A stretch of DNA of 64,000 nt, from the NCBI GenBank assembly GCA_025336685.1, contig GCA_025336685.1_4717.1; one strand, written 5' to 3'. The position numbers were made by a program, and so were the translations under genes. This stretch comes from Escherichia coli (GTDB taxonomy: Bacteria; Pseudomonadota; Gammaproteobacteria; Enterobacterales; Enterobacteriaceae). The notes below the pieces were generated by a model, which searched no databases, had not been told where the DNA came from, and worked only from the letters and a program-made list of their open reading frames with translations. Below, piece by piece: positions 1 through 64,000 of this stretch; within the stretch, counting starts at the first letter, position 1; each line of letters starts with the position of its first letter.

Positions 1-3000
1 GTTGATGCACAAGGTAACGTCGTACTTACGCTTGCCGACATGCAGAAAGGACTCGTCGATAAATACGGTAAAGCGATTCGTCGTTTAAAAGAAAAGCTCA
101 TCAACTTCGGTGTAAAAGCTTTTACGTTACCGTTAACCTTACTACGCAAGACAAAGGACATCCTTAAAACCCTTCCAGGTAAAACCGTTAACGGCCTACG
201 ACGGATGGGATTAAATTTCCAATCACCTGACGCATTATTGGTGGGAACAACGTCGAGCATGGTAGATCGTCTCGATGCTATTTACCAGCTCCTTGACCAA
301 CGTATGCCTGGTGGTGATAGGGATTATCGCGATTGGAATGGAGATGGCGTTCGAGAAGGATCGTTGGAAGACCTGAAACGTAAGCGTGCAGCCAAGGAAA
401 ACGGTAAGGATGACACTGGCAAAGATTCTAATAAAGGAGAAGAAAAGGAGAAGAAACGAGGATTACTCGGAAGCCTTTTCGATATGCTTGGCGACACCGC
501 ATTAGGTAAACGCCTCATGGCGAGTCCGCTTGGAAAAATTCTAGGTGGTCTTGGAGCGGTGTTAAGCGGCGGTGCATCGTTAACCGGGTTGTTAGGCAAA
601 GGCCTCATTAGTGGAACCGGCGCGCTGGTCAAGGGGGGACTAAGTGCGGCAGGATGGTTAGGACGTGGTGCGTTAATGGCGGGCGGGGCTGCATTGAACG
701 CTGTTGGTGGGTTATCGGGATTAGGTGCATTCCTCATCTCACCTGTTGGGCTTGCTATTGCTGGCGGTGCATTGGCTGCTTATGCAGGATGGAAGATCTA
801 TCAGCATTTCGCTGAGAAGCCTGACCCGATGCAGAAGCTCCGTCTTATTGCATACGGTGCAAAAGGGGACGATAAAGACTTCAATAAGAAGCTGCTTGCG
901 ACAGAAACATACCTCACCGACCATGTGGTTATGACTGGGGATACCATCGGATTCGATCCGAAAGCGGATTCTGAAAAGATTCTCGAAATCTGGGAATTGT
1001 CCCTGGAAGATTCCGACCGAATGAACGAATGGAAACGCTGGTATCTGCATCGTTTTATTCCTGTTTTCGCTCGTGCGTACAAACTCTGGAAAGAGCATAT
1101 GCCGGACGAGAAGAAATACATGGAAATGGATAAATATCCGAACGGTGAGAACAAGGTGAAATGGTCGGAAGCGTTTATCTGGCCTTCCGATAGTCCTGAC
1201 GGTCCGTATTACGTCGAAGCTAACCCGTTGGGTTCTTCTGGTGCGACGCGTTATATTGCTGGTCAAGACGTCAAAACCTTGATGCTGAAACAACTCGAAG
1301 CCATCAAGAAAGAGTACCAGAATCAGATCAAACAATACTCTCATGATGAGGCTATTGCTGATTGGTCACGGATGTCTGACACACAACGTAAATCCGTTGC
1401 GCCTAACGCATTACGTGGTCAGAAAGCGTCGTTACGTTTTAACGATAAGCGTTACAACAGTGCTGGCGCTAAAGGACGACAGAAGCTTGACGCAACCGCT
1501 GTTATTGAAAGCGTAGACCGTCGTGGTAGGAAATGGGTTGCTGGCGGATACATCGACGAACTCACCAGTCTCCGTGTTCGCGCGTACGGTATTAAGGTTC
1601 CGTTGTTAAGTCAGATAAAAGTGCTGATGGAACTCGAAGACGCTGTAGAACCTGGCGTAGTCGCTGAAGGTAAAGGGGTTAAATACGGTGGCGATCTTGT
1701 CGCGCTCTACAAGAAATTCGCGACGAAGTTCGGAAGAGACGTTAACAGCAAGCAGGATCAGGATATCTGGTTTGCTTGGATGAACAACCGTTTCCTACCC
1801 GTCTTTTTAACCTATTACCAACACGTTAGCGACATGGGTGGTCAAGGACTTCTGTCCGACATGGTACAGAACCTGAAAGACAGCCAACGTTGGGAAATCG
1901 GTGAAGCACTTGTCGCAACGCAATACCGTGATGAGAAAGGTGCACTCCAGCCTGTATGGTCCTGGAATAGTTGTGGTTTCTCCGGTACTGAAGCTAACAC
2001 CACCAGCAGTTCAACAAAGAGCCAACTCGATCTGTTAAAAGAATATGCGGATAAAGAGAAGGTTCGTGAGAAGAACGCGGAAGCATCGCAAGAGGACACC
2101 GATAAATTATCGAAGATCCAAGAGCTGATGATGAAGCAGGCTGGGTACGAGAAGAAAGACGGTGTCTGGCAGAAGAAATCACGCATTACCGGTGGGATGA
2201 GTAACGCCGAAGCGAATTACAACCCCAATGGGAATAGGGTAGGTGCAAGCAGCTTTACTGCTTCGGCTACTTCCAGTGCTGGGTTGGGGTCAACCGGCGA
2301 TCTTACCGGATTGCCTAACATGGGCTTACAGAAACCTGCAACGGGACCAGGTCCTGAAGCTGGACGTCGTGCGCTTGTTAAATCCGCTGTGAAACGCGGT
2401 ATTACCGATCCAATGGAAATGGCGATGTTCCTTGCAAACATCGAACATGAATCGGGGAACTACAGTCACGTACGTGAGGGGAACTATAAGACACCAGAGC
2501 GTCTTAAACAGGTCTTCCCTTACAAATTCCGTGATGTGCAGGATGCCGCACAGACGATCAGCATGGGACCAGAAGCGGTATTCGAACGCGTGTATGGTAA
2601 TCGTAAAGACTTAGGGAACACGCAGAAAGGAGACGGGGCGAAGTATTTAGGACGCGGCTTCATTCAGGTTACCGGTAAAGCTAACTACGCTCGTCTGTCC
2701 AAGACCTTGAATAAGGATCTTGTCAGCGATCCGACATACCTGGAAACGCCGGAAGGTGCGGCGGAAGGTAGTGTCGCGTGGTGGCTCAACCGAGGTAACG
2801 TATTACGCGATCCCGCAAAACGGGGTGACGTACGCCAAGTTCGTTATCTGGTTAACGGTGGTTATAACGGATTACGTGACGTTGAACAGCGCTCTGCTTA
2901 TTGGATTCAGGCGGCTAAGAACGGCACCCTGAAGAAAATGATGGACGAGTTATCGGGGTCAACATCAGACGATCAAGCTGAAGGACCGACCACCGCCGAA

Positions 3001-3534
3001 CAGGTGAAGAATGAAGCGGCCCAAGAGGCGAACGGAACACCGACGGTAAGCAACGATCCGCAAGCCCCGGCATCTTCTACCACCCCTGAAGCTAAACCGT
3101 CTGCGGCTGCCGGTACGGCTCCAGCACCCGGAGAAGCATCACCAACGCCTGTAAGTTTCGAGACAGCAAAAGCTACGGCAGGACAACCGACATCAACTCC
3201 GGCACTTAGCGATTTGCCGTCAAACCCTGGTGCAAATCGAGGGATATCGGTTCCGAATACGCCTGCACAGGTCGCGCAGTCTGCGACACAAACATCGGCT
3301 GCGAGTGAGAACTTCTACGGTAGCGCAGGTGAAATTCTCCGACAGCAGCTGACCACGCAGCAGAACATCGAGAAGAACACCGGTAGAACGAATGAACTTA
3401 TTTCGGAATTAATCCAAGCCGTTAAGGGTTCTTCTATCGGTAAGGGTTCTGCAAGTCCTTCTCAACAACAGGCGATGTCGCTACCTAATCGTCCGCAAGG
3501 AATCTCTCCAACACGGACAAGGTACGCGCAGTAG
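1..3534 (+). CDS. Giant virion-associated protein with internal GH19 lysozyme/chitinase-like domain (5'-partial; frame is open to the window edge)
   Basis: ORF open from nt 1 in the same frame as the track ORF 40..3534. FLAN-x2-HESG and YLGRGFIQVTG motifs at about nt 2380-2930 match glycoside hydrolase family 19. Gly/Ala-rich hydrophobic segment at about 480-800; Pro/Thr/Ala-rich linker at about 2960-3300. Confidence 0.7.
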   Translation, partial: VDAQGNVVLTLADMQKGLVDKYGKAIRRLKEKLINFGVKAFTLPLTLLRKTKDILKTLPGKTVNGLRRMGLNFQSPDALLVGTTSSMVDRLDAIYQLLDQRMPGGDRDYRDWNGDGVREGSLEDLKRKRAAKENGKDDTGKDSNKGEEKEKKRGLLGSLFDMLGDTALGKRLMASPLGKILGGLGAVLSGGASLTGLLGKGLISGTGALVKGGLSAAGWLGRGALMAGGAALNAVGGLSGLGAFLISPVGLAIAGGALAAYAGWKIYQHFAEKPDPMQKLRLIAYGAKGDDKDFNKKLLATETYLTDHVVMTGDTIGFDPKADSEKILEIWELSLEDSDRMNEWKRWYLHRFIPVFARAYKLWKEHMPDEKKYMEMDKYPNGENKVKWSEAFIWPSDSPDGPYYVEANPLGSSGATRYIAGQDVKTLMLKQLEAIKKEYQNQIKQYSHDEAIADWSRMSDTQRKSVAPNALRGQKASLRFNDKRYNSAGAKGRQKLDATAVIESVDRRGRKWVAGGYIDELTSLRVRAYGIKVPLLSQIKVLMELEDAVEPGVVAEGKGVKYGGDLVALYKKFATKFGRDVNSKQDQDIWFAWMNNRFLPVFLTYYQHVSDMGGQGLLSDMVQNLKDSQRWEIGEALVATQYRDEKGALQPVWSWNSCGFSGTEANTTSSSTKSQLDLLKEYADKEKVREKNAEASQEDTDKLSKIQELMMKQAGYEKKDGVWQKKSRITGGMSNAEANYNPNGNRVGASSFTASATSSAGLGSTGDLTGLPNMGLQKPATGPGPEAGRRALVKSAVKRGITDPMEMAMFLANIEHESGNYSHVREGNYKTPERLKQVFPYKFRDVQDAAQTISMGPEAVFERVYGNRKDLGNTQKGDGAKYLGRGFIQVTGKANYARLSKTLNKDLVSDPTYLETPEGAAEGSVAWWLNRGNVLRDPAKRGDVRQVRYLVNGGYNGLRDVEQRSAYWIQAAKNGTLKKMMDELSGSTSDDQAEGPTTAEQVKNEAAQEANGTPTVSNDPQAPASSTTPEAKPSAAAGTAPAPGEASPTPVSFETAKATAGQPTSTPALSDLPSNPGANRGISVPNTPAQVAQSATQTSAASENFYGSAGEILRQQLTTQQNIEKNTGRTNELISELIQAVKGSSIGKGSASPSQQQAMSLPNRPQGISPTRTRYAQ

Positions 3535-3544
3535 TCATTAGTTA

Positions 3545-3572
3545 AGGGCGGGAGATTCCCGCCCTCTTCTTG
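3545..3572 (+). terminator. Terminator-like hairpin AGGGCGGGA-GAT-TCCCGCCCT followed by CTTCTTG
   Basis: 9-bp GC-rich stem directly after the stop of the giant gene; the T-tract is weak. Confidence 0.45.
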
Positions 3573-3583
3573 AGGAATGTTAC

Positions 3584-4141
3584 ATGGGTATTCTTGTTCA
3601 AAACGCCCTAATCACCAAACAGGCGTTTTTATTACCTGGCGATAGCAGCACGCTGAGTGCCGACATGATTAAAGCGAGACATACACCGTATTCCTACGAT
3701 AACGTCGATGATACCACCTTAGGCGGGAACTGGGTGCTTAACCCACCACCGCAATATACGAAATTTGCCGACATCAAAGAACGGCGACGTGCGGTTATGC
3801 CGGGATCAACGGGCATGGGCCGAGGCTATAGTGAAAGCATTAACAGCTTTAAAGAAGTCGTTACGTTACGATTCGGTAAACCTCGCTTTACAGGCGCAAG
3901 TATCTTCTTTACCGATTTCTACGATGCGGATGTTGCCGTAACGGTTAAAACCGGTCGCGATCCCGGTATTCTTTATTACGCAGCCAAAGCGTATACCACC
4001 GTTCTTTCTTACCTCACGCCTCTACCTTACCTGTATATGGTTGACGTATCGGTCGATATTTCCCGGGTAAGCCTACCAGTCAATATTACTATCAAGTACC
4101 AACCATGCACGTGTATTGGGCGTCTTTCCAGACGCTGGTAA
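3584..4141 (+). CDS. Hypothetical protein (185 aa)
   Basis: ATG preceded by GAGGA 7 nt upstream; follows the terminator-like hairpin after the giant gene. Confidence 0.5.
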   Translation: MGILVQNALITKQAFLLPGDSSTLSADMIKARHTPYSYDNVDDTTLGGNWVLNPPPQYTKFADIKERRRAVMPGSTGMGRGYSESINSFKEVVTLRFGKPRFTGASIFFTDFYDADVAVTVKTGRDPGILYYAAKAYTTVLSYLTPLPYLYMVDVSVDISRVSLPVNITIKYQPCTCIGRLSRRW

Positions 4142-5724
4142 ACCAAACAGCGATAAACATGGGTCTTATCGCCGGTGCTGGTAAAGATAAAGGCTATGTG
4201 GAAGAAGGGGGTACCGTACTCCACCAATATTCAATCGGTGGCCAGAACGTTGAAGAATTCATCAACTACGCCTCTAAGACGCTACCGGGGATTTATAAGA
4301 AAGGTGGTGGGATCGATATCTACCAGATTGCAACACGTCGTCAGCGTATACAAAACGCATGGGTACGTCGTATTCAATCCATGATGGAAAACGATTACTC
4401 GTCTTACGAGGAGTTCTGGAACGATCTTGATAAACGACTTGATAGCGGAGCATTTCCATCGGATGTAACCGGTCGTACGTTAACGCAGTATCTCGCCGAC
4501 ACACAGAAGTCTGCTGTTTACAGTGCGACAGCTGGTGATAATAAACAAACGATGGACGACCTTTTATTCGGAAGGGCCTCATACACCAACAAGGATGCTG
4601 ATGCCAACTTCAAAGTCTCGGCGGCTACCTCCGACGGTGGTACGTCAACACAGAGTCAGGGTACAACAGCCAATGTCGGTAATTCGACATCAGGGACAAC
4701 GCAGGCTGCAACAGCAGCATCGACGGCTGGAGGTGCGAACGTACAGAGCAAAGGGATCGGTCAAACAAATGCGGCCGAGGAAGCTACGTTTCTTGATCTG
4801 ATGGATGCTGAACTGGCTGACGGTGCTCAGTTTATCAGTTTTCGAGTCGATTCTGTCACCAGCGTAACCGAAACGTTTTCAAACAGCGCTTCAGAAAGTT
4901 CAATCGCACAGACGATGAATAGCCGCGCGCAAGCGAACATCGAACGTCGTTTCACCCTCTCCGGTGGTAATACAGGTTGGGCTGTACTAGACGAAGCCAT
5001 CAAAGCCGGTTCCGATCTCGTCAATGGTGCTATTTCCGGGATGGGTCTGGATGGTATTTTTGGTGCCTTCATGGGTTCCGGATTCGCTGACATTCCGAAA
5101 TTCTATTCTGGGTCGTCAGTAAGTCTACCGCGTGCCGATCTGATGATGGAATTGCGTTCCTGGAGTGGGGACCGCTGGTCGATCTTTACGAACCTCATGG
5201 TACCTCTTTTAGCTATCCTCGCAGGTGGCTTACCTCAGGCTACCGGTAAATCGTCCTACGGGATGCCGTTCATGTGTGAGTGTTATATTCCAGGTAAAGT
5301 CCAGATTAAAATGGGTCTTATCGATAACATCACTGTGACGCGTCATGTTGGAAACGTACCATCGACACGCGAACGATTACCGTTGGGCATCGATGTCAGC
5401 TTCAGCGTTTATGACCTATCGTCCATCGTCGCAATGCCGATCACAACGACAGCTGCATCGATCGCAAAATTAGATCCTCGCGGCTTCTTAAGTGATCTTC
5501 TTGCTGATGATACTCCGCTCAACAACTATCTTGCTGTATTATCGGCATTGACACTTACGGAACAAGTTTACATGATTCCTGATTTAAGTCGTCGCATGCA
5601 TAAAACCATGGCCGATATCGATAGTTTCTGGAGCAAAGGTAATTTTGCTAGCTGGTTGTCTGACACCATGCCAGGCAGGATAGCATCAGGGCTGTTATGG
5701 AAACGTACAGAACGACCGTTCTGA
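4105..5724 (+). CDS. Hypothetical protein, possibly structural (start uncertain; alternative ATG at 4159)
   Basis: Long ORF with Ser/Thr/Gly-rich low-complexity stretch; no motif recognised. Confidence 0.5.
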   Translation: MHVYWASFQTLVNQTAINMGLIAGAGKDKGYVEEGGTVLHQYSIGGQNVEEFINYASKTLPGIYKKGGGIDIYQIATRRQRIQNAWVRRIQSMMENDYSSYEEFWNDLDKRLDSGAFPSDVTGRTLTQYLADTQKSAVYSATAGDNKQTMDDLLFGRASYTNKDADANFKVSAATSDGGTSTQSQGTTANVGNSTSGTTQAATAASTAGGANVQSKGIGQTNAAEEATFLDLMDAELADGAQFISFRVDSVTSVTETFSNSASESSIAQTMNSRAQANIERRFTLSGGNTGWAVLDEAIKAGSDLVNGAISGMGLDGIFGAFMGSGFADIPKFYSGSSVSLPRADLMMELRSWSGDRWSIFTNLMVPLLAILAGGLPQATGKSSYGMPFMCECYIPGKVQIKMGLIDNITVTRHVGNVPSTRERLPLGIDVSFSVYDLSSIVAMPITTTAASIAKLDPRGFLSDLLADDTPLNNYLAVLSALTLTEQVYMIPDLSRRMHKTMADIDSFWSKGNFASWLSDTMPGRIASGLLWKRTERPF

Positions 5725-5740
5725 TATTCACTGCATAAAC

Positions 5741-5772
5741 CCCTCTCCCTTCCCTGATGGGTTGGGAGAGGG
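5741..5772. terminator. Family hairpin CCCTCTCCCTTCCC-TGAT-GGGTTGGGAGAGGG at a convergent junction
   Basis: 14-nt arms with a TT/TT mismatch; between 4105..5724 (+) and 5779..6846 (-). Confidence 0.55.
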
Positions 5773-5778
5773 AATATG

Positions 5779-6846
5779 TTAACCTAATGTCACCGTAGGT
5801 AAATCAGGATAAAGTTTCTTCAAGCCTGCCATCGTGGTGGTAGTTGTATAATTCTTACCCATCACAGCAAGAGATGCATATTTCTTACTGCGGGAGAAAA
5901 GGGAATAAAACCCACTGGATGTTTCCATCCACATCGTGAGGAGTTCTGCGTCGTTACCGTGATAGTTCGTTTTACCCCATCCAGGTTTAAACGCATCGGC
6001 AAAATCAATTAAACGCGATGCTTCGGCGTCGTATTCTTTAAGGGTAATGTACGATGGGATACGGTAGTTACGAAACAACAACGTAATGAGTTCAGGGACA
6101 ACGCTACGAGCGCGTTCAGCCGTAATGAGTTCGGTGATAACGGCAGCCGTACGGAAATCGCCGTTGAGGCCAACGCTGCTTAACGATTCCGCTAAAGTGG
6201 TTGCCATCGCCACTTTATCCTCCGCTGACCCAGAGTCATACAGACTACGTACATCGATATAGTTGCCTGCTAATGCGGCTTGACGAATCAACGACGTGAC
6301 AACCGTCCGGTTCGTCTTATAGTCGTTGTAGCTGAATTCGGTTCGCGTTTTCCCTTGATCGTCGAGATACCGATCGACAATCGTTGATAGTTTATAATAC
6401 TCATCGCCCGACATCAGACTATCGAGGAGCTTAACGTTTCCATCTTTATCGATAAGCTTCCCTAACGCACCATTGGATTGTTGGTTAATGGTGCTGTAAA
6501 TCTGATCTTTTACTTGCGATAGGATGTTATCAGTCGACGATATATTCAGACCAGTAACATCTTTGATCTTATTCATCAACGCGTTTTCATTCAGGGAGAT
6601 TTTGCCTCCGCTGATATCGATGAAAGAATTAAGATCGCTTATGGAAATCAGGTTTCCTGTTAACGCCGATAATGTACTATTGATACTGTTCGTAATACTG
6701 CTACGAAAACTGGTTAACGCATCCGCGGCCGAAACAGCGGTACCGCTAACCGCTTTAAGGAGCGTGTCGCGCCCTGTCGAAAAATCGCTGGTGATGGTTT
6801 TGATCTTGGACGTATCTATACTCGGCAGTTTGTCGTAAAGACTCAT
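5779..6846 (-). CDS. Hypothetical protein (start moved to ATG at 6846)
   Basis: AGGAGG 5 nt upstream of ATG (MSLYDKL) on the minus strand; the track start at 6897 gives an unlikely hydrophobic leader. Confidence 0.55.
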   Translation of the reverse strand: MSLYDKLPSIDTSKIKTITSDFSTGRDTLLKAVSGTAVSAADALTSFRSSITNSINSTLSALTGNLISISDLNSFIDISGGKISLNENALMNKIKDVTGLNISSTDNILSQVKDQIYSTINQQSNGALGKLIDKDGNVKLLDSLMSGDEYYKLSTIVDRYLDDQGKTRTEFSYNDYKTNRTVVTSLIRQAALAGNYIDVRSLYDSGSAEDKVAMATTLAESLSSVGLNGDFRTAAVITELITAERARSVVPELITLLFRNYRIPSYITLKEYDAEASRLIDFADAFKPGWGKTNYHGNDAELLTMWMETSSGFYSLFSRSKKYASLAVMGKNYTTTTTMAGLKKLYPDLPTVTLG

Positions 6847-6928
6847 CACGTCCTCCTGAAAAAGAAAAAAGAAATACGGCATAAAGCCTACCCACACAAT
6901 GGTGGGTAGGCTAAGATCAACATCGATG

Positions 6929-7441
6929 TTAAACTTCTTCGTTTTCTGAACCTAATGATTCAGCATCTGGATCGTCAACAGGAATTGTTGCGTCAAAATA
7001 CCGTTTCGTATGCGTGGTCGTATATCCTACACTATCTGTGATGGAAATCGTAAACGTGACTTCTCTCGCACGGATTAAGCGTAGTTTATTCATGAAGTTA
7101 CGGAACGGCATCGATCCCCGATTCAACTCCTTAATGACGTTTCCTCGAATACTGGAAATGTCTTTATTCGTTTTATCAGGATGTCGTTTCTTCACATCAC
7201 GCATATGTCGGGTAATATACGAATTGAGCTGATTTGCGCCGATCCCTCTCTCCGTATAAATCTGCAACAGGAACTCCGTAAGGAAATCCTGTCTACCCGT
7301 AGGCGTCCAGAAATTGTTACCGTGATTGTAGTTAGTCGCTCGTCCTCGATTACTTTGAGGATTTTCATCATCGTTTTCGTCACAACGCTTAAGCGGATTA
7401 ATGCGTGCTCGGAAAGAGACTTCATTATATTTATTTGTCAT
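6929..7441 (-). CDS. Hypothetical protein (start moved to ATG at 7441)
   Basis: ATGA stop/start overlap with the upstream gene 7438..7953 suggests translational coupling. Confidence 0.5.
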   Translation of the reverse strand: MTNKYNEVSFRARINPLKRCDENDDENPQSNRGRATNYNHGNNFWTPTGRQDFLTEFLLQIYTERGIGANQLNSYITRHMRDVKKRHPDKTNKDISSIRGNVIKELNRGSMPFRNFMNKLRLIRAREVTFTISITDSVGYTTTHTKRYFDATIPVDDPDAESLGSENEEV

Positions 7442-7953
7442 AATACACCAGTGTACTGACTGAGTGCGAAGGTTAGGAGTTCGCAACAGTCTCTCGCTAG
7501 TTTCCTTGTTTTGCGTAATCCATAAGCCGCATCCAAATCGTCACGTTCTGCCAGCGCGTCTAACCACGTCGCAAGTATGCGTCCATACTCGATAACGTCA
7601 CGCATGAGAACGTCGAACTGGATAACACGACCATCGGCATCAGCAAGCCAACGATTGAATGTGATTTGTGGTGCTAGTATTGCATATGTTCTCTCCTCTA
7701 ATGCTATTATGTTTATGTTGCCTTCGTTATCGAACGCTTGATGCCAACGGCGAAGGTCAAGCATCAACGACTCAGCGTCCATATACCACAACGGTAAATA
7801 CGTTTTACGTGCAACGCGTATATCGTAGATGTTGTGAACCCAGGACGTTGTTTTATAAAGCAACAAGAGTTCGTTTAACCGTTGCCTATCATCTTGAAAC
7901 GTCTTCCTTTTATAACGTTGGAATGCACGCCTCAAGAAAAAGCGATGTAACAT
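7438..7953 (-). CDS. Hypothetical protein (171 aa)
   Basis: ORF in a co-directional minus-strand block; divergent from 8087..8716. Confidence 0.5.
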   Translation of the reverse strand: MLHRFFLRRAFQRYKRKTFQDDRQRLNELLLLYKTTSWVHNIYDIRVARKTYLPLWYMDAESLMLDLRRWHQAFDNEGNINIIALEERTYAILAPQITFNRWLADADGRVIQFDVLMRDVIEYGRILATWLDALAERDDLDAAYGLRKTRKLARDCCELLTFALSQYTGVL

Positions 7954-8033
7954 GGCATCACCTATGTATCATTCTTGCAGGCATCAATGAAACCATCACA
8001 AGAAGGTAACGTTATACGTCGCCTCCATGACAG

Positions 8034-8054
8034 TCATCATGAAGGTAATATAGT
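8034..8054 (+). promoter_or_regulatory. Conserved 21-mer CATCATGAAGGTAATATAGTC (candidate promoter), about 32 nt upstream of the 8087 start
   Basis: Identical 21-mer recurs at 35790..35810; contains a TATAGT (-10-like) hexamer with ATGACA 16 nt upstream at this site. Confidence 0.45.
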
Positions 8055-8086
8055 CCTGTTATTTTTTTCAATACGGAGAATGTAAA

Positions 8087-8716
8087 ATGAGCGAATACGG
8101 TGTTGTCCCCGTAGATGATGAACCGCAAGAGGCACCCGATAAATTCGAGGTCCGTCTTGACGAAACCCGTAATATCCGTCAACGATTTATTCAACGTCTT
8201 GAAATGCTGTTAGATAGCGAATTCAAAGATTTTGAGCGTAACCCCGGTGTAGATAATAAAGCCATTGTTGACGTCGAAAACGTCGACCGAATAGGTAAGC
8301 TGTTGTTGAAATCGTTGGGTGATAACGATAAAGTCGACTTAACGTTGAAACGTATCAGCGCCGACCAGGCTATGAACGACAGCGCATTGAAAACAGCACA
8401 GGCCCTAACCGAAACCATGCTGCGCCGCTTAGGTCAGATAGATGAACATCCTCTCGCAGCAGGGGCTGTTTACGATGGCGAAGTCGTGAAGTCAGTTACG
8501 CCTGAAGAACGCGATCGTCGACTTGGTTTTGCATCGTTGGAAGAGTTTAATAGCAAGGAGTTTTCACCAGGCGTTCTCATCCAGGGACGTGTCGAAGAAA
8601 CCAGTGATGCTTTCTACGCTAGAATGGCTCAACTGACGGAGTCGGTTCGTGAGGAGGTGTCTCAGAAGATGGCTGCAGATCATCAGTCTTCGGAGGCGTC
8701 ACACGAGGAGGAATAA
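8087..8716 (+). CDS. Acidic hypothetical protein (209 aa)
   Basis: ORF downstream of the conserved motif; Glu/Asp-rich, acidic C-terminus. 3' end overlaps the convergent ORF 8619..9407 by about 98 nt. Confidence 0.5.
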   Translation: MSEYGVVPVDDEPQEAPDKFEVRLDETRNIRQRFIQRLEMLLDSEFKDFERNPGVDNKAIVDVENVDRIGKLLLKSLGDNDKVDLTLKRISADQAMNDSALKTAQALTETMLRRLGQIDEHPLAAGAVYDGEVVKSVTPEERDRRLGFASLEEFNSKEFSPGVLIQGRVEETSDAFYARMAQLTESVREEVSQKMAADHQSSEASHEEE

Positions 8717-9407
8717 AATAACTGAACCATTTTATCCCAAAGAACCGCATGAACATCACGGGTGCGTTAGAAAGTTCGATTGCTTCGTAAAGTTTGTCAT
8801 AAGCCAGATCGGAATCAGGGATGGTTTCGCTGATTCGTCTGGCGACAACCAACACGTTACAAATCGGATTATCTTCTAACAACATCTGATTGGGGAGGTG
8901 CCAGCGTTTGAAATCGTAAAAGAACATCGCGTTATACGTCTTACGGATTTCTGATGGATGCAGTGTGGCCGGATGACGGTAAATAATCTCGACGCTATCT
9001 TGCGCACCGAGGTATTGCTGAATACCTTCTTTTAACGCGGTCGCTGCATCTCCCACAAATTCAAACGGGTACGTATTCACGTGAACCGAAAAATCCGGCG
9101 TAGCAATCCCCGTTAAGCGGTCTTTCATGTAATCCGCGACCACATAACACAGCCGCCACATCAACTCCGTCGGGATGCATTTATCGAGAATGGTTTCGTC
9201 GATATTTGCCATCGCGTCCTTAAACTCTTCGTAAGTATAAGTAACGCCCGCCTGCTTCTCCGGCTCCAGGTTATAGGGTCGGTAATGCCATTTCTTCCCC
9301 CACTTTCTGATAGCCTCCGGATCCAACGTTGTTGCTACCGCCATTTCGATATCAAGCAGTGCTTCGAGTTCTACGTACACCGTCACCAATGCTACACTTC
9401 CAGTCAT
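8619..9407 (-). CDS. Hypothetical protein (262 aa)
   Basis: Long ORF abutting 9410..10111; Pro/Thr-rich C-terminus; overlaps the 3' end of 8087..8716. Confidence 0.5.
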   Translation of the reverse strand: MTGSVALVTVYVELEALLDIEMAVATTLDPEAIRKWGKKWHYRPYNLEPEKQAGVTYTYEEFKDAMANIDETILDKCIPTELMWRLCYVVADYMKDRLTGIATPDFSVHVNTYPFEFVGDAATALKEGIQQYLGAQDSVEIIYRHPATLHPSEIRKTYNAMFFYDFKRWHLPNQMLLEDNPICNVLVVARRISETIPDSDLAYDKLYEAIELSNAPVMFMRFFGIKWFSYFIPPRVTPPKTDDLQPSSETPPHEPTPSVEPF

Positions 9408-9409
9408 TG

Positions 9410-10111
9410 TTACTCTCCAGCTTCACCGGTTAACATCTGCATATCGGGAGACGTTTTAATTTTCTTCTCGTACTCTTTTGTTTGTTTGAATACCAATTCA
9501 CCGATTTCTTCCAATTCTTCAACGGTGACGGTATGCAAATAAAGCAGCGGAATAATCCAGGTATTCGCACGAAGCATGTCCTGAATATCGTCAACGGTGG
9601 GTAACTCCGTAAAGAACTGTTCGTCTACCGCAAATAAATCCCGTGCGATACCATCCACCAGTTTATGATCGCTTTCATGGATCCATGCAAAACTTTCAGC
9701 AAGATGGTCAACAAGCATACTGATGTCATCGTCCGTTGAGAACACCGTACGACGAACGTGTGTTGTGAGGTCCATCGTAAAACCCATTAACGAAGGGGTT
9801 TCTTCAGAACGGAGTTCACGCCAAAGACGAAGCATGTTTTCGGGGATAAACAAATCATGGATGAACGTTACGCTGAATTTCGTAATCCAATCACGAATTG
9901 TCGCACCTCTGGAATACTGTTGCGGTGGAGAATACAAATACACCCAACGTTTCGTAAACGCGATAACTTCCTTTCGCATCGCCGCATCTAAAACAAGCAC
10001 GTAACGATCGGAAGCAAGCTCTTCTAACAAAAGCTCGAACGATGTATCGCTCTCTGGGGAGAACGATCGTTTTATTTCTGCGATACGTCGTGATAGCCGA
10101 CTACGTAACAT
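9410..10111 (-). CDS. Hypothetical protein (233 aa)
   Basis: Tightly packed minus-strand ORF. Confidence 0.5.
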   Translation of the reverse strand: MLRSRLSRRIAEIKRSFSPESDTSFELLLEELASDRYVLVLDAAMRKEVIAFTKRWVYLYSPPQQYSRGATIRDWITKFSVTFIHDLFIPENMLRLWRELRSEETPSLMGFTMDLTTHVRRTVFSTDDDISMLVDHLAESFAWIHESDHKLVDGIARDLFAVDEQFFTELPTVDDIQDMLRANTWIIPLLYLHTVTVEELEEIGELVFKQTKEYEKKIKTSPDMQMLTGEAGE

Positions 10112-10113
10112 AA

Positions 10114-10788
10114 TTAGCCCTCATCAAGGTTATTCTGGAGATGCATTGCGGTGAGAATAACACCAACTGCCGAAACCGATTTTGCCTTGCTGTCTTCGGG
10201 TAGCTGTTCCAAGCTTACGGTACCTGTTTCTAACAGCATGCGGTTCATCGCGTTGAACTTCTTATCGTCGCCACCACGAGCCTGCATTAACTCTCGGTTC
10301 ACGTTCGGCATCGATCGTCCTAACGTCGCTTGCATTTCCGGCTGACTCCAAGTGGAACCTTTACTATCACCCGTCGGCTGATTGGTGAGCTGGTCCTTGG
10401 TGTTGTTGTTTTTCGGAATCGATATTTTAGCACTCAACGTTTCGGCTTGTCGGCGGTTTGGAATCAGGTACAATCTGGTTGGACGATCACGAAGCACCAA
10501 TTGTCCTGTTTTCTGATCGGTGAGATAAACGCGTTGGAAGAAAGGGAAACCGTATTTCTTGCCGACTTCCAGTGCGCGTTTTATCGTCACCTCGTTTTTG
10601 TTCATATTGGGTACCCAGATGGGTAGAATCTCTTTCTTATCCCGACATAAACGCATATACGCATCAAACGTCTCATCATCGATTTCAGCAAAACGTTTTT
10701 TGTAAATAGCGTAGGTCGGACTCGATCCCCCCACCAGGTCTTTGATATACCCAAGAATGAATTTTTCTGCTGCAGCGCGGTTGGACAT
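10114..10788 (-). CDS. Hypothetical protein (224 aa)
   Basis: Tightly packed minus-strand ORF; no motif recognised. Confidence 0.5.
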   Translation of the reverse strand: MSNRAAAEKFILGYIKDLVGGSSPTYAIYKKRFAEIDDETFDAYMRLCRDKKEILPIWVPNMNKNEVTIKRALEVGKKYGFPFFQRVYLTDQKTGQLVLRDRPTRLYLIPNRRQAETLSAKISIPKNNNTKDQLTNQPTGDSKGSTWSQPEMQATLGRSMPNVNRELMQARGGDDKKFNAMNRMLLETGTVSLEQLPEDSKAKSVSAVGVILTAMHLQNNLDEG

Positions 10789-10797
10789 AAACGTCTC

Positions 10798-11139
10798 CTA
10801 TTGTCGTGTCTGTTGCGGAAATACCCGAAACACCTGGACGATGATGTTCTTGTCCTCGCGATTGGCGATGTCGATCATGTGTTTTGTTCCAGGACTTTTG
10901 AAATCCCAGAACGCAACTAGATGCGTAATGACATCGCCCATCCACTCGTTGCGTCTGAATCCAGCACCTTTACGATAAGGGCCATCCCAATCGGCAGGAA
11001 ACGTAGTGTATTTAAACCCGTAATCCTTCGCATAGCGGCGCACATGCAAATCAGCACCTGAACGCGCACCGCCAGCAATGAGATGAACTTTGTCGTGAGG
11101 GAGGTTATGTAACATCTGGTTCATACGCTTTTCGAACAA
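10798..11139 (-). CDS. Small Rossmann-like protein, possibly SLOG/DUF2493-like
   Basis: HLIAGGARSGAD ... AFWD-x4-GT pattern resembles small SLOG-family (LOG/DprA-like) proteins; weak, motif-level only. Confidence 0.4.
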   Translation of the reverse strand: MFEKRMNQMLHNLPHDKVHLIAGGARSGADLHVRRYAKDYGFKYTTFPADWDGPYRKGAGFRRNEWMGDVITHLVAFWDFKSPGTKHMIDIANREDKNIIVQVFRVFPQQTRQ

Positions 11140-11192
11140 GGGATAATCATCCCAGTAGCGTGATCCTGATACCCCTACACGATAGGGTTCGC

Positions 11193-11513
11193 TTATCTTC
11201 CACCGCGCAATGACTTTACGTTGCGTGCAATAAAGGGTGCAACGTAATCACGGAAATTATGGATCCATCCTTTAATGGGTTGATTGTCTAGTAAGCACTC
11301 TCGCACCGAGAACGTACTTACTTCTAGTACACCGAACTGCAATCGCCAATAACGATTGATTTCGGCTTGGGCGTGTTCTAAAGTCATGTACTCAGGAACA
11401 CGAGCCAGCAGATCGTGTTTAAATTGCTCGGCAATCGCTGGCTGATGCGATGCAATTGTCTGTGCGATAACATCAACCAGTTCGTGCGCGTGCTTGATAG
11501 CAGGTGCGGTCAT
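11193..11513 (-). CDS. Hypothetical protein (106 aa)
   Basis: ORF between the SLOG-like gene and the RecA-fold ATPase gene. Confidence 0.45.
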   Translation of the reverse strand: MTAPAIKHAHELVDVIAQTIASHQPAIAEQFKHDLLARVPEYMTLEHAQAEINRYWRLQFGVLEVSTFSVRECLLDNQPIKGWIHNFRDYVAPFIARNVKSLRGGR

Positions 11514-11525
11514 TTATTCAGCCTT

Positions 11526-13016
11526 TTATTTTTTGCTTGGACGATTTAATGCAGGTACCGGGTTCTTTGGTTGCTTTGTCTTTTCATCCATCCAGTACGG
11601 GAAGTACTCACCGGTACGCATACGCAATAAGTCCATTGTGGACAAGAACGGTAGCGGGTTAGGATCATCCAGATATGTCCAGTAACCGCGTGTGTTTAAC
11701 AACACATCCCAATCGAATCCTTTTGCTTTAAGATCGTCGTACAGTTCCTGCGGGGTGCAATACAATTGCGGATTTTCGTAAACCTCTTGACGCCAGAGAT
11801 TATGCATCTGACATAGCTCCGACGTAATTTCCAGAGCACGCTGTAAATACTCATCTTCTTCGCAGAGGGAACGAATGGTTGTGCGCTGTAACGCAACATC
11901 CGGATAAATATCCAAATACACCGTTGAAGCACCATCAGCTGACTTACCACCTGATGCATGCATACCCCAACCACGCATCCAATCTTTATCACGTAGGTAG
12001 TGGTATTCTGTTAATGATGGTTTAACCCCCTCGCTCTGACTAACCACAATCGGGAACGGTAAGCCGGTGGGTCCGTTTTTAGCACGCATGTTGAAGACTT
12101 GGATCATCTGTAGATCGGTATCACCGATAAGGTTATCACCAGGTCCACGCGGATAAAGAACGCGTTTATCGGTGTTCTGAAGAATCGTCAGTTTATCGAT
12201 TTTCCAGAGGTTATTCGTATAAAACGTGAAGCGTTCCGGGACGTTCTTAAACTTCTCATCGCCCTTAAACCCTTTCAGTTTTCGTACCGGCTGCTGTCCT
12301 GGCATACCACCAACGTTTACACCGTCACCGAGGTGGGCGGTCATGGTAATGTAGATACCAGCTGACGCTGTGAGTACCGGCATCTGTGATAGAATCTGGC
12401 TTTTCGCTGCTGCCGAACGCATCGCTTCAGCATTCAGTTTTGCACCACCTGCGGTTTCTTTATCAAACAGTGCGTCAACGGCATCGATTGGTAATCCAGA
12501 GAAACTGTCGATGAGTACGACGGTCGGTAACCACCAGGTATAGTTCTCACCATGTTTATTAATGAACGGAACAGCTTTGCGTTGGGATTTATCTTTGACC
12601 TTGTCGTCACGGAATTTCTTAATCGCATCAAACCAAATGTTACCACTCATCTGAACAGCATCGGTGATAAACACACGTTCTTCTTCGAAAAGATCGACAC
12701 CCGCGATATTAGACATGTTCATCGCAAGCGTTAAGATACGTGTTGTCGTTAACGACATTTCTGTATCGTAAACGCTACTATTGCTGTTCGCGTAACGATC
12801 AATAACACGTAACAAGCGAAACATTATGAACGTGGTTTTGTTCATGTTGCCGCGAGCGCCTGCGCCCTCAACAAGCATCATACCGCCGTTACAAATGCTT
12901 TCACCGTGTTTACCGACATAGTACCGACCACCAGATGTGGGAATATCCATTAAGCAACCAATGTTGAGATTAAAACGCATCTCTTCACCGGGAGAAAGGT
13001 ACTTATTAAGATTCAT
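11526..13016 (-). CDS. RecA-fold ATPase (UvsX/RecA-like recombinase or DnaB-like helicase core) with about 200 aa C-terminal extension
   Basis: Walker-A-like GARGNMNKTT near the N-terminus; VVLIDSFSGL Walker-B-like strand followed by KLNAEAMRSAAAKSQ, resembling the RecA/UvsX VVFIDSLGNL...TRAKTMKSL region. Confidence 0.5.
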   Translation of the reverse strand: MNLNKYLSPGEEMRFNLNIGCLMDIPTSGGRYYVGKHGESICNGGMMLVEGAGARGNMNKTTFIMFRLLRVIDRYANSNSSVYDTEMSLTTTRILTLAMNMSNIAGVDLFEEERVFITDAVQMSGNIWFDAIKKFRDDKVKDKSQRKAVPFINKHGENYTWWLPTVVLIDSFSGLPIDAVDALFDKETAGGAKLNAEAMRSAAAKSQILSQMPVLTASAGIYITMTAHLGDGVNVGGMPGQQPVRKLKGFKGDEKFKNVPERFTFYTNNLWKIDKLTILQNTDKRVLYPRGPGDNLIGDTDLQMIQVFNMRAKNGPTGLPFPIVVSQSEGVKPSLTEYHYLRDKDWMRGWGMHASGGKSADGASTVYLDIYPDVALQRTTIRSLCEEDEYLQRALEITSELCQMHNLWRQEVYENPQLYCTPQELYDDLKAKGFDWDVLLNTRGYWTYLDDPNPLPFLSTMDLLRMRTGEYFPYWMDEKTKQPKNPVPALNRPSKK

Positions 13017-13114
13017 TGGGTAAAAACTCCTTCGATTCTTCGACTAATTCTTAGTGTTCAGAGAATAACTATTTTTAGTTAAGACTGACAACCACTATTT
13101 CCACGAGGACCATC

Positions 13115-13957
13115 ATGCATAAATTTACCATTCCTGAAGACCCGATTACACTGCAGACCCTTTGGGATTCTCATCGTGCTCTATCAATGGAAGGCTTTGC
13201 GCAAGACTTCGCTTCACTTACCGCAGTAACGAATCTTCGTAGTATGTTTACTAACGGTAAGAAGTTCGTTACCGATTGGCTTAAAAAACGTGATGTGACG
13301 GTTTATCCTAAAGTCTTCGATGACCTCGATACCATCTTTAGCAACAACGCATACAGCGATCTCATTGGGTATCGTGCTTTTATTCCGAATGGTTTAAATG
13401 CACCGATGTCAGATTATGTTGTTGCTCTAACCCAGAGCCTGGATAGCGTAATTGGCACCATCCTACCCGATTTAGATAAATTGACCGTAACGTGCGCTAA
13501 AGCCGTCAATGACGTCAACTTCCGTCGTAGTAGTGGTATGGCTCAAACGCTACCTAAAAACGACCCAGAGAACGTTTTAGAGACGTTACGTGCGATGTTC
13601 AAACGTGGGACGGTAACACAGACCACTGTAGGTCGTGCATATAAGAACGAAGACGATATCCGTCAGATCGGAAAAGATCTGGATGCTTCCCGCATCCGTG
13701 CGCTCGACGTTAATCCTAAAGACGTGAAGAAAGCAATCGAACGTTTCATGGAAGTGGCTGACCGCTTAACCGAAATCCTGGTTCAAGACTACAATGAGGG
13801 TGCGGTGAGCAACGCGATGATTCGCGATATTAGTGACGCTATCTACCAAACAGCCAAGCAGGCTGAACTGTATGCGTTTCTCGTGAACGCTTTGGCTGAG
13901 GCGATCATTGCATATAACGACACTTGGGACGCTGTTAAAAAGAACGCGAAAAAATAA
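13115..13957 (+). CDS. Hypothetical protein (280 aa)
   Basis: ORF with GAGGA upstream of ATG; followed by a bulged hairpin. Confidence 0.5.
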   Translation: MHKFTIPEDPITLQTLWDSHRALSMEGFAQDFASLTAVTNLRSMFTNGKKFVTDWLKKRDVTVYPKVFDDLDTIFSNNAYSDLIGYRAFIPNGLNAPMSDYVVALTQSLDSVIGTILPDLDKLTVTCAKAVNDVNFRRSSGMAQTLPKNDPENVLETLRAMFKRGTVTQTTVGRAYKNEDDIRQIGKDLDASRIRALDVNPKDVKKAIERFMEVADRLTEILVQDYNEGAVSNAMIRDISDAIYQTAKQAELYAFLVNALAEAIIAYNDTWDAVKKNAKK

Positions 13958-13965
13958 CATAATAA

Positions 13966-14001
13966 CCCACCCTACTACCCCGTTAAGGGCGGTAGGGTGG
14001 G
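13966..14001. terminator. Hairpin at convergent junction (CCCACCCTAC...GTAGGGTGGG), likely bidirectional terminator
   Basis: About 10-bp GC-rich outer stem plus inner CCC/GGG stem; sits between convergent genes 13115..13957 (+) and 14009..14440 (-). Confidence 0.5.
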
Positions 14002-14008
14002 ATAAGGT

Positions 14009-14440
14009 TTATTTGCCGTATAGTTGTACCACTCGTTGTGTCGTAGGAACGCAGACTCTTACCAGAAGCTTTTTAATCTCCTGACGAATCGTTGTTTTAT
14101 CATCATAATAAAGCCATGGTGGAACGCGCTGCATTATGCACTGCACCGCTTCATCGTAGTTTGTCGTCCCATTAAGTAACGTCTCACTATCCAGATCTTT
14201 CCATGCAGTAATACCAAGCCGCGCAGCAAACATCAACGCCGAAACCGACTCAGCTATCTCCAATCGCTCATTCATATCCGCAAGACCTTTTAGCATGACG
14301 TAATTATCGTCATGTTGGTGCAAGGTACCAAACAAACTTCCGAAGAGAAGTATACGTTTAGCTTTTGCGGTTAAGAAGAACGATAGGAGAGCGTGTTTCA
14401 ACGGTTGTTTCTCACGTTCTACCTGTTCGACCATCACCAT
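14009..14440 (-). CDS. Hypothetical protein (143 aa); weak nucleotidyltransferase-like GS-x2-G-x5-DD motif
   Basis: FGSLFGTLHQHDD loosely resembles the Pol-beta-type NTase GS...D.D motif, but the second acidic residue is misplaced. Confidence 0.4.
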   Translation of the reverse strand: MVMVEQVEREKQPLKHALLSFFLTAKAKRILLFGSLFGTLHQHDDNYVMLKGLADMNERLEIAESVSALMFAARLGITAWKDLDSETLLNGTTNYDEAVQCIMQRVPPWLYYDDKTTIRQEIKKLLVRVCVPTTQRVVQLYGK

Positions 14441-14537
14441 TGATTACTCCAACACATAACGTGGGTTACTGTATATGTTAGCCCATATACCAACGTCGTC
14501 TCCCGACTCAATAATCACAGCGAAACGAAACGCAACA

Positions 14538-15980
14538 TCAGACTCGCGATATGTTACCGCGTACGCTTTCGTTTCCGGCGATGCTAAATAGCTCAAGTTC
14601 AGACGTTGAGGCAGGTCTAACCCTACGACATGGTACAAGACGTAACACCCTGCTTATCGGGGTCAGTCTGTAATTCACGTCCACCTTCAAGCTTTTCGTA
14701 ACCTGCGTAATCGCACTATGCACTTTGGTAACCGTTTTACCTTTCTTATCCTTTTCTGTTTCGAAAAGAACGTCGGTAATTTCGGTTACGACCAGACGCG
14801 GTGTGGATTCGCGGTTAGCGTCAAGCCATTCATCCAGTAACGTCTTTAAGAAGTTCAAGGAATCAATCGCACGCCAAGCAAGGTTAGGCGGATTGCATGC
14901 TTCCATTAAAATGGCTGTGTTCGATCCACCTAGCGGAAGATGCACGCTCTTACCGAGGCCTGTCGGACGCATCGTAAGATCGCACTCACCCTCAAGAATA
15001 TCGCGATGATGTTGACGATGATGAAGGTTATCCGTGTATGCGATATACACTGACTCCGTTGTCCCATGCTCTAATACCCGAGATGCATGCGTACGCATAA
15101 TCTCAATAGCATCATCCGGCTTGCTTAAATAGATAACACTGTACGCGCTATCGCTAATCCTTTTCCCTAACTCAAGACGTCCCTTGTTGTCTTTATCGGT
15201 GTTACCACCGAAATAGATGTAGCGACCATCTTTCGCACGCTCTTGCTGCTGATTGGTGGTAAAGTAGCAGCGCGAGAACGTAAAGAACGGACTTATTTCC
15301 GGTTCGGGACTCCAATACCCCTTAGCCGGAAGTTCGCGACGTATTTGGGTTCTTACAGCCCAGTCCTGGTTTTGTGATAGATATGTTCCACGCGTTGCCA
15401 ACATATCCGCACGTTCGTTACCAACATTGCCCTCATGTCCAGGAACGTAACGCAGCGAAATATCGATAGCGTCGCGCTTCGCATCCCTTATCGCACTATC
15501 GAGTTTCCGCCACCGTTCCGCATTCATTAACGGTTTATTGTCGGATTTAACCCAGTTGTTCTCTCGCCAGTTAGCAAGATGGTTGGTGGCACCTACAACA
15601 ACATATTGGCTGTCCGACAACAGCTGGATCCGTTTTGCCCCCTTTGCTTTTCCAAGTTCAATCGCACGTATTGCAGCATCCAACTCAGCCTGATTGTTCG
15701 TTACGTTGAAACCCAAAGCCTCTAACTCATCCACGTATTCCTTGGGTTCGACCAGCACAGCGTCTTTAGGAAAGTTGAGTTTAGGGTCAACATAACCGTA
15801 TTGTGTTGGTTTGGGCTTTCCACTTTTTGAAGGTTCCAAGGTGCCTTTTATTTCTTTCACCATATCGTAGGTGTAGCCATGCACGCCATAGCCACCATAC
15901 CCACTCGATGTTGGACGGGATCCTCCATCACAGTAGAAAACGGCACCAAGCTCAGTATTTCCTGCCATTGTAAACCTCAT
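14538..15980 (-). CDS. RNase H (RNase HI-like) domain protein with about 250 aa C-terminal domain of unknown function
   Basis: Catalytic-site pattern: FYCDGGS (Asp), NNQAELDA (Glu), LLSDSQYVV (Asp), VPGHEGNVGNERADMLA (His/Asp). Confidence 0.65.
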   Translation of the reverse strand: MRFTMAGNTELGAVFYCDGGSRPTSSGYGGYGVHGYTYDMVKEIKGTLEPSKSGKPKPTQYGYVDPKLNFPKDAVLVEPKEYVDELEALGFNVTNNQAELDAAIRAIELGKAKGAKRIQLLSDSQYVVVGATNHLANWRENNWVKSDNKPLMNAERWRKLDSAIRDAKRDAIDISLRYVPGHEGNVGNERADMLATRGTYLSQNQDWAVRTQIRRELPAKGYWSPEPEISPFFTFSRCYFTTNQQQERAKDGRYIYFGGNTDKDNKGRLELGKRISDSAYSVIYLSKPDDAIEIMRTHASRVLEHGTTESVYIAYTDNLHHRQHHRDILEGECDLTMRPTGLGKSVHLPLGGSNTAILMEACNPPNLAWRAIDSLNFLKTLLDEWLDANRESTPRLVVTEITDVLFETEKDKKGKTVTKVHSAITQVTKSLKVDVNYRLTPISRVLRLVPCRRVRPASTSELELFSIAGNESVRGNISRV

Positions 15981-16018
15981 TAATCATTGTCCGTATGATA
16001 GCCCAAAGTTGTACGGTA

Positions 16019-16570
16019 TTACCGATTACCGTCAGTTGACGTTGGTTGATTGCGATCGATTTTCATTGACCGTAATTTTCCACCATTAGTTACACACTGA
16101 TTGCGCTGTTCGACGGAGGCCAGACTGTTACAGACATAATAAGTATCGATAAAACGCTCAACGCGTTCTTGAAACTTCCTCCTGGCAACTTGCTCTTTTT
16201 CAAAAGTTTGTAACGCGCGATCGACCTCACCTTGGAGAATCCGGTTCTGTTCAACCATACTGTCGATTAAACGGCCTCGCACTTCGTTCGATGTGTAGAG
16301 TTGATGAATCAGTTCTCGGTTGGTGTCTCGCGCATAGCGCAATGTTGTATTTTCCTGACGTAAACTATTCGCCTCAGCCATCAAGGTAAAGATTTTTTCG
16401 CCAGCAAATAACGTCACGATACCCAGCACGATGAAAAAACCCGTAATCAAGAATATCGAGGACTGTCGAGCTCCATCTCGACGATAGCGTGTGGGTGGTC
16501 GCTTACTTCGCCGAAACAACTCGCGAAGAAAAGGGAAAAGCCAGGGCAACGCCTTGAGTGTAGTAAACAT
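16019..16570 (-). CDS. Predicted membrane protein with coiled-coil (start moved to ATG at 16570)
   Basis: Hydrophobic segment IFLITGFFIVLGIVTLFAG; the track start at 16861 would overlap the divergent gene 16589..17965 by about 270 nt. Confidence 0.45.
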   Translation of the reverse strand: MFTTLKALPWLFPFLRELFRRSKRPPTRYRRDGARQSSIFLITGFFIVLGIVTLFAGEKIFTLMAEANSLRQENTTLRYARDTNRELIHQLYTSNEVRGRLIDSMVEQNRILQGEVDRALQTFEKEQVARRKFQERVERFIDTYYVCNSLASVEQRNQCVTNGGKLRSMKIDRNQPTSTDGNR

Positions 16571-16588
16571 GCGTGTGTCCTTGATAGT

Positions 16589-17965
16589 ATGAAATTTCCA
16601 ATACAACTTAACCGAGGACGTCGAATGATTAGTATTTTTGGTTTTTATACGTACAAAGGGTACGCTAATAACCACCCAAAAACCACGGCGAAATTCGGTG
16701 AGTTCAGCCAGCATAGTGCTACGTTCAGTCGCGAGATCGGCATCTATACCAACACGGCGTACGCACGTACGACCCTGCTGGTATTGAATGCAGAAAACGA
16801 AGCTGGTGAAGCACAAACGCTGGATGACAACACCGCAAATCAGATTCTTCAGGTTGGTCAATGGTTGCTGGAAAAAGCCTCATCGGGCGAAATCCAGGAT
16901 GACAGAGACCAGGTTATCAGCTACCTAAAAGACGACTTCACAACGTATTTGGATTCTATCGACATCCCGACACCCACCACCGATGGGAAAGTCTATCTAC
17001 CGGCGTGGATCAGTTTCAAGATAACCGCCACGGGTGATGTTGTCAAGATATGGCTGTCTGATAGCGTATTCCAAAGTCAATATCCAAAATACGAATATGA
17101 AGTCGTTCCTCCTGTTCCTAAGGATCAGTTAGACACCTTCTTCGAAGATCTGGCAACGTTGAAGAAACTGGTTGACAGTCGAAGCAGCGAGAAACTGACC
17201 GAAGAAATCAACGAGGTGCGCGACCAATTCCCAGACACACAATTGTGGACGAAAACCTATAAAGCGTACGATTACACCGACGATTCGAAGTACATTGATA
17301 CCGATTGGACGGTGATTATCTACGGTGCAGCAGGTAACAATATTGATAATATCAAGGAGTTCCTGCAAAACTGGATTCTTAGCAATAGTACGCATGGACG
17401 CCCAGACTGGGAAATCGTTCTGCCTGATCTTTTTATTCCGACAGAACACATCTTCATCCCAATCTGGAACCGCCACAGCGCTCCGGAGATGACCAATCAG
17501 GCACGTATTTATAGCCCCATCTTCGATGATTCGTTGATGGATACCTACCTGAAAAACTTTGCTGATGGTTACGGTGAAACCGCCGAAGTCCGTAAATCGC
17601 TTCAAGCGGTGCCGACGCTGTGGCGTTCGATCGGTTTCTTAAGTGTTGGTAACTCACGTAACCGTGATGGTAAACTTAAGTTCTACGATCGTTGGCCGCA
17701 ATACGCACTCATCAGCACAACCAGCATCGATATTAACCGTATCGACGACGCGACACGTGAATTCATCACGTTCACTTACGAGATGCTGAAACTGGCGGAA
17801 TCGCTCACTGAAGACGACCCGGTACCGTTGGGTTATAGTCGTGTTACGCGTGGTAGCAATAACTTCTTAGCGAAAAGCCACAACGATGTTCAGTATCTCT
17901 TCTTAACAAAAGAAGCGTTCCTGAAGAAAATGCCGGATGAAGCCGACACACCTGTTGGAGGTTGA
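16589..17965 (+). CDS. Hypothetical protein (458 aa), possibly structural
   Basis: Long ORF; stop is followed 2 nt later by the next ATG (coupled). Confidence 0.55.
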   Translation: MKFPIQLNRGRRMISIFGFYTYKGYANNHPKTTAKFGEFSQHSATFSREIGIYTNTAYARTTLLVLNAENEAGEAQTLDDNTANQILQVGQWLLEKASSGEIQDDRDQVISYLKDDFTTYLDSIDIPTPTTDGKVYLPAWISFKITATGDVVKIWLSDSVFQSQYPKYEYEVVPPVPKDQLDTFFEDLATLKKLVDSRSSEKLTEEINEVRDQFPDTQLWTKTYKAYDYTDDSKYIDTDWTVIIYGAAGNNIDNIKEFLQNWILSNSTHGRPDWEIVLPDLFIPTEHIFIPIWNRHSAPEMTNQARIYSPIFDDSLMDTYLKNFADGYGETAEVRKSLQAVPTLWRSIGFLSVGNSRNRDGKLKFYDRWPQYALISTTSIDINRIDDATREFITFTYEMLKLAESLTEDDPVPLGYSRVTRGSNNFLAKSHNDVQYLFLTKEAFLKKMPDEADTPVGG

Positions 17966-17967
17966 TT

Positions 17968-18594
17968 ATGGCTGTAACACGCATGACGCCAAGTCCCGGT
18001 GCGGTCGGGGTATTCACAGTATCCGCGCCGTTCACCGTTGGTGCGTCAACGCTTTATACCGTCACAGCGTTGCGTAGATTCAGTGAAGTTATTGGTAGCG
18101 GAATCGATCTATTTAAGGAACTGTACGAACCGTTATCGATAGACAAATCCACATTCGATGCGCATCTCGAAGCGAATGCTTATCTCGTTACGCTGCAACC
18201 GGATTACGGTGCGCCCGTACTGGTACCTGATACGTATATCACGTCGTACCCAAAGAACGATTCGTTGCGGTATCGTCGCATTATTCTGGGTATCGATTTC
18301 GGGCCTCTTCCTCCAGGTCTTGACCTTTCGTATTTAACAACGATATTGAAAGGTAAGGCCAGTGATATTCTTGGTGTCGAACCTGAAGTTAAAATAATGG
18401 AAATCACTCTCGATGATACCGTTACTCAGGAACAACATCAGATAAACGAAGCCCGTCGTCAGGCTGCGATAAAAGAGCGAGATACCATTTACGCGCGCTG
18501 TGAAACGCAAGAGAAGCAGATAACAGCTTTACTTGCAACCCAAAAGCAACTTATCAAATTGCTTCAGGACGCCGGAATCAATCCAACACCTTAA
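17968..18594 (+). CDS. Hypothetical protein (start at ATG 17968; the track start at 17962 is a TTG)
   Basis: Coupled to the upstream gene; followed by a strong hairpin at 18601..18633. Confidence 0.5.
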   Translation: MAVTRMTPSPGAVGVFTVSAPFTVGASTLYTVTALRRFSEVIGSGIDLFKELYEPLSIDKSTFDAHLEANAYLVTLQPDYGAPVLVPDTYITSYPKNDSLRYRRIILGIDFGPLPPGLDLSYLTTILKGKASDILGVEPEVKIMEITLDDTVTQEQHQINEARRQAAIKERDTIYARCETQEKQITALLATQKQLIKLLQDAGINPTP

Positions 18595-18600
18595 CATATT

Positions 18601-18633
18601 CCCTCCTCCTTCCCATGTTGGGTTGGAGGAGGG
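18601..18633 (+). terminator. Hairpin CCCTCCTCCTTCCC-loop-GGGTTGGAGGAGGG, member of a recurring hairpin family
   Basis: 14-nt arms with a central TT/TT mismatch, immediately after the stop of 17968..18594. Confidence 0.55.
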
Positions 18634-18647
18634 TTATGCCGTCAAGC

Positions 18648-18694
18648 AAAAAAAAAAAAAATGATAGCCACGGACCCTCCAATGAAGGAGGGTC
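18648..18694 (-). terminator. Minus-strand terminator candidate: hairpin GACCCTCC/GGAGGGTC followed on the minus strand by a U14 tract
   Basis: 8-bp stem at 18673..18694; A14 homopolymer at 18648..18661 on the plus strand; located just after the stop of 18707..19411. Confidence 0.45.
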
Positions 18695-18706
18695 GTGACC
18701 GTCAGT

Positions 18707-19411
18707 TTAGGATGTAGATAATCTCGCGTACTTCTGGCGAACATGGTTCTTACGGCGAACTTCGTCATCCTCGTCACGCCATTCGAGGTAAGCAACGAAT
18801 CGACGTAACTGTGCTGCTGTCATCGTTGACGATCGGTCTTCTACATCTAGAACGACGTAACGAACGCCACCAACATCATCGCAATCAACGTAATTGAATA
18901 CCATAAGGCCATCACCGTATTCAACGACGGTAACTTCGAACCGTTTCTCGAACAAATAAAACAGTTCCGATTCGATGATCATCGGAATGACGCATATTTC
19001 AGCACGATCGAGGATTTCCATCATCACCCGTAACGCGCGAGGAGTATGGCGAGCGAACTGGCCGTTAAAACGTTGTCTCATTGCTTGTTCCACGCCATCT
19101 GTTTTTGTTCCAAACCAAGGACGTATTACAGATTTCGGTGGTGTAAGACGAAAGCGATATGCTTGTATAAACAACAGAATATCAGCGACGTTAGGAAATT
19201 CTTCCTGGTCTTCGTATATCTTGCGGATAATATCCGGAATCGTAACCATCAAGTATTTCTTATCGCCTCCCACTTTCTCGAGATTAGCAATATGTCCTTC
19301 TACTACCGGCTGGTAAACGAAATTATACCAATGACGGTATCTTGCAGCACGCTGGTAATTCGGGATAAAATTAAGAACAACATTCACTGCACGTTTTAAC
19401 GGGTTCATCAA
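18707..19411 (-). CDS. Hypothetical protein (234 aa)
   Basis: Long minus-strand ORF. Confidence 0.5.
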   Translation of the reverse strand: MMNPLKRAVNVVLNFIPNYQRAARYRHWYNFVYQPVVEGHIANLEKVGGDKKYLMVTIPDIIRKIYEDQEEFPNVADILLFIQAYRFRLTPPKSVIRPWFGTKTDGVEQAMRQRFNGQFARHTPRALRVMMEILDRAEICVIPMIIESELFYLFEKRFEVTVVEYGDGLMVFNYVDCDDVGGVRYVVLDVEDRSSTMTAAQLRRFVAYLEWRDEDDEVRRKNHVRQKYARLSTS

Positions 19412-19422
19412 AAGGTTCCTTC

Positions 19423-19857
19423 TTATGTTCTAATATGCACATCGTCAATCCCCTCGGTAATCCAGCCGATGGGAAGGACAATCGTTGTTATCGTGTTATG
19501 GGTGTAGGGATTAAGAAAATGGAAATAGTAATTTTTGTTAGACTGTTCAATGCGTAGCTCGAGCTGCGCATCTTCAGGTAACCGTAACCAAGCACCGTAC
19601 AGCTCATTAAACTTACGCTGAATTTTACCCGGGTTCATTGGAACCCTACGACCACGGTGGCGTAGCTGACGTAATGATTCAATCAAACACTCAGAGATAC
19701 CCATTACCGTTCCGTTATCGCTTGCATCAATAACGATGAACTCATGTGACCCGCGACCATGATAGAATCCAGCAACAAGCGCAACGGCGACAACGACAAC
19801 CGTACCGATACCTACGTACCAATAGTAAACGTCCATAACAGCCTCACTTATGCCCAA
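19423..19857 (-). CDS. Predicted membrane protein (N-terminal transmembrane segment)
   Basis: Hydrophobic stretch YYWYVGIGTVVVVAVALVAGFY. Confidence 0.45.
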   Translation of the reverse strand: MGISEAVMDVYYWYVGIGTVVVVAVALVAGFYHGRGSHEFIVIDASDNGTVMGISECLIESLRQLRHRGRRVPMNPGKIQRKFNELYGAWLRLPEDAQLELRIEQSNKNYYFHFLNPYTHNTITTIVLPIGWITEGIDDVHIRT

Positions 19858-20423
19858 TAGTCGGCGAGCGGTTTCACCTTATTAATGGGTAACTGTACTT
19901 TACCGATGTTCTCTACATCCGCATCAGCGTAGAGAACGATTTTATCGTCGTCTCTTTCCCAACGTATAATAAATCGACCAGGAAGAAGATTACCCTGTTC
20001 AAGAGATGCTGTAACCTGTTGTGTTAAAACAGACAACCAAGCAGGCATCAGTGTTGCAATATCTAAGTCATTTGACCACTCAGCACGTTGCTCCACTGGA
20101 CGCAACATACGTTGGACGGTGCGTTGAACTGTTGCGGTGATATAGCCTTTATCTTCGTCACTGATTGGATCCGGACGAGACACGAAACGTTCAGCAGGCT
20201 TACGGGAAATATGTTCATGTAGTTTGATGAGTGGTGTTGTCATAGTACTCGCTCCATCAGAATGTAATTGGGTAACCCGCAGGGTTGTCTGCATGTTATT
20301 CAGAAGCGCAAAAGCGCCATAAACAACAACGATACCAAGTACAGCCAAAACAGAAATCATTAACGTGTATTGCATTGTCATCTTCCCCTCATACGCATCT
20401 TGAAGATTAGTTAAAAACAACAA
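19848..20423 (-). CDS. Predicted membrane protein (N-terminal transmembrane segment)
   Basis: Hydrophobic stretch LMISVLAVLGIVVVYGAFALL; short overlap with the downstream gene. Confidence 0.45.
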   Translation of the reverse strand: MLFLTNLQDAYEGKMTMQYTLMISVLAVLGIVVVYGAFALLNNMQTTLRVTQLHSDGASTMTTPLIKLHEHISRKPAERFVSRPDPISDEDKGYITATVQRTVQRMLRPVEQRAEWSNDLDIATLMPAWLSVLTQQVTASLEQGNLLPGRFIIRWERDDDKIVLYADADVENIGKVQLPINKVKPLADYWA

Positions 20424-20470
20424 AAGAAAAAACGATATAAAGCAAGGTCCTCTGATATCAGAGGACCTTG
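20411..20470 (-). terminator. Rho-independent terminator (minus strand): perfect 28-nt palindrome followed by a T-rich tract
   Basis: CAAGGTCCTCTGATATCAGAGGACCTTG at 20443..20470; minus-strand T-rich run corresponds to plus-strand 20411..20440. Confidence 0.6.
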
Positions 20471-20476
20471 GATCAA

Positions 20477-21160
20477 TTAGCTTGCAGCATCTTCATTTGT
20501 ATCAGGTTTGCTTCCCCCTAACAAACCGTCAAACAGACCTGTATGTTTCAGGTAGAAGATAGCGATAGCGCCCATCGCTGCTGCGCTCGTCGCCGTTAAC
20601 GCAACCCCAGCACGATACTGCCATTTACGGTCAGGCTTTTGATCAAGCGCCATACGACGCATGTATTCAGCCTCTGCTTCATTCCGATGAATTTCGGATT
20701 CGGCCAGACGGGCTAAGGTATCGCGGTCAAGGTTATCATAACGTACGTTCATGGAAGTTTCCTCTTGTTTGGAAGTTGATTGCTTAGTGGATTCTTGGTC
20801 AACAGTCGTTTCAGTTGGTTCAAACGGCTGGTTGTTCATTTTCTGATCTTTATTGGTCATGATAGACTCCTTCGATTTTTGAGACGAAATTGATTTAAAC
20901 CATCGTGGATGGCGGTATTCGGTTTTACATGTACAGTTAAGTTTCTCGTGCATGAAAGCGTAAAAACGTTTTGCACCTACACGTAAGGCTTTCAGCATTA
21001 TCCATCCACGAGCACTCAAACGGTGTAGCTGTTGCGGTATGTCGAGTTTCCTAGCCAAGCGAAAGTATCTCTCAATCACTTCGATAGGAAACCATTGTTG
21101 TTCCGCATCGGTGAGACTGAAAGTCTTATCCATGATTGAAATCTCGCTGGCTTGCTTCAC
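20477..21160 (-). CDS. Hypothetical protein with C-terminal transmembrane segment
   Basis: C-terminal hydrophobic stretch VALTATSAAAMGAIAIFYL; acidic/Ser-Thr-rich middle. Confidence 0.5.
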   Translation of the reverse strand: MKQASEISIMDKTFSLTDAEQQWFPIEVIERYFRLARKLDIPQQLHRLSARGWIMLKALRVGAKRFYAFMHEKLNCTCKTEYRHPRWFKSISSQKSKESIMTNKDQKMNNQPFEPTETTVDQESTKQSTSKQEETSMNVRYDNLDRDTLARLAESEIHRNEAEAEYMRRMALDQKPDRKWQYRAGVALTATSAAAMGAIAIFYLKHTGLFDGLLGGSKPDTNEDAAS

Positions 21161-21178
21161 CTAGGTAATATAGCCGTG
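21161..21178 (+). promoter_or_regulatory. Promoter-like motif CTAGGTAATATAGCCGTG in a divergent intergenic region
   Basis: Shares the AGGTAATATAG core with the 21-mers at 8034 and 35790; lies upstream of the plus-strand gene 21283..22104. Confidence 0.35.
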
Positions 21179-21282
21179 AAAAAAGTTGGATTAAGTTAAA
21201 TACCGCAACCTAACTAATTTTATAGGCCTACAGCCTAAACCAATCATCTTCGAAATCATCATCTACGAAACAGGAACCTATC

Positions 21283-22104
21283 ATGGAAAAAGTATTTGTT
21301 TGTAAGCTGTTTACTAACGGCAATAGCCAACCAATGTATCTGACCGATCCGGTTCTGGGTAATCGGAACAGTACTGTATTCAAAGAAGCTATCGAATACG
21401 CTAAAAATAAAGCCGTGAGAACACTGACGTCCGATGACTGTATCAATGGTATCACGTGGGCAGAGTTATTAGGTGATGCTGTTAGACACTTCGTTCGGGA
21501 TGCAAGAAAACAGGAAATCAGCCTCACGACCATTGTCGTGCGCGAAAACGCAGAAATTTTATCAAACGTTTTAGTTGATTTTAATGACGTTTACGTGTTT
21601 AATCCAGAGAACACTTTTGAACAATACCTTGCCGCCCTGAACAAACAGCTCGGTAAAGATGTTCATCCCGAATTCGCCAAGTTAACGTATCAAGTACTTT
21701 TTGACGACGTCGATCCGAATACGAAGATCAGCACCCGCTTAAACTGCCAGATAAAGAAATACGGATCGGTTCTTGCTACAGCGACACCTACCATCGATGG
21801 CGGTTATGATATCGAATTGGATTCTCCATTAAAAGAACAAGAACCTACTGGGGTTCGGGCAATACATCATACCCTCGTCGTTAAATCCGATGGTTGTGAT
21901 GAACATTACGCTATGACAAACGATGAAAATAATCACCGTTTAAGTCAAGCGATCGGTGTTCTACGTTATACCGAACCAACCACTGTAGACGATTATACTT
22001 CGACAACAACGCACACCACGTGTTTCATTTTCATTTATCCAAATGAAAGTGTGTACATTACTGACTGCTACGGCAACACGGTAGATAGCTTACGTCGTTA
22101 TTAA
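21283..22104 (+). CDS. Hypothetical protein (273 aa)
   Basis: ORF followed by a canonical terminator. Confidence 0.5.
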   Translation: MEKVFVCKLFTNGNSQPMYLTDPVLGNRNSTVFKEAIEYAKNKAVRTLTSDDCINGITWAELLGDAVRHFVRDARKQEISLTTIVVRENAEILSNVLVDFNDVYVFNPENTFEQYLAALNKQLGKDVHPEFAKLTYQVLFDDVDPNTKISTRLNCQIKKYGSVLATATPTIDGGYDIELDSPLKEQEPTGVRAIHHTLVVKSDGCDEHYAMTNDENNHRLSQAIGVLRYTEPTTVDDYTSTTTHTTCFIFIYPNESVYITDCYGNTVDSLRRY

Positions 22105-22110
22105 TCATGG

Positions 22111-22138
22111 AGCCTGTCCTTCGGGGCAGGCTTTTATG
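22111..22138 (+). terminator. Rho-independent terminator (GCCTGTCC-TTCG-GGGCAGGC + TTTTAT)
   Basis: 8-bp GC-rich stem, TTCG tetraloop, T-tract; immediately after the stop of 21283..22104. Confidence 0.65.
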
Positions 22139-22205
22139 CTGTTAAATATCAGGAATAAGAATTAACAAAATAGGAAAATGGTGTGAATATAACACAAAGG
22201 AGGGA

Positions 22206-22328
22206 GATGATTATGTTACTCATTCTAATGGAGAGAGCATTGCTGGCGGGTATATGCGCATTCTCTGTTAAACACGCTGTTGCTATCATGACTGAAGAAA
22301 GGCGTAATACGCATAATGTATTACGCTG
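22206..22328 (+). CDS. Small hydrophobic protein (40 aa), below the ORF-track size cut-off
   Basis: ATG with strong Shine-Dalgarno AAGGAGGGAG upstream; fills the gap before 22335; encodes MIMLLILMERALLAGICAFSV... Confidence 0.35.
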
Positions 22329-22334
22329 AAAACA

Positions 22335-22748
22335 ATGTCTGCATTAGTGTATGACGAGAAATCGTCGAGGCCCCCGTCTTCACGAGGGCCAACACCTATG
22401 CGCGACTATTTACCATCTACGAAACAAAGGGTTATAAACATGAGCAATTTGAATGTTGAATTTACTTCAACAACGCCCGTCATGAATGGCGTTGGTACTG
22501 AAACTAAGATCGTATTAGAACCCATCCCGGGGTTACGTGATCTCGGTGATTTTTACCAACTGATGCCACGTATACGTAACGCCTTAAACAGTATCGATCT
22601 TGATTCTGATAAAGATTTCCAACACGATACAGAAAATACCGATCATGTGTTGCTACCATCAGGGATCGGAAAATTCACCTACACGCAAACATTGAAAGCC
22701 TCCGATGGTGAAATCCGTCGTTTTATTGTTGAAGTAGAAAGCGCATAA
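22335..22748 (+). CDS. Hypothetical protein (137 aa)
   Basis: ORF followed by a family hairpin at 22753..22784. Confidence 0.5.
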   Translation: MSALVYDEKSSRPPSSRGPTPMRDYLPSTKQRVINMSNLNVEFTSTTPVMNGVGTETKIVLEPIPGLRDLGDFYQLMPRIRNALNSIDLDSDKDFQHDTENTDHVLLPSGIGKFTYTQTLKASDGEIRRFIVEVESA

Positions 22749-22752
22749 AAAC

Positions 22753-22784
22753 CATCCTCCCAACCCGTAAGGGAAGGGAGGATG
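22753..22784. terminator. Family hairpin CATCCTCCCAACCC-GTAA-GGGAAGGGAGGATG at a convergent junction
   Basis: 14-nt arms with a single AA/AA mismatch; between convergent genes 22335..22748 (+) and 22802..23443 (-). Confidence 0.55.
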
Positions 22785-22801
22785 AAATATGCCGTTATAT
22801 G

Positions 22802-23443
22802 TTATTCAACAAATCCCGCGTTCAACAAATTGTCGTAAACACGATTAGCGACATCAACAGGAGAATGTGTGTTACTGGTGTCTATACACAACGTTTTCGC
22901 GTCGCCGAGATAGTCCATAAAATCCATGTAACGATAACGTCGTTTATTGAATGTCGCTTCATCGATGTTATCAAACATCTGATGTTTAGCGTGTCGAACA
23001 CGGAATCGCCTTAAATACGTAGGATAGTCAATATCCAGATAAACGTAGTAAGACGGCATGATAATCGACGGTAGGTTCGGCAACAACGCATCAAACAGCT
23101 TAACGTTGGCATCATTAACCTGATAAACGTACGTCGAAGCAATCGAACGATCGCTAAGCACAGTCTTCCCTTCGTTAAGGGCTGGATGAATCACCTTATT
23201 GAAGAGATGATTACGTTGCGACATCATCGCCAACAGTTCAGTTTCTGGATCGAATCTGTTCGTTGGCGTCTGATCTTCCAGGATAAGTTTACGAATCGCT
23301 TCTCCGTAGAGTGTACCACCGGGTTCACGTACGACGCAGACGTTGTTTAAACGACTGTGTAAAGACGAGATAACCGAACTCTTTCCTGAATAATCCAGAC
23401 CTTCAATAACGATATATTTATTACGAGACATTCCCCGCTCCAA
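22802..23443 (-). CDS. tmk: Thymidylate (dTMP) kinase
   Basis: N-terminal KYIVIEGLDYSGKSS P-loop, REPGGT and DRSI(A)S motifs match the bacterial Tmk pattern (KYIVIEGLEGAGKTT ... REPGGT ... DR). Confidence 0.75.
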   Translation of the reverse strand: MERGMSRNKYIVIEGLDYSGKSSVISSLHSRLNNVCVVREPGGTLYGEAIRKLILEDQTPTNRFDPETELLAMMSQRNHLFNKVIHPALNEGKTVLSDRSIASTYVYQVNDANVKLFDALLPNLPSIIMPSYYVYLDIDYPTYLRRFRVRHAKHQMFDNIDEATFNKRRYRYMDFMDYLGDAKTLCIDTSNTHSPVDVANRVYDNLLNAGFVE

Positions 23444-23447
23444 TTAA

Positions 23448-24629
23448 CTATTTCGTTTTCGCCGTCAACGGTTGCGATACCGTAATCTCGACACGATTCT
23501 CATCGGTACGTTTAACGATGATAAGGCTGCGTTCATCACCGAATGGTGCTGCTACCTCGGAAGCCTCTTTAAGATTTTCAAGAATCTCACCGAAAGCTTC
23601 AAATACCGCAAAACCAGAGCTAACATCAATTCTTACTAAATGTACACACACATCGTTTACGGTAACGGTGTCATCCGTCTTGAACCCGCAACAGGAGGGT
23701 AGACAGAACTGACCGTCAGCGCAATTAGCTAGGCATGCCTCGCCACCGAACATTTCTATTAACGTCACCGGTTTAAATGTTTTCTCTGGGAAAGCGCTAT
23801 TAAGGGTATCGTTTCCATTCACGAACCAGATCGTTACTTTATCTTCAGAATACACCAGCCGGTACGGTTGGGTTGCGGACGCTTGCGCTTTATGCTGGTT
23901 AAATAACTTTGATTTTGTCGCAATCACAGCACGACCTTCGGCGTCGAAGTACAGAACTTCATACCCAACACATCCGATAAACACACGACGGTTATTAAGT
24001 TCCGGAATTCTGACTAATAATGCTTCACCGTTGTATCCGGTAGGAACAATACCACGTAGGATGATAGATTCATTGTTCAATACCGAGTTGTCTGCAGTGA
24101 TACTTCGCATTACCGCTGGCGTCACTATTTTATCTGCGGTAGGTTCAGGTTGCTCAGCAATGCGGTCAAAAGGTTCGATGGATACCATGGGAACGAAGTA
24201 TTCAACTATATACTTGTTTTCAGCACCAACGTCCATGACGGTGATCTGCAAACGCGTAGCATCCGAATTCAATGCTTGTCTCACACGTTCCGCATTAGGA
24301 GTATCGCGGTCAATATGAATCAAGGCTTTTACCACACCGTCGTCTTCCAACCATCCTGTTAAAACGCGACCGACGATATCATTCACGTCACGAATCGGGA
24401 AGCACACTTCAGCGCCATCGAGCACCGCTACGATTTTACTGCTAATGACGGGCACCTTACCGTCGTTAAGATGTGCCAACAGACCGGTTAATGCATCTTC
24501 ACTAACCGGATATTTTGTCGTCGTACTGACCACCGGTATGATAAAACGATCTTCGCCGTATTTCTCTGCACCACAGATAACCGGGACTTGAGGACATTGA
24601 TCAACTAGGCCCCATTCAACAGTAATCAT
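23448..24629 (-). CDS. Hypothetical protein (393 aa) with C-terminal Cys-rich cluster
   Basis: Six cysteines within about 25 residues (CLANCADGQFCLPSCCGF...C) suggest a metal-binding site. Confidence 0.5.
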   Translation of the reverse strand: MITVEWGLVDQCPQVPVICGAEKYGEDRFIIPVVSTTTKYPVSEDALTGLLAHLNDGKVPVISSKIVAVLDGAEVCFPIRDVNDIVGRVLTGWLEDDGVVKALIHIDRDTPNAERVRQALNSDATRLQITVMDVGAENKYIVEYFVPMVSIEPFDRIAEQPEPTADKIVTPAVMRSITADNSVLNNESIILRGIVPTGYNGEALLVRIPELNNRRVFIGCVGYEVLYFDAEGRAVIATKSKLFNQHKAQASATQPYRLVYSEDKVTIWFVNGNDTLNSAFPEKTFKPVTLIEMFGGEACLANCADGQFCLPSCCGFKTDDTVTVNDVCVHLVRIDVSSGFAVFEAFGEILENLKEASEVAAPFGDERSLIIVKRTDENRVEITVSQPLTAKTK

Positions 24630-24661
24630 AACGTTTTCCTTCTTGGGTTTTGTACATGTTG

Positions 24662-25276
24662 CTAACGGCGTTTTGTACCGACCTTCCCATTTCGATGGTC
24701 ATCAAGAATACGCCATTCTTCGAACAGGAGTTCAGCTGCGAAATAACCTACGGCGATGCTGTCTATCGCATGCTCATCAAGATTCGCTAACACAACACCG
24801 TTTCTGGGTGTGATGTTCATGAGGTTCAACACTTTCTGGCGAACATCGTCCTTACCGACACGTGACGTCATGATCCCAACGGCGCGTTTTGCGCTTCGGT
24901 TATCAACCCCTAAGAAAGACACCGTAGGGTCAAAATCGATAACCGTTGTCTGAATCGCTGAAAACAGCTCGCTGAGCGCCATACCGCTTTGCTTGAAACG
25001 ACCGATAAACGGTGTTTCACAAGCGACCGCCTGCGGTTGGTACTCTTGCAATAACGACGTCAGCGAACGACGGTGTTCTTGGATACGTGCGGCACGGTTA
25101 CCGTATCCAAGAGCAATATCACCATCAGGATCATATCGGCGTGAGGCGTGCCATGTCCCCGCATAAAGCAGTTCAATATCTTCGACACGCACGTCCAAAC
25201 GCAGTAACGACGCACCGAGTGTATCGGTGCCGGGGTCGATTGCCAGAATATCGTAAGCGTATTCTGGTGGGATCAT
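24662..25276 (-). CDS. RuvC-like Holliday junction resolvase (start moved to ATG 25276, ATGA-coupled to the upstream gene)
   Basis: ILAIDPGTDTLG (first catalytic Asp), ACETPF (Glu), DEHAIDSIAVGYF (His/Asp) follow the RuvC-family arrangement. Confidence 0.6.
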   Translation of the reverse strand: MIPPEYAYDILAIDPGTDTLGASLLRLDVRVEDIELLYAGTWHASRRYDPDGDIALGYGNRAARIQEHRRSLTSLLQEYQPQAVACETPFIGRFKQSGMALSELFSAIQTTVIDFDPTVSFLGVDNRSAKRAVGIMTSRVGKDDVRQKVLNLMNITPRNGVVLANLDEHAIDSIAVGYFAAELLFEEWRILDDHRNGKVGTKRR

Positions 25277-26088
25277 GGTGTTACAACAGCCTCTACCGAC
25301 CACGGGAAGGTTTTCGCAATAACGCCTTCCAGGAAGCGTTCAACTTCGGCTTGCTCATACACCGAAAGCTTTTCAAACGGCGTTTGGTCCTCGGTTAAAC
25401 CCACCGCATGAATGGGACCCAGATCTTTAACCAGGGTAACTTCACCTTTAACGCCTTCACGTTTAACGATAACCGCGTGGTCATTAACCTTAGGATCATA
25501 CAACACACGCATCATGGTTACCGCGTCATCCGGCTCATAACCGAAATCGATCGCAACGCGAGCACTCGTCCCTTCTTCATCCAAGAGCTTGCTCAACGCT
25601 TTACAGCGGTCTTCAATCCAATCCAACGCAACCACGGTTTCTTGGCGTAGCTGAACCTCAACCTCTTTTCCTTGTTCATCGATACGTTTCACGGTAACAA
25701 AATCACGCAATAAGCGGTCAGGAAGAAGGGAAGCGATAAGTTCAACGTTGGGTTCGGGTTTATCGTTTTCCAGGATGATGGTCGCTTGTGCGTCCAGATG
25801 TTCTTTAAAACGGATGTAACGTGTTAATCGCAGAACTTCATCCTGGGATTTTGCGTCTTCGGGAATAATCTCCGTCATGACGTTATAAATCTTTTCAGCG
25901 AACGTTGGAATTACGGTGATTGTAATTCGTGCTGGTGTACCACGCTCCTGGTACTCATCGGCTAACTTCTTTGCCATCCCGTTAAAGTAGGTCTGGAGAA
26001 ACGGTTGTTGGGTTAAAAACATTTTTTCCAGATCGGAATAGCGATGCTTGCGCGCGTGGCCTAGCTTCTTCATGGGCTTTTTCATCAA
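25273..26088 (-). CDS. Hypothetical protein (271 aa) co-transcribed between the Rad50-like ATPase and the RuvC-like resolvase
   Basis: No Mre11/SbcD phosphoesterase motifs (DxH, GDxxD, GNHE) detectable. Confidence 0.5.
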   Translation of the reverse strand: MMKKPMKKLGHARKHRYSDLEKMFLTQQPFLQTYFNGMAKKLADEYQERGTPARITITVIPTFAEKIYNVMTEIIPEDAKSQDEVLRLTRYIRFKEHLDAQATIILENDKPEPNVELIASLLPDRLLRDFVTVKRIDEQGKEVEVQLRQETVVALDWIEDRCKALSKLLDEEGTSARVAIDFGYEPDDAVTMMRVLYDPKVNDHAVIVKREGVKGEVTLVKDLGPIHAVGLTEDQTPFEKLSVYEQAEVERFLEGVIAKTFPWSVEAVVTP

Positions 26089-26106
26089 CAGAAATCCTTA
26101 TTTATC

Positions 26107-28626
26107 TTAAATAATCGTGACATGTTCGTTATACGTTTCAGGGAGAATGATGTTCGTTTTGTCGAGAACCATACACTCGGCTTTACGGAATGATGCGTGA
26201 TTGATAACATAGTGGCTGATGAACCACACTTGGCTTACACGGTGACCATCGACCAAACGACGAACAAAATCCATGGCATTAGATTGGTGCTGCGGATCAA
26301 ATGTTGATGCGAATTCATCCAGCATCAAGGGATAATCCGTAAACCCTTTGTAATGCATCATCGCGATGATAAACGCGATATTGATAATTTCCTTTTGCCC
26401 CTTACTCCCATAAACAATATCTTTTCGCGGTGTCGGATACTTCTCGGTTAGCAGCGGGAAACGATAATTCAATCCTTGCGCATCGATAGCACAAGGGAGT
26501 ATCTGAAGTTGGTATTCCCAAATACTCGCAATGATACCGTTCATGTATTCGACGAACGCGTTGATTGGACCAGCAATTGTTTCAGCAATCAGGCCGTTAG
26601 ATGGACTTAACTCATCCAGAACAAGTTGTGTGTAACTGAGTTGTTCTTCCACCTCTTTTTGCGTTGTTTCCAGCTGAGCCAAAAGCTGTTGGTCGGTTTT
26701 AGCTTCCTGTAACTGCTGTTCGACATGACTTATTCGTCGAACCGTATCAGACATCGCAGCGCGTAATGATTTCGTGTAGAGGTGTTGCAGATACTCCAAC
26801 CACAGTTGTGTTAACGCTTTATCGCTACTATCAGAACGCACCTGGTCTTCCATAATCGCCGTAATGGTTTCCAATCTACCTTCCGTTGCTGTGATGGCTT
26901 GGGTCAATCGTTCAACGGTCGTTAGCAACTCCGTCCTGTTCTTATAAAGCAGTTCTCGGCGTTGCTGTAATGGTTCAACATCAACAGCTTGTACACGTTC
27001 GAGCATGCCTTGAAGATGCTTCCGTTCTTGTTCGGCTTGGGTGTAACGCGCAAGCTTCTCAAATGCGAGCAGCCAATCATTAATGATTCCAATACTGCGA
27101 AACCCTAATCCGTTTTTACGTCCTTCTTCCAGCAGATTGTCCCACATGGGTTTAATGGCGTAATAATCTTTCGTCCAACGTGTTAACTGACGATGCTGCT
27201 CCATCCAAAGCGTATAACGCTGAACCTTCTCACTCAGCTCAGCTAACGATTTCTCTTGTTCTTCAACCCAAGCACGGCCCTTCTGAATACGTTGTTCGAT
27301 GCTTGCTTTGCTGGTCTTTTCTGTCTCACCAACATGAAAGCGATAATTGCATTTTGGGCAGCTGGTCTGGGGTTGATGGTTAAGGTGGTCAAGATGCGCT
27401 TCCAAGTCAGCTAACGCATGTTTCGCGTTACGCAAACGCATTCGTGCCGCCTCTTCCTCCTTGATGTAAGCTTCAGCATCGTAAACATGATAGGTGTTGT
27501 CGGTATCAATCCATTCTTGCAATAGTTCCGTTAACGGAGCCTGAACTTGCGTGAGCTGTTGTAAACAAACCGCGGCGTCCAGATTCATCGTTAAAAGCTC
27601 ACCTGGATGATCATGCTGGAGTTGTTCGTCCAAACGGGCAAGGCGGGCTTTAATCTGATCGATATCGCCTTCTCCAGACTGTTTCAACTGGTCAAGGATA
27701 TTATCGATACCCAACAGCTCGTCAACCTGACTTTCGAGTTTCGCATTCGCATTCGCGAGTTGCTCTCTTAGTTCAGCCAGATTCCGCTGTTCTTGTTGCG
27801 ATGTTCCTCCTTGGTAACGAACAACTGCACGAAGAAGCTCGCGATTAAAATGATGGGCACGTTGTGTGGATTCCAGAAGCTGTCGTTGATCGACATCGCT
27901 ATCGAATAACGGCAATCCCATCATCGCTTCGAGCGCTGAGCGTTGCTGCTTTAACTCTGCTTCCAATCCCTGGTGGTCGGTTCCAGTGTATTTCGCTTCA
28001 ATTCGCTGTGACGTTTCAACCAACTTATTCAATGTATGCTCATTCACCGCTTTCAGTGAACGTACTTGTTGCTTAACCACCTGAAACAACTCAAGCGCAT
28101 AATCGACGTTAACCGGACATATCTGTGTTAATCGTTCGCGTCGTTTCATCGGTCCCATTTCGGTGAACTGGTAAGCTGTTTCGTAACCTAACAACAAACG
28201 AATGGTGTCGTCATTAAGTTCGAAATGTTCTTCGATCAGTTTCCACTGGGCTGGTTGTGTACCACCACCGTTCAGGTTCTCGCTGTCGTTAACGTAGAAC
28301 TCGTGCTTAAACCCTTTTTCTAAACGACTGATAAGACGGTATTGCTTATTACGGTGTTCGCAGCGGTACTCGTAATACCCATCTTTATCAAAATCGGCGC
28401 GCTCGGGAACGGTTGGATACAGCAAAGGCAGTAGACTACTCTTACCCGAACCGTTACTACCTAAAATGAGTTGTACGGGATTATCTGGCCGGATGACCAG
28501 CTCCCGAATCATCCCGGTATCAAAACGATTGAATCCACGTAAGTGGAGATAGGTGCATCGCATGCTATGATAATCCTTCTTCGATACCTTCTGAACCCGT
28601 GGTTCAGAATGCGAAGCTGAAGCCAT
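26107..28626 (-). CDS. Rad50/SbcC-like SMC-type ATPase with coiled-coil and CxxC zinc hook
   Basis: Walker A GSNGSGKSS; long heptad-rich middle; CPKC hook-like motif; C-terminal signature-like SKGQKE, Walker B YPLMLDEFAS, H-loop ISHY. Confidence 0.7.
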   Translation of the reverse strand: MASASHSEPRVQKVSKKDYHSMRCTYLHLRGFNRFDTGMIRELVIRPDNPVQLILGSNGSGKSSLLPLLYPTVPERADFDKDGYYEYRCEHRNKQYRLISRLEKGFKHEFYVNDSENLNGGGTQPAQWKLIEEHFELNDDTIRLLLGYETAYQFTEMGPMKRRERLTQICPVNVDYALELFQVVKQQVRSLKAVNEHTLNKLVETSQRIEAKYTGTDHQGLEAELKQQRSALEAMMGLPLFDSDVDQRQLLESTQRAHHFNRELLRAVVRYQGGTSQQEQRNLAELREQLANANAKLESQVDELLGIDNILDQLKQSGEGDIDQIKARLARLDEQLQHDHPGELLTMNLDAAVCLQQLTQVQAPLTELLQEWIDTDNTYHVYDAEAYIKEEEAARMRLRNAKHALADLEAHLDHLNHQPQTSCPKCNYRFHVGETEKTSKASIEQRIQKGRAWVEEQEKSLAELSEKVQRYTLWMEQHRQLTRWTKDYYAIKPMWDNLLEEGRKNGLGFRSIGIINDWLLAFEKLARYTQAEQERKHLQGMLERVQAVDVEPLQQRRELLYKNRTELLTTVERLTQAITATEGRLETITAIMEDQVRSDSSDKALTQLWLEYLQHLYTKSLRAAMSDTVRRISHVEQQLQEAKTDQQLLAQLETTQKEVEEQLSYTQLVLDELSPSNGLIAETIAGPINAFVEYMNGIIASIWEYQLQILPCAIDAQGLNYRFPLLTEKYPTPRKDIVYGSKGQKEIINIAFIIAMMHYKGFTDYPLMLDEFASTFDPQHQSNAMDFVRRLVDGHRVSQVWFISHYVINHASFRKAECMVLDKTNIILPETYNEHVTII

Positions 28627-28677
28627 ACTTCAGCGTTATTTTCTATATCGTTATTTAAATCAGTAGGAGATTACAGC

Positions 28678-29766
28678 ATGAGCGATCTGGCAACAGACAA
28701 TCGCACAAAAGGGAGTCAGTTAGCTCCAGACAGCAACGTAAGCGTTTTCCGTATCTTTGCCTTGGGTACCGTTGCTGCCGACTTTTCCAATAAAAGTCTG
28801 GAGGAAGATCCTAACCAGGCGCTGGAGGTCTTTCTTGACGAGATGATGTCAGGTGCTGACGGGAAAGTTGAAGCGGCGGGAAGCGTGAAAGAAGTTAGTG
28901 CAACAGACGCTCAAGGGAACAGCTATACGGCAAAAGCGGCAACAACAACCAGCGTGCAGTGTTACTGGTTACCCTTTGGTAGTAATCGGATGACAGCGCC
29001 TAACTTGAGGAAAGGTCAGCGTGTGGTGGTCTGGCGTACTGCCGATGAAGAACAACTCTATTGGCAGCCCAAAGGAGGGGATAGTGAGCTGATGACCATG
29101 GAATCGGTTATCCTCACCGTCAGTGCACGTCCTAGCGCTAAGAAGGACCGTAAATCGATTTCAACGGAAGACTGCTATTACCTAATGGTTGATACCTTTC
29201 TTAAGAAAGCGGTTATCGGTACAAGCGCACAGCTTGGTGAAGTTACCCAAGTCTACATGGAACTTAATCTGGACGAGGGTTACTTACAGGTTGCGGACAG
29301 CGTCCATCAAAACCTACTATTGCTCCATTTTGTCGAGCATATGCTGCGATACCAAAACCAGGACGACAGCATTATCGACGTAACAAAAAAGAACATCACA
29401 TTCCAATGCGAGGATACGCTCAAAGCAATCGCTAAGAACGATATCCGAATGAAAGCAAAAAATATTTATACGGAATGTGAGAACTTTGAACGTACCAGCA
29501 AAACAGAAAGCGTTACGAGTCAGAATGTTTCTTTGAAATGCGATCGCTACACCGCGCAAGTATCAGGACAAACCATATTCAAATGTCCGAATACGGTATT
29601 CACCGGAGCCGTGAGTTTCACTGGTGAAGACGGAAACACGATGACATTGAACGGTAACTTCATACACGTCGCGGGATCTTGGCGTTCACCAAGCGGAACA
29701 AACGTATACACTCACGACCACGGTGGCGTTAAATCCGGTAGTAGTAGAACCGACCCGTTTCAATAA
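28678..29766 (+). CDS. Hypothetical virion protein, possibly baseplate central spike-like
   Basis: C-terminal THDHGG (HxH) resembles the iron-binding apex of gpV/gp5-type spikes; weak. Confidence 0.45.
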   Translation: MSDLATDNRTKGSQLAPDSNVSVFRIFALGTVAADFSNKSLEEDPNQALEVFLDEMMSGADGKVEAAGSVKEVSATDAQGNSYTAKAATTTSVQCYWLPFGSNRMTAPNLRKGQRVVVWRTADEEQLYWQPKGGDSELMTMESVILTVSARPSAKKDRKSISTEDCYYLMVDTFLKKAVIGTSAQLGEVTQVYMELNLDEGYLQVADSVHQNLLLLHFVEHMLRYQNQDDSIIDVTKKNITFQCEDTLKAIAKNDIRMKAKNIYTECENFERTSKTESVTSQNVSLKCDRYTAQVSGQTIFKCPNTVFTGAVSFTGEDGNTMTLNGNFIHVAGSWRSPSGTNVYTHDHGGVKSGSSRTDPFQ

Positions 29767-29789
29767 AACAAAAAAGAAATACAACATAG

Positions 29790-29824
29790 CCTCCTTCCCC
29801 GGCCTTGGTGGCTAGGGAAGGAGG
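29790..29824. terminator. Family hairpin CCTCCTTCCC-loop-GGGAAGGAGG at a convergent junction
   Basis: 10-bp perfect stem with a 15-nt loop, between 28678..29766 (+) and 29840..30277 (-). Confidence 0.5.
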
Positions 29825-29839
29825 ATTATAGTTTATTTA

Positions 29840-30277
29840 TTAACGCACTGCGTTCTGGATGATTTCTTTTCCGATCTTAACCAAAGCAGGTATCTGCACA
29901 GCGGTTGCGCCTCGATGACGAAACGCGGTCGTTAACGCGGTATCGATACTCACAGCACGTCCGTGGAGACGATCGAAGTAGACTTGCGTGATTGCAGCGG
30001 CGTAATCCTTTCGCTGTTTCTTGGTTTGGTTTAACAGCGCCGCACTATGACTAACGATGAAGTAAGCGATTAAGAAGAACGCCGCCGACCGCGAACCGGG
30101 TAGAAAACCTTGTCGCTTAGGAAGCATCTCACAATCGCGAACAGTATTATCATTCGCGAGCTCATCCATGTCAACACAGCATAATTTTGCATAGGTGTGG
30201 AGATAGTGGGTAAAAGCTGAATTTAACATGTTTCTTTCCTCGATTACAATGAGTTCAATGTATAGCTTAAACGTCAC
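29840..30277 (-). CDS. Small hypothetical protein with one hydrophobic segment (start uncertain; internal ATG at about 30229)
   Basis: ORF with hydrophobic stretch AAFFLIAYFIVSHSAALL. Confidence 0.4.
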   Translation of the reverse strand: MTFKLYIELIVIEERNMLNSAFTHYLHTYAKLCCVDMDELANDNTVRDCEMLPKRQGFLPGSRSAAFFLIAYFIVSHSAALLNQTKKQRKDYAAAITQVYFDRLHGRAVSIDTALTTAFRHRGATAVQIPALVKIGKEIIQNAVR

Positions 30278-30335
30278 AGAACGACGTGTAGCGGTTTGTT
30301 TTAATTTCTAAGGGGTTTCCTTATCTAAGATTGAA

Positions 30336-30698
30336 TTAAAGCGTTCTGAAGAGTTCTGTAGCGTTCTCGTCACGTAGACAGGCTTCGTTCAACAATTCAG
30401 CTAACAGCTTCGACCGAACTTCAACAAATGTCCTGAGGCGATGCTCCCATTCTAAACGGATGGTGTAAGTATTATCCAGGTTTTTGTAATCAACGACAGA
30501 TACCGAGCAGCGGGGTTCACGTTTGTTCACAGCACCCCAAACATCTTGAATGATCGCCTTACCTTTCTCAGTACATGTAAACGTTATAACGTAATGATTG
30601 TTCGATGCTTCAACACGAACATCAATAAATTCGTTTTGTAATGTCGAGACCTTGGTTAGACGCTCAATCGCGAGCGATAACCCAACACGTTGTTGCAT
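30336..30698 (-). CDS. Small protein, paralogue family A (1 of 3)
   Basis: Shares the hxFxC(T/S)xxGKxhh(E/Q)xx(W/Y/F) ... WE motif with 30700..31125 and 31127..31543. Confidence 0.5.
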   Translation of the reverse strand: MQQRVGLSLAIERLTKVSTLQNEFIDVRVEASNNHYVITFTCTEKGKAIIQDVWGAVNKREPRCSVSVVDYKNLDNTYTIRLEWEHRLRTFVEVRSKLLAELLNEACLRDENATELFRTL

Positions 30699-30699
30699 A

Positions 30700-31125
30700 T
30701 CAAATCCCCTCTTTCAGAATCTCATTAAGGCTGTCAGTAATCCAGTCGAACTTCGTCTTAATCATGGCTGGGTTCAATCCGTATACTTCCCACACAAGCT
30801 GCGGTTTATGTGTTCCATCGTCCAAACAAAGCACATCGATTGAGAGCATCATACCGCCCGTCAATTTCATGTTCTCACAACTACGAAGATATGCGGATTC
30901 TAGCATTACTTTCCCTAACGCGGTGCAAGCAAACGTTAACCGGGAAGAATACAGGTACGATGAAGTTTTACAGTAGGTTGCTGATATCGGTTGAATATGT
31001 TTGCGGAGTTTGGCGTCTTCACGTAAGAGCAGTAACGTGCGATGTAAACGCGTATGCTCGGTAACCGATGGGCTATATTCACCGATACGCTCTTCGGCGA
31101 CTGATTCAGGCCATTTAATTTCCAT
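30700..31125 (-). CDS. Small protein, paralogue family A (2 of 3)
   Basis: LTFACTALGKVMLESAYL ... VWEVY; abuts its neighbours with 1-2 nt gaps. Confidence 0.5.
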   Translation of the reverse strand: MEIKWPESVAEERIGEYSPSVTEHTRLHRTLLLLREDAKLRKHIQPISATYCKTSSYLYSSRLTFACTALGKVMLESAYLRSCENMKLTGGMMLSIDVLCLDDGTHKPQLVWEVYGLNPAMIKTKFDWITDSLNEILKEGI

Positions 31126-31126
31126 G

Positions 31127-31543
31127 TTATCTTCCTCGATTTTCTAGTTGAGACACAATACCATCAGCAACGTAATGCAACTGGACATTAAAATCCAACG
31201 ACGATACTGCGGAAATTGACCAGCAGGCATTTGAAGCCCAATACAACCCACCTACACCCAAAGAGACTTCCCACGTTAACTTCGTTATGACGTCTCTAGC
31301 TCGCTGTTCACTATATCGAAACGCGTTTTCCAACAATGTTTTTCCCGTTTGTGAACATAAAAAGCAAAGTTTCACATCTGTGCCGGTCTTTTCAAAATCA
31401 AACAATCGAAAATGGTCAACCAAAGAGGGGGTGGAGGCTAGGCATTGCAATGCGTCTTCCAATGCAAGATGGTCTAGCGTTTCTAAGTTTTTGCATGGCT
31501 GCTTTGGTGCGAGTGCGATTGATTTGTGGAATACAACATTCAT
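31127..31543 (-). CDS. Small protein, paralogue family A (3 of 3)
   Basis: LCFLCSQTGKTLLENAFRY ... TWEVS. Confidence 0.5.
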   Translation of the reverse strand: MNVVFHKSIALAPKQPCKNLETLDHLALEDALQCLASTPSLVDHFRLFDFEKTGTDVKLCFLCSQTGKTLLENAFRYSEQRARDVITKLTWEVSLGVGGLYWASNACWSISAVSSLDFNVQLHYVADGIVSQLENRGR

Positions 31544-31591
31544 GATTAGTTCCTCGTAGTGTTAAGTGGGGACAGATGTGTCCCCGGATAG

Positions 31592-32062
31592 TTAGATTAC
31601 ATCCCAAGCCGTGTTAGGTATGGGTTGATTACGATCGATGTAATACATCACGCTTTCTTTAAGCTTGGTTAACGCGTCAGCAACGATGTTCTCCACGGTT
31701 ATCACCTTTTCCATGTTGCCCATTGTATCCTGCCATGTAAACCAATCATTGATGTTATCGATGTATAGGGACTCATCGTCATCCGTCATGACCTGTATAT
31801 TTTCACGGCGATCGCGGGTTGTATACAACGGTGTTTGTACATTCGTTCTAACACGCGTCCAAAGCTTCTCTAGAAAGTTCGACGGTTGATTATTCGTAGC
31901 GATAATAAGCTCACTACGTACTGAATGTTCTCCTCGCTTTTCAATAGCAAATAAACCATCGTAAGTGATGTTCATCAATTTACGGAGGTCATCGTTGCTG
32001 TTCCAGTCTTTTACAACAGCAGGAAGTCGGCTATTGTAACCTTCAGGCAATCTCTCAATCAT
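31592..32062 (-). CDS. Hypothetical protein (156 aa)
   Basis: ORF in the same co-directional block. Confidence 0.45.
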   Translation of the reverse strand: MIERLPEGYNSRLPAVVKDWNSNDDLRKLMNITYDGLFAIEKRGEHSVRSELIIATNNQPSNFLEKLWTRVRTNVQTPLYTTRDRRENIQVMTDDDESLYIDNINDWFTWQDTMGNMEKVITVENIVADALTKLKESVMYYIDRNQPIPNTAWDVI

Positions 32063-32492
32063 CGGTTTCTGCTCCTATATCACGTTTGAGGTCGGCCATC
32101 AGTTTTTCATAATGGTCTTTTATCACGTTCGCAATAACGAATTGCACTTTTCTCACTAGCTGCTCATCGGCATCACTGAATGTAAAAAGCTCACACACAT
32201 CAATCGGTTGTGATGCACCACCAATACGGTAGGTTTTAGTCGATGCGCGCTCAGCAATGACGGGGAGCGGTTCCACAGCGTTCAGTGCGGTACAGATTTC
32301 CGTAACGAGTTCTTGAATGCTGCTTCTGCCTTCGATAATAACAGAACAGCGATAGACATCCACCTCGTTAAGCCGTTCAACGACATCCGCCCTGATTTTG
32401 AAATTTCCAATAAGCGAGCTCACCAAAGTGCTATGCCAGTTGTTCACCACCCCGACCAACAGCGGATGATTCTCAAGATCTCTTCTATTCAT
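32055..32492 (-). CDS. Hypothetical protein (145 aa)
   Basis: ORF overlapping the downstream start by 8 nt (coupled). Confidence 0.45.
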   Translation of the reverse strand: MNRRDLENHPLLVGVVNNWHSTLVSSLIGNFKIRADVVERLNEVDVYRCSVIIEGRSSIQELVTEICTALNAVEPLPVIAERASTKTYRIGGASQPIDVCELFTFSDADEQLVRKVQFVIANVIKDHYEKLMADLKRDIGAETDD

Positions 32493-32571
32493 CAGTTAGC
32501 TCCTAAATAGCGCTACAACTAATTTTTAATGGAAGGGAATATGTTTCCCTTCCTTGGGTTAGTTTAATGCG

Positions 32572-32847
32572 TCATGCAGCTTTACAGCTCGCGTAACATA
32601 CCAGTGTTCCGTTGTTGATTGCCTCAACAACATCCTGGGTCAGTTTGGTCGCAAGTTTATTATCCGCACTCGGTACGTAATAACCTTCTCCTGTTTCAGT
32701 GACTAGGCGATAACGTACTAATCCTACCGCACGCTCGACGCGTAGCACCTTTTCAAGTTTGTGTTTGATGATCTTCGTCAGGCTGACGGCGTCTGATGCG
32801 TAGATTGCTTTATAAACCTTGTTCTTTGCTGTCGGTTTCATCAACAT
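32572..32847 (-). CDS. Small hypothetical protein (start moved to the internal ATG to avoid overlap with 32870..33703)
   Basis: The track ORF 32572..32910 would overlap the upstream gene by 40 nt; the internal start gives MLMKPTAKNK... Confidence 0.4.
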   Translation of the reverse strand: MLMKPTAKNKVYKAIYASDAVSLTKIIKHKLEKVLRVERAVGLVRYRLVTETGEGYYVPSADNKLATKLTQDVVEAINNGTLVCYASCKAA

Positions 32848-32869
32848 GGTTTCTGTTTTCCTTGGTTTA

Positions 32870-33703
32870 TCACGATGCCAGGTCAGCGATATCCCAATGG
32901 GTATAACCAACCTCGCGGATGAGCTCTGCTGTCTCTTCGAACAGTGGGGTAGGGCTAATAACCGGTAACCATTTCCCCTCTCGGGTTATCTTGACTTCGA
33001 CGGTCTGTAAGTTCGTGTTCCAACGAACATCATAAACCAGCGCATAGCCAAGAGGATGAACAAGTCCATCTTGGTTATATGTCTCCAAAAGACCTCGTAC
33101 GTCTTCTTCGTAGGATGTTTTCGACAAGACAGCACGTACTCGTCGCAGCCTCTTCGTGATAACCTTTCCCAGCTCGATGCTCTCCCAGCCTGTCATGACG
33201 CAAGGATTACCATCGCGACGAAGAGACCGAGAAATATAAATAGAATCGTTCGTGGTAAGGTGTACCCACCCAAGATCGCAGTATGCGACAGGTCGTGGTG
33301 ATTCTCCTTCGATAACCGTCGTTTCATCCAACATCGCCACAACACCGCAGTCTGCGAACTCCGGCGATACTTCATCCAGCATCTTAATACGGCTTTCTTG
33401 GCCGGTATGGTCAGGATCGACATGCGCGTAGTAGTAATTAGGCTCTATCGCACGGTATTGCGCAATGCTTCTACGGAAGTCGGTATCCTGCATTCCCAGC
33501 GGGTGGTGATACGCAAGCTGTTGCTTTATACCATCCTTGATTACCAACAGAAGATCTTCGCGATCTGATGCGGGATCCTCCACCACGATGTATTTAACAA
33601 TCGCTTTCAGGTTCTTAACGATGCTATCTGGAAGTTTCTCAATATCCCGCGCATCATAGACACGGTTAACTACAGTGTTTACAAGGTGTTTTGATAAGCT
33701 CAT
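32870..33703 (-). CDS. Paralogue family B protein (1 of 3), function unknown
   Basis: Shares an HPLG(F/Y)-containing C-terminal domain and a (Y/W)(H/Y)PLGMQD N-terminal motif with 33781..34638. Confidence 0.55.
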   Translation of the reverse strand: MSLSKHLVNTVVNRVYDARDIEKLPDSIVKNLKAIVKYIVVEDPASDREDLLLVIKDGIKQQLAYHHPLGMQDTDFRRSIAQYRAIEPNYYYAHVDPDHTGQESRIKMLDEVSPEFADCGVVAMLDETTVIEGESPRPVAYCDLGWVHLTTNDSIYISRSLRRDGNPCVMTGWESIELGKVITKRLRRVRAVLSKTSYEEDVRGLLETYNQDGLVHPLGYALVYDVRWNTNLQTVEVKITREGKWLPVISPTPLFEETAELIREVGYTHWDIADLAS

Positions 33704-33780
33704 CGATGATCTCTCTTTGTTATTTCTACCGATAACGCGGCATAAGGGGACAATGATGTCCCCGTGTTAGAATCAACTAC

Positions 33781-34638
33781 TTACGGCTTCAAATCCGAAA
33801 TATCCCATCGTACGTAACCTGTACGCTCAATTTCATGAACCAGTTCCTCGGTTTGTTTCTCAACACCGACAACGGGAACCCAATTCAACTGTTGGGTGCG
33901 TTTACCGATGTTAACCTCGACACGCTGCAGATCATCATTCCAACAAACCCCAGCCGGTTTCACAAAACCCAGCGGGTGGATAAAACTAAGATCGTCGCTG
34001 AAATCACGAAGAACGCGCAACGTATCGATGGTTGAAGGGTTATCACAGCGAACAAGGCGTACGCTTTGCAATTTATCGTATACCGCTCGAGCTACACGTT
34101 CATCGCGCCAGTTCGTCATGAATACCGGTTTTATACCACGTTTTAGAAGATGATCGATCTGGATTGCGATGTTATCGTGAACATACATGCAACCCTGTTC
34201 GGTTTCGGTGTTGCAGCCACCGTCCTCTAACCGGTTCGGATACGTCTGATGGTCTACCGTCACAGCAACTCCTTCAGCGAGCGTGGTCAACGGAAGAAGA
34301 CGTTGTAGACTCGTTATTGGATAATCAGGCGACATCCCAGGACGGATATGCGCCATCGTACCCCAACTGTCAGGGAATCCGTGTCGGTATGTGTATTGCC
34401 TGAATACCTCATCCTGCATCCCTAACGGATACCATCGTGCAAGCCGCTGTTGCTCGCCATCCTGAATAACAAAAAGCATTTCTTTGCGATTCGGCCATCG
34501 ATGATGTTCCACGGTCAAGCCATCAACAACCGGTCTTAAGTTGACTTTGATATGCTCGGGAAGTTTATCCACCTCTTCGCGACGGTAAAATCGATCGACG
34601 ACGATGATATCAACCTTCCCGTGATTGAACCAATTCAT
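33781..34638 (-). CDS. Paralogue family B protein (2 of 3), function unknown (start moved to ATG 34638, MNWFNHG)
   Basis: WYPLGMQDEVF and IHPLGFVKPAGVCWNDDLQRVEVNI align with the other two family members. Confidence 0.55.
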   Translation of the reverse strand: MNWFNHGKVDIIVVDRFYRREEVDKLPEHIKVNLRPVVDGLTVEHHRWPNRKEMLFVIQDGEQQRLARWYPLGMQDEVFRQYTYRHGFPDSWGTMAHIRPGMSPDYPITSLQRLLPLTTLAEGVAVTVDHQTYPNRLEDGGCNTETEQGCMYVHDNIAIQIDHLLKRGIKPVFMTNWRDERVARAVYDKLQSVRLVRCDNPSTIDTLRVLRDFSDDLSFIHPLGFVKPAGVCWNDDLQRVEVNIGKRTQQLNWVPVVGVEKQTEELVHEIERTGYVRWDISDLKP

Positions 34639-34926
34639 GTTAACTCCCTCTGTGGTGCGAAAACAAAACATCTAATTGCTCCCGTTGTTCTTTTAAGTAT
34701 GCGGGAAGCTGGTCTTCCCGTACCGTTCCGATTTCCAACGTGATATACCAGCGTTGTTCGGAAGCCTGCCATTGAAAACTGCTCTGTAACCGCAGGATGC
34801 TAGGATCGTGTACCTTGCTTGCACTGTAACGGTTGAACCAATTCAGGTATCCTGCTTTCCCTTCCTCATCAGCAACGTAACGCTGCACGCTGTTCTTCCC
34901 TTTGTTTTCGTATCCTGTTGCGTGTA

Positions 34927-35709
34927 TCATGCGAACGTTTCTCCTGTAACGTGTTGTGGGCGTTGTAGCATGGTAGCATCCCATTGTACGATCCGGCTCC
35001 GGCTTACCCGCATCATGACGGATTCATCGTCAAGCCCCGGTTGCGCAACCGGCAACCAACGTTCGTTAAGCACCTTCGCTTCAACCCGTTTCTTGCGTGG
35101 GTTGTAACGCACCTCGCTAACCCAAGCGAATCCAAGCGGATGCACAACCCGTGGATAATACGTGCGAAGCAATTGATGCATCCGATCCAGTACCTCCAAG
35201 CTCGCATCGGCCATGTATGGTTTCACCATGGTAAGCTTTTTGGTGTAATACGTCCCAACGGTATGGTTCGCCCACCCGGGAAGCACGTGATGGAATCCTA
35301 CCTGTAATTGTGTATTGCCGTTCACCTTCAGCCAACCGTATTGTCCAGCCGCACGTCCCTCGTCAGTATCGATCCATGTAAGTATATCGATGAACGCACG
35401 ATCGGTGATCTCGATGCGTTCCACCCGTTCATCCAACGCACCACGTACCACGAATCCGCTCGCGCTCACCCGCGCAGGATGCTGGCTGCGATGCGCGTAC
35501 CAATTCTTGTTGCCGGTAAGCAGGTAAGGGTACGTGTGAGCACCCCGCCAAACAACCGTTCCGTTCGTCCCATCAACACAGTGTACATACATCCCATCTT
35601 GACCGTTGTTGTAGCATGCTACCTTCACGCATTCGTTTTGAACATCGCTCGGTAACGCCAGGTATTCACCTTCGGTAAACATGGTATCAAAAATGATTTC
35701 TTCGTTCAT
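34927..35709 (-). CDS. Paralogue family B protein (3 of 3), divergent N-terminus
   Basis: C-terminal VHPLGFAWVSEVRYNPRKKRVEAKV aligns with VHPLGYALVYDVRWNTNLQTVEVKI of 32870..33703. Confidence 0.55.
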   Translation of the reverse strand: MNEEIIFDTMFTEGEYLALPSDVQNECVKVACYNNGQDGMYVHCVDGTNGTVVWRGAHTYPYLLTGNKNWYAHRSQHPARVSASGFVVRGALDERVERIEITDRAFIDILTWIDTDEGRAAGQYGWLKVNGNTQLQVGFHHVLPGWANHTVGTYYTKKLTMVKPYMADASLEVLDRMHQLLRTYYPRVVHPLGFAWVSEVRYNPRKKRVEAKVLNERWLPVAQPGLDDESVMMRVSRSRIVQWDATMLQRPQHVTGETFA

Positions 35710-35789
35710 CTAAAAAGATCCTCTGTTTTTCACGTTAATTAAACAACGTATTGATTTCTATTTAACGCAATACGAACATCGTACGTATG

Positions 35790-35810
35790 CATCATGAAGG
35801 TAATATAGTC
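35790..35810 (+). promoter_or_regulatory. Conserved 21-mer CATCATGAAGGTAATATAGTC (second copy)
   Basis: Exact 21/21 identity with 8034..8054; sits at the left edge of the AT-rich region, pointing into it. Confidence 0.4.
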
Positions 35811-36415
35811 GTGAAAGGATTTGCATTAAAGCAAGGGTAATTGTTTTGTTTTAAGAAGGGATGGATGATAGCGGTATCTGAAAGGAGAAGGATTTTAAGG
35901 AAGGTCTTGATTGAAGTAAGTGAAGAGGATGATTATTTCGGTTTAAGTAAGTAGGTAAGTTATCGTGTTATTGTTTTTTGTCTTAATGGTTTTATCGTTT
36001 TATCTGTTGTTTATATAAATCAAATTAAATTATAAAGTCAGTTAAGATGTTGGTTAACAACGTTCAACTCAAAAAACCATTTGTGATACTCTTCTTCACG
36101 TTGTTCATCAGAGTATCTCGTCTATACTCATTGCATTCGTATACGACATAACCGTTATACGCTAACGCTACGCTTATAGCTTGATAACTCTAAGGATAAA
36201 AACATAAACTCGCTTCGCTCGTTTAGTTTTTCTTTTTCTTAGAGTTATCCTGTTGCTCGTCTCTAAAGGACTTCGCTCCTCCCCCGTCCCCCGAAGGGGC
36301 CGAGGTCGTGGAAATTTTACTTTCCAAATACATTTACAACATCTGTAAACTTTTACTCCAGGTACTTAATCTTATCATTAGAAATTATAAAGAGAAGAAT
36401 AAACACAAACATAAA

Positions 36416-36447
36416 CCTTCCTCCAACCCAACAGGGAAGGAGGAAGG
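36416..36447 (-). terminator. Family hairpin CCTTCCTCCAACCC-AACA-GGGAAGGAGGAAGG after the stop of 36461..37354
   Basis: 14-nt arms with one mismatch; on the minus strand it is followed by a T-rich run. Confidence 0.55.
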
Positions 36448-36460
36448 GATACAATGGTTA

Positions 36461-37354
36461 TTATTCGGAAACGTTGTAACCGAACACCGCTTTACCGTAG
36501 GTGTGAGTACCGTCAGCTAATGACAGCACCAGCACGTGGTTGTACGTAGCGTTAACACCCTTGTCGGTAGACTCGGTGGTAGCACCGTTGTAGACGAAAG
36601 TAGCCGTTTGCAGATTGGCTTTCAGCTCGGTGATGATCTCATCACCCACACCCGTCTGCTCTTTGATCAGCGTGGTCAGGTTACCCGCCAGGCTTTCATC
36701 GATCTTGGTTTCATCACTGGTAATAGCTTGTAAACCTGCGGTGTAGGTGCTGAAGTCTAACGGATAGGTTAACAGACGCGCTGAGGTCTTGGTACCATCG
36801 CCTTCATCAACGTAGGTTAACTTACCCAGGTTGGTAACCTTGATGATGTTAGCCAGATCCAGCGTGGTGTTATAAACTTTAACTTCAACGGAACCGTACC
36901 AAGCCAGCGAATCTTCTTTGGCCTGCAGGGTGATCGTCTGGATACCATGATCGTCGAAGGTAACCGGCGTAGCTAACGTATCGGCTTTGATGTCTTTCGT
37001 TTTATCTAAGAACTTCTCACCGGAAGGCGTGATCATACCGTAGCGTTGAGCTACAAGGTCAACCACGTCACCAATAGTGGTGTTAGCATTAACGTTAACG
37101 CGTACGGCGATCTTCTGGAACCACTTAGCCAGATCCAGACGATGATAGGTAACATCGCGGTCATTGAAGTAAGGTGTACCTTCACCAGGGCTAAGCGTTA
37201 AAGTTGCATCTGGAGCAGAATCGCTTTTGGATTTAAGAACGTATTTAAGGTCGGTGGGTTTGAAGTTGGCACCAGTGTCGGCGTTGAGTGTGTTAATCTC
37301 ATCAACGATAAGTTGCCAAGGTGTTTTTAAAGTAAGTGATACTTGAGCTGTCAT
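36461..37354 (-). CDS. Putative virion structural protein, paralogue family C (YxDR ... AW(T/Y)GSV motifs)
   Basis: Shares motifs with 37498..38040, 48415..49320, 50237..51088 and 51099..52046; codon usage biased towards preferred codons. Confidence 0.55.
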   Translation of the reverse strand: MTAQVSLTLKTPWQLIVDEINTLNADTGANFKPTDLKYVLKSKSDSAPDATLTLSPGEGTPYFNDRDVTYHRLDLAKWFQKIAVRVNVNANTTIGDVVDLVAQRYGMITPSGEKFLDKTKDIKADTLATPVTFDDHGIQTITLQAKEDSLAWYGSVEVKVYNTTLDLANIIKVTNLGKLTYVDEGDGTKTSARLLTYPLDFSTYTAGLQAITSDETKIDESLAGNLTTLIKEQTGVGDEIITELKANLQTATFVYNGATTESTDKGVNATYNHVLVLSLADGTHTYGKAVFGYNVSE

Positions 37355-37497
37355 TTTCTACCTCTATGGTTGTTACATCACTCTCAAAAGATGTAAGTGT
37401 TTACAGAAATCAATATATTTTATATTAAATGTGAATATTATGGAGAACGACTCCGACTCTCCTTTTCGACCATCAAAAAATCAGAGGATACATAATC

Positions 37498-38040
37498 ATG
37501 GCCTTAGACTTTAACAAAGCAGCGAAATCCCTTCTGCTTGATCTGATCAACACCAAAGCAACCCGCGCACTGTCCGAAGAAGAACTGCAGTTCGGTACTC
37601 CGGCGGCATCTTCCGAAAATGCTAAGAACACCGTTATCCAGCTGAATGCTGCGGCTGAAGCAGAAAACCTGCAGGGTACTCAGCAGTTCTACTACGATCG
37701 TCTGGCTCTGTCTGACGTTTTCGCTGATGTAACCAGCGATGTTACTTTCGAACTGCCGCACGGTACTGACAGCATTAAGGCTTCTGAGCTGGTAAGCAAG
37801 CTGGTCACCAAGTTCGGTCTGGCTTCCCTGACCGGTGAAATCAATGAAGAAACCTTCCAGCTGTCCGCAGGTACTGTTGGTCAGGTAACCCTGACTGCGA
37901 TCGAGGGTGGTATGGTATATACCGGTACTCTGCAGGTTGCCCTGACCTACGCAGCAGCACCGAAAGACAATCTGGCAACCGTTCTGGCGGATAACGTAGC
38001 TGATGGCTTCGTGAAACCTGAAGTTGCTGTCGTTGGCTAA
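37498..38040 (+). CDS. Small putative major virion/decoration protein, paralogue family C, with strongly biased codon usage
   Basis: FYYDRLALSDVF and GMVYTGTLQVAL motifs; heavy use of CTG, GGT, ACC, GCT, GAA codons; SD AGAGGA upstream; apparently monocistronic. Confidence 0.6.
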   Translation: MALDFNKAAKSLLLDLINTKATRALSEEELQFGTPAASSENAKNTVIQLNAAAEAENLQGTQQFYYDRLALSDVFADVTSDVTFELPHGTDSIKASELVSKLVTKFGLASLTGEINEETFQLSAGTVGQVTLTAIEGGMVYTGTLQVALTYAAAPKDNLATVLADNVADGFVKPEVAVVG

Positions 38041-38239
38041 TAAACACATAGAGCAATAGTATGGGTTTTGTACAGCTCGGCTATTGCTCTTCTACAATTT
38101 GGTTGTAACAATCTGCGTGGTTGCACGCTTATCTTTCTCATTGAACGCTTCGTATGAAGCGTGGTGTTGAAAGGGTTGTGGATCTCCTCAAGCGGCCAGG
38201 GACCCAGACCAACCTGAATAAACACAAACACATGTTAAG

Positions 38240-38272
38240 CCCCTCCTCAGCCCTTATCGGGTTGGGGAGGGG
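38240..38272. terminator. Family hairpin CCCCTCCTCAGCCC-loop-GGGTTGGGGAGGGG (imperfect) at a convergent junction
   Basis: Between 37498..38040 (+) and 38336..38971 (-); two mismatches in the 14-nt arms. Confidence 0.45.
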
Positions 38273-38335
38273 TCTTATACGTCTTTATACGTTTCGTTCG
38301 TTCTGGTGTGTTTTAGAACGGTTTACAGCAGGGTT

Positions 38336-38971
38336 TTATTCAACACTGAAACCGTTCAAACAGATGGCTTCGTAACGTTTACGTTCACGGCGTTTGCGTG
38401 CCTGCCAACCGTAAATGAACTTCTCGTCTTTCTCACGACGTTCCGCTAATTCGATGTAATAGGTGCTCTGCATGTCCAGCATTGCATCGATGAGATAATC
38501 CTTACCGGTTGCGCCACGCTTAGCGATGTAGGCATCAAGAGCCGCCAGTGTTTTGGGACCCATTGCGCCATCAGCGTCGATATTTTTCCAGTAAGTTTGG
38601 CGGTTGTTCATGACGTTCAGATAACGCTGAAGGTTCTTAACCGGTACGGTTTTGCCTGCGTTGATACCCAGGTCAAAGAGACGATCAGCCAAGAACACGG
38701 AACGTTTCATGACCTCATCAAGCTTCATCTTATCCCAGAAGTGGGTCTTGTAGATGAAGAACGCCATTTCCGTGGTAAGGTTACGCATATTACCGTCCCA
38801 CCCGAATTTCGTTTTCAGCGTGGTTTTGTACTGATCCGCAAGCGCTTTCGTAATGCCGTGGTTCGTGATCCCACCAGAGTCATCGGGATCGTCGACGTAA
38901 CCTGCTTCGATGCTAGTTTTATCACGAATGATAAATTCGCAAGTAAAATCTTTTTCAGTAATCTTGGCCAT
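38336..38971 (-). CDS. Endolysin: GH108-family lysozyme with C-terminal peptidoglycan-binding (PG_binding_3-like) domain
   Basis: N-terminal IEAGYVDDPDDSGGITNHGIT matches the GH108 E...GGY.DDP.D.GG.T..GIT signature; C-terminal half resembles PG_binding_3. Confidence 0.7.
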   Translation of the reverse strand: MAKITEKDFTCEFIIRDKTSIEAGYVDDPDDSGGITNHGITKALADQYKTTLKTKFGWDGNMRNLTTEMAFFIYKTHFWDKMKLDEVMKRSVFLADRLFDLGINAGKTVPVKNLQRYLNVMNNRQTYWKNIDADGAMGPKTLAALDAYIAKRGATGKDYLIDAMLDMQSTYYIELAERREKDEKFIYGWQARKRRERKRYEAICLNGFSVE

Positions 38972-39097
38972 TAGAACTCCTCGTTGGAATAACGTTTTAG
39001 AGGAATAGGGAAGCCCTAGAACGCGATAAACGATTTAATCCAGGCAAACACCAGACTAAACTTTTCTAAGCGTTAGAACGCGTTCTAGAGCGCAATA

Positions 39098-41146
39098 TCA
39101 AATACCTTTGGTTCCCTTCACGTGATGTGCAATTTCTTCAACCATTGCACGCAACGCACGAAGCTGCTGGTCGTGTTCGTACCAACCGCCCAACAGAACC
39201 CCGCTATACACCATGGTGTCAAGACTTAACAGTCCTTTATCTGATACGTTGATCATTTCCGGGAACTGTTCTTGAACACGCTGTGCGATGACACCGATCT
39301 TCTCTACATCAGGATCGTAGTTGTGACGGAAACGGGCAAGCCCGCTGCGCGCCATTTCACGTAAACGTTCGCTAAGAGATTCTGGATGGTCTTTCAGGTA
39401 ACGGATGTCATGTTTACTACGCTCATCTGAACGGATGTAAGCGTTAGGAACATCGATGTTACTGTTGAAGTACAGTGCGCTACCACCACCTGCAGAGTTA
39501 CCCCAATAGAAGCGTGTGATCTCCCCACCGCCATTTTCCGTGATGATAACATGTTTACCTAAACGCGTGCCACCATTGCCGTCAACGAAGACCAGTTTGT
39601 TTCCGCTGTAAGAACCCCAGAACAAACGTGTGTCGATGATGTGCGTTGCAGCGAGACGAGCGTTACGCGGTGTAGAATACACGGTGTTAACATCTTGCTG
39701 CGCTTGCGCATCGGAAGCGATACCGTAGTTCTGTACGTTCCCTAAACCTACCTGCGCTTTCGTAACAGCATGTGGGTTATCTCGACGGTTAGCGTGAGCG
39801 TTAACCAGATCGCCCGCCAGTTTTTGAATAGCCCAGTTGGTAGACTGTGGTGTCATGTAACGGTTCGTTGCAGAACCACCTTGCGCCTCAGCTTGGTTAG
39901 CGGTTGGGTAGTTCTCAACGCTTCCTAACCCCACTTGTGCTTTAGACACTTGGTGTGGGTTGTTCTTGTCAGCGATGTGTGCATTAAGCGGAACTAACGC
40001 AAAGGTCTCAATGGACGCTTTGGTTGTGTTCGGTGCCATTAATCGGTTAGCTGCAACACCGGCACGCGCTTCATCCTCAGACGCCATTGGGTAGTCTTGT
40101 ACATTCCCTAACCCAACCTGCGCTTTGGTTACCCTGTGTGGGTTGTTGTAATCGGCTTTATGTGCGTTAAGCGGAATCAATGCGAACTGTTCAATCGCTG
40201 CAACGGTACGCAACGGCGTCATGAAACGGTTGTTCGCGGTTCCGCCCTTCGCCTCGCTATCCGAAGCGGTAGGGAAGTTATCAACGTTCCCAAGGTTAAC
40301 CTGCGCTTTGGTGACGCTATGCGGGTTATCTTTACGGTTAGCGTGAGCATCGACTAGGTCACCAGCCAGTTTAGCGATTGCCCATCCAACCGTTTGTGCG
40401 GTCATGTACCGATCAGGTGCGGTACCGGCTTCTGACTCCGCCTTGTTTGCGGTAGGGTAGTTCTGTACGTTACCTAGTCCAACTTGGGCTTTGGTGGTTT
40501 CGTGTGGGTTATCGGTACGGTTAGCATGCGCGTAATGCAGATCGGTAAGATTTTTATCCGCTGCTTGCATGTCTTTGCGTAACTGATCGATTGCTGCCCA
40601 GAGACGGTTATCGGACGCAGCGTCGCCGATAAGTATCGCGGCTTTCAGTGAATAGATCGCTAAGCAAAGATGTTCGGTACCGTAGATAGCACTAACGTGG
40701 TGGATGTGTGGTTCAGGCGGATAAAGTTCCGGTTTGTTCTTGATGTCGTCCCAGTTGATCGGACGATCGTCAAGTTTGAGTTCTTCGATAGCCTGATATA
40801 ACGCGTCAATAAGACTTACGTAAACACCACCGATGATACGATAGTCGTTAACTAACGTACCCTCGATGTCATCGTTGATGATGGCGATAGCCGCACAGAT
40901 TTCTTTACCGGCGTAAAGCGTAGCGTCCTGATACAAGAAGATGGGTTTGTAGTCCACGCCTCGCACCAGTGTCTTACCGGTAAGCTTTTCAGTGATGACC
41001 AGACTTTCGGTGAAGAACGGTCCGCCGTCGAGGGCGTAACATTTATTCTCGGTTCGTGGAACGGTGTGCTCTTCACCAACGATGTGGTTGCTATCGAGCG
41101 TGCCGGTCCAGTCCTCGGGGTACTTCAGGGTAATTGGTGTTGACAT
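39098..41146 (-). CDS. Tail fibre protein with 5 NPHxVTKAQVGLGNVxN repeats and a C-terminal S74-type intramolecular chaperone domain
   Basis: Five roughly 57-aa repeats (H-A-N-R-x-D-N-P-H-x-V-T-K-A-Q-V-G-L-G-N-V); C-terminal SDERSK at about nt 39411-39428 matches the SDxRxK autoproteolysis motif. Confidence 0.8.
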   Translation of the reverse strand: MSTPITLKYPEDWTGTLDSNHIVGEEHTVPRTENKCYALDGGPFFTESLVITEKLTGKTLVRGVDYKPIFLYQDATLYAGKEICAAIAIINDDIEGTLVNDYRIIGGVYVSLIDALYQAIEELKLDDRPINWDDIKNKPELYPPEPHIHHVSAIYGTEHLCLAIYSLKAAILIGDAASDNRLWAAIDQLRKDMQAADKNLTDLHYAHANRTDNPHETTKAQVGLGNVQNYPTANKAESEAGTAPDRYMTAQTVGWAIAKLAGDLVDAHANRKDNPHSVTKAQVNLGNVDNFPTASDSEAKGGTANNRFMTPLRTVAAIEQFALIPLNAHKADYNNPHRVTKAQVGLGNVQDYPMASEDEARAGVAANRLMAPNTTKASIETFALVPLNAHIADKNNPHQVSKAQVGLGSVENYPTANQAEAQGGSATNRYMTPQSTNWAIQKLAGDLVNAHANRRDNPHAVTKAQVGLGNVQNYGIASDAQAQQDVNTVYSTPRNARLAATHIIDTRLFWGSYSGNKLVFVDGNGGTRLGKHVIITENGGGEITRFYWGNSAGGGSALYFNSNIDVPNAYIRSDERSKHDIRYLKDHPESLSERLREMARSGLARFRHNYDPDVEKIGVIAQRVQEQFPEMINVSDKGLLSLDTMVYSGVLLGGWYEHDQQLRALRAMVEEIAHHVKGTKGI
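39646..40534 (-). repeat. Tandem in-frame coding repeats (5 units of about 170 bp) within the tail fibre gene
   Basis: Repeated protein motif NPHxVTKAQVGLGNVQNY(P/G)xA and recurring DNA words such as CAGGTTGGGTTAGGGAACGT variants. Confidence 0.6.
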
Positions 41147-41159
41147 AACCTGGAGGTCC

Positions 41160-43754
41160 TTATAACGTGACTGTACCTAATTTGGTTGTCTTATTGAGAT
41201 TGATGACAGAGATCTGGGTATCGCTGGTCGTAATCGTTCCGATGTTAACGCGCTGCCCTTTATCATCTTCTTGCTTGTGGATGGTTAACTCCAATTCTAA
41301 CTGGTTACCGTTAGGAACAACGGAAACGTACCACGTTTTATTACCTGGCGAACTATTATAGTCTTTTAGGTTATAATGGCCTTTAGGTAAAGTCATGGCC
41401 TTACCAGCAAACAAGCAAGCGATGTCTTCGTTGATGTAGATATCGTAACCGGAAGCAGCAACGACCGTAGAAACCATGTAGACATGTTTGACGGTACCTG
41501 CGAGGTATTCGGCTACGCTTGGCCCATATGCTCTGAATACCTGTCCGCCATTGGATAAACGGTACGCTTCCCCAAGGTCGACGTACCCCAGACCCCATAC
41601 CGGATGGACGTTGTAACGACGTCCGCTGCTGGCCAAATACTCATAAAGGTCATCTACCGATAACCCAACCCACGCACCACTGGCGTTCTTAGCACCACGG
41701 AATTGAAAATCGTTTGCGTTTCCTGGAGTAGCAACGCGCACGGACATCGCCCCGGCGATTAACCAACCATCAGCGCATTTACGATACCCTAATGGTCCCC
41801 ACGCCCCCAGAGTGTTGTCAATGTTATTGATTTGGTCCCGAAGCGTGTAAGTTACCGTTGTGATGACCCCCGTTACGGTAATGTTCCCTTCCCGAGCGCT
41901 GGTCGTCACTTCAGACGTCATGATAGCCGCCTTCCTGGAGACAGGATCGTACACCGATATGAACATCAAGCAGGGGGCCCCTGTGGACGCTGGAGGAACC
42001 ACGATAGAGCCGCGTATAACGGAGTATCTCTCAAGCTTCGGCGACGTGTAGGTATCCCAACAAAGTTTGGCCGCTCTGTCGAGTTCTGCCTGCGTGATGC
42101 TTATCGATGCCCCCTTTAAGGCTAACGTATCAGGGTCGACCTCAACCCTGCTGCTTAATCTCCCTTCCTGTAGCCAGCTGCCAGTCACTATCGTCTGGTC
42201 GTCGCTCATGTGAATTGTCGCGAAACGTTCGCTCACTGAACCGCCTACGTGGACGCGACTGGTTGGCGGGAATCCCATCACATCGACCACGCTGTTCTTA
42301 TAGCGATAACTCAAATCCCAATCAGCGGTTATTAACCGCTTTTCGAAATTGCTCTGACCCCCTGGGATGCGGGATAAGACATAGACCTTGTTCTTCGCCG
42401 TGAAGCCAACGAAGCCGTGTGGACCACAGGACCCAACAACGCGGTCCTTGATGTTAATCCAGTTCCCCGCCTCGTACGCGGATATTGGGGTGAGTTTTGC
42501 AAGTTCGTCGAAGACATTACCAGCGTAGTCACCAATGCGATACGATCGAACCATCGGCGAGGCCAGGTTATCATTCACACAGCTGGTAACCAGACCGTCC
42601 TCGCGAATGACCATGTTCCCGGTAAGGTTGGCCCCACCCCATACCCAGAATCCGTCTTTATAATCACGGTCACGAGTTGACATCGTACAAGGGCCACGAA
42701 AGGACACCGAACCATCGGAGTTCACTTGTAATGACGGTGTTCCAGCATTGGGACTTAATGTCCATTGCTTCGTATCCAGGTTCAAATCGACGTACCAGAT
42801 CGTTGTCCCCTGATCGGCGATATTCACGGTACTGTTAGTGTACCATGCCGTCGTGCAGTAGATTCGCGCAATGTTACCTTTTACAACAGCGTAATTTCTA
42901 ACACCCGCACGAATAGGGACAAGCGTCGTTAATTGACTAGGGTACGCTGTATGGTTTAACACTTCCCAGAAAAGAATATGGTCGAGGTTGGTTTTCGTCG
43001 TTCCCTCAAAAATCTTTCCACTAAACCCGGTTTCTTTGGTGAACTGTACGGCCGCACCATTTTTAATGTCCGATAACATACAGGTATGTACATCGAGCCC
43101 GTTTTTCCCTTCATACGCCCACCAGACTAACAGGTACACTTTGTTTTTGTAGACGAACGTACTACAGCGCGCCATGCTGTCGGTAATACCCTCTACCGAC
43201 CCGGTACACATGGCGGCGACATGCTTCTCTACGTTGAATGTGCCGTTAGTCAGAACGATGTAGGGCTGTGTGTTCTCGTCGTTTGCGTCCATCGCGACAC
43301 CCATCATCACGCCGTGGTTATGACACCAGACTGATTGTGGGATTTTAGGTAGTGCTGTAGGGTTGTACTGGCGACTGGTACCTATGGCGGTATCGAGCAG
43401 CCCTTCACCATTGTTTTTACAGATAGCGTAATACACCCCGTTTTTCATGCTGTTGGATGCAGAGCGAAGGATGGAAACACTCCCGTCTGCTTCCTGACAG
43501 ATTCCGTAGGTACGACGTTCGGTCATGGCTATCGCGCCATCAGCTGACCCTTCGATGGCGAGAGGGAAGTAACTTTGATCGCCAATTTGTTCGATATCGG
43601 TTACGTCAATATCAATGTACTTTTCCATCTCGGTGTTGAACTCTGCGGTGCTGTACGCGCCGAGATCGCCAGCCTTTAACCCTGTTGGATTGCTTCGACT
43701 AGCGATACGTTCGGTAACGCTGGTCACCAGTTCGCTAAATTTTTTCATTGCCAT
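41160..43754 (-). CDS. Large tail-associated protein (864 aa), possible tail spike or baseplate component
   Basis: Location between the tail fibre genes; no catalytic motif recognised. Confidence 0.5.
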   Translation of the reverse strand: MAMKKFSELVTSVTERIASRSNPTGLKAGDLGAYSTAEFNTEMEKYIDIDVTDIEQIGDQSYFPLAIEGSADGAIAMTERRTYGICQEADGSVSILRSASNSMKNGVYYAICKNNGEGLLDTAIGTSRQYNPTALPKIPQSVWCHNHGVMMGVAMDANDENTQPYIVLTNGTFNVEKHVAAMCTGSVEGITDSMARCSTFVYKNKVYLLVWWAYEGKNGLDVHTCMLSDIKNGAAVQFTKETGFSGKIFEGTTKTNLDHILFWEVLNHTAYPSQLTTLVPIRAGVRNYAVVKGNIARIYCTTAWYTNSTVNIADQGTTIWYVDLNLDTKQWTLSPNAGTPSLQVNSDGSVSFRGPCTMSTRDRDYKDGFWVWGGANLTGNMVIREDGLVTSCVNDNLASPMVRSYRIGDYAGNVFDELAKLTPISAYEAGNWINIKDRVVGSCGPHGFVGFTAKNKVYVLSRIPGGQSNFEKRLITADWDLSYRYKNSVVDVMGFPPTSRVHVGGSVSERFATIHMSDDQTIVTGSWLQEGRLSSRVEVDPDTLALKGASISITQAELDRAAKLCWDTYTSPKLERYSVIRGSIVVPPASTGAPCLMFISVYDPVSRKAAIMTSEVTTSAREGNITVTGVITTVTYTLRDQINNIDNTLGAWGPLGYRKCADGWLIAGAMSVRVATPGNANDFQFRGAKNASGAWVGLSVDDLYEYLASSGRRYNVHPVWGLGYVDLGEAYRLSNGGQVFRAYGPSVAEYLAGTVKHVYMVSTVVAASGYDIYINEDIACLFAGKAMTLPKGHYNLKDYNSSPGNKTWYVSVVPNGNQLELELTIHKQEDDKGQRVNIGTITTSDTQISVINLNKTTKLGTVTL

Positions 43755-43766
43755 TATTCACCTCAG

Positions 43767-44252
43767 TTAAATCGGCGAATCAGGTAATTGGCCATCGACA
43801 ATCTCGATAGTGGCCACTTTACATGTCGCAGCGAGATGTGCTGTGCCCTGAACTTTGTTCCAGGTACCGATACGCATCACGTTTTTATAGCTGCTGTTAC
43901 TGTCGCTCAATGTGTAAACAAAACCGTTATCCGTGACAGCAAGATAGATCCAACCGGTTGATGCGCTAACACCAGAAACATCCAACGTGGTCGCGGGAAC
44001 CGTTCCTGTTATCGTGTTGTATTCCGCTTCACCTTGGCCGATGCTGATCCTCCCGTTGTTGTAGCTGGCTGCTGGAATTATTTTATTTCGGCTGAAGAAA
44101 AGGAACGGAAGATAACGTTGTGTAACAAGAGGCGTAAGTTTAGGAGCCACTTCTGTCTTAGCGTACACGTTTGTCTGCGTCGTTGTTACTGAATGAGGAT
44201 TCTTCTTGGCCAGGTAGGCTCCCCATTCAGAAAGCAATGTCGATAACTTCAT
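43767..44252 (-). CDS. Short fibre-like protein with one degenerate fibre repeat (KKNPHSVTTTQ)
   Basis: N-terminal degenerate copy of the NPHxVT repeat; lies within the tail fibre cluster. Confidence 0.5.
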   Translation of the reverse strand: MKLSTLLSEWGAYLAKKNPHSVTTTQTNVYAKTEVAPKLTPLVTQRYLPFLFFSRNKIIPAASYNNGRISIGQGEAEYNTITGTVPATTLDVSGVSASTGWIYLAVTDNGFVYTLSDSNSSYKNVMRIGTWNKVQGTAHLAATCKVATIEIVDGQLPDSPI

Positions 44253-44256
44253 ACGG

Positions 44257-44772
44257 CTACCCCATGTAACGTTTTTGGCCGAGGATAAAGACCTTGTTAA
44301 GGACCACCGAGGTAATGCCTGACGCGTCGCAACTCACCTGCCCAACACGAATCGCTGTTGATGAATCAGCCCCAGCACTACTGTTCCAACTCCACCCGAC
44401 CGACCCACCTTTCTGATGAATAAACAGATAGCCGGTTTTGTTCGCCCAGTCGGAAGTAAGACTTTTGATGTCTAACGTTCCTTTCGCCAGAATATAGTCG
44501 GTACCGGCGATCATGACGGGTATTTCAGGATACGAGATTACCGTACCGCTAGCGGTAACGTTGCTGATGCGATCATTACGGATATCAGTGCAATCACCGA
44601 AATACGCTACGGGGAGTATCCCCTTAGGTAGCTTTTTGTCGATTTTCGTATCGACCGTGCTTTTATCGGGCGCGTCGATTTGCGCTGCAGTGACTTGGTT
44701 AGGGTTATCCTTCCTTGCGTACCATGTCGTCATGCGAGCACCCAATTCACTCATTTTTGTGCCCATTTTCAC
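44257..44772 (-). CDS. Short fibre-like protein with one degenerate fibre repeat (RKDNPNQVTAAQ)
   Basis: N-terminal degenerate repeat; lies immediately downstream of the long fibre gene. Confidence 0.5.
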   Translation of the reverse strand: MKMGTKMSELGARMTTWYARKDNPNQVTAAQIDAPDKSTVDTKIDKKLPKGILPVAYFGDCTDIRNDRISNVTASGTVISYPEIPVMIAGTDYILAKGTLDIKSLTSDWANKTGYLFIHQKGGSVGWSWNSSAGADSSTAIRVGQVSCDASGITSVVLNKVFILGQKRYMG

Positions 44773-44779
44773 GTCCTAT

Positions 44780-44819
44780 CGAAAAAATAAAAAGATGGAA
44801 AGGTGGGCAGAACCCACCC
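44780..44819 (-). terminator. Rho-independent terminator candidate (minus strand) after the tail fibre gene
   Basis: GGTGGG-CAGAA-CCCACC stem-loop followed on the minus strand by TTTTTATTTTTT. Confidence 0.5.
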
Positions 44820-44824
44820 ATCCG

Positions 44825-46978
44825 TTATAACGTTTCGAAGTCTTTTGCCTTGATGACTGCGTTGAAGTTGGCAAGGAATTCCTTAAGTAATGCTTGGAAA
44901 ACATCGCGGAACGCCGCGTTCGTCTTCAAGCTGGTTAAATAATCGTTCTTAAGGTAATCGCTAAGCTTACCGATCTTCTGCATCGTCACGCCTTCATCGT
45001 TCTCTCCGGGTTCTTGGCTATTGATATTAGCCCACTTGATCCCTTCGAGATCACCATCAGCAAGGAAGTTAGCTGGCGTCTCATCATCGTTCAGGATTTT
45101 GATCGTATCGCTGGATTCAATACCGCCGTAAGCTTCCAGAAGCTGGTTGACGGTCAACTTATTGACGTTGATTGAACCATTAGCACCATCGATACCGAGT
45201 CCGGTACCCGTGATAGACGTTACTGAAAGATCGATTGGTCCGGTTAACTTACCCCCATTGATAGGGAGCGCGCCAACCTGTTCGGCTGTGTGTGTATGAT
45301 CGGCTAACGCGGCGAACGCTGCAATCGACTTGTAAGTCGAGTACGGTGTCATGTACGCTGTCTGGTTAGTCCTGTCGGCAGCTTGCACGTCGGTGGCGAC
45401 AGCAAAGTCCTGTACGTTCCCTAACCCCACTTGTACCTTGGTTACTTCATGCGGGTTACTCTTATCGACAACGTGTGCCGCAAAACCATCACCTGCTAAA
45501 GCGATGATCGCTGCTTTTGTCGCAGCCGGTGTCATATAGCGGTTGGTCGCTACACCGGTTTGTGCTTCCACATCAGAAGCAACAGGGTAGTTCTCAACAC
45601 TCCCCAACCCAACCTGGGTTTTCGTTACCCTGTGTGGGTTCTCGGTATTTGCGATGTGACTACTGAACCCTTGACCAGCCATTTGCTCGATCGCGTAACG
45701 AACAAGTATTGGTGTCATGTACTTGTTGTTAACCTGACCATCGATCGCTTCTTGGGTAGTAGCAACCCCGAAGTTCTGCACGCTTCCCAGCCCAACCTGG
45801 GCTTTGGTAACACCATGTGGGTTATTGGTGTTACCGATATGTTCGGTTACGGTTGGGGTGATTAGCGCTGCGATAGCGGCGGCTGTGGTCGCAGGCGTCA
45901 TGTATTTGTTGTTAGCAACACCCGCACCAGCTTCCCCATTAGACGCTACACCGTAGTTCTGTACGTCCCCCAGCCCTACCTGGGCTTTCGTAACAGCGTG
46001 AGGGTTGTTATTATCCTCGGTATGGGTTGTTAACGTAGCGTTGACATGATCGATGCGTGTACTTAAGCCGTCCGTGATTGCCTTGATTGCTGCTCGTACA
46101 CCCGCTGGAGTCGTGTACAGATTAGTGGCTGTACCGGTAACGGTTGTATTATCATCGGCTACACCATAGTTCTCAACGTCCCCGAGTCCCACCTGGGCTT
46201 TGGTCACCTTGTGTGGGTTGTTGCGGTTACTGATGTGTGCGGCAGCACTATCACCACTAAGGTTAGCGATCATCTTACGTGTCATCGCCAACGTCATGTA
46301 CAGATTTTCACCGACAGTTTCCAGATCGCTCTCGGTCGCTGTTGTGAAGTTCTGTACATTCCCCAACCCAACTTGGGCTTTCGTGACGCCATGGGGATTA
46401 TCACGTCGATTCTCGTGCTGCACTAACGCAGTCATTGCTTTATTGAACCCTTCTTCAAGCGGTCCTTTCAATGACTCGATTGCAGCCACCACATCGTCCC
46501 ACGTCATCGTGTCGGTTTCGACATTATGTTGGTGGTTGATTGGTGGGAATACGGAAGGAACGTCAGCAACCTTTTCCCAGAACGTAACGCGAGGGTCATA
46601 AAGGTTGTTGGCTAAAACGTTAAGAATTTGTTGTTGATCAAGTGTAAACTCACCCCCCAGTGAATAGTAGTTCAGTTGCAACTGTCCACTGAATGCGGTG
46701 TCCAACAGCATGATGGAACCGTATAATTCCAGGCCGGTCAGCGCAGCCATGGCACGGAAGGGGTGAGTGCATAAAAAGTCAACGCCTTCTTCCAGATACG
46801 CGTTTGTTTCAGGGTTGTAGATCTTTAACCCATTACGAAAATAGGGTGCGTATTTAGGAACGAGAAAGTTAAATCCGGTCCCCGTGGAAGGACGGACAGT
46901 GACGAGTTCTTCTGGAACCCATGCGCCATCCAAATTCCCCTGCGGGTTATACGGAAGGCGTTTAATTTCATCTGTCAT
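44825..46978 (-). CDS. Tail fibre protein with 6 NPHxVTKAQVGLG(N/D/S)V repeats (no S74 domain)
   Basis: Six roughly 55-aa repeats; architecture parallels 39098..41146 but the C-terminus differs. Confidence 0.75.
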   Translation of the reverse strand: MTDEIKRLPYNPQGNLDGAWVPEELVTVRPSTGTGFNFLVPKYAPYFRNGLKIYNPETNAYLEEGVDFLCTHPFRAMAALTGLELYGSIMLLDTAFSGQLQLNYYSLGGEFTLDQQQILNVLANNLYDPRVTFWEKVADVPSVFPPINHQHNVETDTMTWDDVVAAIESLKGPLEEGFNKAMTALVQHENRRDNPHGVTKAQVGLGNVQNFTTATESDLETVGENLYMTLAMTRKMIANLSGDSAAAHISNRNNPHKVTKAQVGLGDVENYGVADDNTTVTGTATNLYTTPAGVRAAIKAITDGLSTRIDHVNATLTTHTEDNNNPHAVTKAQVGLGDVQNYGVASNGEAGAGVANNKYMTPATTAAAIAALITPTVTEHIGNTNNPHGVTKAQVGLGSVQNFGVATTQEAIDGQVNNKYMTPILVRYAIEQMAGQGFSSHIANTENPHRVTKTQVGLGSVENYPVASDVEAQTGVATNRYMTPAATKAAIIALAGDGFAAHVVDKSNPHEVTKVQVGLGNVQDFAVATDVQAADRTNQTAYMTPYSTYKSIAAFAALADHTHTAEQVGALPINGGKLTGPIDLSVTSITGTGLGIDGANGSINVNKLTVNQLLEAYGGIESSDTIKILNDDETPANFLADGDLEGIKWANINSQEPGENDEGVTMQKIGKLSDYLKNDYLTSLKTNAAFRDVFQALLKEFLANFNAVIKAKDFETL
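45390..46426 (-). repeat. Tandem in-frame coding repeats (6 units) within the second tail fibre gene
   Basis: Recurring DNA words (CCCAACCTGGGCTTTGGT / CCCACCTGGGCTTTCGT variants) encoding KAQVGLG. Confidence 0.6.
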
Positions 46979-47082
46979 GATGCGCCCTTTACAAGTTGTT
47001 AGTAAGTGTGGGATACCCTGGGGTATCCTGTGTTAACAGCGGTAAAATATTACTGTAACTATAAAATAAGGGGGCCTCTCCC

Positions 47083-48363
47083 ATGTATACATTGGTAAAA
47101 ACTTACGGATTACCCGTAGGTTCTGGCACGGCCTGGACAGCACTTGAGGCGGGTGAAAGTGTCCTGAGTACGTTGTTCTCAGCGTATCAAAAACTCAAGA
47201 TCCAGGTTCATGAAAGCTATGCTGACCAGCAACAAGTTATTGATCTGTACACATTTCAATCCGAGCTTCAAAACAGCAATGACACGCTCAATGCGTGGTT
47301 GAAAGCGAAATCGGATGCACATACCAACCTTCGAGGACAGCCTGGTGAGCTGTCGATTAAAACCCACAAGCTTTATTGCCATGACGTTATTACCGTAGGC
47401 TTTCTCCCTAAAGTCGGTAATAGTGGTTATCATCCGAGCAATGCGATCCCTGAGTCGGAACGTACCGATATCCTGTTGACGAAAGCGAATACGAATTACG
47501 AAAATATCGGCAAACATTGCTTGTTCACCGTAGGCGGTTATATTCATCCTCATGTTTACGGTAAAGACGTTGGCGTCTATATCCAGGGTGGGTTCGAGAC
47601 AGCACAGCGTAGCCAAGAAAACGATATCGGCATGATTGATTTTAGCCGTATCGGGAGTTTGGAAATCCACGCCATCACAGAAGAGATGATTGCTGATTCC
47701 ACGAAGCTCTTGCCGTATAAGGACGAGATGTACTTACGGCTACCACGTAAGGTCGCCGAAGATGAAACCGTTGCGCTGGTGTTCGGGGGATATCTACACC
47801 TTCTTGACGATTGTTACACGATCGTTAGTGACACGACGGCAAAAATAAACTGCAGAAACATGTTTCTGTATGAAAGATACTTCCGCTCCCGCAAATACCT
47901 TGATTTAACGTCTCTTGGTATTCTGTTGAACGAAGAAGACCCGCAGTCCGATATTGTTGCCAATCGTTTACTGTCTGATAAGACTTTAAAAGCATGGGTG
48001 ACGCATCCCTGCAGTTTCTGGGTGTATATCAAAGCAACATCGATTCAGGTTACACAAGAACCTTTACCACGAAGTGGCGTACCAGGACAATATTTCTTAG
48101 GTAAGAAACCGGAAGGACTGATTCGAGCCGATCTCGGTGAGTTACCGGCCTACGTGCAGACCTATGAAAAACCGTTATGGGTACTTCACTCACGCTGGGG
48201 GCTTCGTAAGAACATGTTGTTTGAAAACACATTGTACAAACATACACGCGTTAAGCGGCTTAACGATACGCCTTATCTTCACCAGGTCTGGTTGAAAACG
48301 CATGCGACGTTGCAGACAGTACATAAGCTCGAATTGATCGATTCCAGTCAGAAAAACAAATAA
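47083..48363 (+). CDS. Hypothetical protein (426 aa), likely tail-associated
   Basis: Divergent from the fibre gene; followed by a family hairpin. Confidence 0.5.
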   Translation: MYTLVKTYGLPVGSGTAWTALEAGESVLSTLFSAYQKLKIQVHESYADQQQVIDLYTFQSELQNSNDTLNAWLKAKSDAHTNLRGQPGELSIKTHKLYCHDVITVGFLPKVGNSGYHPSNAIPESERTDILLTKANTNYENIGKHCLFTVGGYIHPHVYGKDVGVYIQGGFETAQRSQENDIGMIDFSRIGSLEIHAITEEMIADSTKLLPYKDEMYLRLPRKVAEDETVALVFGGYLHLLDDCYTIVSDTTAKINCRNMFLYERYFRSRKYLDLTSLGILLNEEDPQSDIVANRLLSDKTLKAWVTHPCSFWVYIKATSIQVTQEPLPRSGVPGQYFLGKKPEGLIRADLGELPAYVQTYEKPLWVLHSRWGLRKNMLFENTLYKHTRVKRLNDTPYLHQVWLKTHATLQTVHKLELIDSSQKNK

Positions 48364-48373
48364 ACAAACATAA

Positions 48374-48405
48374 CCCTCCTCCTTCCCTTACGGGTTGGAG
48401 GAGGG
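48374..48405. terminator. Family hairpin CCCTCCTCCTTCCC-TTAC-GGGTTGGAGGAGGG at a convergent junction
   Basis: Arms identical to the 18601 copy; between 47083..48363 (+) and 48415..49320 (-). Confidence 0.55.
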
Positions 48406-48414
48406 AATATGCTG

Positions 48415-49320
48415 TTATGCCACGTATAACGTTAGATAACCGTCGATGAGCGTATTCATAACACTGAGTTGAAGTACAACAGCTTTACGAGCGTCTGTAC
48501 GTACACCAAATGGTAGTGTTTTGAAATGCTCTGGATCGGCTATTACTCTCGCATTCTGCAAGTTGAGCGGTCCAGGCGTTGCCGACAATACCCAGCGATC
48601 GTTGGCCGTAAGACCATCGATCTCTTCAGAGAGACCCAATTGCAGCATGTTCATTTCTGCAATTAGCGCCTCTGATTGCATATCACCTGAGGTTAACGTA
48701 TACCCATCAGTAAGTGACGCTAGAACATCATCAGACATGAACCAGTTGTACGAAACAATAGCGCCCGGGAGTTTATCACTATCTCGATCGATGAGATAAT
48801 TCAACCCAGCCAACATATTGTTGCGAATGAGGTTGTTGAGGTCGTTATGTCCTGAAGTTAACTCAACAAGTAATTGACCAACCCATACTTGGTTACCAGG
48901 TTTAGGTGTTATCGCAACATGTATCGGTGATTTGGATTTATCCAGATCCGCGTCGACAATCTCGGTTTTATTGAGAAGGATACCGTACGTTGATGCTAAG
49001 ACAGGTAATATCTCAGAGACCTTGGTTAGTGTATCTAAGGTTTCGATCTCGATGGGCCAGCGGTGCTGTCCGCCAGGCCAAATACCCAGTTTACCAAGAT
49101 CGACGCGGTTATAATAGATGTCGACAGAGTTCACCAGCCCTGAACCCGGTTGGGGATGCACGGTTAACTTGCTGTTACGCTTGTACCCTGTGCTTTCAGA
49201 AGCCTCACCGATAACCAGTTTATCCAGCGTTACGCCTCGAGCGTCGAAATCGCTATGCTTTCGAATCAGCCGAAAGAGGATTTCTTTCGATTCTAACCCT
49301 AGGATTTCACTGTACTCCAT
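48415..49320 (-). CDS. Putative structural protein, paralogue family C
   Basis: IYYNRVDLGKLGIW and QVWVGQLLVEL motifs align with the other family members. Confidence 0.5.
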   Translation of the reverse strand: MEYSEILGLESKEILFRLIRKHSDFDARGVTLDKLVIGEASESTGYKRNSKLTVHPQPGSGLVNSVDIYYNRVDLGKLGIWPGGQHRWPIEIETLDTLTKVSEILPVLASTYGILLNKTEIVDADLDKSKSPIHVAITPKPGNQVWVGQLLVELTSGHNDLNNLIRNNMLAGLNYLIDRDSDKLPGAIVSYNWFMSDDVLASLTDGYTLTSGDMQSEALIAEMNMLQLGLSEEIDGLTANDRWVLSATPGPLNLQNARVIADPEHFKTLPFGVRTDARKAVVLQLSVMNTLIDGYLTLYVA

Positions 49321-49335
49321 TTAACACCCCTTAGG

Positions 49336-49545
49336 TTACGGTAGGATTTCTGCGCCCGTCGGGCCTGCCTTACGAGCTTCCAACGCACCAAGGTCGTATT
49401 TCAACGTCAGCGTATCGTTGGTGGTAAATAGGTTGTGGTAAGTCGAAATCAGATCGGTAACCTGTGCGCCTACGATCTCGTTCATGTCGAAGGCAGAACC
49501 TTGACCATCATCAGCACGAACGATTTTGTCGCCAGCAGAGACCAT
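49336..49545 (-). CDS. Small hypothetical protein (69 aa)
   Basis: Fills an otherwise empty gap between two minus-strand genes. Confidence 0.35.
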   Translation of the reverse strand: MVSAGDKIVRADDGQGSAFDMNEIVGAQVTDLISTYHNLFTTNDTLTLKYDLGALEARKAGPTGAEILP

Positions 49546-49614
49546 CCCAATTTCAGAAATAACCGCGCAGTACTCTTCAATTACCCGGAGAGTTTAGCCA
49601 CATTGAGATATTCG

Positions 49615-50220
49615 TTAATATCCTGATGGTGTCCAGACCAAAGAGACTCCAGCTATAATCGTAGTACTTCCGGTCGCTACCAGAATTCCTGTTGTTGGAA
49701 TATCCGGTCGGGGCGGGTTGAGGTTCTTGTCGGTCGGATGCCATTCGATAGTCTGAGCAACACCATCGATGTACTTGGTATATCGCATGGAGCGGACAAC
49801 GTTATCGAAATCGATGCGACGACCGTAATAACAGATGTACTTTTTACCGTTTTCCAGCGTCTCAATACGACGTAACCCAAATCTAGCACGTTCGTCCGTG
49901 GTCAAATCGTTACCAACTTCACGCATCACGAAAGGTTTGATTTTCCATGGTGAAAGATCGCTTGCTTCGTGAGCGATCGGCATCGAGGAAGGGATGCCGT
50001 TAGCGTTGCGGATGAATTCGTGACCTTGGTTGCCGATACAGAAGTAACGTACAGCAGGATTACCCTCGGGGTAAATCTTTGATTGAATCTGAAGCTTTTC
50101 GTTCAAGGTGCTGTGTTCTTCCCACGCATGAGGAAGACCGAGCGTAAGGTTCGTTTGTACTTGACCGCCGATAATCGTACGGACGATACGATCGGTAGCA
50201 CGGATTTGTGTAGAAGCCAT
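49615..50220 (-). CDS. Hypothetical protein (201 aa)
   Basis: ORF in the co-directional structural block. Confidence 0.5.
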   Translation of the reverse strand: MASTQIRATDRIVRTIIGGQVQTNLTLGLPHAWEEHSTLNEKLQIQSKIYPEGNPAVRYFCIGNQGHEFIRNANGIPSSMPIAHEASDLSPWKIKPFVMREVGNDLTTDERARFGLRRIETLENGKKYICYYGRRIDFDNVVRSMRYTKYIDGVAQTIEWHPTDKNLNPPRPDIPTTGILVATGSTTIIAGVSLVWTPSGY

Positions 50221-50236
50221 GTCTTTTCCTATTTAA

Positions 50237-51088
50237 TCAGTTATATTGCATCAACAGGATACCGCCGTAGTTCGTGCAGTAATCTTGGCTAAGCGTAACG
50301 ATAACAGCGTTAGCGAACGCAGGGTTAACAGGATAACCCTGTGCGATAAGTTCTGTTGTTTTACCGGTTGCGAGTACGGTAGCCCCGTAAAGGTTGTTTT
50401 CGTCTTCACGACCGTTATAAACCCATGGGGTTGGCGCAACGTTGTTGAATAAGCTAACCATTGCGCTTAGGTTACCACCAACCTTTAACCCGGCAAGATC
50501 GGAACGGATTGCTGTGCAGTCTATAGCGTAACTGTAGACCAACGCTTGGATACGATTTGCGGTGTAGTACGGGAAATTGAGACCGGCCATCACCGTGGTC
50601 TTCATCATCCCCGCAATATCGCGCGCGCTATCGAGGAGGTAGAATGTAACACTTCCCGTCCAAGCCAATCCGGTTGTTTTCAATTCTACGACATGAGGGA
50701 ATGGGTATTCATTCCCTCGAACAATCGGAGAATCGACGCAGCTATCCCGATCGATAACGATTCCGTACGTCGATTGGATCAGAGGGATAAGATCGTGCGT
50801 TGTTTTAACCCCGGCGTCGATAGCAAGCTTCGGTTCCATTCCCAAGAAGAAGTCTTGGATAGGGATACGATCGTACCACACGTAGCTGCTTTCACGGTAT
50901 TGTGCTGGCGTTACTGTTGCCGAAGGCGATACCTTAGCGCGGGTGTTCCGTTTATACGCATGGTTTCCGTTTTCAGCAGCATCCGTGATCTCAAGCGCAT
51001 CGAAGTTAAAGTCGAAGTCAGGATTGGCAGCCTGAATAAGTTCGGCGACCAGTACTTTAGGACTTTTGTTTAACAATTTCTGACTCAT
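50237..51088 (-). CDS. Putative structural protein, paralogue family C
   Basis: VWYDRIPIQDFF, LAWTGSV and DYCTNYGG motifs; closest to 51099..52046. Confidence 0.55.
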   Translation of the reverse strand: MSQKLLNKSPKVLVAELIQAANPDFDFNFDALEITDAAENGNHAYKRNTRAKVSPSATVTPAQYRESSYVWYDRIPIQDFFLGMEPKLAIDAGVKTTHDLIPLIQSTYGIVIDRDSCVDSPIVRGNEYPFPHVVELKTTGLAWTGSVTFYLLDSARDIAGMMKTTVMAGLNFPYYTANRIQALVYSYAIDCTAIRSDLAGLKVGGNLSAMVSLFNNVAPTPWVYNGREDENNLYGATVLATGKTTELIAQGYPVNPAFANAVIVTLSQDYCTNYGGILLMQYN

Positions 51089-51098
51089 TGTTTATTCC

Positions 51099-52046
51099 TT
51101 AGCCTTGTTCTTCTGGAGAACGACCCTGGAGGCTTGCGGTATGTCCGTCGACGTTGTAATAGAAAATCAATGGACCGCCGACAGCAGTACAGTAGTTTTC
51201 ATCCAGACTGATCTCGATACCGTATTGGTAACCTGCTCGTGCTGGAATACGTCCGCCTAACTCGCCGTTGAAAGCCACTTTAGCGTTATACAGGTTATAC
51301 GGTGCGATGTTGTCGTCTAATACCCAACGATCGGCGGTCATTTCAGCCAGAAGATCGGCGACCACCACATCGCTAATGACCGTACCTGTTACCAGCGAAG
51401 CCAGCAACTCACCGTAATCGGAAGTATCACGACTGTAGCTGTAGATTTCACCGCTAGCGCGTACGCCTTGTCCGAAGAACTTAAGACCATCAAGCTCTTT
51501 GATTGCGATAATATCATCAAGATTCGGTACACGCGATTTCATCAAGATACGAACACTTCCCGTCCAAGCCAGGCAATCAGATACGACACGGAGCAATTGT
51601 CCGTTAACGGTATCCCAGTTAAGTTCGTCGTTGACAATTTCTTCTGCGGTAAGGCCGAGACCGAAACGTTCTTTGATGATAGGCCAGATATCACGCATCT
51701 TGGTGGCATCTGGTGCATCGATAAGAATAGGTGCTACGTTACGTAGATACGCACCGATGTTAATACGATCGTAATACAGCGTCGTCGAACCTTCGTAATC
51801 GTCTAACTCGGTAAGCTTAGCGGTTGCCGTTGCCGTAATCTGGGTATCGCGCTCGTAGGCGCTTTGGTTGGTGGTTGGTGTCCCTAAAACCAATAATTCA
51901 GGGGTTAGAACATGTTCTCCGTTCTGAGGTGGGTTATCGTGGTTGATAAGACCATACACGAGATCGGATGAGGGTAAAGAGACGTCGACCGGGTAAAGTT
52001 CGGTGTCGTCAATAGTTGTTACCGTATCACTCACGGTGACCTCCAC
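51099..52046 (-). CDS. Putative structural protein, paralogue family C
   Basis: LYYDRINIGAY, LAWTGSV and NYCTAVGG motifs. Confidence 0.55.
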   Translation of the reverse strand: MEVTVSDTVTTIDDTELYPVDVSLPSSDLVYGLINHDNPPQNGEHVLTPELLVLGTPTTNQSAYERDTQITATATAKLTELDDYEGSTTLYYDRINIGAYLRNVAPILIDAPDATKMRDIWPIIKERFGLGLTAEEIVNDELNWDTVNGQLLRVVSDCLAWTGSVRILMKSRVPNLDDIIAIKELDGLKFFGQGVRASGEIYSYSRDTSDYGELLASLVTGTVISDVVVADLLAEMTADRWVLDDNIAPYNLYNAKVAFNGELGGRIPARAGYQYGIEISLDENYCTAVGGPLIFYYNVDGHTASLQGRSPEEQG

Positions 52047-52093
52047 GCCAGGAATTAATTAAAAAAGACTTTACGATTTGCTGCGCTATCACG

Positions 52094-54574
52094 TTAAGCG
52101 TCCTCGATAGGCAAAGGTTTAACAATCAAACGATTGAGCGGATTCGATAGACGCATACTGACAGGCTTATACGCAACATGATTCGTCTCACTTAGAACCG
52201 CTGACCTGAAACGACCATTCACCTGTTTGTAGATTGGATCTATCCAAAGACCTTGAAGGTCGCGCTTACGGAAACGTTGTTCGAACGGTTTGATCGGGTT
52301 TATGGTCAGCCCATGCAGCGACTCCGACAGTAAACGCTCACGAAGGTCGCGTGGTGCCCGACCCGGGAACGGTGCAAGCCACAAACCATCGAGTGGGTTT
52401 TTACGGAAACGTAACGAGATGGGATCACTGATGACTTGTGCCCAATATTGCGTACTGAATCGAACCGTTTGGGTATTCTCGTAACCGCTACAGTCACACC
52501 AGGTTGGTTTCGGAGGTGCTTCCAAACTTTCAACCACCGATTCGCGCCAGTTCGTCATCGGGTTGTTATCATGTACGAATTTGATAACTTCCGTAGCCTG
52601 GTTATCCGTATCATGAACGTTTGCCTGTGCCCAGTCTTCCCACAGTTCTTCACTACCACTTACTAAACTCGAACCAAGACGAACGGCGATTTTGTTTAGT
52701 GGTTTGATTGGATCACTGTTGATTGTCTGGATAAAATGGATGGTGTAACTACTCAATGTCTTAAGCAGCTGCAGCATTCCGTATTGAATATCCTTAAGAC
52801 TGGTGACATCTTCCAAATCTTGACCGGTGGCCTTTGTGAAGATATCGAGAGCCAGAATTCCCGCCTCTTCTTGACTGATTGCGTCAAGCTCCCAATCCAT
52901 CGCTAAGAACCATTCCTTGTAAAGCTGCCCAATACCGAAGTCGACACCAACATCCATGTAAAAGTTTTCAACGATGGCTTCAGCCATACCTCGAGCTTGA
53001 TAATGCTCTTGGAGCTGGTACATGAACTGATGACGACGCCAGCCCTGGTAGATCTCGGTAACGACGTTGAGAAACTCTTCAGTACTGACGACCGGACGCA
53101 ATGTTACTTGCTTATCCAAACACCACCAGATCAGTTTATCGGGAATGATAGCGGGATCGGTAATGCTACGGAGATGGTCGAATGTCGGTAGCGTTAACAC
53201 CCTGACATGGTTAGCATGGATCTTAGGTACTTCAATCAGCGTCATGCCCATCGAATAGTTCAGCAAATACAAGAACAGCTTGTATGCATCTTTCATCGAC
53301 ATCGTCATGGTATCACCCGTCACCGGGTTGGTTGTCGTTAACCGTGACTGGTACATGCCTATAGCGCTAAGATGAATCCATTCGTTCAGTAGGAAATCAT
53401 ACTTAGGATACAATTCACTGTCTGTAAGGTCTTCCGCTTCACTTTCCAACACCTTGGTCGTTAAGGTGTTGTTGTCATGCATCGACATTTTCTCTATCGT
53501 GCGGTTAAGCTCGGTATAATACTCCGCTTCGTTATCCCGCGCTAAAGGGAACTGTTGCTGCATCACGGTGGTGACCTTACGCCTTACCGTGCCGTTGCCG
53601 ACGATCTCTTGAAGGTTAAGTGGTTTACGCTCCATGTAAACGGTAGGTTTTAACGTCTGAGGTATCTCGGAAGCGTCTTGTTTGATCGAGAACGCACCGA
53701 TTGGAATTCCACGTTCGGTTAATACCTTTTGAATGAGCTTATCGTAGTTTTCCGTTCTGCCCATGTTTCTTTCAACGTAAGCAATGTTACGATAAAACCA
53801 GAGCATTTGAGATTCGGTCATGTATCGCTCGAATCGATCAAGACCTTGATGGCTTGCCAGATAACTCCAGATATGGAAGCTATGGGCATAATGGGTATGA
53901 CAGTTTTCCCAACGAATACCTTTTATCATCTCAGGTATTTGTGTGAATAGAATGGCGTATAACGCAGGCCAATGAAGCATATCGACGCTTTCATACGCCG
54001 GGTGTTCCCAACGTCTAAAGTAATCATCGATTTCTTGCTGTAAGCGTGGAATAAGATTGGCCTCGCGCGATTCAACCTCTCGTGTATCGTACCAGAGAAT
54101 CTCATGATTGCGTGCCGCAATTGCTTTCTCGATATCGATGGGGTTAAGGATACCCAAGATCAACATACGTTGTTCTGGATACCGCGCAATTAAACGATTG
54201 AAATAATCTCCGCCGTACGCGTATTCCCTTGCTGTCATGCGATGTCGTAACATGTTTTCCTTGGTGAACTCGATCTCTTCGAGCGTATCCAGGGAATTTA
54301 CGGTCATCATTGTCTGACAAGGATGATACTCGCCAGCGAGATTCATGTAGTATAACCACGTGCGTGGGTCGTCCCCGACGGCCATCTGGTAGACTTCGGA
54401 AACCTTGAGGTTTAACCGTTCTGCCGTGATGTCGCTTTTAATAATCAGGGTGTCCGTTAGACGCTGCACGCTTTCCGAATAAAGCTGATAGTCAGTGTTG
54501 GACACGATCGGTCCTCCAAGGAGCCAGTGTAAATGAACGATATAAATAAAGGGCGCGTCGCCCTCGAACGTCAA
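52094..54574 (-). CDS. Large hypothetical protein (up to 826 aa) with C-terminal tandem peptide repeats; 5' end uncertain
   Basis: The track start at 54574 is a TTG overlapping the divergent gene; first in-frame ATG is near 54385. C-terminus has 2-3 repeats of (D/N)PI...RFRK..L.GLW. Confidence 0.5.
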   Translation of the reverse strand: MTFEGDAPFIYIVHLHWLLGGPIVSNTDYQLYSESVQRLTDTLIIKSDITAERLNLKVSEVYQMAVGDDPRTWLYYMNLAGEYHPCQTMMTVNSLDTLEEIEFTKENMLRHRMTAREYAYGGDYFNRLIARYPEQRMLILGILNPIDIEKAIAARNHEILWYDTREVESREANLIPRLQQEIDDYFRRWEHPAYESVDMLHWPALYAILFTQIPEMIKGIRWENCHTHYAHSFHIWSYLASHQGLDRFERYMTESQMLWFYRNIAYVERNMGRTENYDKLIQKVLTERGIPIGAFSIKQDASEIPQTLKPTVYMERKPLNLQEIVGNGTVRRKVTTVMQQQFPLARDNEAEYYTELNRTIEKMSMHDNNTLTTKVLESEAEDLTDSELYPKYDFLLNEWIHLSAIGMYQSRLTTTNPVTGDTMTMSMKDAYKLFLYLLNYSMGMTLIEVPKIHANHVRVLTLPTFDHLRSITDPAIIPDKLIWWCLDKQVTLRPVVSTEEFLNVVTEIYQGWRRHQFMYQLQEHYQARGMAEAIVENFYMDVGVDFGIGQLYKEWFLAMDWELDAISQEEAGILALDIFTKATGQDLEDVTSLKDIQYGMLQLLKTLSSYTIHFIQTINSDPIKPLNKIAVRLGSSLVSGSEELWEDWAQANVHDTDNQATEVIKFVHDNNPMTNWRESVVESLEAPPKPTWCDCSGYENTQTVRFSTQYWAQVISDPISLRFRKNPLDGLWLAPFPGRAPRDLRERLLSESLHGLTINPIKPFEQRFRKRDLQGLWIDPIYKQVNGRFRSAVLSETNHVAYKPVSMRLSNPLNRLIVKPLPIEDA

Positions 54575-57439
54575 ATGAGCAATAATGACGTTGCGAAGGC
54601 ACTCATGAACAAATTTGTCGCTCCTGCTCCGCAGTCACGTCTTTATAATACACGTGATGCGGAAGGAGCGAGCGGTCGTTTCGGGTTAGTTGTTCCCGAC
54701 CAAATGACGATGAACACGGTTACGCGTGCGACCGCGACAAACATCGAGGATAATAAAAACATCCTCGAGTTGTTCCCTGAACTTAAACGCGTGATGCAGA
54801 TCTACGTTGCCGCGTTGACGAACCCTAACGATCTTAAGACGGTCGAGATGTTTATCGATAGCGAAGATTTCCCGGGTAGGGTCGCAGAAATCGTTCAGCC
54901 GATGATCGATACCATCGACACGCATTTTAAGAATATCTATAAAATAAAGACGCTTATCCCTCGTATCATCGAAGACGTCTTCTTTATCAAGGGCAGTTAT
55001 AACTTCGTTGTTCTGCCAGAAAGCACGCTCGACCGCGCTATTAATGGTAACGGTCAACTGAAACTTGAAGAATACGGGTTTAGAGACAACCATTTCGCAA
55101 GTTGGGGGCTTTTAGGTAACGACAGTCGCAAACGTCACGAAAATCAATTACCTTCGACGGTCTCGATGGAAGATTATTTCTCGGGCGTTAATGAAACCAT
55201 ACCGTACGATCCCGTTGTCCGTATAGACAGCATTAAGTTTACCAATACCCTGCTTCGTGATAAGGACGGTAAATTCATTGAAGCGAAGATCGATATTCCG
55301 GATATGGTTACGGTTGTCGATAACCCAGATATTCTCCGCATGCCTATTTTGCATCAACGTCGAGCAGCGACAGCGGTGCAACGCGCGTTACGCACGAACA
55401 CGTTAGGAGGTAGTGGTTTGGTAACACTGTCAGGTGATCCAACCCTAACCGCTAACCGACGTGAGCTGTCGCAAGAACAGGTTAACGAGATTTGGAATAA
55501 ACTCAACATCCAACGTCACACCAAGGTATCTCCCGTTTACGCGCTGGCAACCCCAGATACGCTTGATCGTCAAAGCGTTGGCCATCCTGGTGTGATGCAC
55601 GTACCACCTGAGGCATTAGAACCCGTACATGCACCAGGTGATCCGGAGAACCATATCGGGTATTTAGTTCAGTTGGATGAGTTTGGTTATCCGGTGCGTT
55701 TGGTTGAGGATGCTGCGTATTACAAGCAGTTGGAAGGTCGGTTGTCGAAGATCACCGCGGATATCGCGGGTACGTCAAGCAACGGCATGGCGAGCGAGAT
55801 GATCGGTGCGGCCAAGAACATGATCCAAGGTACGTCGTGTAATCAAGTAGACATGTCGGCCTTCGTGTCATCGTACGAATCATTGATGCAACGCTACATC
55901 GTTGAACGAATCGTCAACGGTTATCTTGGTAGTGCGGTGGAGATCGGTGCGACATCATCGTTTTACCTATCGATGCTTGCTCGCAGTCTCGCCCACAAGC
56001 AGACCCGTGTTTTGTTTATTCCTCGAGAGATGGTGACATACATCGCTTATGAATACAACAAATACGGTATTGGTCGTTCACTGCTTGAAAGTACGAAGAT
56101 GATCTCGTCGCAACGAGCCATGCTCATGGTTCAAGAACTGATGGCGAAAATCAAAAGTTCGTTGAACTATACGACGCTAAGTGTAATGCTTGAAGATACC
56201 GACAGAAACCCGGTCGATACCGTCGAACAGGCACTACATAGTTTCGCTCGCGTCTACCAGTCTGGTTTCCCGTTGGGTGAAACTAACCCAATGGACATCA
56301 TCAACGCATACGAACGAAGCTCGATTCGATTGAAGGTTGAGGGGAATAACCCACGCTTCCCGAAATTGAATACGGACGTCAGCGTTGAGCAGCGTAACTA
56401 TCAGTCTCCTGATAATGAATTGATGGATCGTTACCGTCGTGACCACTTCATGGGTTTGGGAGTTTCTCCAGAGATTATCGATACTTCCTACCAATCTGAA
56501 TTCGCGGCTTCTGTGATTACCGCTAACGCGATGCAAGAGAAGCAGTTCACGGTTTGTCGTGAGGTTATCACGAACGGATTAACTGATCACATCAAGAAGT
56601 ACACGGCTTACAGTCCTGTATTGTTGACGTCGCTACGAAACACGGTTCGTGCGAACATGTCTAAGCTCTCCCAAGCACAATTGAAACAGCTTTTTGGTAG
56701 CGATTTCGAAAACGGCGTTATTCGTAACGTTAATGCTTATCAGGAGATCGACGACCAGTCAGCAACAATGGACCTGGATTATTCTAAACCGGAAGTTCAG
56801 GAAGTTATTGCCGATGCTTATGTATCCATGTTCTTAAACAGTCTGCAGGTGCGTTTACCGAACAGCAATGCTCGCCGCCTTGAAGATCAGGTACGTGAAT
56901 ATAATCAGTACAAGGAAGCGATTACAGCGCAACTTGATGATTATTTAACGCCTGATTACGTCATGGGTCTGGGTGGGGTTGATGAAACAACACTGCAGAT
57001 GATCCGTGCATGCATTATTGGTACCGCGATGCGTACATGGGCAAAAGAGAACAACTTCAATCAGGAGCTGGCTGATCTCTTCAGTCTCGACGATAAGAAG
57101 AATGCCGTGCAAGATTGGAAACGTGCATCCATGGAACATATTGAAATCATGGGTAAATGCATGGGTGATTTTGCATTGTATATTCAGAATCTGACGAAGA
57201 AGATTGAAGAGAAGATGGGAGATCAAGCACAGGACGGCAGCGTTTCATCTGATGGTTCTTGGTCGTCTGATTCAAGTAGTGATACCGGTTCTTCTGATGA
57301 CTTTGGCGGTGATGATTTCGGGGATACCGATTTCGATACCGAAACGATGGAGGAAACCTCAACAGAGGAGACAACCACGTCTGAGGATACGACTACCGAT
57401 ACAACGTCAGAAGACGAGACTTCAGGTGATATTGTCTAA
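54533..57439 (+). CDS. Large hypothetical protein (968 aa) with highly acidic Asp/Glu/Thr/Ser-rich C-terminal tail
   Basis: Strong SD AAGGAG 9 nt upstream of ATG 54533; C-terminal about 70 aa is acidic low-complexity. Confidence 0.55.
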   Translation: MNDINKGRVALERQMSNNDVAKALMNKFVAPAPQSRLYNTRDAEGASGRFGLVVPDQMTMNTVTRATATNIEDNKNILELFPELKRVMQIYVAALTNPNDLKTVEMFIDSEDFPGRVAEIVQPMIDTIDTHFKNIYKIKTLIPRIIEDVFFIKGSYNFVVLPESTLDRAINGNGQLKLEEYGFRDNHFASWGLLGNDSRKRHENQLPSTVSMEDYFSGVNETIPYDPVVRIDSIKFTNTLLRDKDGKFIEAKIDIPDMVTVVDNPDILRMPILHQRRAATAVQRALRTNTLGGSGLVTLSGDPTLTANRRELSQEQVNEIWNKLNIQRHTKVSPVYALATPDTLDRQSVGHPGVMHVPPEALEPVHAPGDPENHIGYLVQLDEFGYPVRLVEDAAYYKQLEGRLSKITADIAGTSSNGMASEMIGAAKNMIQGTSCNQVDMSAFVSSYESLMQRYIVERIVNGYLGSAVEIGATSSFYLSMLARSLAHKQTRVLFIPREMVTYIAYEYNKYGIGRSLLESTKMISSQRAMLMVQELMAKIKSSLNYTTLSVMLEDTDRNPVDTVEQALHSFARVYQSGFPLGETNPMDIINAYERSSIRLKVEGNNPRFPKLNTDVSVEQRNYQSPDNELMDRYRRDHFMGLGVSPEIIDTSYQSEFAASVITANAMQEKQFTVCREVITNGLTDHIKKYTAYSPVLLTSLRNTVRANMSKLSQAQLKQLFGSDFENGVIRNVNAYQEIDDQSATMDLDYSKPEVQEVIADAYVSMFLNSLQVRLPNSNARRLEDQVREYNQYKEAITAQLDDYLTPDYVMGLGGVDETTLQMIRACIIGTAMRTWAKENNFNQELADLFSLDDKKNAVQDWKRASMEHIEIMGKCMGDFALYIQNLTKKIEEKMGDQAQDGSVSSDGSWSSDSSSDTGSSDDFGGDDFGDTDFDTETMEETSTEETTTSEDTTTDTTSEDETSGDIV

Positions 57440-57468
57440 ACGGACGTAAAAAAATAACACATAGTTAA

Positions 57469-57503
57469 CCTTCTCCCCAACCCGATGAGGGAAGGGGAGA
57501 AGG
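57469..57503. terminator. Family hairpin CCTTCTCCCCAACCC-GATGA-GGGAAGGGGAGAAGG at a convergent junction
   Basis: 15-nt arms with an AA/AA mismatch; between 54533..57439 (+) and 57516..57797 (-). Confidence 0.55.
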
Positions 57504-57515
57504 GCTATGCGCTAT

Positions 57516-57797
57516 TTAATTATTTCGAGAGGTTAACCACGATTCAATTGCGGTGAGGTTGCATTTCAGTTCACGCCAACTAGGGTGTGGTGGGATCACA
57601 GCACCTTTGTCAATTACGGTTAGCTGAACCTGGTATTTCTGTTGCATACGTGCTACCGTATCGCTTACCGAGAGGAAAAGCTGGTAACGTTCGTACGCTG
57701 TCAGTTCGCGGTCCTGATAAACCGCGTAGGTGGCTAACGTAACTTCGCGTAAGTCCTTTGCGTCCACAGAGACGGTGATGAGTTTATATTGACTCAT
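57516..57797 (-). CDS. Small hypothetical protein (93 aa)
   Basis: ORF bounded by the hairpin and the upstream gene. Confidence 0.45.
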   Translation of the reverse strand: MSQYKLITVSVDAKDLREVTLATYAVYQDRELTAYERYQLFLSVSDTVARMQQKYQVQLTVIDKGAVIPPHPSWRELKCNLTAIESWLTSRNN

Positions 57798-57859
57798 ACG
57801 GTTTCCTTATCGACTAGGGTATTGCAAACTACAATACCCGTCATCGGATGATAACTTAA

Positions 57860-60418
57860 TTACTGCTCTTCACGTTCCAACAGATACTCGGAAGCGGTAA
57901 TACCGTTTACCGTACGTACCGCTTTCAGACGAGTATCGTCACTCAGAATCACGGTAACAGACTGCAGACCTTTTACTTTGGTCTCGAAGGTCTTGAATAC
58001 CTGATCCAGCATACGAGCAATGCTTGGGTTGGTTGCAGCCGATGCGTGAGTGTAACCGTTCTGGTTCAGCTTCAGAATCTTGGCGTTGGTTGGTACACGA
58101 AGAACAACATGCGGACGCATTGCGAACACACTGTGGTTAAACCAGTAAGCATCGTTACTATCTTCGTCAGTGACGATGTCTGGATTAACACGCATGTCTT
58201 CGGTAGCCGCACCCGCCAAACGACGTTCGATTTCGTCAGCATCCAGAGAGCCGTCCTTCTCCAGTTCTGCACGATACTCACTCATGGCAACCAGATGACG
58301 TTCACGATTCGCTGCAGATTTTTCGTGAGCGGCTTTCAGGTAGTCATGCATGTTGTACAGTTCTGCCATGGAAAGACGAATGTTCCACTGACCTTCGCCG
58401 TCACGATTGCAGTAGAGACACTTCAGCATGTTGACCCAGGTGTAGTAGCAATTGGAGAACTCATCTTCAATGAACTTCTGATCCATTTTAAGATCGTGAA
58501 TCAGCCAACCGGACAGTTCTCCGATATCATCAACGAAGCTAGAAATGGTGGTTTCAGAGAAGTTCTTCGGTACGATACGTTTGATCAGCTTGTTAACGTC
58601 TTTGGTCATGCTATCATTCAGGAAATGCCAGATACGCAGAGGAATGACATCACGATACTGTTGCATGATCTGACGATAAGCTTTGATATCGTCGCTACGA
58701 CCTTTATCAATAGACAACGCGTCCAGGAATTCATGGATAGCATCCAGCTCTTTGTCGGTATAGGTTCCCAGATAGGAATTGACCGTGGCAAGGAATGCTA
58801 ATGCGTCGTTTTGGTTGACGTCGGTGTTGGTCTGCTGAATGATCGCTACTGCAGCTTTGGTTTCAGCATCCTCAACGCTTGACGCTGCGATTGCGTCGGT
58901 AACAGTAAACAGTTTCATTTCGCGCTGTTCGCCGACAACGATCGGTTCGCGTTGAACCGGTTTGTTAAGACTAACGCGAACAACTTCTGCTTGCGCGATA
59001 CGATCCAGTTTTACCATTTCCTGCTCCGCCATACGACGAGCGGTCGGATCTGATTCAAGTTCGATGTATTCCACTTCTTCCTCCGTGAGGGATGTAATGT
59101 CAACAATGGTTTCATGAAGAATTCCGTTTTCGTCGATACGTGCTCGACGAGCGAAGTGTCTGAAGTCATACAACGTTGGCCAGCGACAATTAGGCGCATA
59201 GTCTTTGGCCTTCAGACGCATCTGCATAAATTCTTCATGTTGAACAACACGACCGTAACGCTTAGCATCTTCGGTCGCATCAATTGGATTAACGGTCTTT
59301 GTTACCGTAGCAGAACGAGCCGTACGAATGGGTTCCGGTTTAGTCTGCACTGGTTCAGGTTGAACGGATTTCTGTTGTCCAGCCTTAACATGCCATTCGG
59401 GTTCTTCGTACCGTTCAGCAAATTGCTCGGCTGCTGCAAAGATATCATTGATACCACCAATATCTCCTTCTGGATTCGTCGAATATATCCGTGGTTGCGG
59501 TGCCTCGTAACGCGGCGCTGAGGTAGCAGATGCGTCGTTAACGACAGGATCGTCATCGCCAACATCATACAAACGGTTGAACGCACAATCCTTCGAATCG
59601 ATGTACGATGGAGTTTGTGGTTGGATAACCGTCGGTCGAGGCTGTGCGCCGTATCCCGGCATTGTTGGAGCCATACCACGCATAACTGCTGGGTTAGGTT
59701 GGTATTGTGGTTGTGGGTAGGTTCCGCCATACGTGGGATATGCAGGCTGTTGCGGTTGACCGTACCCACCACCAACCATCGCATTTGCTTGCGGTCCACG
59801 GTAAGTCATCCCCAGTTGCATCACCTGTTGCTTCAGACCGCGGGACTTCTGCGCTATTTGTGCTAGACTCCCACTTTTATTTAGCTGCGTGTACTTATTC
59901 GCGGCTTCCGGGTTAATGCGCGATAATTCAATCGCACGATAATACTCCGGGTATTGATTGGCTTCAAAGAGCCACGTTACAAGGTGATACAGCGCAACTG
60001 TGCTCACAGCAGCAGAGACGATCTGGTCGTTGGACGCATTCTGCGGCATCGGGTTGATGTAAGAGAATACGTTCCAGCAACAGTCTTCAACAAGCGATTC
60101 CATCATCATGTCGTTATTGGTGTAACGTGAGACGAACTCGGTTTGTATTTTATCCTGTTGGGCGAAGTCTTTCAGGACATTGAAGACAGCTTGACGGATT
60201 TTGACGATCGTCGCTTCTTGGGTGATGAAGTTATAGTTCTGCTGATATGATGGTTGCTGGTACTGTGGTGGTTGATAGGTGTTATTCGGGTATGCGCTGT
60301 ACTGCGGTTGCTGGTACTGTTGTTGGCGAACCTGTTCAGCCGCATAATTAATCGTACTCGCATAAGGGTTTTCGTTGTAGCCCATTTGCTGATACATGTT
60401 GTTACTGCCATTATACAT
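57860..60418 (-). CDS. Large hypothetical protein (852 aa) with Gln/Tyr/Pro-rich low-complexity N-terminal regions
   Basis: N-terminal 65 aa (YQQPQYSAYPNNTYQPPQYQQPSYQQNY) and a second QPxY-rich segment around aa 215-270. Confidence 0.55.
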   Translation of the reverse strand: MYNGSNNMYQQMGYNENPYASTINYAAEQVRQQQYQQPQYSAYPNNTYQPPQYQQPSYQQNYNFITQEATIVKIRQAVFNVLKDFAQQDKIQTEFVSRYTNNDMMMESLVEDCCWNVFSYINPMPQNASNDQIVSAAVSTVALYHLVTWLFEANQYPEYYRAIELSRINPEAANKYTQLNKSGSLAQIAQKSRGLKQQVMQLGMTYRGPQANAMVGGGYGQPQQPAYPTYGGTYPQPQYQPNPAVMRGMAPTMPGYGAQPRPTVIQPQTPSYIDSKDCAFNRLYDVGDDDPVVNDASATSAPRYEAPQPRIYSTNPEGDIGGINDIFAAAEQFAERYEEPEWHVKAGQQKSVQPEPVQTKPEPIRTARSATVTKTVNPIDATEDAKRYGRVVQHEEFMQMRLKAKDYAPNCRWPTLYDFRHFARRARIDENGILHETIVDITSLTEEEVEYIELESDPTARRMAEQEMVKLDRIAQAEVVRVSLNKPVQREPIVVGEQREMKLFTVTDAIAASSVEDAETKAAVAIIQQTNTDVNQNDALAFLATVNSYLGTYTDKELDAIHEFLDALSIDKGRSDDIKAYRQIMQQYRDVIPLRIWHFLNDSMTKDVNKLIKRIVPKNFSETTISSFVDDIGELSGWLIHDLKMDQKFIEDEFSNCYYTWVNMLKCLYCNRDGEGQWNIRLSMAELYNMHDYLKAAHEKSAANRERHLVAMSEYRAELEKDGSLDADEIERRLAGAATEDMRVNPDIVTDEDSNDAYWFNHSVFAMRPHVVLRVPTNAKILKLNQNGYTHASAATNPSIARMLDQVFKTFETKVKGLQSVTVILSDDTRLKAVRTVNGITASEYLLEREEQ

Positions 60419-60453
60419 TTCTTACGATCCTTTTTATTTTATTCGGTTATGTG

Positions 60454-62250
60454 TCAATCGATTATGTCACGATCGTTAATTTCTACAATTTCTTCATCGA
60501 ATCGACCGACGTCTTTCTTCAAGCCTGCATTTGTTGCTGCAACGTCATTTGCGATTTGTGGGGTAACGATTAACCGACCACGCTCATCGATAGGTGCGTA
60601 CATACTGAACTTCTGACGTCCGGTTGGTTCGGAGTGTGGAAGATTCAGATAGCTTGCACAGAACGGGATGGAACCACTAACCAAACGACTCTCGTCAGCC
60701 AATGCAGCACCGCCTGCGTTTTGGCTCTGGAGAACAACATGCGTGCTCACTTTGAACAGCATGCAATCACCAGGTGACTGAATCGATGTTGCCACTTTCT
60801 CACGTTTATCACGATTGCTCTGGATATTGAGAATCGCTTCCGTTGCAACTTGATTTCGCAACGCCTTCTGTACATCGCGATTGGTCATCTCTTTACGGTT
60901 GTTCTGTCGTTTACCACGTTCCGTGGTTTTAAGATGGAACCCCAGTTTAAAGATGCTTTTACGCACATCCTCCATGACATATTCCAACACCATCAATTCC
61001 TTACCGAACATCGTCGTGGTATCAACACGACTCATTTCGATAGTAACATTGTCAATCAGATACGCCATAAATTCGTAGAAGTCGTCGCAAGGAATATTTT
61101 CCTGTTTGAACTTCTTCTGTTGAATTTCGTCAACGTAAAGATCGAGACTGTCGATGTGGTGGTTTACATCACGCAACAAACGCGCATCCGCATTGTTGTT
61201 ATTAAAGATAATCAAACCGAGTAATGTACGCCAATGGTCTGGCGCATTCGCGAACTCTTCAACCGGATAGTCTTCCGGGAAACGATCGTAATAACGGTCG
61301 ATGAGATATAAGAACGCACCGACAAGGCCAAGAACAATACGTTCCGTACCTCCACGTCTTACAGCGATTTGAATATCAGGATGTTTATAACGTACAGCGT
61401 TAGCGCTACGGCTTTTACCGCTTTTGCTGATACTAAAGCCTTTAGGAATAACCCCCATGGTGCGATAGATTACCCATTGGTCGCGCGGAAAATCACGTTC
61501 AGCAAGGTTCCGTCCGGTTACGGCTTCGACACCTGCAAAACGTCGGAAACATTCACCCACCCCATACTTCGCAAAGAGATAATGACCCAGTGTGGTTACG
61601 CTGGTGTGGTTGATGTTGTCACCGTTCACTTTACTTTGTTTGGTAAGATGATAGATTTGCGACCAGGGTAACGACAGATAATGACGATAATCGATACCCG
61701 TTGGTGTATCATTGCTCAGGAACTGATACGGTGTACGTTTAACCGTGATTTTGTCACGCGGAAGCATGATGAACGCCATGTCTTTCGTGTAACTGATTAC
61801 AGGGTCAGCGAGCACCGCACTGAGAATGAAGTTCGCACCACGTAGACGCATTTTACCACCCTGACCTACTGCGGGCAATAGGAGAGGATGTCGGATAATG
61901 CAGTAGTCCTTTCCCGGCTCACGGCGGTCACCTGATTCCATCGCACCGTACCAGCGGAATTCTAGCATCACCATAAACACGTCGGAAGGTGCAAGGTCGA
62001 AGGTCAGCTTACCGCTATCCTTCCCTTTGGTTTTCTTTCCTCCGCTTAAGTAGTGGAACTGTTCGCGGGCCATACAACGACGTAGGCCATGATACACCAG
62101 ATCCTTAGGTAAACTATCTTTGCTGTTCCGCCAAAGACGATCAACATAGGACTCAACATCTTGCATCTTATCGACGACGATGTTGCGTGCTATCTTCTCG
62201 TTCATCTTCGGTGCAAGCTCAGCGACAGCTTTGCAGAATCTAGGATCCAT
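60454..62250 (-). CDS. Hypothetical protein (598 aa)
   Basis: Long ORF; no motif confidently recognised. Confidence 0.5.
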   Translation of the reverse strand: MDPRFCKAVAELAPKMNEKIARNIVVDKMQDVESYVDRLWRNSKDSLPKDLVYHGLRRCMAREQFHYLSGGKKTKGKDSGKLTFDLAPSDVFMVMLEFRWYGAMESGDRREPGKDYCIIRHPLLLPAVGQGGKMRLRGANFILSAVLADPVISYTKDMAFIMLPRDKITVKRTPYQFLSNDTPTGIDYRHYLSLPWSQIYHLTKQSKVNGDNINHTSVTTLGHYLFAKYGVGECFRRFAGVEAVTGRNLAERDFPRDQWVIYRTMGVIPKGFSISKSGKSRSANAVRYKHPDIQIAVRRGGTERIVLGLVGAFLYLIDRYYDRFPEDYPVEEFANAPDHWRTLLGLIIFNNNNADARLLRDVNHHIDSLDLYVDEIQQKKFKQENIPCDDFYEFMAYLIDNVTIEMSRVDTTTMFGKELMVLEYVMEDVRKSIFKLGFHLKTTERGKRQNNRKEMTNRDVQKALRNQVATEAILNIQSNRDKREKVATSIQSPGDCMLFKVSTHVVLQSQNAGGAALADESRLVSGSIPFCASYLNLPHSEPTGRQKFSMYAPIDERGRLIVTPQIANDVAATNAGLKKDVGRFDEEIVEINDRDIID

Positions 62251-62289
62251 TACTCACTCCTTTCAGAAAGTTGCTTAAGCAGATTAAAG

Positions 62290-63723
62290 TTACTTTTTCG
62301 ATGACGCCTTCTCAAGAATCTTGAAAAAGGTCATACCTATACCGACAACAGCCGCGGTTATACTCGCAGCGGCTTTCCAAACATCGACGTTACGTTGACG
62401 TCGTGCTTCTTCCGCTTCACGTTGTCTTTTTGCCTCTTCATCACGTCGACGTATCTCAGCAGCAAACTCGTCATGCTTACGTTTGGCTTCTTCGTCTCGA
62501 CGACGAAGTTCAGCGACGAATTCTTCATGTTTGCGTTTAGCCTCATCATCACGACGTTTTAAATCAGCTTGATAATCTTCGTGTATTTGTCTACGTAGAT
62601 CATCTTGACGTTTCATTTCGGCTTGGTGTTGTTCCATCCTACGTTTTTGTTCGTCTTTAAGCTGATCGAGTTCGGCTTTATGTTGTTCGTCGCGCAGCTT
62701 TGCGTCGGCGCGATGCGCTTCATGCATCTGTGCGATAACTGCCTTGTGTTCATCCGCCATACGTCGCATTTCAGCCATCACCCCTTTAAGGGTTTCTTCT
62801 GACGACTTACGTTCGTAGCTGCGTTGGTCGAAATCATTTTTGTAGGCTTCTTTTTGGATGGGATCGCGCCAATGCAATGCCGATTCACGCGTCGGAAAAA
62901 CATTGTACTTCCACATCTCTTTTTCCAAATCTTCGACCGGTACGAAGATGGAGTCATTATTCCCGAAGGTAACCAACATACCTGGCGCGCCTGCTCCATT
63001 CGTTGGTTTTATTTCGAACGCTTTCCCCAGCACGTTAACCCATAGGCTATACGGATTATGAAAGTCGGGTGGCGTCCAGTGGATAGTGAGTTGCGTTCCG
63101 AGAATCCGGAAACCCTCTGTCTTTCCTGTTAAACTACGCGCACATGTTGCGATGTAGGGGTGATCAATCCCTTTCGTAACATGGTCTGCGCTTTTGTATT
63201 CTCCTTTAACTTTTACGATTGCCACGTTGATTTGCGCGACATAAATAGGTTGATTAAAGTTCAACGTGTTGAGGTCAATTTGACATATCTCGTCCAGCGT
63301 ATCGTACCAGTCTTGCTGGTCTAATAGACGCGGTATTTTCTCTGTGTTAACGATGCGACGGATATGCGGTTTCCTTATCGCGTAACCTGTACCATTTTTA
63401 ACACGGAGTATATCCCGACGTCTACCCGCGTAGACGAAGTTTCTGAATGCACCATTCGCATTAGATACGTCATGGCTGTCAACTATTACAGGACTACGAA
63501 ATTTTGAACGTCGTACGATCCTGAATGTATTACTGTCCTCAACTCTACCAGGAATGTACTGGAACATATTGTCGGAGGTGATAACCAACACGGTATGGCC
63601 GGATTCATTAATACATGCCCACCCTAATTCCAGGTCATACAACGGTTCAGCATAACCGTCAATGCGATATGCGTACCATCCCCACGGTTCGAACGCGGTA
63701 TCACATATTGGCATGGAGGGCAT
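62290..63723 (-). CDS. Hypothetical protein with charged tandem repeats and C-terminal transmembrane anchor
   Basis: Three 19-aa RRRDEEAKRKH(D/E)EF(A/V)AE(I/L) repeats, then hydrophobic AAASITAAVVGIGMTFFKIL at the C-terminus. Confidence 0.5.
   Translation of the reverse strand: MPSMPICDTAFEPWGWYAYRIDGYAEPLYDLELGWACINESGHTVLVITSDNMFQYIPGRVEDSNTFRIVRRSKFRSPVIVDSHDVSNANGAFRNFVYAGRRRDILRVKNGTGYAIRKPHIRRIVNTEKIPRLLDQQDWYDTLDEICQIDLNTLNFNQPIYVAQINVAIVKVKGEYKSADHVTKGIDHPYIATCARSLTGKTEGFRILGTQLTIHWTPPDFHNPYSLWVNVLGKAFEIKPTNGAGAPGMLVTFGNNDSIFVPVEDLEKEMWKYNVFPTRESALHWRDPIQKEAYKNDFDQRSYERKSSEETLKGVMAEMRRMADEHKAVIAQMHEAHRADAKLRDEQHKAELDQLKDEQKRRMEQHQAEMKRQDDLRRQIHEDYQADLKRRDDEAKRKHEEFVAELRRRDEEAKRKHDEFAAEIRRRDEEAKRQREAEEARRQRNVDVWKAAASITAAVVGIGMTFFKILEKASSKK
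62385..62555 (-). repeat. Three imperfect 57-bp tandem repeats encoding the charged 19-aa repeat
   Basis: Units around 62387-62439, 62440-62495 and 62496-62549 share TCATCACGTCGACG...TTCTTCATG...GCGTTT words. Confidence 0.5.
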
Positions 63724-63876
63724 CGCTCACCTCCATCAGATTGAAAATTATCATGCATAACGCATTTCCCTTTTCTTGTTCTTATCAAACTGACAGCCGA
63801 CGGTTTCCAGTATCGCCCCCAGCGCGAGAACGACCTTACGTGTTGTCTATGCCTTATTAATCGCAGGCTTCTGTCA

Positions 63877-63895
63877 CCTAGGTAATGTAAGCGTC
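63877..63895 (+). promoter_or_regulatory. Promoter-like motif CCTAGGTAATGTAAGCGTC, related to the 21161 site
   Basis: Shares TCACCTAGGTAAT with 21156..21170; lies in the region upstream of the 62290..63723 start. Confidence 0.3.
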
Positions 63896-64000
63896 AAATT
63901 TTTTCTATTCGCAACGATAAACGGCATAAATCTCCCCCAACCCTTACGGGCTGAGGGAGGCTGACTTATGTATCACGGTGCCGGATGAATGTCCGCAATG

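Follow-up and report, generated by a model that had tools for sequence, protein, structure and literature searches.

A tandem array of divergent paralogues in a Goslar-like phage belongs to an ORFan family of variable copy number

Introduction

Fast-evolving early accessory regions are known from phage genomes, including the host-takeover module of SPO1, the hypervariable early regions of T-even phages, and anti-defence islands. In the lytic phage T4, the alt/modA/modB genes are divergent paralogues arranged in tandem, much like the array described here, and ModA and ModB are early products that modify host proteins. The array resembles the SPO1- and T-even-type regions in its early class, ORFan character, variable gene content, and raised protein divergence, but its proteins, of 260-297 aa, are comparatively large, comprise several domains, and make up a paralogue series of fixed order.

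The window (the whole 64-kb stretch of DNA that was analysed) shares approximately 88% identity with Escherichia phage vB_EcoM_Goslar, a jumbo phage of 237 kb that forms a nucleus, is genetically tractable, and serves as the model of such (chimalli-) phages in E. coli. The closest described counterpart of the array is the Goslar gene gp21 (Goslar_00021 / HOV27_gp021, QBO63814.1, annotated as a hypothetical protein), whose product is equal in length to paralogue C of the window and 89% identical to it in amino acid sequence, occupies the same place between gp22 and gp20, and has the conserved family motifs in common with it. Goslar carries this single copy, whereas the phage in the window additionally contains paralogues B and A, which have no counterpart in Goslar and are inserted, relative to it, between the orthologues of gp20 and gp19. 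A literature search on Goslar gp21/gp021 found no paper discussing gp021, the function of which is unpublished; matches to the term "gp21" turned out to concern gp210-gp219 or other phages. The gp21 family is undescribed; loci of this kind, early hypervariable ORFan regions in lytic phages, are already familiar.

Organization of the array

The features of the locus are listed in Table 1. A sequence-only reading of the window had described three adjacent co-directional genes; their coordinates and common strand were confirmed, whereas strict adjacency was not, as the gp20 orthologue separates C from B. The layout is C-x-B-A-y, where x and y are the unrelated 96-aa and 91-aa genes, and the three paralogues are therefore not strictly adjacent. 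The possibility that the gp20-like and gp19-like genes are truncated family members was rejected by comparison with the gp21 family in hhalign (probabilities of 0.2% and 0.8%, respectively), and the 96-aa gene had zero matches in Pfam, PHROGs, NCBIfam, and PADLOC. A family HMM search found no further gp21-family copies elsewhere in the window.

Table 1. Features of the gp21-family array and its immediate surroundings in the window
Feature	Position	Strand	Remarks
Gene next in operon after A	32572-32847	minus	91 aa; Goslar gp19 orthologue; outside the family
Paralogue A	32870-33703	minus	277 aa; from the ORF list and BLASTP
Hairpin GGGGAC-atcatt-GTCCCC in the B-A gap	33746-33763	minus	GC-rich, without T-run; read from the sequence
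Paralogue B	33781-34638	minus	285 aa from the supported start; ORF to 34671 = 296 aa
Gene between C and B	34640-34930	minus	96 aa; Goslar gp20 orthologue; outside the family
Paralogue C	34927-35709	minus	260 aa; Goslar gp21 orthologue; universal family member
Promoter-like motif CTATATTACCTTCATGATG	35790-35808	minus	81-99 nt upstream of the C ATG; candidate early promoter

The genes are tightly packed. The TGA of C overlaps the ATG of the 96-aa gene (ATGA), and the TAA of the latter lies one base before the ATG at 34638, which is the 12th codon of the B open reading frame. The start of B is most likely this ATG, because it is preceded by a GAGGGAG ribosome-binding site and orthologues of the B type begin with MNWFNHG at the same codon. 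The gap between B and A measures 77 nt and holds the GC-rich hairpin, which was not called in a terminator scan.

Paralogy and conserved motifs

BLASTP aligned A and B over their full length with 31% identity (E=7e-38), and aligned C with A (E=1e-14) and with B (E=2e-6) along the ~130 aa at the C-terminus. A, B, and C are true paralogues whose similarity is well above chance, which bears out the earlier description of tandem co-directional divergent paralogues in a lytic phage. Each of the three scores E <= 1e-69 against the family HMM, and their similarity to the Goslar gp21 family includes the YAH, HPLG, and W..P / WD motifs.

In the alignment of 36-37 members, the C-terminal HPLG(F/Y)...N...VE.(K/N) block has H, P, and G at invariant or nearly invariant positions. 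The sequence-only reading was right about this block, and the motifs that it regarded as shared do align pairwise, but the exact pattern that it gave does not hold throughout: A has T in place of R/Q, and the block of B begins with IHPLG. Further invariant positions (numbered as in C) are L19 of the LP motif, G56, A72-H73 of YAH, W146, L159, V162, L181, H190-P191-x-G193 of HPLG, W218, and W243-D244, and nearly invariant ones are D108, G152, T156, A195, V200, N203, E210, K212, L219, P220, and L248.

A second motif, (Y/H)PLGMQD, is common to the N-terminal parts of A and B, as had been noted from the sequence. An origin of the two HPLG motifs of A and B by internal duplication was rejected (hhalign probability of 1%). 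C does not have the ~11-residue HPLGMQD segment and had for this part been read as carrying a replaced N-terminus. That view is probably wrong, and the N-terminus of C has probably diverged instead. It is collinear with those of A and B in the family alignment (LP motif, invariant G, YAH), a profile-profile comparison of ~90 N-terminal residues (87 collinear columns) relates C to the A/B side with E=0.0012, and the secondary-structure elements follow the same order in the AlphaFold models of A and C. On these three grounds, C probably lacks just this segment rather than having a foreign N-terminus.

Distribution of the family

The gp21 family is an ORFan family that does not extend beyond the Goslar-like phages of E. 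coli, Shigella, and Salmonella. A tblastn search of 50,697 phage records found it in Goslar only. A profile search of 5.8 billion proteins recovered 36 family proteins, none with a Pfam domain; the larger contigs among these matches are Goslar-like, ~235-250 kb in size, and originate from metagenomes or assemblies of E. coli, Shigella, and Salmonella. An exhaustive HMMER search of 1.84 billion cluster representatives returned seven clusters, every one of them within the family. A host origin was rejected, with zero gp21-family matches in complete E. coli genomes and plasmids.

Comparison with characterized proteins gave a uniformly negative picture. A, B, C, and their operon neighbours had no significant match in Pfam, PHROGs, NCBIfam, or PADLOC; all 37 family members compared with Pfam at E <= 10 showed no recurrent family; the family profile had 0 matches to PDB sequences at E <= 10; and a search with orthologues of the whole gp14-gp21 operon returned no family match. 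Pfam PF25613 (DUF7941) is matched by neighbouring genes and by none of A, B, and C. The PADLOC defence models did not match the three paralogues, and known anti-defence families were compared through Pfam and PHROGs only. The absence of a known catalytic signature, as stated in the sequence-only reading, thus holds for every library searched, and no HMM or structural match to a characterized family turned up in these libraries.

Copy number, gene order, and chimeric genes

The comparative set comprised 12 distinct Goslar-like genomes, with the window phage and Goslar among the repertoires, and its family members fall into four subfamilies, A, B, C, and D. Identities are ~30% between A and B, ~35-45% between B and D, 32-40% between A and D, and ~20% between C and the others; orthologues of A are 60-93% identical, and A of the window lacks a polar C-terminal tail of ~20 aa that the 297-aa A-types possess. 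Gene order is always C-(gp20)-B-D-A at one locus between the orthologues of gp22 (DUF7941) and gp19, a syntenic position that the array of the window also occupies, and each phage has between one and four copies. C is accompanied by B and A in the window and in L002, L005, L009, and L012, by B, D, and A in L003 and L010, by D and A in L011, by A in L004, and by B and a D/A chimera in L007, while Goslar and L014 carry C only. Homologues are thus not always organized as multi-copy arrays, Goslar and one IMG/VR genome having C as their sole member. C was found in 12/12 genomes, an occurrence that is also compatible with a phage-internal role essential within the genus.

The paralogues have recombined with each other, yielding chimeric genes. 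The chimera in L007 is 79-100% identical to D of L003 up to the final ~30 alignment columns, in which the sequence becomes that of A. B of the window is itself a mosaic: it matches other B-types at 93-100% identity over approximately alignment columns 1-165, whereas in its C-terminal third (columns 211-270) it is 30-43% identical to other B-types and 52-69% identical to D-types.

Pairwise dN/dS within the family ranges from 0.18 to 0.46, compared with 0.01-0.05 for the flanking core genes gp12 and gp13 at comparable dS. These values indicate that the genes are functional and under purifying selection, but with constraint relaxed approximately tenfold relative to their neighbours; gene-wide positive selection was not found (pairwise dN/dS < 1). 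The rapid divergence previously proposed is supported by protein evolution ~10 times that of the neighbours and by copy numbers of one to four among near-identical phages. Divergence is unevenly spread along C-types: the central residues ~80-140 are hypervariable (mean pairwise identity 29-41%), whereas residues 140-160 and 180-220 stay 75-82% identical, and the most conserved part of C consists of the C-terminal ~110 residues with the HPLG motif. The divergence of gp23 and that of C partly track each other across loci.

Expression and virion content of Goslar gp21

Transcription of Goslar has been profiled by RNA-seq under knock-down of the nuclear shell protein ChmA (Armbruster et al., bioRxiv 10.1101/2023.09.20.558163, Sup. 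Table 2); that study concludes that genes whose transcription persists in this condition are the early ones, which the early infection vesicle expresses. In these data, gp014-gp021 are unchanged or slightly up (log2FC +0.8 to +1.4), with 889/995/927 versus 798/828/976 raw reads for gp021 (log2FC ~+1.2), whereas gp005-gp013 and gp022-gp036 drop (log2FC -3 to -7) (10.1101/2023.09.20.558163). Transcription of gp14-gp21 is therefore independent of the phage nucleus, placing this block in the early class. In virion mass spectrometry of Goslar, gp019, gp020, and gp021 are absent from the complete sheet of 151 proteins; gp022 (~580 copies) and gp023 (~2,140 copies) are among the most abundant, and one product of the early block, gp17, was also detected, at ~18 copies (bioRxiv 10.64898/2026.04.21.720040). 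Taken together, the knock-down reads and the virion list identify Goslar gp21 as an early, non-virion protein. The array sits between the late virion gene gp22 and the remainder of the early operon.

The motif CTATATTAC occurs three times in the 64-kb window versus 0.35 expected. All three are minus-strand copies in intergenic gaps, each immediately preceding a gene block on that strand; two of these blocks are orthologues of Goslar gp004-001 and gp021-014, which are still transcribed under ChmA knock-down. The motif is kept in all related loci, and CTATATTACCTTCATGATG may be the promoter from which the virion RNA polymerase transcribes the operon early. A conserved element of ~310 nt also lies upstream and might be a discrete RNA. 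No further copy of the CTATATTAC motif lies inside the array, and A and B are therefore most simply inferred to be co-transcribed with C. Goslar has neither A nor B, and early expression of these two is suggested by their position in the operon. A literature search on the promoter motif TATATTAC was uninformative, and a de novo 9-mer search of intergenic regions recovered mainly the shared terminator stem GGGAAGGAGGA rather than promoters. Early promoters of ΦKZ may contain a similar motif, which is not used as evidence here.

Possible functions of the paralogues

The reading that fares best, though only tentatively, is that A, B, and C represent an early accessory family of binding type, directed at modulating the host or at countering its defences. 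They are plausible genes for such a role because they evolve fast, occur in Goslar-like phages only, are early, and are absent from the virus particle, and the early class and non-virion status of gp21 fit the host-takeover or anti-defence function that had been guessed from gene organization. A, B, and C would be transcribed together from one early promoter upstream of C, in a single early transcript beginning downstream of CTATATTACC, and their products would be made in the host cytoplasm as infection begins, where they may bind variable host factors and so modulate or inhibit them. The likeliest targets would be immune or stress systems against which the phage nucleus offers no barrier. The conserved C-terminal module, with its putative α/β part and OB-like barrel, might serve a common function, the variable N-terminal and central part might confer specificity, and extra paralogues might widen the target range. 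The Goslar nucleus blocks DNA-targeting immunity, and the array is a concrete, testable candidate for protection before the nucleus is in place or against immunity that does not target DNA, given that it is early, non-virion, fast-evolving, variable in copy number, and without known relatives. Natural phages with one, two, three, or four copies offer ready comparisons. A bolder version, in which the gp21 family has a new fold and constitutes an expandable early arsenal, with A, B, C, and D each neutralizing a different cytoplasmic immune or stress system and adaptation proceeding through copy-number change and recombination, is doubtful.

The structure models bear on the conserved module. The AlphaFold model of C is good (pLDDT 86.3, pTM 0.84) and that of A mediocre (pLDDT 71, pTM 0.60). 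A structure search with the model of C repeatedly matched OB-like barrels of the Mop/TOBE type over 50-74 residues, and residues 194-242 of C, the conserved C-terminal β-β-β-α-β unit, are accordingly modelled as a putative OB-like barrel. The resemblance to the Mop/TOBE-type OB-like β-barrels of ModG, ModE, and the C-termini of MalK/FbpC-type ABC ATPases is weak and does not amount to membership. Foldseek found no significant match for the model of A in BFVD.

That the family instead consists of enzymes, for example metal-dependent hydrolases or nucleases or nucleic-acid-modifying proteins acting early on host or phage nucleic acid, is unlikely. An enzyme rather than a binder is conceivable because H73, H190, E210, D244, N203, and T156 of C are invariant or nearly so, polar residues that persist across 36-37 members of A, B, and C otherwise 20-30% identical. 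The catalytic candidates in such an enzyme would be the His of YAH, the His of HPLG, the Glu of VE.K, and the Asp of WD. A- and C-types moreover show the pattern (D/E)V-x10-VExK, and in the predicted structure residues 171-242 of C follow an α-β-β-β-α-β order, a combination that may resemble a PD-(D/E)xK core. B- and D-types, however, retain neither the acidic residue nor the Lys (VEVNI, VNVRV), and neither Pfam, NCBIfam, nor PDB sequences gave a recurrent signal across the members, even at E <= 10. The two H-x-(T/S)-x motifs of 2H phosphoesterases are not conserved either: the corresponding sequences are YAHRSQ in C, YAHVDP in A, and MAHIRP in B, and the second conserved His of the family sits in HPLG instead of an HxT/S context. 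The ART fold of the Alt/ModA/ModB type, with its R-S-E (or H-Y-E) triad, was not recognized in A, B, or C.

A role within the phage itself, in establishing the early infection vesicle or nucleus or as a chaperone or assembly factor for the adjacent and equally variable DUF7941 virion proteins gp22/gp23, also appears improbable. It would account for the presence of C in every genome at a fixed place beside gp22 and gp23 and for the partly parallel divergence of gp23 and C, and gp17 illustrates that a product of the same early block can end up in virions. Against this, gp21 belongs to the early nucleus-independent block whereas gp22 and gp23 are late, gp21 was undetected in virions, and natural phages can do without A, B, and D. 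In L005, gp23 is 90% identical to that of the window but C only 45%. The family is furthermore absent from all other chimalliviruses in the HMMER search, which places it outside the conserved nucleus machinery. Should gp21 nevertheless be a genus-specific housekeeping factor, the result would reduce to routine ORFan annotation.

That the extra copies are selfish, akin to mobile free-standing endonuclease genes, or decaying duplicates is very unlikely: the variable presence of A, B, and D among near-identical genomes, the site between gp20 and gp19 at which they are inserted in comparison with Goslar, and the ongoing rearrangement reflected in chimeric genes would agree with it, but all copies are intact open reading frames under purifying selection, the C-B-D-A order is fixed at one locus with no other copies in the window, no homing-endonuclease family was matched, and among the 36 profile matches P0036 is the sole apparent frameshifted fragment.

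A conserved, possibly structured element upstream of the gp21 orthologue

The gap between the orthologue of Goslar gp22 and paralogue C, the gp21 orthologue, contains a non-coding element of ~310 nt that is 92-100% identical across all 12 Goslar-like loci compared, with dS values of 0.2-2 in the neighbouring genes. Because further intergenic blocks likewise reach ≥99% identity with Goslar, conservation of the element relative to Goslar alone is not unique. Its Goslar counterpart (15427-15741) carries no annotation, and conservation ends sharply just past ...AUGGUUUUUU. The element lacks an ORF, has no Rfam match at E ≤ 1, and yielded neither a tRNA nor a tmRNA. Its predicted fold comprises about seven hairpins and has a minimum free energy of -90 kcal/mol (z = -4.9); among the stems, one is capped by UUCG and one is 12 bp long. 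The rare substitutions retain base pairing through G-U on the minus strand, with low covariation power (11/500 shuffles). The element may be a structured RNA of the phage or a regulatory leader.

The window also has two DUF7941 genes, whose Goslar counterparts gp22 (~580 copies) and gp23 (~2,140 copies) are reported to be among the most abundant unmodelled virion proteins (bioRxiv 10.64898/2026.04.21.720040). The gp23 orthologue is highly variable, with 48-94% amino acid identity between relatives.

Features in the window and in loci of related Goslar-like genomes
Feature	Position	Strand	Remark
CTATATTAC(CT), copy 1	8045-8053	minus	intergenic, upstream of gene block
CTATATTAC(CT), copy 2	21165-21173	minus	intergenic, upstream of gene block
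CTATATTAC(CT), copy 3	35800-35808	minus	intergenic, upstream of gene block
~310-nt element	36068-36376	minus	within 751-bp gap
gp22 orthologue	36461-37354	minus	DUF7941
gp23 orthologue	37498-38040	plus	DUF7941
Remaining early operon	29840-32492	minus	gp14-gp18 orthologues and 145-aa gene
145-aa gene	32055-32492	minus	missing from Goslar and L004
Stem CCCTTCCTCC...GGAGGAAGG	gap 18595-18706
Stem CCCTTCCTCC...GGAGGAAGG	gap 29767-29839
Stem CCCTTCCTCC...GGAGGAAGG	gap 35710-36460		at about 36415-36450, then T-run
Stem CCCTTCCTCC...GGAGGAAGG	gap 48364-48414
Subfamily D gene	L003:8909-9751
Subfamily D gene	L010:7970-8812
Subfamily D gene	L011:7106-7948
D/A chimeric gene	L007:8949-9851		300 aa; in place of separate D and A genes

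Candidate transcription signals

The window has three copies of the motif CTATATTAC(CT) against 0.35 expected, and each copy lies in an intergenic gap upstream of a block of minus-strand genes. Two of these blocks correspond to the Goslar nucleus-independent (early) blocks gp004-001 and gp021-014. The motif may be an early promoter recognised by the virion RNA polymerase. In addition, a GC-rich stem common to four intergenic gaps of the window resembles an intrinsic terminator family that is used repeatedly across the genome.

Divergence of the early operon and its paralogues

All genes in the remainder of the early operon are ORFans that match neither Pfam nor PHROGs, and their divergence among phages is very uneven (37-98% amino acid identity). 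Two neighbours of 141 and 138 aa may be distant paralogues, as they have a short collinear motif, GK.(M/L)LE.A, in common (E=6e-4). A fourth subfamily, D (280 aa), occurs in some relatives but not in the window, and the D/A chimera of L007 indicates unequal recombination among the paralogues.

Family-bearing contigs of 120-244 kb (encoding P0002, P0015, P0026, P0031 and P0035 from the profile search) sit in assemblies submitted under the names Shigella flexneri, Shigella sonnei, E. coli and Salmonella enterica, and their Goslar-like character was seen at the loci examined (L004, L007 and L009). Their presence inside bacterial assemblies suggests a carrier-state or contaminating jumbo phage of clinical isolates.

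What the first reader, a model, noticed from the sequence alone, without database searches (positions are those of the whole stretch)
35710..36460. 750-bp AT-rich non-coding island with reiterated purine-rich words, inverted repeats and a promoter-like 21-mer
This is the largest gene-free stretch in an otherwise tightly packed window. It contains the exact 21-mer CATCATGAAGGTAATATAGTC (also found at 8034), a run of AAGG/TAAGT-type reiterations at about 35860-35980, an 11-bp inverted repeat flanking a 40-bp spacer at about 36186-36250, and a GC-rich hairpin near 36270-36300. That combination fits a replication origin, a packaging site, or a locus for a non-coding RNA.
Basis: seen in the sequence. 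Interest (0 to 1): 0.6.

Follow-up and report, generated by a model that had tools for sequence, protein, structure and literature searches.

The report
Ultraconserved structured element in jumbo phage
The largest gene-free gap in this Goslar-like nucleus-forming jumbo phage holds an unannotated, hairpin-rich block of about 285 bases that is conserved far better than the neighbouring genes, most likely a new non-coding RNA, and the repeated 21-mer beside it is an early-gene promoter that fires away from the gap, not into it.

Summary
The window is a relative of the E. coli chimallivirus Goslar (about 94% identical). The gap 35710-36460 is real, non-coding and the largest in the window. It lies between two minus-strand genes: the late virion-fibre gene gp022 and the early gene gp021.

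It is composite. Read on the minus strand it contains:
- the gp022 terminator hairpin (36447-36416);
- an AT-rich linker;
- a core of about 285 nt (36356-36071) with 11 helices, ending in a U-tract;
- a hypervariable, unstructured, G-depleted spacer with GATAA words (36070-35871);
- the gp021 5'UTR.

Across 13 related genomes the core is 97% identical. gp022 is 81% identical overall and 66% at four-fold degenerate sites. The core matches no Rfam family and is single-copy. It occurs only in Goslar-like phages and is absent from a more distant relative.

Wobble pairs, two compensatory pairs, a cUUCGg tetraloop and the 3' U-tract all favour an RNA on the minus strand. Expression is untested.

The spacer is the most strand-skewed stretch of the whole Goslar genome and remains unexplained. 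An origin or packaging role is not supported by GC skew but is not excluded.

Its interpretation is partly right (a ncRNA locus), but the promoter direction and the strand are wrong.

The parts
34927..35709 (-). gp021 homologue, 260 aa, with no Pfam domain. It is the first gene of an early operon of small hypothetical genes.
   Evidence: ORF and translation. Goslar annotation. No Pfam domain. Goslar gp021 RNA rises in ChmA knockdown (log2FC +1.2), which marks it as early and virion-RNAP-dependent.
35710..35789 (-). gp021 5'UTR, with the ribosome-binding site AGAGGA at 35719-35724. The transcription start is inferred near 35788-35793 and is not mapped.
   Evidence: Sequence. Alignment of 13 genomes. 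The start site is an inference from the position of the motif.
35790..35816 (-). Early (virion RNA polymerase) promoter.
   Evidence: Motif family in Goslar, all copies in one orientation and each upstream of a minus-strand gene. Those genes are early and the genes on the other side are late. The distant relative L011 has the same motif co-oriented with its genes.
35817..35870 (-). Conserved block upstream of the promoter (CCATCCCTTCTTAAAA...CAAATCC).
   Evidence: Alignments. Mean pairwise identity 0.79. It is partly shared with the Goslar gp159 promoter.
35871..36070 (.). Hypervariable spacer. On the minus strand it is G-depleted (5-7% G), unstructured, and carries GATAA words (AAGATAAC in relatives) all in one orientation.
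   Evidence: Composition. Most extreme strand skew in the genome and the only TTATCT cluster. Word counts and spacing. Folding z-score -1.4. Identity 0.48 with many indels.
36071..36076 (-). U6 tract at the 3' edge of the conserved core. Its length varies from U5 to U9 among relatives.
36077..36356 (-). Ultraconserved structured core. Helices, given as 5' arm/3' arm in window coordinates:
- 36350-36344/36338-36332
- 36326-36321/36314-36309
- 36305-36296/36291-36282 (cUUCGg loop)
- 36281-36277/36270-36266
- 36257-36255/36180-36178
- 36231-36217/36213-36198 (GCGAAGC tip with tandem G.A)
- 36177-36170/36155-36148
- 36168-36166/36161-36159
- 36147-36135/36131-36120 (covarying tip)
- 36117-36110/36092-36085 (invariant 17-nt loop)
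   Evidence: Identity 0.97 against 0.66 at four-fold degenerate sites of gp022. Longest invariant run in 9 kb. Folding z-scores -4.6 to -6.5. Consensus structure and pair counts. Sense against antisense. No Rfam match.
36345..36356 (.). 12-nt palindrome GTAAAAGTTTAC at the 5' edge of the core. It is a candidate middle/late promoter element or a protein-binding site.
   Evidence: Invariant in 13 genomes. Exact copies in Goslar lie before chmA and gp069, and GTAAGTGTTTAC lies before gp022/gp023 and the major head gene. Six exact matches were found against about 0.1 expected.
36357..36415 (-). AT-rich linker. It contains the U-rich tail of the gp022 terminator and a small conserved island, TAAGATTA (36367-36374).
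   Evidence: Identity 0.75.
36416..36447 (-). gp022 terminator hairpin CCTTCCTCC-N14-GGAGGAAGG. It belongs to a recurrent hairpin family. On the minus strand it is followed by UUUAUGUUUGUGUUUAUU.
   Evidence: Goslar annotates the equivalent hairpins elsewhere as terminators. The simple terminator scan does not call it because the loop exceeds 8 nt.
36461..37354 (-). gp022 homologue, a DUF7941 virion fibre protein. It is a late gene.
   Evidence: PF25613. About 580 copies per virion. Goslar gp022 RNA falls by log2FC -4 to -5 in ChmA knockdown.

Best explanation
The gap is a composite boundary between a late transcription unit (gp022) and an early one (gp021 onwards). Embedded in it is an extra, selectively constrained element.

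Shown:
- The hairpin at 36416-36447 is the gp022 terminator type.
- The 285-nt core (36071-36356) evolves about ten times more slowly than synonymous sites of the adjacent gene.
- The core folds into about 11 helices.

Inferred: the core acts as RNA made from the minus strand, the same direction as both flanking genes. I consider it most likely a discrete non-coding RNA of about 250-285 nt.
- It would start at or just downstream of the palindrome GTAAAAGTTTAC, an element that also precedes chmA, the major head gene and gp022/gp023.
- It would end at the U-tract at 36076-36071.
- Less likely, it is a read-through 3' extension of the gp022 mRNA.

Its stable capped hairpins (cUUCGg, GNA triloops, tandem G.A) and its invariant loops suggest an RNA that is bound by protein or is nuclease-resistant, rather than a simple antisense regulator. 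Its target is unknown.

The G-depleted GATAA-word spacer between the core and the early promoter is a separate, fast-evolving feature. I take it as a protein-binding or insulating array of unknown partner.
For: Identity of the phage and genes.

Promoter direction:
- The motif occurs about 14 times in Goslar, all in one orientation and each upstream of a minus-strand gene.
- All 13 such genes keep or raise expression when the phage nucleus is blocked (log2FC +0.5 to +1.3).
- The genes on the other side fall 4-8 log2 units.

Constraint on the core:
- There are 299- and 63-nt invariant runs in four genomes, against at most 80 nt elsewhere in 9 kb.
- Mean pairwise identity is 0.970, against 0.806 for gp022, 0.660 at four-fold sites and 0.80 for the adjacent terminator and linker.
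- The core haplotypes co-segregate with the flank haplotypes. This argues for long co-divergence under constraint, not a recent sweep.

Structure:
- Folding z-scores are -4.6 to -6.5.
- Of 82 pairs, 99.8% of cells are paired.
- Two pairs show compensatory changes (AU/GC/GU and CG/UA).
- Three pairs change through wobble only.

Strand:
- The consensus fold energy is -80 kcal/mol for sense and -62 for antisense.
- There are 4.3 G.U pairs per sequence, so the mirror structure pairs only 94.6% of cells.
- A U5-9 tract lies at the 3' edge.

Not coding:
- No small ORF of the gap was ever called as a gene.
- The only ATG ORF (36 aa) has no ribosome-binding site and covers under half of the conserved block.

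Specificity:
- The core is single-copy and found only in Goslar-like contigs.
- It is absent from E. coli genomes and plasmids.
- It matches no Rfam family.

Precedent: short structured intergenic RNAs are documented in phiKZ and 201phi2-1 (PMC10914365; PMC11512511).
Against: - No expression data were available for the gap. The published Goslar RNA-seq table covers annotated genes only.
- Covariation is thin. 73 of 82 pairs never vary, so structure rests mainly on thermodynamics.
- Loops are as invariant as stems. This would also fit a DNA-level function or dense protein binding.
- The U-tract is separated from the last helix by 8 nt, so it is not a textbook intrinsic terminator. The simple scan calls no terminator there.
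- The 5' element is a palindrome. It carries no strand information and could be an operator rather than a promoter.
- A relative with 52%-identical gp022 lacks the core and spacer entirely. The element is therefore not required by chimalliviruses in general.
- A second intergenic block (38061-38300) is almost as conserved and as structured. Conserved structured 3' regions may thus be a general feature of late genes here rather than a special RNA gene.
Confidence: 0.55

Rival explanations
1. Cis-acting 3' region of the gp022 late transcript. The core plus the U-tract, and the extra hairpin modules in relatives, would form a long structured 3'UTR and terminator stack. Its role would be to stabilise the abundant fibre mRNA and/or to insulate the downstream early operon from late read-through. 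It would have no independent trans function.
For: - The core lies directly downstream of, and co-oriented with, gp022.
- Several successive hairpin and U-rich modules follow one another in relatives.
- The other abundant DUF7941 gene, gp023, is also followed by a conserved, structured block of about 250 nt.
- The locus is a late-to-early boundary.
Against: - Other late-to-early boundaries in Goslar need only about 100-340 nt.
- Terminators and stability elements do not normally require 97% sequence invariance in loops and junctions over 280 nt.
- A competent terminator hairpin already sits 13 nt after the stop codon.
- Assemblies from two sequencing runs stop exactly there. This is weak evidence, because the nature of the runs is unknown.
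Confidence: 0.2
2. DNA-level element: a replication origin or packaging-initiation site. The GATAA-word array would be bound by a phage protein. The AT-rich spacer would serve as the unwinding or cleavage region, and the hairpin-rich core would act as extruded DNA structure.
For: - The locus is unique in the genome. It has the most extreme strand-composition skew and the only TTATCT cluster in 237 kb.
- G+C is 30%.
- The words lie in one orientation, 3-11 per genome.
- d(GCGNAGC)-type mini-hairpins are known from ssDNA-phage origins (own knowledge).
- Two recent reviews of nucleus-forming and jumbo phages do not mention a replication origin.
Against: - There is no GC- or AT-skew inflection at the locus, in the window or in the whole Goslar genome.
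- The words are only 6-8 nt, irregularly spaced and turn over rapidly. The window keeps just three degenerate copies.
- There are no tandem iterons.
- Compensatory and wobble changes and a cUUCGg loop point to RNA rather than duplex DNA.
- The whole element is absent at this locus from a related phage.
- The terminase gene is about 175 kb away.
Confidence: 0.15
3. One reading: the 21-mer is a rightward (+ strand) promoter that drives a purine-rich non-coding transcript through the gap.
For: - The 8035 copy lies 33 nt upstream of a + strand ATG.
- The + strand of the spacer is rich in Shine-Dalgarno-like AAGG/GGAG words.
Against: - All copies of the motif precede minus-strand early genes.
- Only 5 of about 14 copies have any + strand gene to the right, and those genes (gp005, gp160, gp199, gp224) are late. 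They are not expressed when only the virion polymerase is active.
- The core folds worse on the + strand, where its G.U pairs become mismatches.
Confidence: 0.04
4. The gap encodes one or more small proteins, for example the 36-aa ORF 36333-36223 on the minus strand.
For: An ATG ORF of 36 codons lies inside the invariant block.
Against: - It has no ribosome-binding site, and its ATG is buried in a helix.
- It explains under 40% of the conserved block.
- The three changes inside it include S>P and Q>H.
- It was never predicted as a gene in more than 20 genomes or in about 15 billion proteins.
- The other ORFs start in non-conserved sequence.
Confidence: 0.03

Closest known systems
Short intergenic and 5'UTR-derived structured RNAs of phiKZ and 201phi2-1 (ONT-cappable-seq; PMC10914365, PMC11512511)
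   Same: These are non-coding, structured elements encoded by chimalliviruses in intergenic space and bounded by a phage promoter and a hairpin terminator. One of them (sRNA005, upstream of phiKZ gp182) is conserved across genera. Their function is unknown.
   Different: Those RNAs are 70-250 nt with mapped ends and lie in Pseudomonas phages, mostly upstream of a tail gene. This one is about 285 nt and lies downstream of a fibre gene. It has no detectable sequence relatives outside Goslar-like phages, and its expression is unproven.
phiKZ-type early (virion RNA polymerase) promoters
   Same: The 21-mer belongs to a strongly conserved AT-rich motif of about 25 nt with a TATATTAC-like core. It is repeated about 14 times, lies 30-160 nt upstream of early genes including the nuclear-shell gene, and is active without the phage nucleus.
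   Different: The Goslar consensus (TTTCACGRCTAYATTACCT) was derived here and has not been mapped by 5'-end sequencing. I could not compare it base by base with the phiKZ logo, because figures are not held.
Iteron-plus-AT-rich phage origins (lambda ori, P1 oriR, SPP1 oriL) and T4 oriF/oriG (promoter plus unwinding element); own knowledge
   Same: It is a unique, AT-rich, strand-skewed region with reiterated short words next to a promoter.
   Different: The words are 6-8 nt, irregularly spaced and evolutionarily unstable. The promoter fires away from the AT-rich part. No initiator gene is evident, and there is no skew switch.
P1-type pac site with clustered hexamers; own knowledge
   Same: Several copies of one hexamer lie in a single locus of the genome.
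   Different: There are no two flanking clusters, no link to terminase genes, and no terminus data. The copy number varies from 3 to 11.
phi29 pRNA and other phage structural or regulatory RNAs (T4 species 1/2 RNAs); own knowledge
   Same: It would be a phage-encoded, highly structured, protein-free gene product of 120-300 nt located near morphogenesis genes.
   Different: There is no sequence or Rfam similarity and no evidence that the RNA associates with virions or the packaging motor.

Membership tests
Any Rfam 15 RNA family | Covariance-model score at or above the family's gathering threshold | tested here: not met
   There were 0 hits over the whole window at the gathering threshold. At E<=10 on 35600-36600 there was only a spurious ES239 match (16 bits against 62 required), and it overlaps the terminator and the end of gp022.
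Functional structured ncRNA (generic criteria) | Nucleotide conservation well above neutral sites of neighbouring genes | tested here: met
   Identity is 0.970 against 0.660 at four-fold sites of gp022, in 13 genomes.
Functional structured ncRNA (generic criteria) | Folding energy significantly below shuffled controls | tested here: met
   The z-score is -4.6 for the core on the sense strand. For 395 nt it is -6.5 (sense) and -5.7 (antisense).
Functional structured ncRNA (generic criteria) | Compensatory base-pair changes supporting the helices | tested here: inconclusive
   Two of 82 pairs are compensatory, three change by wobble only, one is broken in two sequences, and 73 are invariant. The covariation score exceeds all 500 shuffles, but the sequences are closely related.
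Functional structured ncRNA (generic criteria) | Own promoter and terminator | tested here: inconclusive
   A recurrent palindrome, GTAAAAGTTTAC, lies at the 5' edge, and a U5-9 tract lies at the 3' edge. Neither has been validated, and the U-tract is 8 nt from the last helix.
Functional structured ncRNA (generic criteria) | Detectable transcript of defined length | not testable with these tools
   The published Goslar RNA-seq is tabulated per annotated gene only.
Chimallivirus early (vRNAP) promoter | Conserved AT-rich motif repeated upstream of early genes, co-oriented with them | tested here: met
   About 14 copies occur in Goslar, all in one orientation and each 30-160 nt upstream of a minus-strand gene. 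L011 has the same arrangement.
Chimallivirus early (vRNAP) promoter | The downstream gene is expressed when only the virion polymerase is active | tested here: met
   In ChmA knockdown, gp021 and 12 other motif-preceded genes show log2FC +0.5 to +1.3, while the upstream neighbours are strongly down (data from bioRxiv 10.1101/2023.09.20.558163).
Chimallivirus early (vRNAP) promoter | Mapped transcription start a few bases downstream of the motif | not testable with these tools
   No 5'-end data were available for this locus.
Iteron-type replication origin | Several direct repeats of 12 bp or more at regular spacing | tested here: not met
   Tandem Repeats Finder found none. There are only 6-8-nt GATAA words with spacings of 6 to 88 nt.
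Iteron-type replication origin | Adjacent AT-rich unwinding region | tested here: met
   The spacer has 30% G+C and is essentially unstructured.
Iteron-type replication origin | Inflection of cumulative GC skew at the site | tested here: not met
   There is no inflection at window 35.7-36.5 kb or at Goslar 15 kb. The skew follows the gene strand.
Intrinsic terminator (gp022 hairpin 36416-36447) | G+C-rich stem followed directly by a U-rich run on the transcribed strand, downstream of a gene | tested here: inconclusive
   The 9+3-bp stem begins 13 nt after the stop codon and is followed by UUUAUGUUUGUGUUU. The same hairpin type follows four other genes. The consensus scan does not call it because the loop region exceeds its limit.

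The most novel reading that the evidence does not exclude
The core is a trans-acting RNA specific to Goslar-type nucleus-forming phages that works as part of a ribonucleoprotein. Examples would be roles in nuclear-shell mRNA traffic, virion or fibre assembly, or counter-defence. Alternatively, the core together with the genome-unique GATAA-word spacer forms the first identified cis-element for replication or packaging of a chimallivirus genome.
Probability: 0.15. Interest if true: 0.8.

Novelty: new member of a known kind. Interest (0 to 1): 0.5.

Why it matters
Goslar is a main laboratory model for phages that build a nucleus-like compartment. Its record annotates nothing in this gap of about 850 bp.

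An element conserved ten-fold better than synonymous sites is under strong selection, yet it has no known function or family. If it is an RNA, it would be one of very few conserved non-coding genes in this phage family.

It is also directly testable. Time-course RNA-seq already exists, and RNA-targeting knock-down tools (dCas13d, antisense oligomers) work on these phages.

The work also yields practical annotation. It gives a consensus and orientation for the Goslar early promoter, a candidate middle/late element, and a recurrent terminator hairpin.

The spacer is the most compositionally skewed site of the genome and remains an open question.

Tried and rejected
- Rfam at gathering and at permissive thresholds found nothing.
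- tRNA and tmRNA scan found none.
- The sigma-70 promoter and terminator scan was no better than shuffles, and host polymerase is not used by these phages anyway.
- Similarity searches of the gap and of the core against phage, plasmid and complete E. coli collections returned only Goslar itself.
- One exact-pattern scan of GTDB genomes returned nothing.
- Pairwise identity with Goslar alone proved uninformative. Other perfect runs of 300-400 nt exist, so deeper sampling was needed.
- I looked for the core as a paralogue elsewhere in Goslar and found only the self-hit.
- I tested whether the invariant 17-nt loop is complementary to a phage mRNA. The only 11-nt match has the wrong polarity.
- I hoped that sequencing-run assemblies would reveal transcript ends. 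Two contigs stop at the base of the gp022 terminator hairpin, but I cannot tell whether the runs are RNA or DNA. A third contig breaks at a palindrome, so this is weak evidence.
- I first read the motif GTAAAAGTTTAC as an oriented promoter. It is a palindrome and gives no strand information.
- One literature search was wasted on loose terms, and one search call failed on term length.
- No covariance model was built. The sequences are too similar for a model to reach beyond BLAST, and no public collection can be searched with it.
Full report
**What the window is**

The stretch 35500-36700 matches only Escherichia phage vB_EcoM_Goslar (Goslarvirus, a nucleus-forming jumbo phage of the Chimalliviridae), at about 92% identity. 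Across the window, 92% aligns to Goslar at 94% identity. The gap corresponds to Goslar 14972-15825, where the record annotates nothing.

Both flanking genes are on the minus strand.
- gp022 (36461-37354) is a DUF7941 protein (PF25613). A 2026 preprint reports it at about 580 copies per virion, forming filaments.
- gp021 (34927-35709) is a hypothetical protein with no Pfam domain.

**Checking the observation**

The gap is 751 nt and is the largest in the window. The 21-mer occurs exactly twice, at 8035 and 35790, with none expected by chance. The inverted repeat (36183-36194/36238-36249) and the G+C-rich hairpin (36282-36305) are present.

The 'reiterated words' are not regular repeats, since Tandem Repeats Finder finds nothing. 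The composition, however, is extreme, with 5% C on the + strand over 35812-36060. This is the lowest-C 200-nt window here, and its Goslar counterpart is the lowest of the whole Goslar genome.

**The 21-mer is an early promoter that points left**

I assembled the whole Goslar genome from annotated pieces and searched it for the motif. It has about 14 copies with the consensus AGGTAATRTAGYCGTGAAA. All copies lie on the record's + strand, although nearly all genes are on the - strand.

Every copy lies 30-160 nt to the right of the start of a minus-strand gene. These include the nuclear-shell gene chmA (gp246). Only five copies have a + strand gene on the right.

Read on the minus strand, the motif is 5'-TTTCACGRCTAYATTACCT-3'.

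The supplementary RNA-seq table of bioRxiv 10.1101/2023.09.20.558163 settles the direction.
- When ChmA is knocked down, infection arrests at the vesicle stage and the viral transcriptional profile matches early infection.
- In that state the 13 genes to the left of the motif keep or raise expression (log2FC +0.5 to +1.3; gp021 +1.2).
- The genes on the other side collapse: gp022 by -4 to -5, and gp005, gp041, gp076, gp160, gp199, gp213 and gp224 similarly.

The 21-mer is therefore part of the early promoter of gp021, and the gap is a late-to-early boundary. The copies at 8035 and 21161 are the promoters of the gp200 and gp004 homologues.

**Anatomy from comparison**

Goslar-like phages turned out to be common in public assemblies. 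gp022 homologues range from 97% down to 52% identity. I retrieved the locus from 19 further genomes.

Read on the minus strand, every genome whose gp022 is at least 73% identical at the nucleotide level has the same order:
1. gp022 stop codon;
2. terminator hairpin with a U-rich tail;
3. AT-rich linker;
4. an almost invariant core;
5. a U5-9 tract;
6. optional extra hairpin modules, present in Goslar and deleted in this window;
7. a hypervariable spacer;
8. a conserved block upstream of the promoter;
9. the early promoter;
10. the 5'UTR;
11. gp021.

The relative with 52%-identical gp022 (L011) goes directly from terminator to early promoter to the next gene in 374 nt. It has no core and no spacer.

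**The core**

In four genomes the longest all-identical runs in 9 kb are 299 and 63 nt, both inside 36078-36448. The next longest run is 80 nt.

Mean pairwise identity in 13 genomes:

| Segment | Identity |
|---|---|
| Core (283 columns) | 0.970 |
| gp022, all sites | 0.806 |
| gp022, four-fold degenerate sites | 0.660 |
| Terminator plus linker | 0.803 |

The two main core haplotypes travel with the two flank haplotypes, with some recombinants. The low divergence therefore reflects constraint rather than a recent sweep. This last step is inference.

The core folds strongly, with z-scores of -4.6 to -6.5. RNAalifold on 11 distinct sequences gives 11 helices. Counting the 82 helix pairs:
- 99.8% of cells are paired;
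- two pairs show compensatory changes (AU/GC/GU and CG/UA at the tip of helix 10);
- three pairs change only through wobble;
- one pair is broken in two sequences, where the change creates a GCGAAGC mini-hairpin instead;
- 73 pairs never vary.

Covariation support is thus real but thin.

Strand evidence favours the minus strand.
- Consensus fold energy is -80 kcal/mol for sense and -62 for antisense.
- There are 4.3 G.U pairs per sequence, so the mirror structure pairs only 94.6% of cells.
- There is a cUUCGg tetraloop.
- A length-variable U-tract lies at the 3' edge.

Other properties:
- The core matches no Rfam family.
- It is single-copy.
- It occurs only in Goslar-like contigs.
- It has no relatives in E. 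coli genomes or plasmids.
- Small ORFs in the gap were never called as genes in about 15 billion predictions.

**A possible promoter for the core**

The 5' edge of the core is the palindrome GTAAAAGTTTAC (36345-36356), which is invariant in all genomes. Exact copies in Goslar lie upstream of chmA and of the HNH gene gp069. The variant GTAAGTGTTTAC lies between the divergent late genes gp022 and gp023 and upstream of the major head gene. In total there are six exact matches to GTAA[AG][AT]GTTTAC against about 0.1 expected, all intergenic.

In the poorly conserved gp022/gp023 promoter region, this palindrome and a TATGG-plus-hairpin element are the conserved islands. TATGG recalls the phiKZ late TATG element, which I cite from my own knowledge.

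I read the palindrome as a candidate middle/late promoter element or regulator site. Being palindromic, it gives no strand information.

**The spacer**

On the minus strand it has 5-7% G, is unstructured (z = -1.4), and differs in length and sequence even between close relatives (identity 0.48).

The word AGATAA occurs 40 times in nine spacers against 2.4 expected. Copies always lie in one orientation, 3-11 per genome, with irregular spacing. This window keeps only three degenerate GATAA copies. In Goslar this is the only TTATCT cluster of the genome, with six in 300 nt against a next best of two.

Cumulative GC skew shows no inflection here.

I cannot explain this feature. A protein-binding array is my best guess, and an origin or pac function is a minority possibility. 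Two recent reviews of nucleus-forming and jumbo phages do not mention a replication origin. One mentions non-coding RNA only in passing, and the other not at all.

**Comparison with the known**

The nearest analogues are the intergenic and 5'UTR-derived structured RNAs mapped in phiKZ and 201phi2-1, whose functions are also unknown.

The present element is a new family with no homologues outside its clade. It is larger than those RNAs, lies in a different context, and has no expression evidence.

The promoter belongs to the phiKZ-type early class by behaviour and architecture.

**Verdict**

The best reading is an unannotated, strongly constrained, structured RNA element on the minus strand (confidence 0.55). 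Rivals:
- a cis-acting 3'UTR/insulator (0.2);
- a DNA-level origin or pac site (0.15);
- a small protein (0.03).

Noticed in passing
window 38061-38300: There is a second conserved, structured intergenic block between the convergent genes gp023 (DUF7941, + strand) and gp024 (endolysin, - strand). Mean pairwise identity is 0.93-0.97, while the flanking coding sequence is 0.55-0.85. The folding z-score is -6.3 on the + strand and -5.4 on the - strand. It may be a second RNA element or a long 3'UTR.
   Followed up: partly
window 5740-5772, 18601-18633, 36416-36447, 38240-38272, 48374-48405: A recurrent hairpin family, CC(C/T)TCCTCC-(TT/AA)CCC-N4-GGG(TT/AA)-GGAGGA(G/A)GG, follows gene ends. The loop orientation differs between copies, and an AATAAACA(C)AAACA / U-rich flank lies on one side. 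These are probably (bidirectional) terminators of the phage polymerase.
   Followed up: partly
window 31138-34677: The block of small early genes downstream of gp021 is not homologous to Goslar gp014-gp020. Only patchy 79% matches are found. L002 and L004 also differ here, so this is a hypervariable accessory-gene cassette next to the conserved non-coding element.
   Followed up: no
L002 about 5640-5690 and L019 about 4480-4560 (equivalent to window 35800): Two relatives carry a 43-100-nt insertion inside the early promoter. It duplicates the promoter half-site around a perfect palindrome (TTCATGATGCATGCATCATGAA). This resembles the promoter-plus-stem-loop cassettes thought to mediate shuffling in T4-type phages.
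   Followed up: no
between window 36060 and 36066 (Goslar 15340-15425): The window, L002 and L020 lack hairpin modules of about 85-100 nt that most relatives carry after the U-tract. These are AACGTTTTGT-GAAGA-ACAAAACGTT and ACATGTGTTAC...GTAAACACATGT. In L019 the loop of the first hairpin is inverted (CTTCA), as expected from hairpin-mediated inversion.
   Followed up: partly
proteins P0002, P0010, P0018, P0023, P0045, P0083, P0090: Goslar-like contigs of about 240 kb sit in NCBI isolate assemblies labelled Shigella flexneri, Shigella sonnei, Salmonella enterica and E. coli. This suggests a wide enterobacterial host range or carriage of these lytic jumbo phages in sequenced cultures.
   Followed up: no
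Goslar NC_048170 173087-173098, 81200-81211, 176758-176769, 45746-45757, 16758-16769: The palindrome GTAA(A/G)(A/T)GTTTAC recurs only in intergenic DNA. It lies before chmA (upstream of its early promoter), the HNH gene gp069, the major head gene and gp022/gp023. One copy (176758) has no co-oriented gene downstream.
   Followed up: partly
Goslar NC_048170 82470-83288 (outside the window): A second unannotated gap of 819 nt follows the NUMOD1/HNH endonuclease gene gp069, next to the split DNA polymerase gene. It was not examined.
   Followed up: no
L032 and L033 (Logan SRR32224759, SRR32224762): Contigs from two runs that carry the exact Goslar gp022 both end 14-16 nt after its stop codon, at the base of the terminator hairpin. 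If these are RNA-seq runs, this marks the end of the mRNA. I could not determine the run type.
   Followed up: partly
window 8035-8055 and 21161-21181: The other copies of the early-promoter motif lie in divergent intergenic regions. By analogy with Goslar gp200 and gp004 (early) against gp199 and gp005 (late), they drive the leftward genes, not the + strand genes that start 33 and about 100 nt to their right.
   Followed up: yes

Follow-up and report, generated by a model that had tools for sequence, protein, structure and literature searches.

Why do two adjacent, divergently transcribed phage genes carry codon usage resembling that of highly expressed genes of the host? The pair lies in a window of 64,000 nucleotides (the whole stretch of DNA that was analysed), whose source phage is a ~93% relative of Goslar, a nucleus-forming jumbo phage of E. 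coli. The window is co-linear with the Goslar genome, with 54 orthologues at 77-100% amino acid identity, and nucleotide identity across the gene-pair locus is 92.6%. Both open reading frames named in a preliminary description are present: 36461..37354 on the minus strand, encoding 297 amino acids (aa), and 37498..38040 on the plus strand, encoding 180 aa. The 297-aa protein is 90.6% identical to Goslar gp022 and the 180-aa protein 88.9% identical to Goslar gp023, and each matches the Pfam family DUF7941 (PF25613). Based on these comparisons, we assign the pair as the orthologues of Goslar gp22 (YP_009820707) and gp23 (YP_009820708), which are DUF7941 paralogues of each other. The host-like codon usage of the pair is real, yet it is already accounted for by the known abundance of gp22 and gp23 in Goslar virions. 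This is no new kind of system, as gp22, gp23 and DUF7941 were already described in a preprint of April 2026.

The resemblance to the Goslar pair extends to equal protein lengths, the divergent layout adjoining the endolysin gene, the terminator, the intergenic region (96% identical) and the pattern of codon adaptation. The two loci differ by ~10% amino acid divergence, and the pair ranks with the most rapidly evolving genes in the window. Compared with Goslar gp23, the 180-aa gene has a dN/dS of 0.35, the highest among 43 orthologue pairs (median 0.06), with a high dN and a dS under the window median. The exact sequences of the two proteins were absent from the protein collection, where the best matches were 93% and 97% identical.

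We calculated the codon adaptation index (CAI) with weights from E. coli MG1655, using a reference of 28 genes (26 ribosomal protein genes, tufA and fusA). An interim reference of 10 genes had given 0.657 for the 180-aa gene and 0.437 for the 297-aa gene; the final values are from the 28-gene set. The 180-aa gene has a CAI of 0.733, the highest of the 60 genes in the window (z=5.6; 1.7% rare codons), and the 297-aa gene ranks third at 0.547 (z=2.9), compared with a mean of 0.352 +/- 0.068 for the remaining 58. The E. coli reference genes range from 0.56 to 0.83, and ordinary E. coli genes scored in the same way have values of 0.32 (mean of the cryptic gsp genes), 0.38 (mscL) and 0.45 (secY). 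The comparison with host ribosomal protein genes, proposed in the preliminary description as a check, thus places the 180-aa gene inside their range and both genes above the window mean. When codons were resampled synonymously at window-average usage, the observed CAI was reached in 0 of 2000 trials (z=14.4 for the 180-aa gene and 7.5 for the 297-aa gene). The 180-aa gene is as codon-adapted as the ribosomal protein genes of E. coli, and the 297-aa gene is clearly above the phage average.

The earlier statement that both genes use almost exclusively preferred codons fits the 180-aa gene (CTG 86%, GGT 83%, only ACC or ACT for threonine and only CAG for glutamine), but goes too far for the 297-aa gene (CTG 48%, TTA 29%, CAA 56%). 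Similarly, the described contrast with neighbouring genes holds on the left side but not on the right, where the endolysin (CAI 0.56) and a fibre gene (0.48) are raised too. We also noted an antisense open reading frame of 181 aa (37504..38049, minus strand) that is codon-aligned with the sense 180-aa gene, and rejected it as a gene. Stops in this frame require TTA, CTA or TCA in the sense gene, and the sole such codon there is a TTA at codon 3; the open frame is thus a by-product of codon bias.

The preliminary description deduced very high expression and virion association from the sequence, and published proteomics of the Goslar orthologues (89-91% amino acid identity) agrees. Label-free mass spectrometry (LFQ) of CsCl-purified Goslar virions, in which attached filaments and co-purifying free filaments are indistinguishable, gave ~2,144 copies of gp23 and ~577 of gp22 (bioRxiv 10.64898/2026.04.21.720040, Table S4). 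At 0.129, the copy fraction of gp23 is double the 0.062 of the major capsid protein (MCP) (bioRxiv 10.64898/2026.04.21.720040). In a genome-wide ranking of CAI in Goslar, gp23 is 4th and gp22 9th of 247 genes, alongside the MCP, gp58, gp214 and chimallin, and CAI correlates with LFQ virion copy fraction (Spearman 0.73, p=5e-9, n=47). The order also holds within the DUF7941 family, from gp23 (CAI 0.71, 2144 copies) through gp22 (0.56, 577) and gp33 (0.39, 112) to gp31 (0.29, 8); a further member, gp34, is present at ~27 copies per virion (bioRxiv 10.64898/2026.04.21.720040). That CAI tracks virion copy number in Goslar is new here.

The paralogy of the pair, also proposed previously, is borne out, but it is distant and was recovered by profile methods. 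BLASTP of the 297-aa against the 180-aa protein gives only E=0.21, too weak to detect the relationship alone, whereas profile-profile alignment with hhalign gives 95% probability (E=3.4e-8, 138 columns). Against the DUF7941 profile (length 276, gathering score 27 bits), the 297-aa protein scores 175.4 bits (E=2.2e-51, profile positions 4-275) and the 180-aa protein 73.9 bits (E=2e-20, positions 4-173). The full-length protein comprises an N-terminal domain, a conserved linker (approximately residues 167-197) and a C-terminal domain; the short protein consists of the N-terminal domain and linker/tail only. In the AlphaFold2 model of the 297-aa protein (pLDDT 73), residues 167-197 fall below 50 and are modelled as disordered in the monomer, although the linker is rich in invariant residues. 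The model of the 180-aa protein is of moderate confidence (pLDDT 74).

In a Foldseek search of the PDB, the N-terminal domain of phiKZ gp127 (9xqd_0) was the sole match with E<=0.001 for both models, at E=1.3e-6 for the 180-aa protein (probability 1.00, TM 0.61/0.72) and E=7.9e-6 for the 297-aa protein. It is also the only significant PDB sequence match of the 297-aa protein (phmmer, E=2e-6). Both proteins are thereby placed in DUF7941 by sequence and by predicted fold. Both phiKZ gp127 (PDB 9xqd chain 0) and phiKZ gp126 share the Pfam family and N-terminal-domain fold with the pair, but their identity to it is merely 14-19%. Matches of the pair in tblastn are confined to phiKZ-like jumbo phages, whose hosts include Pseudomonas, Erwinia, Salmonella, Serratia and Xanthomonas, and, as judged from sequence, DUF7941 was found only in nucleus-forming jumbo phages (Chimalliviridae).

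Three further DUF7941 genes, all on the minus strand, were identified in the window. These encode a gp31-like protein of 301 aa (48415..49320; 181 bits to PF25613), which is not codon-optimised, a gp33-like protein of 283 aa (50237..51088; 161.6 bits) and a gp34-like protein of 311 aa (51099..52034; 133.7 bits for the ATG-limited reading frame). The last probably has a non-ATG start, as it matches Goslar gp034 at 99% over the full length and has no in-frame stop. Elsewhere in the window, the gp32-, gp190- and gp203-like genes carry apparent frameshifts.

The 180-aa gene is, as previously described, the sole plus-strand gene within a minus-strand block (29840-46978) of 18 minus-strand genes. 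The 143-bp divergent intergenic region (37355..37497), which is partly conserved in a distant relative, contains both Shine-Dalgarno sequences and the presumed phage promoters. The strong Shine-Dalgarno signals noted earlier are GAGGT at 37360-37364 on the minus strand, 5 nt ahead of the ATG of the 297-aa gene, and AGAGGA at 37483-37488 on the plus strand, 9 nt ahead of the ATG of the 180-aa gene. Flanking terminators had also been proposed, and folding recovered a hairpin on each side; a simple terminator scan with limits on loop and T-run had missed both. Downstream of the 180-aa gene is a terminator-like hairpin with a weak U-tract (38050..38090, plus strand; MFE -22 kcal/mol, z=-3.97, a stability reached by 0 of 200 shuffles). 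Beyond the end of the 297-aa gene, an intrinsic-terminator-like hairpin with a U-rich tail (36395..36447, minus strand, stem 36416-36447; MFE -27.4 kcal/mol, z=-5.97) is identical in Goslar, and its stem is retained with changes in a divergent relative (locus L010). The pair is a self-contained divergent transcription unit with its own Shine-Dalgarno sequences and terminators. Just downstream we identified an ultra-conserved candidate non-coding RNA of ~285 nt (36356 to 36071, minus strand), which is new here; Rfam searches of the window and of the gap gave no match at the gathering score or at E<=1.

The dedicated promoter of the preliminary description is not sigma-70-like. A sigma-70 promoter scan of 35700-38400 found no site in the intergenic region and a total count equal to that of shuffled sequence, as is to be expected of phages of this kind, which transcribe with their own RNA polymerases (PMC4666361). 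The late promoters of phiKZ have the motif TATG, with G as +1, and their function depends on downstream sequence (PMC4666361). For the 180-aa gene, 37439..37475 on the plus strand holds a candidate late promoter and the first part of the 5' UTR, in which TATG (37439-37442) precedes a conserved block that includes a small 5' hairpin (GGAGAACGACUCC). This is the best-conserved intergenic stretch in locus L010, whose gp23 protein is 47% identical. The motif is too short for significance, with three TATG found on both strands of the 143-bp region against ~1 expected. Transcription of the 180-aa gene probably starts at the putative position G37442, and the conserved TATG and 5'-UTR block would fit a phage late promoter. 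For the 297-aa gene, no convincing promoter was found. A minus-strand TATG at 37491-37494 was rejected as a gp22 promoter, as Goslar reads CACA there.

The gene order endolysin, gp23-like and gp22-like, with the last two back to back, was found in all 10 loci examined. IMG/VR scans supplied only three related contigs, and public assemblies found via protein look-ups proved the more useful source. Over these loci the CAI is 0.63-0.74 for gp23-like and 0.44-0.70 for gp22-like genes, even at 40-52% protein identity. This conservation of codon bias and arrangement across Goslar-like phages is new here, as is the observation that their gp23 alleles fall into two swapped classes. In the middle of the protein, identity between the classes is ~47%, and the termini and promoter/5' UTR are conserved; the protein segments conserved in both are the first ~45 residues and the tail at the C terminus (LATVLADNVADGF.KP). 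Jumbo phages of Erwinia and of the SPN3US type have short DUF7941-like proteins (PHROG 2935), annotated as virion structural, that are similar in length (~175 aa) and match the N-terminal portion of the domain, but at only 27-32% identity. Unlike the Goslar-like unit, the short gene of SPN3US belongs to a structural operon of co-directional genes and lacks codon optimisation (CAI 0.36), indicating that the short form is not highly expressed throughout the family. A free-standing unit with high expression appears to be specific to the Goslar-like clade.

We considered whether, instead of selection for expression, a recent horizontal transfer out of an enterobacterial genome or a mutation bias of the strand could have produced the codon usage. 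The GC content of the 180-aa gene (~0.51) is close to that of E. coli and above that of the other window genes (0.42-0.53), and the gene is locally alone on its strand. We reject this origin as barely credible, given that a CAI of 0.73 is far over that of ordinary E. coli genes such as gsp, mscL and secY, that DUF7941 is specific to chimalliviruses, and that the minus-strand partner and the high-copy minus-strand MCP and gp58 genes are biased alike. The bias is also kept in lineages at 40-50% protein identity, and the low dS and high dN noted above speak against it as well. Very improbable, too, is the location suggested by the preliminary description, that of a capsid decoration or tail tube/sheath-associated protein. 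Capsid or tail lattice proteins would be expected at copy numbers of this order, and PHROG 1037 and 2935 are filed as 'head and packaging', but this reading is largely refuted by cryo-EM of Goslar. The capsid, neck and tail maps at 3.4-4.2 A were fully assigned to other proteins, including MCP gp41, decorator gp77, latch gp146, tube gp217 and sheath gp218, with capsid decoration consisting of gp77, gp146 and the vertex complex (bioRxiv 10.64898/2026.04.21.720040). Neither gp22 nor gp23 has density in any map, including that of the poorly resolved peripheral baseplate (bioRxiv 10.64898/2026.04.21.720040). Moreover, we found no Pfam, PHROG or PDB similarity of either protein to capsid decoration proteins and no sequence or fold match to sheath or tube families, and gp217 and gp218 are encoded elsewhere in Goslar, apart from the pair.

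High copy number without ordered density would also be expected of internal head (inner body) or ejected proteins similar to PF12699. In copy number, gp23 is matched by the main PF12699 protein, gp58 (0.129 each), and both are missing from the symmetric maps. The one homologue that has been placed in a structure, phiKZ gp127, is instead located in the outer peripheral baseplate, ending the gp139 band (PMC13250141), and the gene for the Goslar homologue of gp139, gp32, stands ~12 kb from the pair in this window. We regard an inner-body role as improbable, as neither protein matches PF12699 or another head protein, the family includes fusions to carbohydrate-binding, hydrolase and leucine-rich repeat (LRR) domains typical of external fibres, the neighbouring genes encode endolysin and fibres, and 90% peptide coverage of gp23 argues against removal of a large propeptide. 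Alternatively, gp22 and gp23 may be abundant late proteins that form free intracellular filaments, with or without a function there, and only accompany virions through purification. Purified Goslar gp22 alone self-assembles into filaments and bundles hundreds of nm long (bioRxiv 10.64898/2026.04.21.720040), in keeping with free filaments, as is the lack of assigned virion density. Co-purification does occur, as the non-virion proteins PhuZ and chimallin are also found at >100 'copies' in the Goslar LFQ preparation. However, the gp23 signal is ~17x that of chimallin, gp127 is built into the phiKZ baseplate and DUF7941 paralogues bear receptor-binding-type domains, and we consider free filaments unlikely, albeit a serious competitor.

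We therefore favour, as the probable though by no means certain account, that the pair are gp22 and gp23 orthologues with codons selected for output, and that their products form filaments anchored on the peripheral baseplate. Late in infection, the non-virion RNA polymerase would start at a promoter of the TATG type, probably at G37442 in the case of the 180-aa gene. Translation would rely on host tRNAs, since a search of the window found no tRNA gene and no such gene has been reported in Goslar (PMC6563267), and selection for translation efficiency would consequently have tuned the codons of the highest-copy proteins. The DUF7941 proteins are predicted to polymerise head to tail, an arrangement that the conserved gp23 termini and the gp22 linker, disordered in the monomer model, fit indirectly. 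The product would be long flexible filaments, with gp23 as the major and gp22 as the minor subunit among ~2,700 DUF7941 subunits per particle, anchored on the peripheral baseplate; rarer paralogues bear sugar-binding, hydrolase or LRR domains, and the filaments would widen the capture radius for host recognition. The attachment site and length of the filaments are extrapolations in the Goslar preprint (bioRxiv 10.64898/2026.04.21.720040), and phiKZ gp127 is modelled once per star lobe, or 6 per virion (PMC13250141), against thousands of DUF7941 copies in Goslar.

Chaperone-usher pili offer a mechanistic analogy only. They are likewise long thin fibres of a small subunit, in which each globular domain is completed by, or offers a docking site to, a flexible segment of the neighbouring subunit, as in the preprint model. 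They are not homologous to DUF7941, with FimA appearing in the fold search only at E ~2, and DUF7941 filaments have no chaperone or usher. We also put forward, as a long shot, a bolder version of the favoured account in which gp23 would be the bulk subunit of micron-scale filaments and its two allele classes would be interchangeable and recombine independently of gp22. Diversifying selection on the exposed centre would then arise from recognition of the host surface or by defence, and the baseplate mesh would pack tails and exclude ribosomes in the intracellular virion 'bouquets' for which Goslar is prominent.

The locus provides a clean positive control, as codon adaptation read from raw sequence picked the joint most abundant virion protein, as determined by proteomics. 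The stand-alone unit, in which a candidate TATG promoter is followed by a 5' UTR of 56 nt, an optimised reading frame and a terminator, is a compact handle for recoding, tagging and knock-down, for which dCas13d and antisense oligomers have both been applied in Goslar before. It could also be used to drive strong late expression in engineered chimalliviruses.

The divergent gene pair consists of a gp22-like gene (36461..37354, minus strand, 297 aa) and a gp23-like gene (37498..38040, plus strand, 180 aa), which flank a 143-bp intergenic region. The best match of the locus is to Escherichia phage vB_EcoM_Goslar (92.6% identity by megablast), a nucleus-forming jumbo phage (237 kb; Chimalliviridae) whose gp022 and gp023, annotated as 'virion structural protein', are the counterparts of the two ORFs (90.6% and 88.9% amino-acid identity). 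Searches with all Goslar proteins (tblastn) revealed that the entire window is co-linear with Goslar and spans the ends of its record, which is circularly permuted (PMC6563267). As stated in the preliminary description, the 180-aa gene is the sole plus-strand gene within a minus-strand block (29840-46978), a placement that recurs in Goslar and every related locus. The proposed paralogy of the pair also holds. The proteins have no significant pairwise match (BLASTP E=0.21); both exceed the threshold for Pfam DUF7941 (PF25613), the 297-aa protein over the whole profile and the 180-aa protein over its first 173 positions, both match PHROGs 1037 and 2935, and profile-profile comparison relates the two families (95% probability, E=3.4e-8). 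Three more DUF7941 members (gp31-, gp33- and gp34-like) are encoded in the window.

Codon usage was compared with that of host genes using a codon adaptation index (CAI) weighted on 26 ribosomal-protein genes, tufA and fusA of E. coli MG1655 (4,593 codons in total). On this scale the reference genes themselves score 0.56-0.83, the ordinary genes mscL and secY 0.38-0.45, and the cryptic gsp genes 0.32 on average. The 180-aa gene has a CAI of 0.733 (rank 1 of 60 window genes, z=5.6) and the 297-aa gene 0.547 (rank 3 of 60, z=2.9), against a mean of 0.352 +/- 0.068 for the other 58, in agreement with the bias described earlier. When synonymous codons were redrawn from window-average usage, the observed values were reached in 0 of 2000 trials (z=14.4 and 7.5, respectively). 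Almost exclusive use of preferred codons, claimed for both genes, is accurate for the 180-aa gene (CTG 86% of Leu, GGT 83% of Gly, Thr as ACC or ACT only, rare codons 1.7%) but overstated for the 297-aa gene (CTG 48%, TTA 29%, CAA 56%). The contrast with neighbouring genes is confined to the left side; on the right, the endolysin (0.56) and a fibre-like gene (0.48) are also raised. There is no tRNA gene in the window and none was reported in Goslar (PMC6563267), so dependence on host tRNAs for translation is plausible. A 181-aa antisense ORF (37504-38049, minus strand) spans the whole 180-aa gene, codon-aligned with it. This ORF is an artefact of codon bias and not a gene, as it is open only through sense-strand avoidance of TTA, CTA and TCA; its stop is supplied by the single TTA of the sense gene (codon 3).

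The 247 CDS of Goslar have a mean CAI of 0.366 +/- 0.090, and the highest values belong to the major capsid protein (0.796), gp58 (0.783), gp214 (0.716), gp23 (0.712) and chimallin (0.690). Goslar gp22 ranks ninth (0.555), slightly over the tail sheath (0.545) and tube (0.531). For the 47 Goslar proteins quantified in published label-free mass spectrometry (MS), a high CAI goes with a high virion copy fraction (Spearman 0.73, p=5e-9). DUF7941 proteins show the same trend, CAI falling with copy number from gp23 (2,144 copies) to gp31, gp92, gp93 and gp86 (5-8 copies, CAI 0.28-0.35). A Goslar cryo-EM and MS preprint of April 2026 (bioRxiv 10.64898/2026.04.21.720040) estimates that each virion carries ~2,140 gp23 and ~580 gp22 molecules, with a gp23 LFQ fraction of 0.129, equal to that of gp58 and twice that of the major capsid protein. 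The high expression and virion association predicted for the pair are supported. The bias is kept in nine further public loci on Goslar-like contigs (gp23-like CAI 0.63-0.74, gp22-like 0.44-0.70), including loci in which gp23 is 40-49% and gp22 52% identical. In contrast, the distant short homologue in the jumbo phage SPN3US lies within a co-directional operon and is not optimised (CAI 0.36).

The suggested role in capsid decoration or the tail tube or sheath is not supported. In the same preprint gp22 and gp23, recognised as DUF7941 paralogues, are absent from all resolved capsid, neck, tail and inner-baseplate maps. Its authors predict head-to-tail oligomers, find that purified gp22 forms long filaments, and propose a 'DUF7941 fibre cloud' for host recognition, anchored at the peripheral baseplate. 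In the phiKZ atlas (PMC13250141), the gp139 band of the outer peripheral baseplate terminates in the homologue gp127. The 297-aa protein matches this gp127 (PDB 9xqd) by phmmer, and when the two window proteins are modelled with AlphaFold2 (pLDDT 73-74), the gp127 chain is the sole significant PDB neighbour of each (E=1.3e-6, TM 0.61/0.72 for the 180-aa protein; E=7.9e-6 for the 297-aa protein). Conservation of gp23 is concentrated in its first ~45 residues and C-terminal tail. The gp22 linker (residues 167-197) is dense in invariant residues yet disordered in the model, a pattern that would be expected of a segment folding only on a partner.

The expression signals described earlier were largely recovered. 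Shine-Dalgarno sequences precede both ATGs (GAGGT by 5 nt for the 297-aa gene, minus strand; AGAGGA by 9 nt for the 180-aa gene, plus strand), and stable terminator-like hairpins flank the genes at 38050-38090 (plus strand, z=-4.0) and, with a U-rich tail and identical in Goslar, at 36416-36447 (minus strand, z=-6.0). No sigma-70-like promoter was found in the intergenic region, and no convincing promoter for the 297-aa gene. Late promoters of the phiKZ non-virion RNA polymerase are characterised by TATG, with G as +1, and require downstream sequence (PMC4666361). A TATG at 37439-37442 (plus strand) begins the best-conserved intergenic block, which one relative retains although its gp23 has diverged to 47% identity; a start there would give a 56-nt 5' UTR with a small hairpin at its beginning. 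We propose this TATG as a candidate late promoter of the 180-aa gene.

Directly 3' of the gp22-like terminator lies a 751-bp gap (35710-36460) with no ORF of at least 40 aa. It contains a single-copy block of ~285 nt (~36071-36356, minus strand), always just 3' of this terminator, whose identity is 95-100% throughout a set of 15 distinct Goslar-like sequences, compared with 69-93% for the DNA of the flanking genes; the most distant relative lacks it. Its predicted fold (-89 kcal/mol, z=-6.2) is stronger on the minus strand than on the opposite strand and includes a GC hairpin capped by UUCG and, at its 3' end, a terminator-like hairpin with U-tract. Two compensatory base pairs and four one-sided G-U-compatible changes fit the minus strand only; most helices are invariant, so covariation support is thin. 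No Rfam family matched, even at E<=1. The block is a candidate new structured RNA or else a DNA element.

The dN/dS of gp23 (0.35) is the highest of 43 window-Goslar orthologue pairs (median 0.06), with dS below the median; at the protein level gp23 evolves fast, under synonymous constraint. Two classes of gp23 are found among the loci, one about 88-100% and the other about 47-49% identical to the window sequence, and class membership is independent of gp22 identity (94% for gp22 and 48% for gp23 in locus L016; 84% and 88% in L020). Conserved flanks enclose the divergent region, which comprises only the middle and 3' portion of the gene; this indicates allele exchange by recombination.

Several other features were observed. 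The exact motif CTATATTACC occurs at 8044-8053, 21164-21173 and 35799-35808 (all minus strand; context CACG(A/G)CTATATTACCT), in each case 5' of a minus-strand gene, and relatives have kept it; allowing at most one mismatch, 7 sites were found and 3.1 expected. It is an early-promoter-like element and resembles the phiKZ early consensus. HPLG(F/Y/M) motifs are common to three tandem paralogues (32870-35709, minus strand; 277, 296 and 260 aa), none of which matches Pfam. Of these, only the 260-aa member (gp021) is present at this position in Goslar, while locus L010 carries more copies; this is a gene family of variable copy number. An 864-aa protein (41160-43754, minus strand) at the gp026 position and genes at the gp017/gp018 positions (~31127-32492, minus strand) find no match in Goslar at more than 60% identity, against 81-98% for their neighbours; they resemble cassettes that have been replaced, with a possible link to host range. 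The homologue of gp32 (DUF7208, baseplate spoke protein; 49336-50220, minus strand) is split into 201-aa and 69-aa ORFs by four small indels (-1, -2, +1, +2) that shift ~45 nt into another frame containing two stops, either a sequencing or assembly error or a genuine disruption of an essential gene. Homologues of gp190 (RNase H-like; ~14447-15968, minus strand) and gp203 (~3584-5721, plus strand) align in two or three frames, implying frameshifts relative to Goslar; together with gp32, these suggest indel errors in the source sequence. Many Goslar-like contigs of ~216-249 kb (L010, L012, L016, L018-L029) are present in metagenomes and within assemblies that carry the label E. coli, Shigella or Salmonella, consistent with the published description of lytic phage genomes inside bacterial assemblies (PMC12768965).

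For an orthologue with 90% identity, the literature already covers the gene pair and its family, its abundance and a proposed mechanism. Codon adaptation goes unmentioned in the Goslar preprint (bioRxiv 10.64898/2026.04.21.720040), where the word 'codon' occurs 0 times. Our modest additions are the codon-adaptation analysis, the conservation of this unit of expression and the division of gp23 into two allele classes.

Follow-up and report, generated by a model that had tools for sequence, protein, structure and literature searches.

A Goslar-like phage tail fibre with modular repeats and a predicted self-cleaving C-terminal chaperone

A tail-fibre gene in the 64-kb stretch of DNA analysed here (the window) raises two questions: whether its product matures by losing a C-terminal chaperone that cuts itself off, and whether its repeat array serves recombinational switching of host range. 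The window is 93% identical in nucleotide sequence to Escherichia phage Goslar, and on this comparison the phage is a Goslar-like nucleus-forming jumbo phage (a chimallivirus). The fibre gene is the orthologue of Goslar gp025 (YP_009820710.1), with 93.1% nucleotide and 98.4% amino-acid identity; the protein of vB_EcoM_Goslar likewise has 682 aa, every one of the 11 substitutions between the two lies within aa 1-481, and aa 482-682 are identical. Gene order from gp024 to gp030 is common to both phages, and we use the Goslar names for the genes of the window (Table 1). The presence of an S74-bearing tail fibre at this position is already known and annotated in public records, and the feature is an ordinary one: pfam13884 stands in the RefSeq note of Goslar gp025, the UniRef name is 'Peptidase S74 domain-containing protein', and WP_260974204.1, which is the exact gp025 sequence of the window, is annotated as a tail-fibre / Peptidase S74 protein. 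With the orthologue and the exact sequence both annotated, the finding is of little weight as a discovery; that phage fibres can end in an S74 intramolecular chaperone is textbook knowledge. No match to the window was found among E. coli complete genomes, and a promoter and terminator scan returned fewer sites than in shuffled sequence.

Table 1. Features of the gp025-gp030 locus, in positions of the window.
Feature	Position	Strand	Basis or remark
gp025 orthologue, whole gene; virion tail-fibre protein, phiKZ gp131 family	39098..41146	-	ATG start, 682 aa
N-terminal gp131-like attachment domain (putative), about aa 1-125	40772..41146	-	AlphaFold2 and alignment with phiKZ N-termini
Long helical neck (predicted) before the first repeat, about aa 157-208	40523..40678	-	AlphaFold2
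Five 61-aa (183-nt) NPHxVTKAQVGLGNV repeats, aa 205-509	39620..40534	-	Motif spacing and unit HMM
Short Gly-rich distal tip of the predicted mature fibre, aa 510-572	39431..39619	-	Profile alignment reaching the S16 gp37 tip
Peptidase_S74 intramolecular chaperone domain, aa 573-682	39101..39430	-	Pfam, motif, fold
Ser573 codon, predicted nucleophile; predicted scissile bond between R572 and S573	39428..39430	-	Invariant residue
Lys578 codon, predicted general base of the Ser-Lys dyad	39413..39415	-	Invariant residue; S+5 spacing
gp026 orthologue, 864 aa, hypervariable, between the fibres	41160..43754	-	52% identical to Goslar
gp027, small virion protein	43767-44252	-	N-terminal module common to gp026; one degenerate NPH core
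gp028, small virion protein	44257-44772	-	N-terminal module common to gp026; one degenerate NPH core
Paralogous fibre, Goslar gp029 orthologue, 717 aa	44825..46978	-	Six repeats at 45299-46423; C-terminus without S74
gp030, phiKZ gp130 homologue	47083..48363	+	BLASTP 1e-26; divergent beside gp029

The first-pass annotation, made from the letters alone, had read gp025 as a tail fibre that carries modular repeats and ends in a self-cleaving intramolecular chaperone, and this core reading is supported by all tests run, which draw on sequence comparison and on predicted structure. PF13884 (profile positions 1-56 of 58) matches aa 573-631 with E = 1.1e-5 and a score of 26.1 bits, only 4 bits over the gathering cut-off of 22. 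The domain occupies the extreme C-terminus, behind the repeat shaft and the tip, and begins with SDERSK (aa 573-578), an S-D-x-R-x-K motif with Lys at +5. Among 18 S74-bearing homologues that are otherwise 17-25% identical, S573, D574, K578, G618 and A621 are invariant, as is the G..A.Q motif of the domain, and the Arg of the SDxRxK motif is at least 90% conserved. This alignment was built from matches to full-length gp025, as the C-terminal 182 aa used alone as the query retrieved just one identical partial protein (a word-index limit). S573 and K578 are equivalent to S911 and K916 of endoNF and to S587 and K592 of MyRF, which correspond to each other and have the same S+5 spacing, with cleavage N-terminal to the Ser (PMC8326128). 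A profile of these homologues matched S16 gp37 (6f45, 6e-24), the MyRF ICA (7dc3, 1e-9), a phage tail fibre (8jov, 8e-9) and the GA-1 neck appendage (3gud, 4e-8).

The fold prediction agrees with these matches. All AlphaFold2 models of gp025 are monomers, and the S74 part is poor in the full-length model because most of the aligned homologues lack S74; we therefore compared folds with the C-terminal model (aa 483-682), in which pLDDT is 74-97 across the S74 part. Its top Foldseek match is 7dc3 (E = 3e-4, probability 1.00), and it has the beta hairpins and the long C-terminal helix that in the S74 fold forms a trimeric coiled coil. The conserved chaperone fold, whose lack had been named beforehand as grounds for rejecting the idea, is thus present in the prediction. 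Codon differences from Goslar within the domain number 21 synonymous and no non-synonymous, which indicates purifying selection and is consistent with a need for the domain when the fibre upstream of it folds and trimerises. An insertion of about 14 residues relative to homologues (the ERLREMARSGLARF region) follows the first helix.

This short extra segment also sets gp025 apart from the processing-competent proteins K1F endoNF, T5 L-shaped fibre pb1 and GA-1 gp12 (PDB 3GW6, 4UW8 and 3GUD), to which it is 9-18% identical. These carry a triple beta-helix or an enzyme domain upstream of S74, where gp025 has a helix-rich NPH shaft, and for gp025 the cleavage is a predicted one. Its best sequence match among solved structures is the C-terminal construct of gp37 of Salmonella phage S16 (T2-type; PDB 6F45), with an alignment that spans both the Gly-rich tip before the motif and the S74 domain (SSDRRIKKDIK); the S16 shaft is unrelated to that of gp025. 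The tip of mature S16 gp37, the distal subunit of the long tail fibre, bears the gp38 adhesin as a cap (PMC6851490), and the gp025 locus yielded no gp38-like protein. MyRF (myelin regulatory factor; ICA structure PDB 7DC3) is a eukaryotic membrane-bound transcription factor, and only this domain is related.

The repeat array was likewise borne out. NPH motifs start at aa 213, 274, 335, 396 and 457 of gp025, a spacing of exactly 61 aa (183 nt), and an HMM of 11 units gave five matches in gp025 and six in gp029 (each E <= 1e-27), with no score better than E = 0.01 in the rest of the 64-kb window; the signal in the two genes is far beyond chance. Eleven of the 61 columns are invariant across the 11 units, and AlphaFold2 gives every unit an extended NPH...GLGNV loop followed by a short helix and by one of about 20 residues. 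A profile of the units matched no solved structure and no Pfam family even at E = 10, and the repeat could not be assigned to a named family. In gp029 the six units are spaced by 60, 71, 61, 61 and 61 aa. The neighbouring fibre was thus correctly described as having six repeats and a different C-terminus: neither a Pfam match nor the SDxRxK motif was found in it, and a PDB match to ribosomal protein L18e (E = 0.008) was put down to chance. NCBIfam gave no matches for gp025, gp026 or gp029.

Both fibres belong with the gp131 family of phiKZ. By BLASTP, gp025 matches phiKZ gp135 (2e-30), gp131 (4e-29), gp134 (2e-22) and gp133 (7e-20), and gp029 matches gp131 best (6e-45). The phiKZ proteins gp131, gp133, gp134, gp135 and the single-repeat gp132 share with gp025 a homologous N-terminal domain and NPH repeat(s); they have one or two repeats and other C-termini (a beta-propeller in gp131), and none has S74. 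Unlike phiKZ, the phage of the window has only two full-length paralogues of gp131 type, with five and six repeats. The divergent arrangement of gp030 and gp029 mirrors that of phiKZ gp130 and gp131. In phiKZ, the fibres dock under the baseplate protein gp130 via the N-termini of gp131-family proteins, which form hetero-hexamers at 12 sites (PMC13250141). The N-terminus of gp025 aligns with those of phiKZ gp131, gp133, gp134 and gp135, and its aa 11-110 are modelled with pLDDT above 90. The neck, with predicted helices at 157-173 and 176-208 (pLDDT 70-84), may by analogy correspond to the helix bundle at the bases of phiKZ fibres. The tip has low pLDDT in the monomer model and differs from Goslar by 13 synonymous and no non-synonymous codon changes. 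Foldseek with the full-length model returned no phiKZ fibre chains: the best match was to a baseplate-cup chain of a Klebsiella phage (9f4b, E = 6e-6), with weak matches to T4 gp34 and gp12.

Taken together, we consider gp025 to be one of two paralogous, baseplate-anchored fibres, trimerised by its chaperone and self-cleaved to a 572-residue mature form, with a probability of about 0.8; cleavage, trimeric state and attachment site are the parts of it that we infer. As in phiKZ, the N-terminal domain would be the anchor at the peripheral baseplate, with gp030 probably lying over it and gp029 as a probable partner. The five repeats, each a predicted loop with helices, would make a segmented shaft, and the short Gly-rich segment would form the distal tip. 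Following the model of endosialidase, T5 pb1, GA-1 gp12 and MyRF, three copies of the last 110 residues would come together by way of their C-terminal helices and so nucleate a trimer of the fibre that precedes them. When this trimer has folded correctly, Lys578 would activate Ser573 to cut the bond between R572 and S573, and release of the chaperone would leave the 572-residue fibre in the virion, with an expected mass of about 62 kDa against 74.8 kDa at full length.

Virion proteomics of Goslar bears on the last step. In the LC-MS/MS data set of bioRxiv 10.64898/2026.04.21.720040 (Table S4), 44 peptides that cover 59% of the protein are reported for gp025, its copy number is estimated at 58-136, and gp029 is also present; the peptide-level results below refer to the rows of the alphabetical list from A to ELK. 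At least 12 of the 16 gp025 rows in that range map to aa 169-429 (four rows were not identified), and the chaperone-domain tryptic peptides AMVEEIAHHVK and DHPESLSER are both absent from it, while the true C-terminal peptide of gp029, ATDFETL, is there, in support of the earlier description of the gp029 C-terminus as uncleaved. About half of the expected gp025 peptides of the mature part are missing from the same range, and the probability that neither chaperone-domain peptide would be seen if gp025 were uncleaved is estimated at roughly 0.06-0.25. An uncleaved gp025 would also yield peptides beyond R572 such as HNYDPDVEK, IGVIAQR, VQEQFPEMINVSDK and GLLSLDTMVYSGVLLGGWYEHDQQLR. As trypsin also cuts between R572 and S573, cleavage would leave no diagnostic neo-C-terminal peptide, and gp025 is missing from the gel and peptide-fingerprint table of 2019 for Goslar, which therefore gives no band size. 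Within these rows, the peptide pattern fits cleavage of gp025 and does not prove it.

The domain might alternatively be kept as a non-processing, S74-like structural or receptor-binding knob at the C-terminus of a full-length 75-kDa virion protein. The modest Pfam score and the lineage-specific insertion could be taken this way, and in the rows from A to ELK the absence of the chaperone domain concerns two peptides; however, the Ser, Asp and Lys residues and the G..A.Q motif are invariant, the modelled fold matches that of processing-competent chaperone domains, and no chaperone-domain peptide appears in rows where the C-terminal peptide of gp029 was seen. We regard an uncut knob as very unlikely. 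On the favoured reading of a cleaved fibre, there are practical consequences for Goslar, now a model chimallivirus, in whose cryo-EM map tail-fibre density is unassigned and gp25 and gp29 are named by the authors only as likely components: models of the mature fibre should span residues 1-572 rather than 1-682, copy numbers obtained by dividing by full-length mass would be slightly off, and the C-terminal domain would have to be kept when gp025 is engineered or expressed.

As to the second question, the first-pass annotation had also held that DNA-level identity between repeat units within and between the two genes offers substrates for recombinational host-range switching. The identity does not hold as written: its median is 53% across the 183-nt unit (60-81% across a 78-nt core), exact matches between units, in one gene or across both, reach at most 17 nt, and Tandem Repeats Finder picked up neither array in the DNA. 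Third-codon-position identity in the conserved core is 45%, which implies long independent divergence without recent gene conversion. Given this low DNA identity and a near-invariant gp025, the switching claim is not supported in that form, and we think it unlikely that the repeats shuffle gp025 and gp029 modules and so switch host range. The comparison of repeat numbers among relatives, which had been suggested as a check, gave a divided answer: homologues have between 3 and 13 NPH repeats, but numbers and spacing are the same as in Goslar. S74 is found in about 20 of the best 120 homologues, and the others have different C-termini behind the same repeats; gp025 itself, however, is monomorphic among database copies. 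The idea is kept alive as a possibility by contig JAODFR010000112.1 (L005; 1437 bp, E. coli assembly GCA_025336745.1), a gp025::gp029 chimera in which nt 310 to about 1050 of gp025 are joined to gp029 from nt about 1522 to its end, with the junction inside a repeat-core stretch of about 25-50 nt that resembles both parents, at about nt 700-750 of the contig; a second sample carries the contig as well. This is a single short contig truncated at both ends, and its topology (gp025 N-terminus, gp029 C-terminus, gp029 upstream) requires a duplication rather than a simple deletion; it may be a real recombinant or an assembly artefact.

Host range may instead reside between the two fibres. The most conserved protein of the locus is gp025, which falls into one 90%-identity cluster of 405 sequences, found on contigs of 235-241 kb in assemblies of E. 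coli, Salmonella and Shigella. The gp026 of Goslar, by contrast, is another allele: its ends, including an N-terminal NPH-like stretch, are 82-97% identical to those in the window, and its centre 22-60%; in the protein collection, gp026 proteins form 27 clusters in at least five allele classes. In the Goslar virion table, median copies are 87 for gp025 and 75 for gp029 and about 13-14 for each of gp026, gp027 and gp028 (ranges about 9-20 for gp026 and 9-22 for gp027 and gp028), all of them rough LFQ values. It is possible, and we put it forward tentatively, that gp025 serves chiefly as a conserved scaffold within a multi-protein fibre complex and not as a host-range determinant, with gp025 and gp029 as a hetero-oligomeric base like the hetero-hexamers of phiKZ and with variable receptor binding in gp026 (together with gp027 and gp028), docked by the N-terminal NPH-like module. 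Besides the abundances, conservation and phiKZ precedent, the N-terminal module common to gp026, gp027 and gp028 points that way (BLASTP 4e-6 between gp027 and gp028, 1e-3 between gp026 and gp028). However, gp027 and gp028 match the NPH unit HMM only marginally (E = 0.011 and 0.027), and gp025 could bind a receptor conserved across enterobacteria. A Rosetta-stone test gave gp026 no link to the fibres: in Salmonella phage Munch, the gp026-like protein lacks a gp131-like N-terminus and so lends the scaffold no support of this kind. Such a scaffold is compatible with the chaperone mechanism and competes only with gp025 as a host-range fibre. A fuller version, in which the gp025-gp029 hetero-oligomer, after shedding of S74, takes up low-copy gp026, gp027 and gp028 through the shared NPH-like module and host range changes by exchange of the central gp026 cassette, is rather doubtful. 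On that fuller version, the 61-aa NPH unit, which is widespread and uncharacterised, would double as an inter-protein docking element. This repeat and the hypervariable gp026 between conserved fibres may serve the understanding of host range better than the main finding.

Goslar (Escherichia phage vB_EcoM_Goslar), a chimallivirus, is a nucleus-forming jumbo phage, and the genes of the locus are named here after their Goslar orthologues. The gene under study, gp025, shows 93.1% DNA and 98.4% protein identity to its orthologue and no other protein of the locus is as conserved; its 11 amino-acid differences all fall within residues 1-481, and residues 482-682 are identical. The order gp022-gp031 is common to the window and Goslar. 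In gp025, a unit of 61 residues (the NPH unit, NPHxVTKAQVGLGNV) begins at residues 213, 274, 335, 396 and 457, a spacing of exactly 61 residues, and residues 573-578 read SDERSK. An HMM built from 11 units recovers five copies in gp025 and six in its neighbour gp029, each with E <= 1e-27, with no further match below E 0.01 across the rest of the window. Motif positions and HMM thus bear out the first-pass annotation, which had described five repeats followed by an SDxRxK motif in gp025 and six repeats in the neighbouring fibre.

Features of the fibre locus in the window, with peptides, sequence coverage and estimated copies in Goslar virions (Table S4, bioRxiv 10.64898/2026.04.21.720040)
Feature	Coordinates	Strand	Description	Peptides	Coverage	Copies
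gp024 orthologue	38336-38971	minus	endolysin (GH108 + PG_binding_3)			
gp025 orthologue	39098..41146	minus	ATG start, 682 aa	44	58.9%	58-136
Ser codon of SDERSK	39428-39430		S573 of gp025			
NPH array	39620-40534					
gp026 orthologue	41160-43754	minus	hypervariable, between two conserved fibre genes			8.5-20
gp027	43767-44252	minus				9-22
gp028	44257-44772	minus				9.5-22
gp029 orthologue	44825..46978	minus	717 aa, six NPH units	34	51.3%	50-118
NPH array	45299-46423					

The two fibre proteins are paralogues with 38% identity across the N-terminus and repeats. In the full-length AlphaFold2 model of gp025, residues 11-110 form an N-terminal domain (pLDDT above 90), residues 157-208 form a long helical neck, and each repeat combines an extended NPH...GLGNV loop with two helices, a short one and one of about 20 residues, at a pLDDT that reaches about 90. 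By sequence, the 61-residue repeat could be matched neither to a Pfam family nor to a solved structure; it is nevertheless widespread, with occurrences in 540 phage records and in protein clusters numbering at least 2908. The 120 best homologues have 3-13 copies each, and a Peptidase_S74 domain is present in about 20 of them. The hosts of NPH-repeat proteins include Bacillus and Felixounavirus-type hosts.

The reading of gp025 as a tail fibre with a C-terminal, self-cleaving S74 chaperone is supported by domain, residue, profile and fold evidence. Pfam PF13884 matches residues 573-631 at 26.1 bits (gathering score 22). We aligned the C-terminal 200 residues with 17 domain-bearing homologues only 17-25% identical to gp025; the alignment has no variation at S573, D574, K578, G618 and A621 and at least 90% conservation at R576. 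Its profile finds the distal fibre construct of S16 gp37 (6f45, E 6e-24), the MyRF ICA (7dc3, E 1e-9), a phage tail fibre (8jov, E 8e-9) and the chaperone of the GA-1 neck appendage (3gud, E 4e-8). An AlphaFold2 model of residues 483-682 has pLDDT 74-97 on the S74 part and below 50 on the preceding Gly-rich tip, where low confidence is expected because a trimeric fibre was modelled as a monomer. For this model Foldseek places the MyRF ICA at the top (E 3e-4, probability 1.00) and the endoNF chaperone next; structure prediction therefore recovers the conserved chaperone fold, the absence of which the first-pass annotation had named as counting against the reading. Compared with Goslar, the S74 codons carry 21 synonymous and no non-synonymous differences and the tip codons 13 and none, which indicates that both regions are under strong purifying selection. 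As a feature, gp025 is a standard member of a well-known family and is already annotated: the RefSeq note on the Goslar protein reads 'conserved domain Peptidase_S74 pfam13884', its UniRef name is 'Peptidase S74 domain-containing protein', and NCBI lists a protein identical to that of the window (WP_260974204.1) as 'tail fiber domain-containing protein'.

In MyRF the scissile bond lies directly N-terminal to the catalytic Ser, and S587/K592 are the counterparts of endoNF S911/K916 (PMC8326128). By homology, the predicted scissile bond in gp025 is R572|S573, and a cut there would leave a mature fibre of 572 residues. Trypsin itself cuts this bond, so proteomics offers no diagnostic peptide for the cleavage. 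In LC-MS/MS of purified Goslar virions, reported in a 2026 preprint that could not assign the tail-fibre density of its cryo-EM maps and lists gp25 and gp29 as likely fibre components (bioRxiv 10.64898/2026.04.21.720040), the peptide evidence considered here covers the alphabetical range A to 'ELK...' of the Table S4 peptide sheet. Within that range there are 16 gp025 rows, of which 12 were identified, all at residues 169-429; the S74 tryptic peptides AMVEEIAHHVK and DHPESLSER are absent, missed-cleavage and oxidised forms included. The true C-terminal peptide of gp029, ATDFETL, served as a control and does occur among the Table S4 peptides, at low score. About half of the mature-part gp025 peptides expected in the range are missing too, and the estimated chance of both S74 peptides being missing without cleavage is roughly 0.06-0.25. 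The pattern in this part of the sheet hints at a cleaved gp025 and an uncleaved gp029, and cleavage of gp025 would be consistent with the published proteomics to that extent. The 2019 Goslar gel and fingerprint table has no gp025 among its entries.

The first-pass annotation had also proposed that DNA-level identity between repeat units provides substrates for recombinational host-range switching. That identity is not borne out: units share 60-81% across a 78-nt core and a median of 53% across the 183-nt unit, the longest exact match between them is 17 nt, and TRF detected no array in the repeat DNA. In the conserved core, codon positions 1 and 2 are 86% identical and third positions 45%. The window and Goslar agree in the number of repeats and in their spacing, and in a large protein collection gp025 forms a single 90%-identity cluster of 405 sequences, with members on 235-241-kb contigs from E. 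coli, Salmonella and Shigella assemblies. Recombinational switching is thus weakly supported, conserved gp025 and diverged repeats standing against it and a single chimeric protein, P0034, in its favour. The contig that encodes it, JAODFR010000112.1 (1437 bp; E. coli assembly GCA_025336745.1), is reported from two samples. The first part of P0034 corresponds to gp025 residues 104 to ~358, covering repeats 1 and 2 and running into repeat 3, and its second to gp029 from mid-repeat 6 to the C-terminus. The contig DNA aligns with gp025 over nt 1-745 and with gp029 over nt 694-1437; the switch lies within the QVGLGNVQD core (about nt 700-745), where the sequence is similar to both parents. The contig may be a real inter-paralogue recombinant; with gp029 upstream of gp025, that topology would require a duplication or an unequal crossover. 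An assembly chimera is equally possible.

On this evidence, the lineage's signal of host-range variation lies in gp026 rather than in the gp025 or gp029 repeats. In sequence, gp026 forms 27 clusters and at least five allele classes with conserved ends in the collection in which gp025 is one cluster. Identity of gp026 to Goslar is 52% overall, 82-90% over residues 1-80, 22-60% over 121-720 and 90-97% over 761-864, and no nucleotide alignment to Goslar spans window ~41480-43415. It has no Pfam or PDB match and is a candidate host-range cassette.

Both gp025 and gp029 belong to the phiKZ gp131, gp133, gp134 and gp135 family (gp029 vs gp131, E 6e-45; gp025 vs gp135, E 2e-30); none of the phiKZ members carries an S74 domain. 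A homologue of phiKZ gp130, gp030 (E 1e-26), adjoins the first fibre gene in divergent position, as gp130 does. The fibres of phiKZ dock beneath gp130 at 12 sites, each a hetero-hexamer of N-termini from the gp131 family with a six-helix bundle (PMC13250141). An N-terminal module of about 55-70 residues, common to gp026, gp027 and gp028, contains a degenerate NPH core (KKNPHSVTTTQ, KDNPNQVTAAQ and SNPTGLKAGD across gp027, gp028 and gp026), and phiKZ, too, has a free-standing protein with a single repeat, gp132. Goslar virions contain about 13-14 copies of each of the three, roughly one sixth of the ~75-87 for gp025 and gp029. Shared module, copy numbers and phiKZ architecture together suggest a putative docking of gp026-gp028 onto a conserved gp025/gp029 scaffold.

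By virion MS, the endolysin gp024 is present at about 51-120 copies per Goslar virion, close to the adjacent fibre proteins; with such fibre-like abundance it may be virion-associated, not a late lysis enzyme only. Among complete E. coli RefSeq genomes no match was found; isolate assemblies labelled E. coli, Salmonella enterica and Shigella flexneri contain near-complete Goslar-like genomes with the exact gp025 protein, on contigs of 235-241 kb, which suggests carrier-state infection or phage co-sequenced in surveillance isolates. Elsewhere in the window, ~31138-34677 aligns to Goslar poorly or not at all (one 328-nt piece at 79% identity) and is about 2 kb longer than the matching interval, the result of an indel or a replacement in a set of small hypothetical genes.
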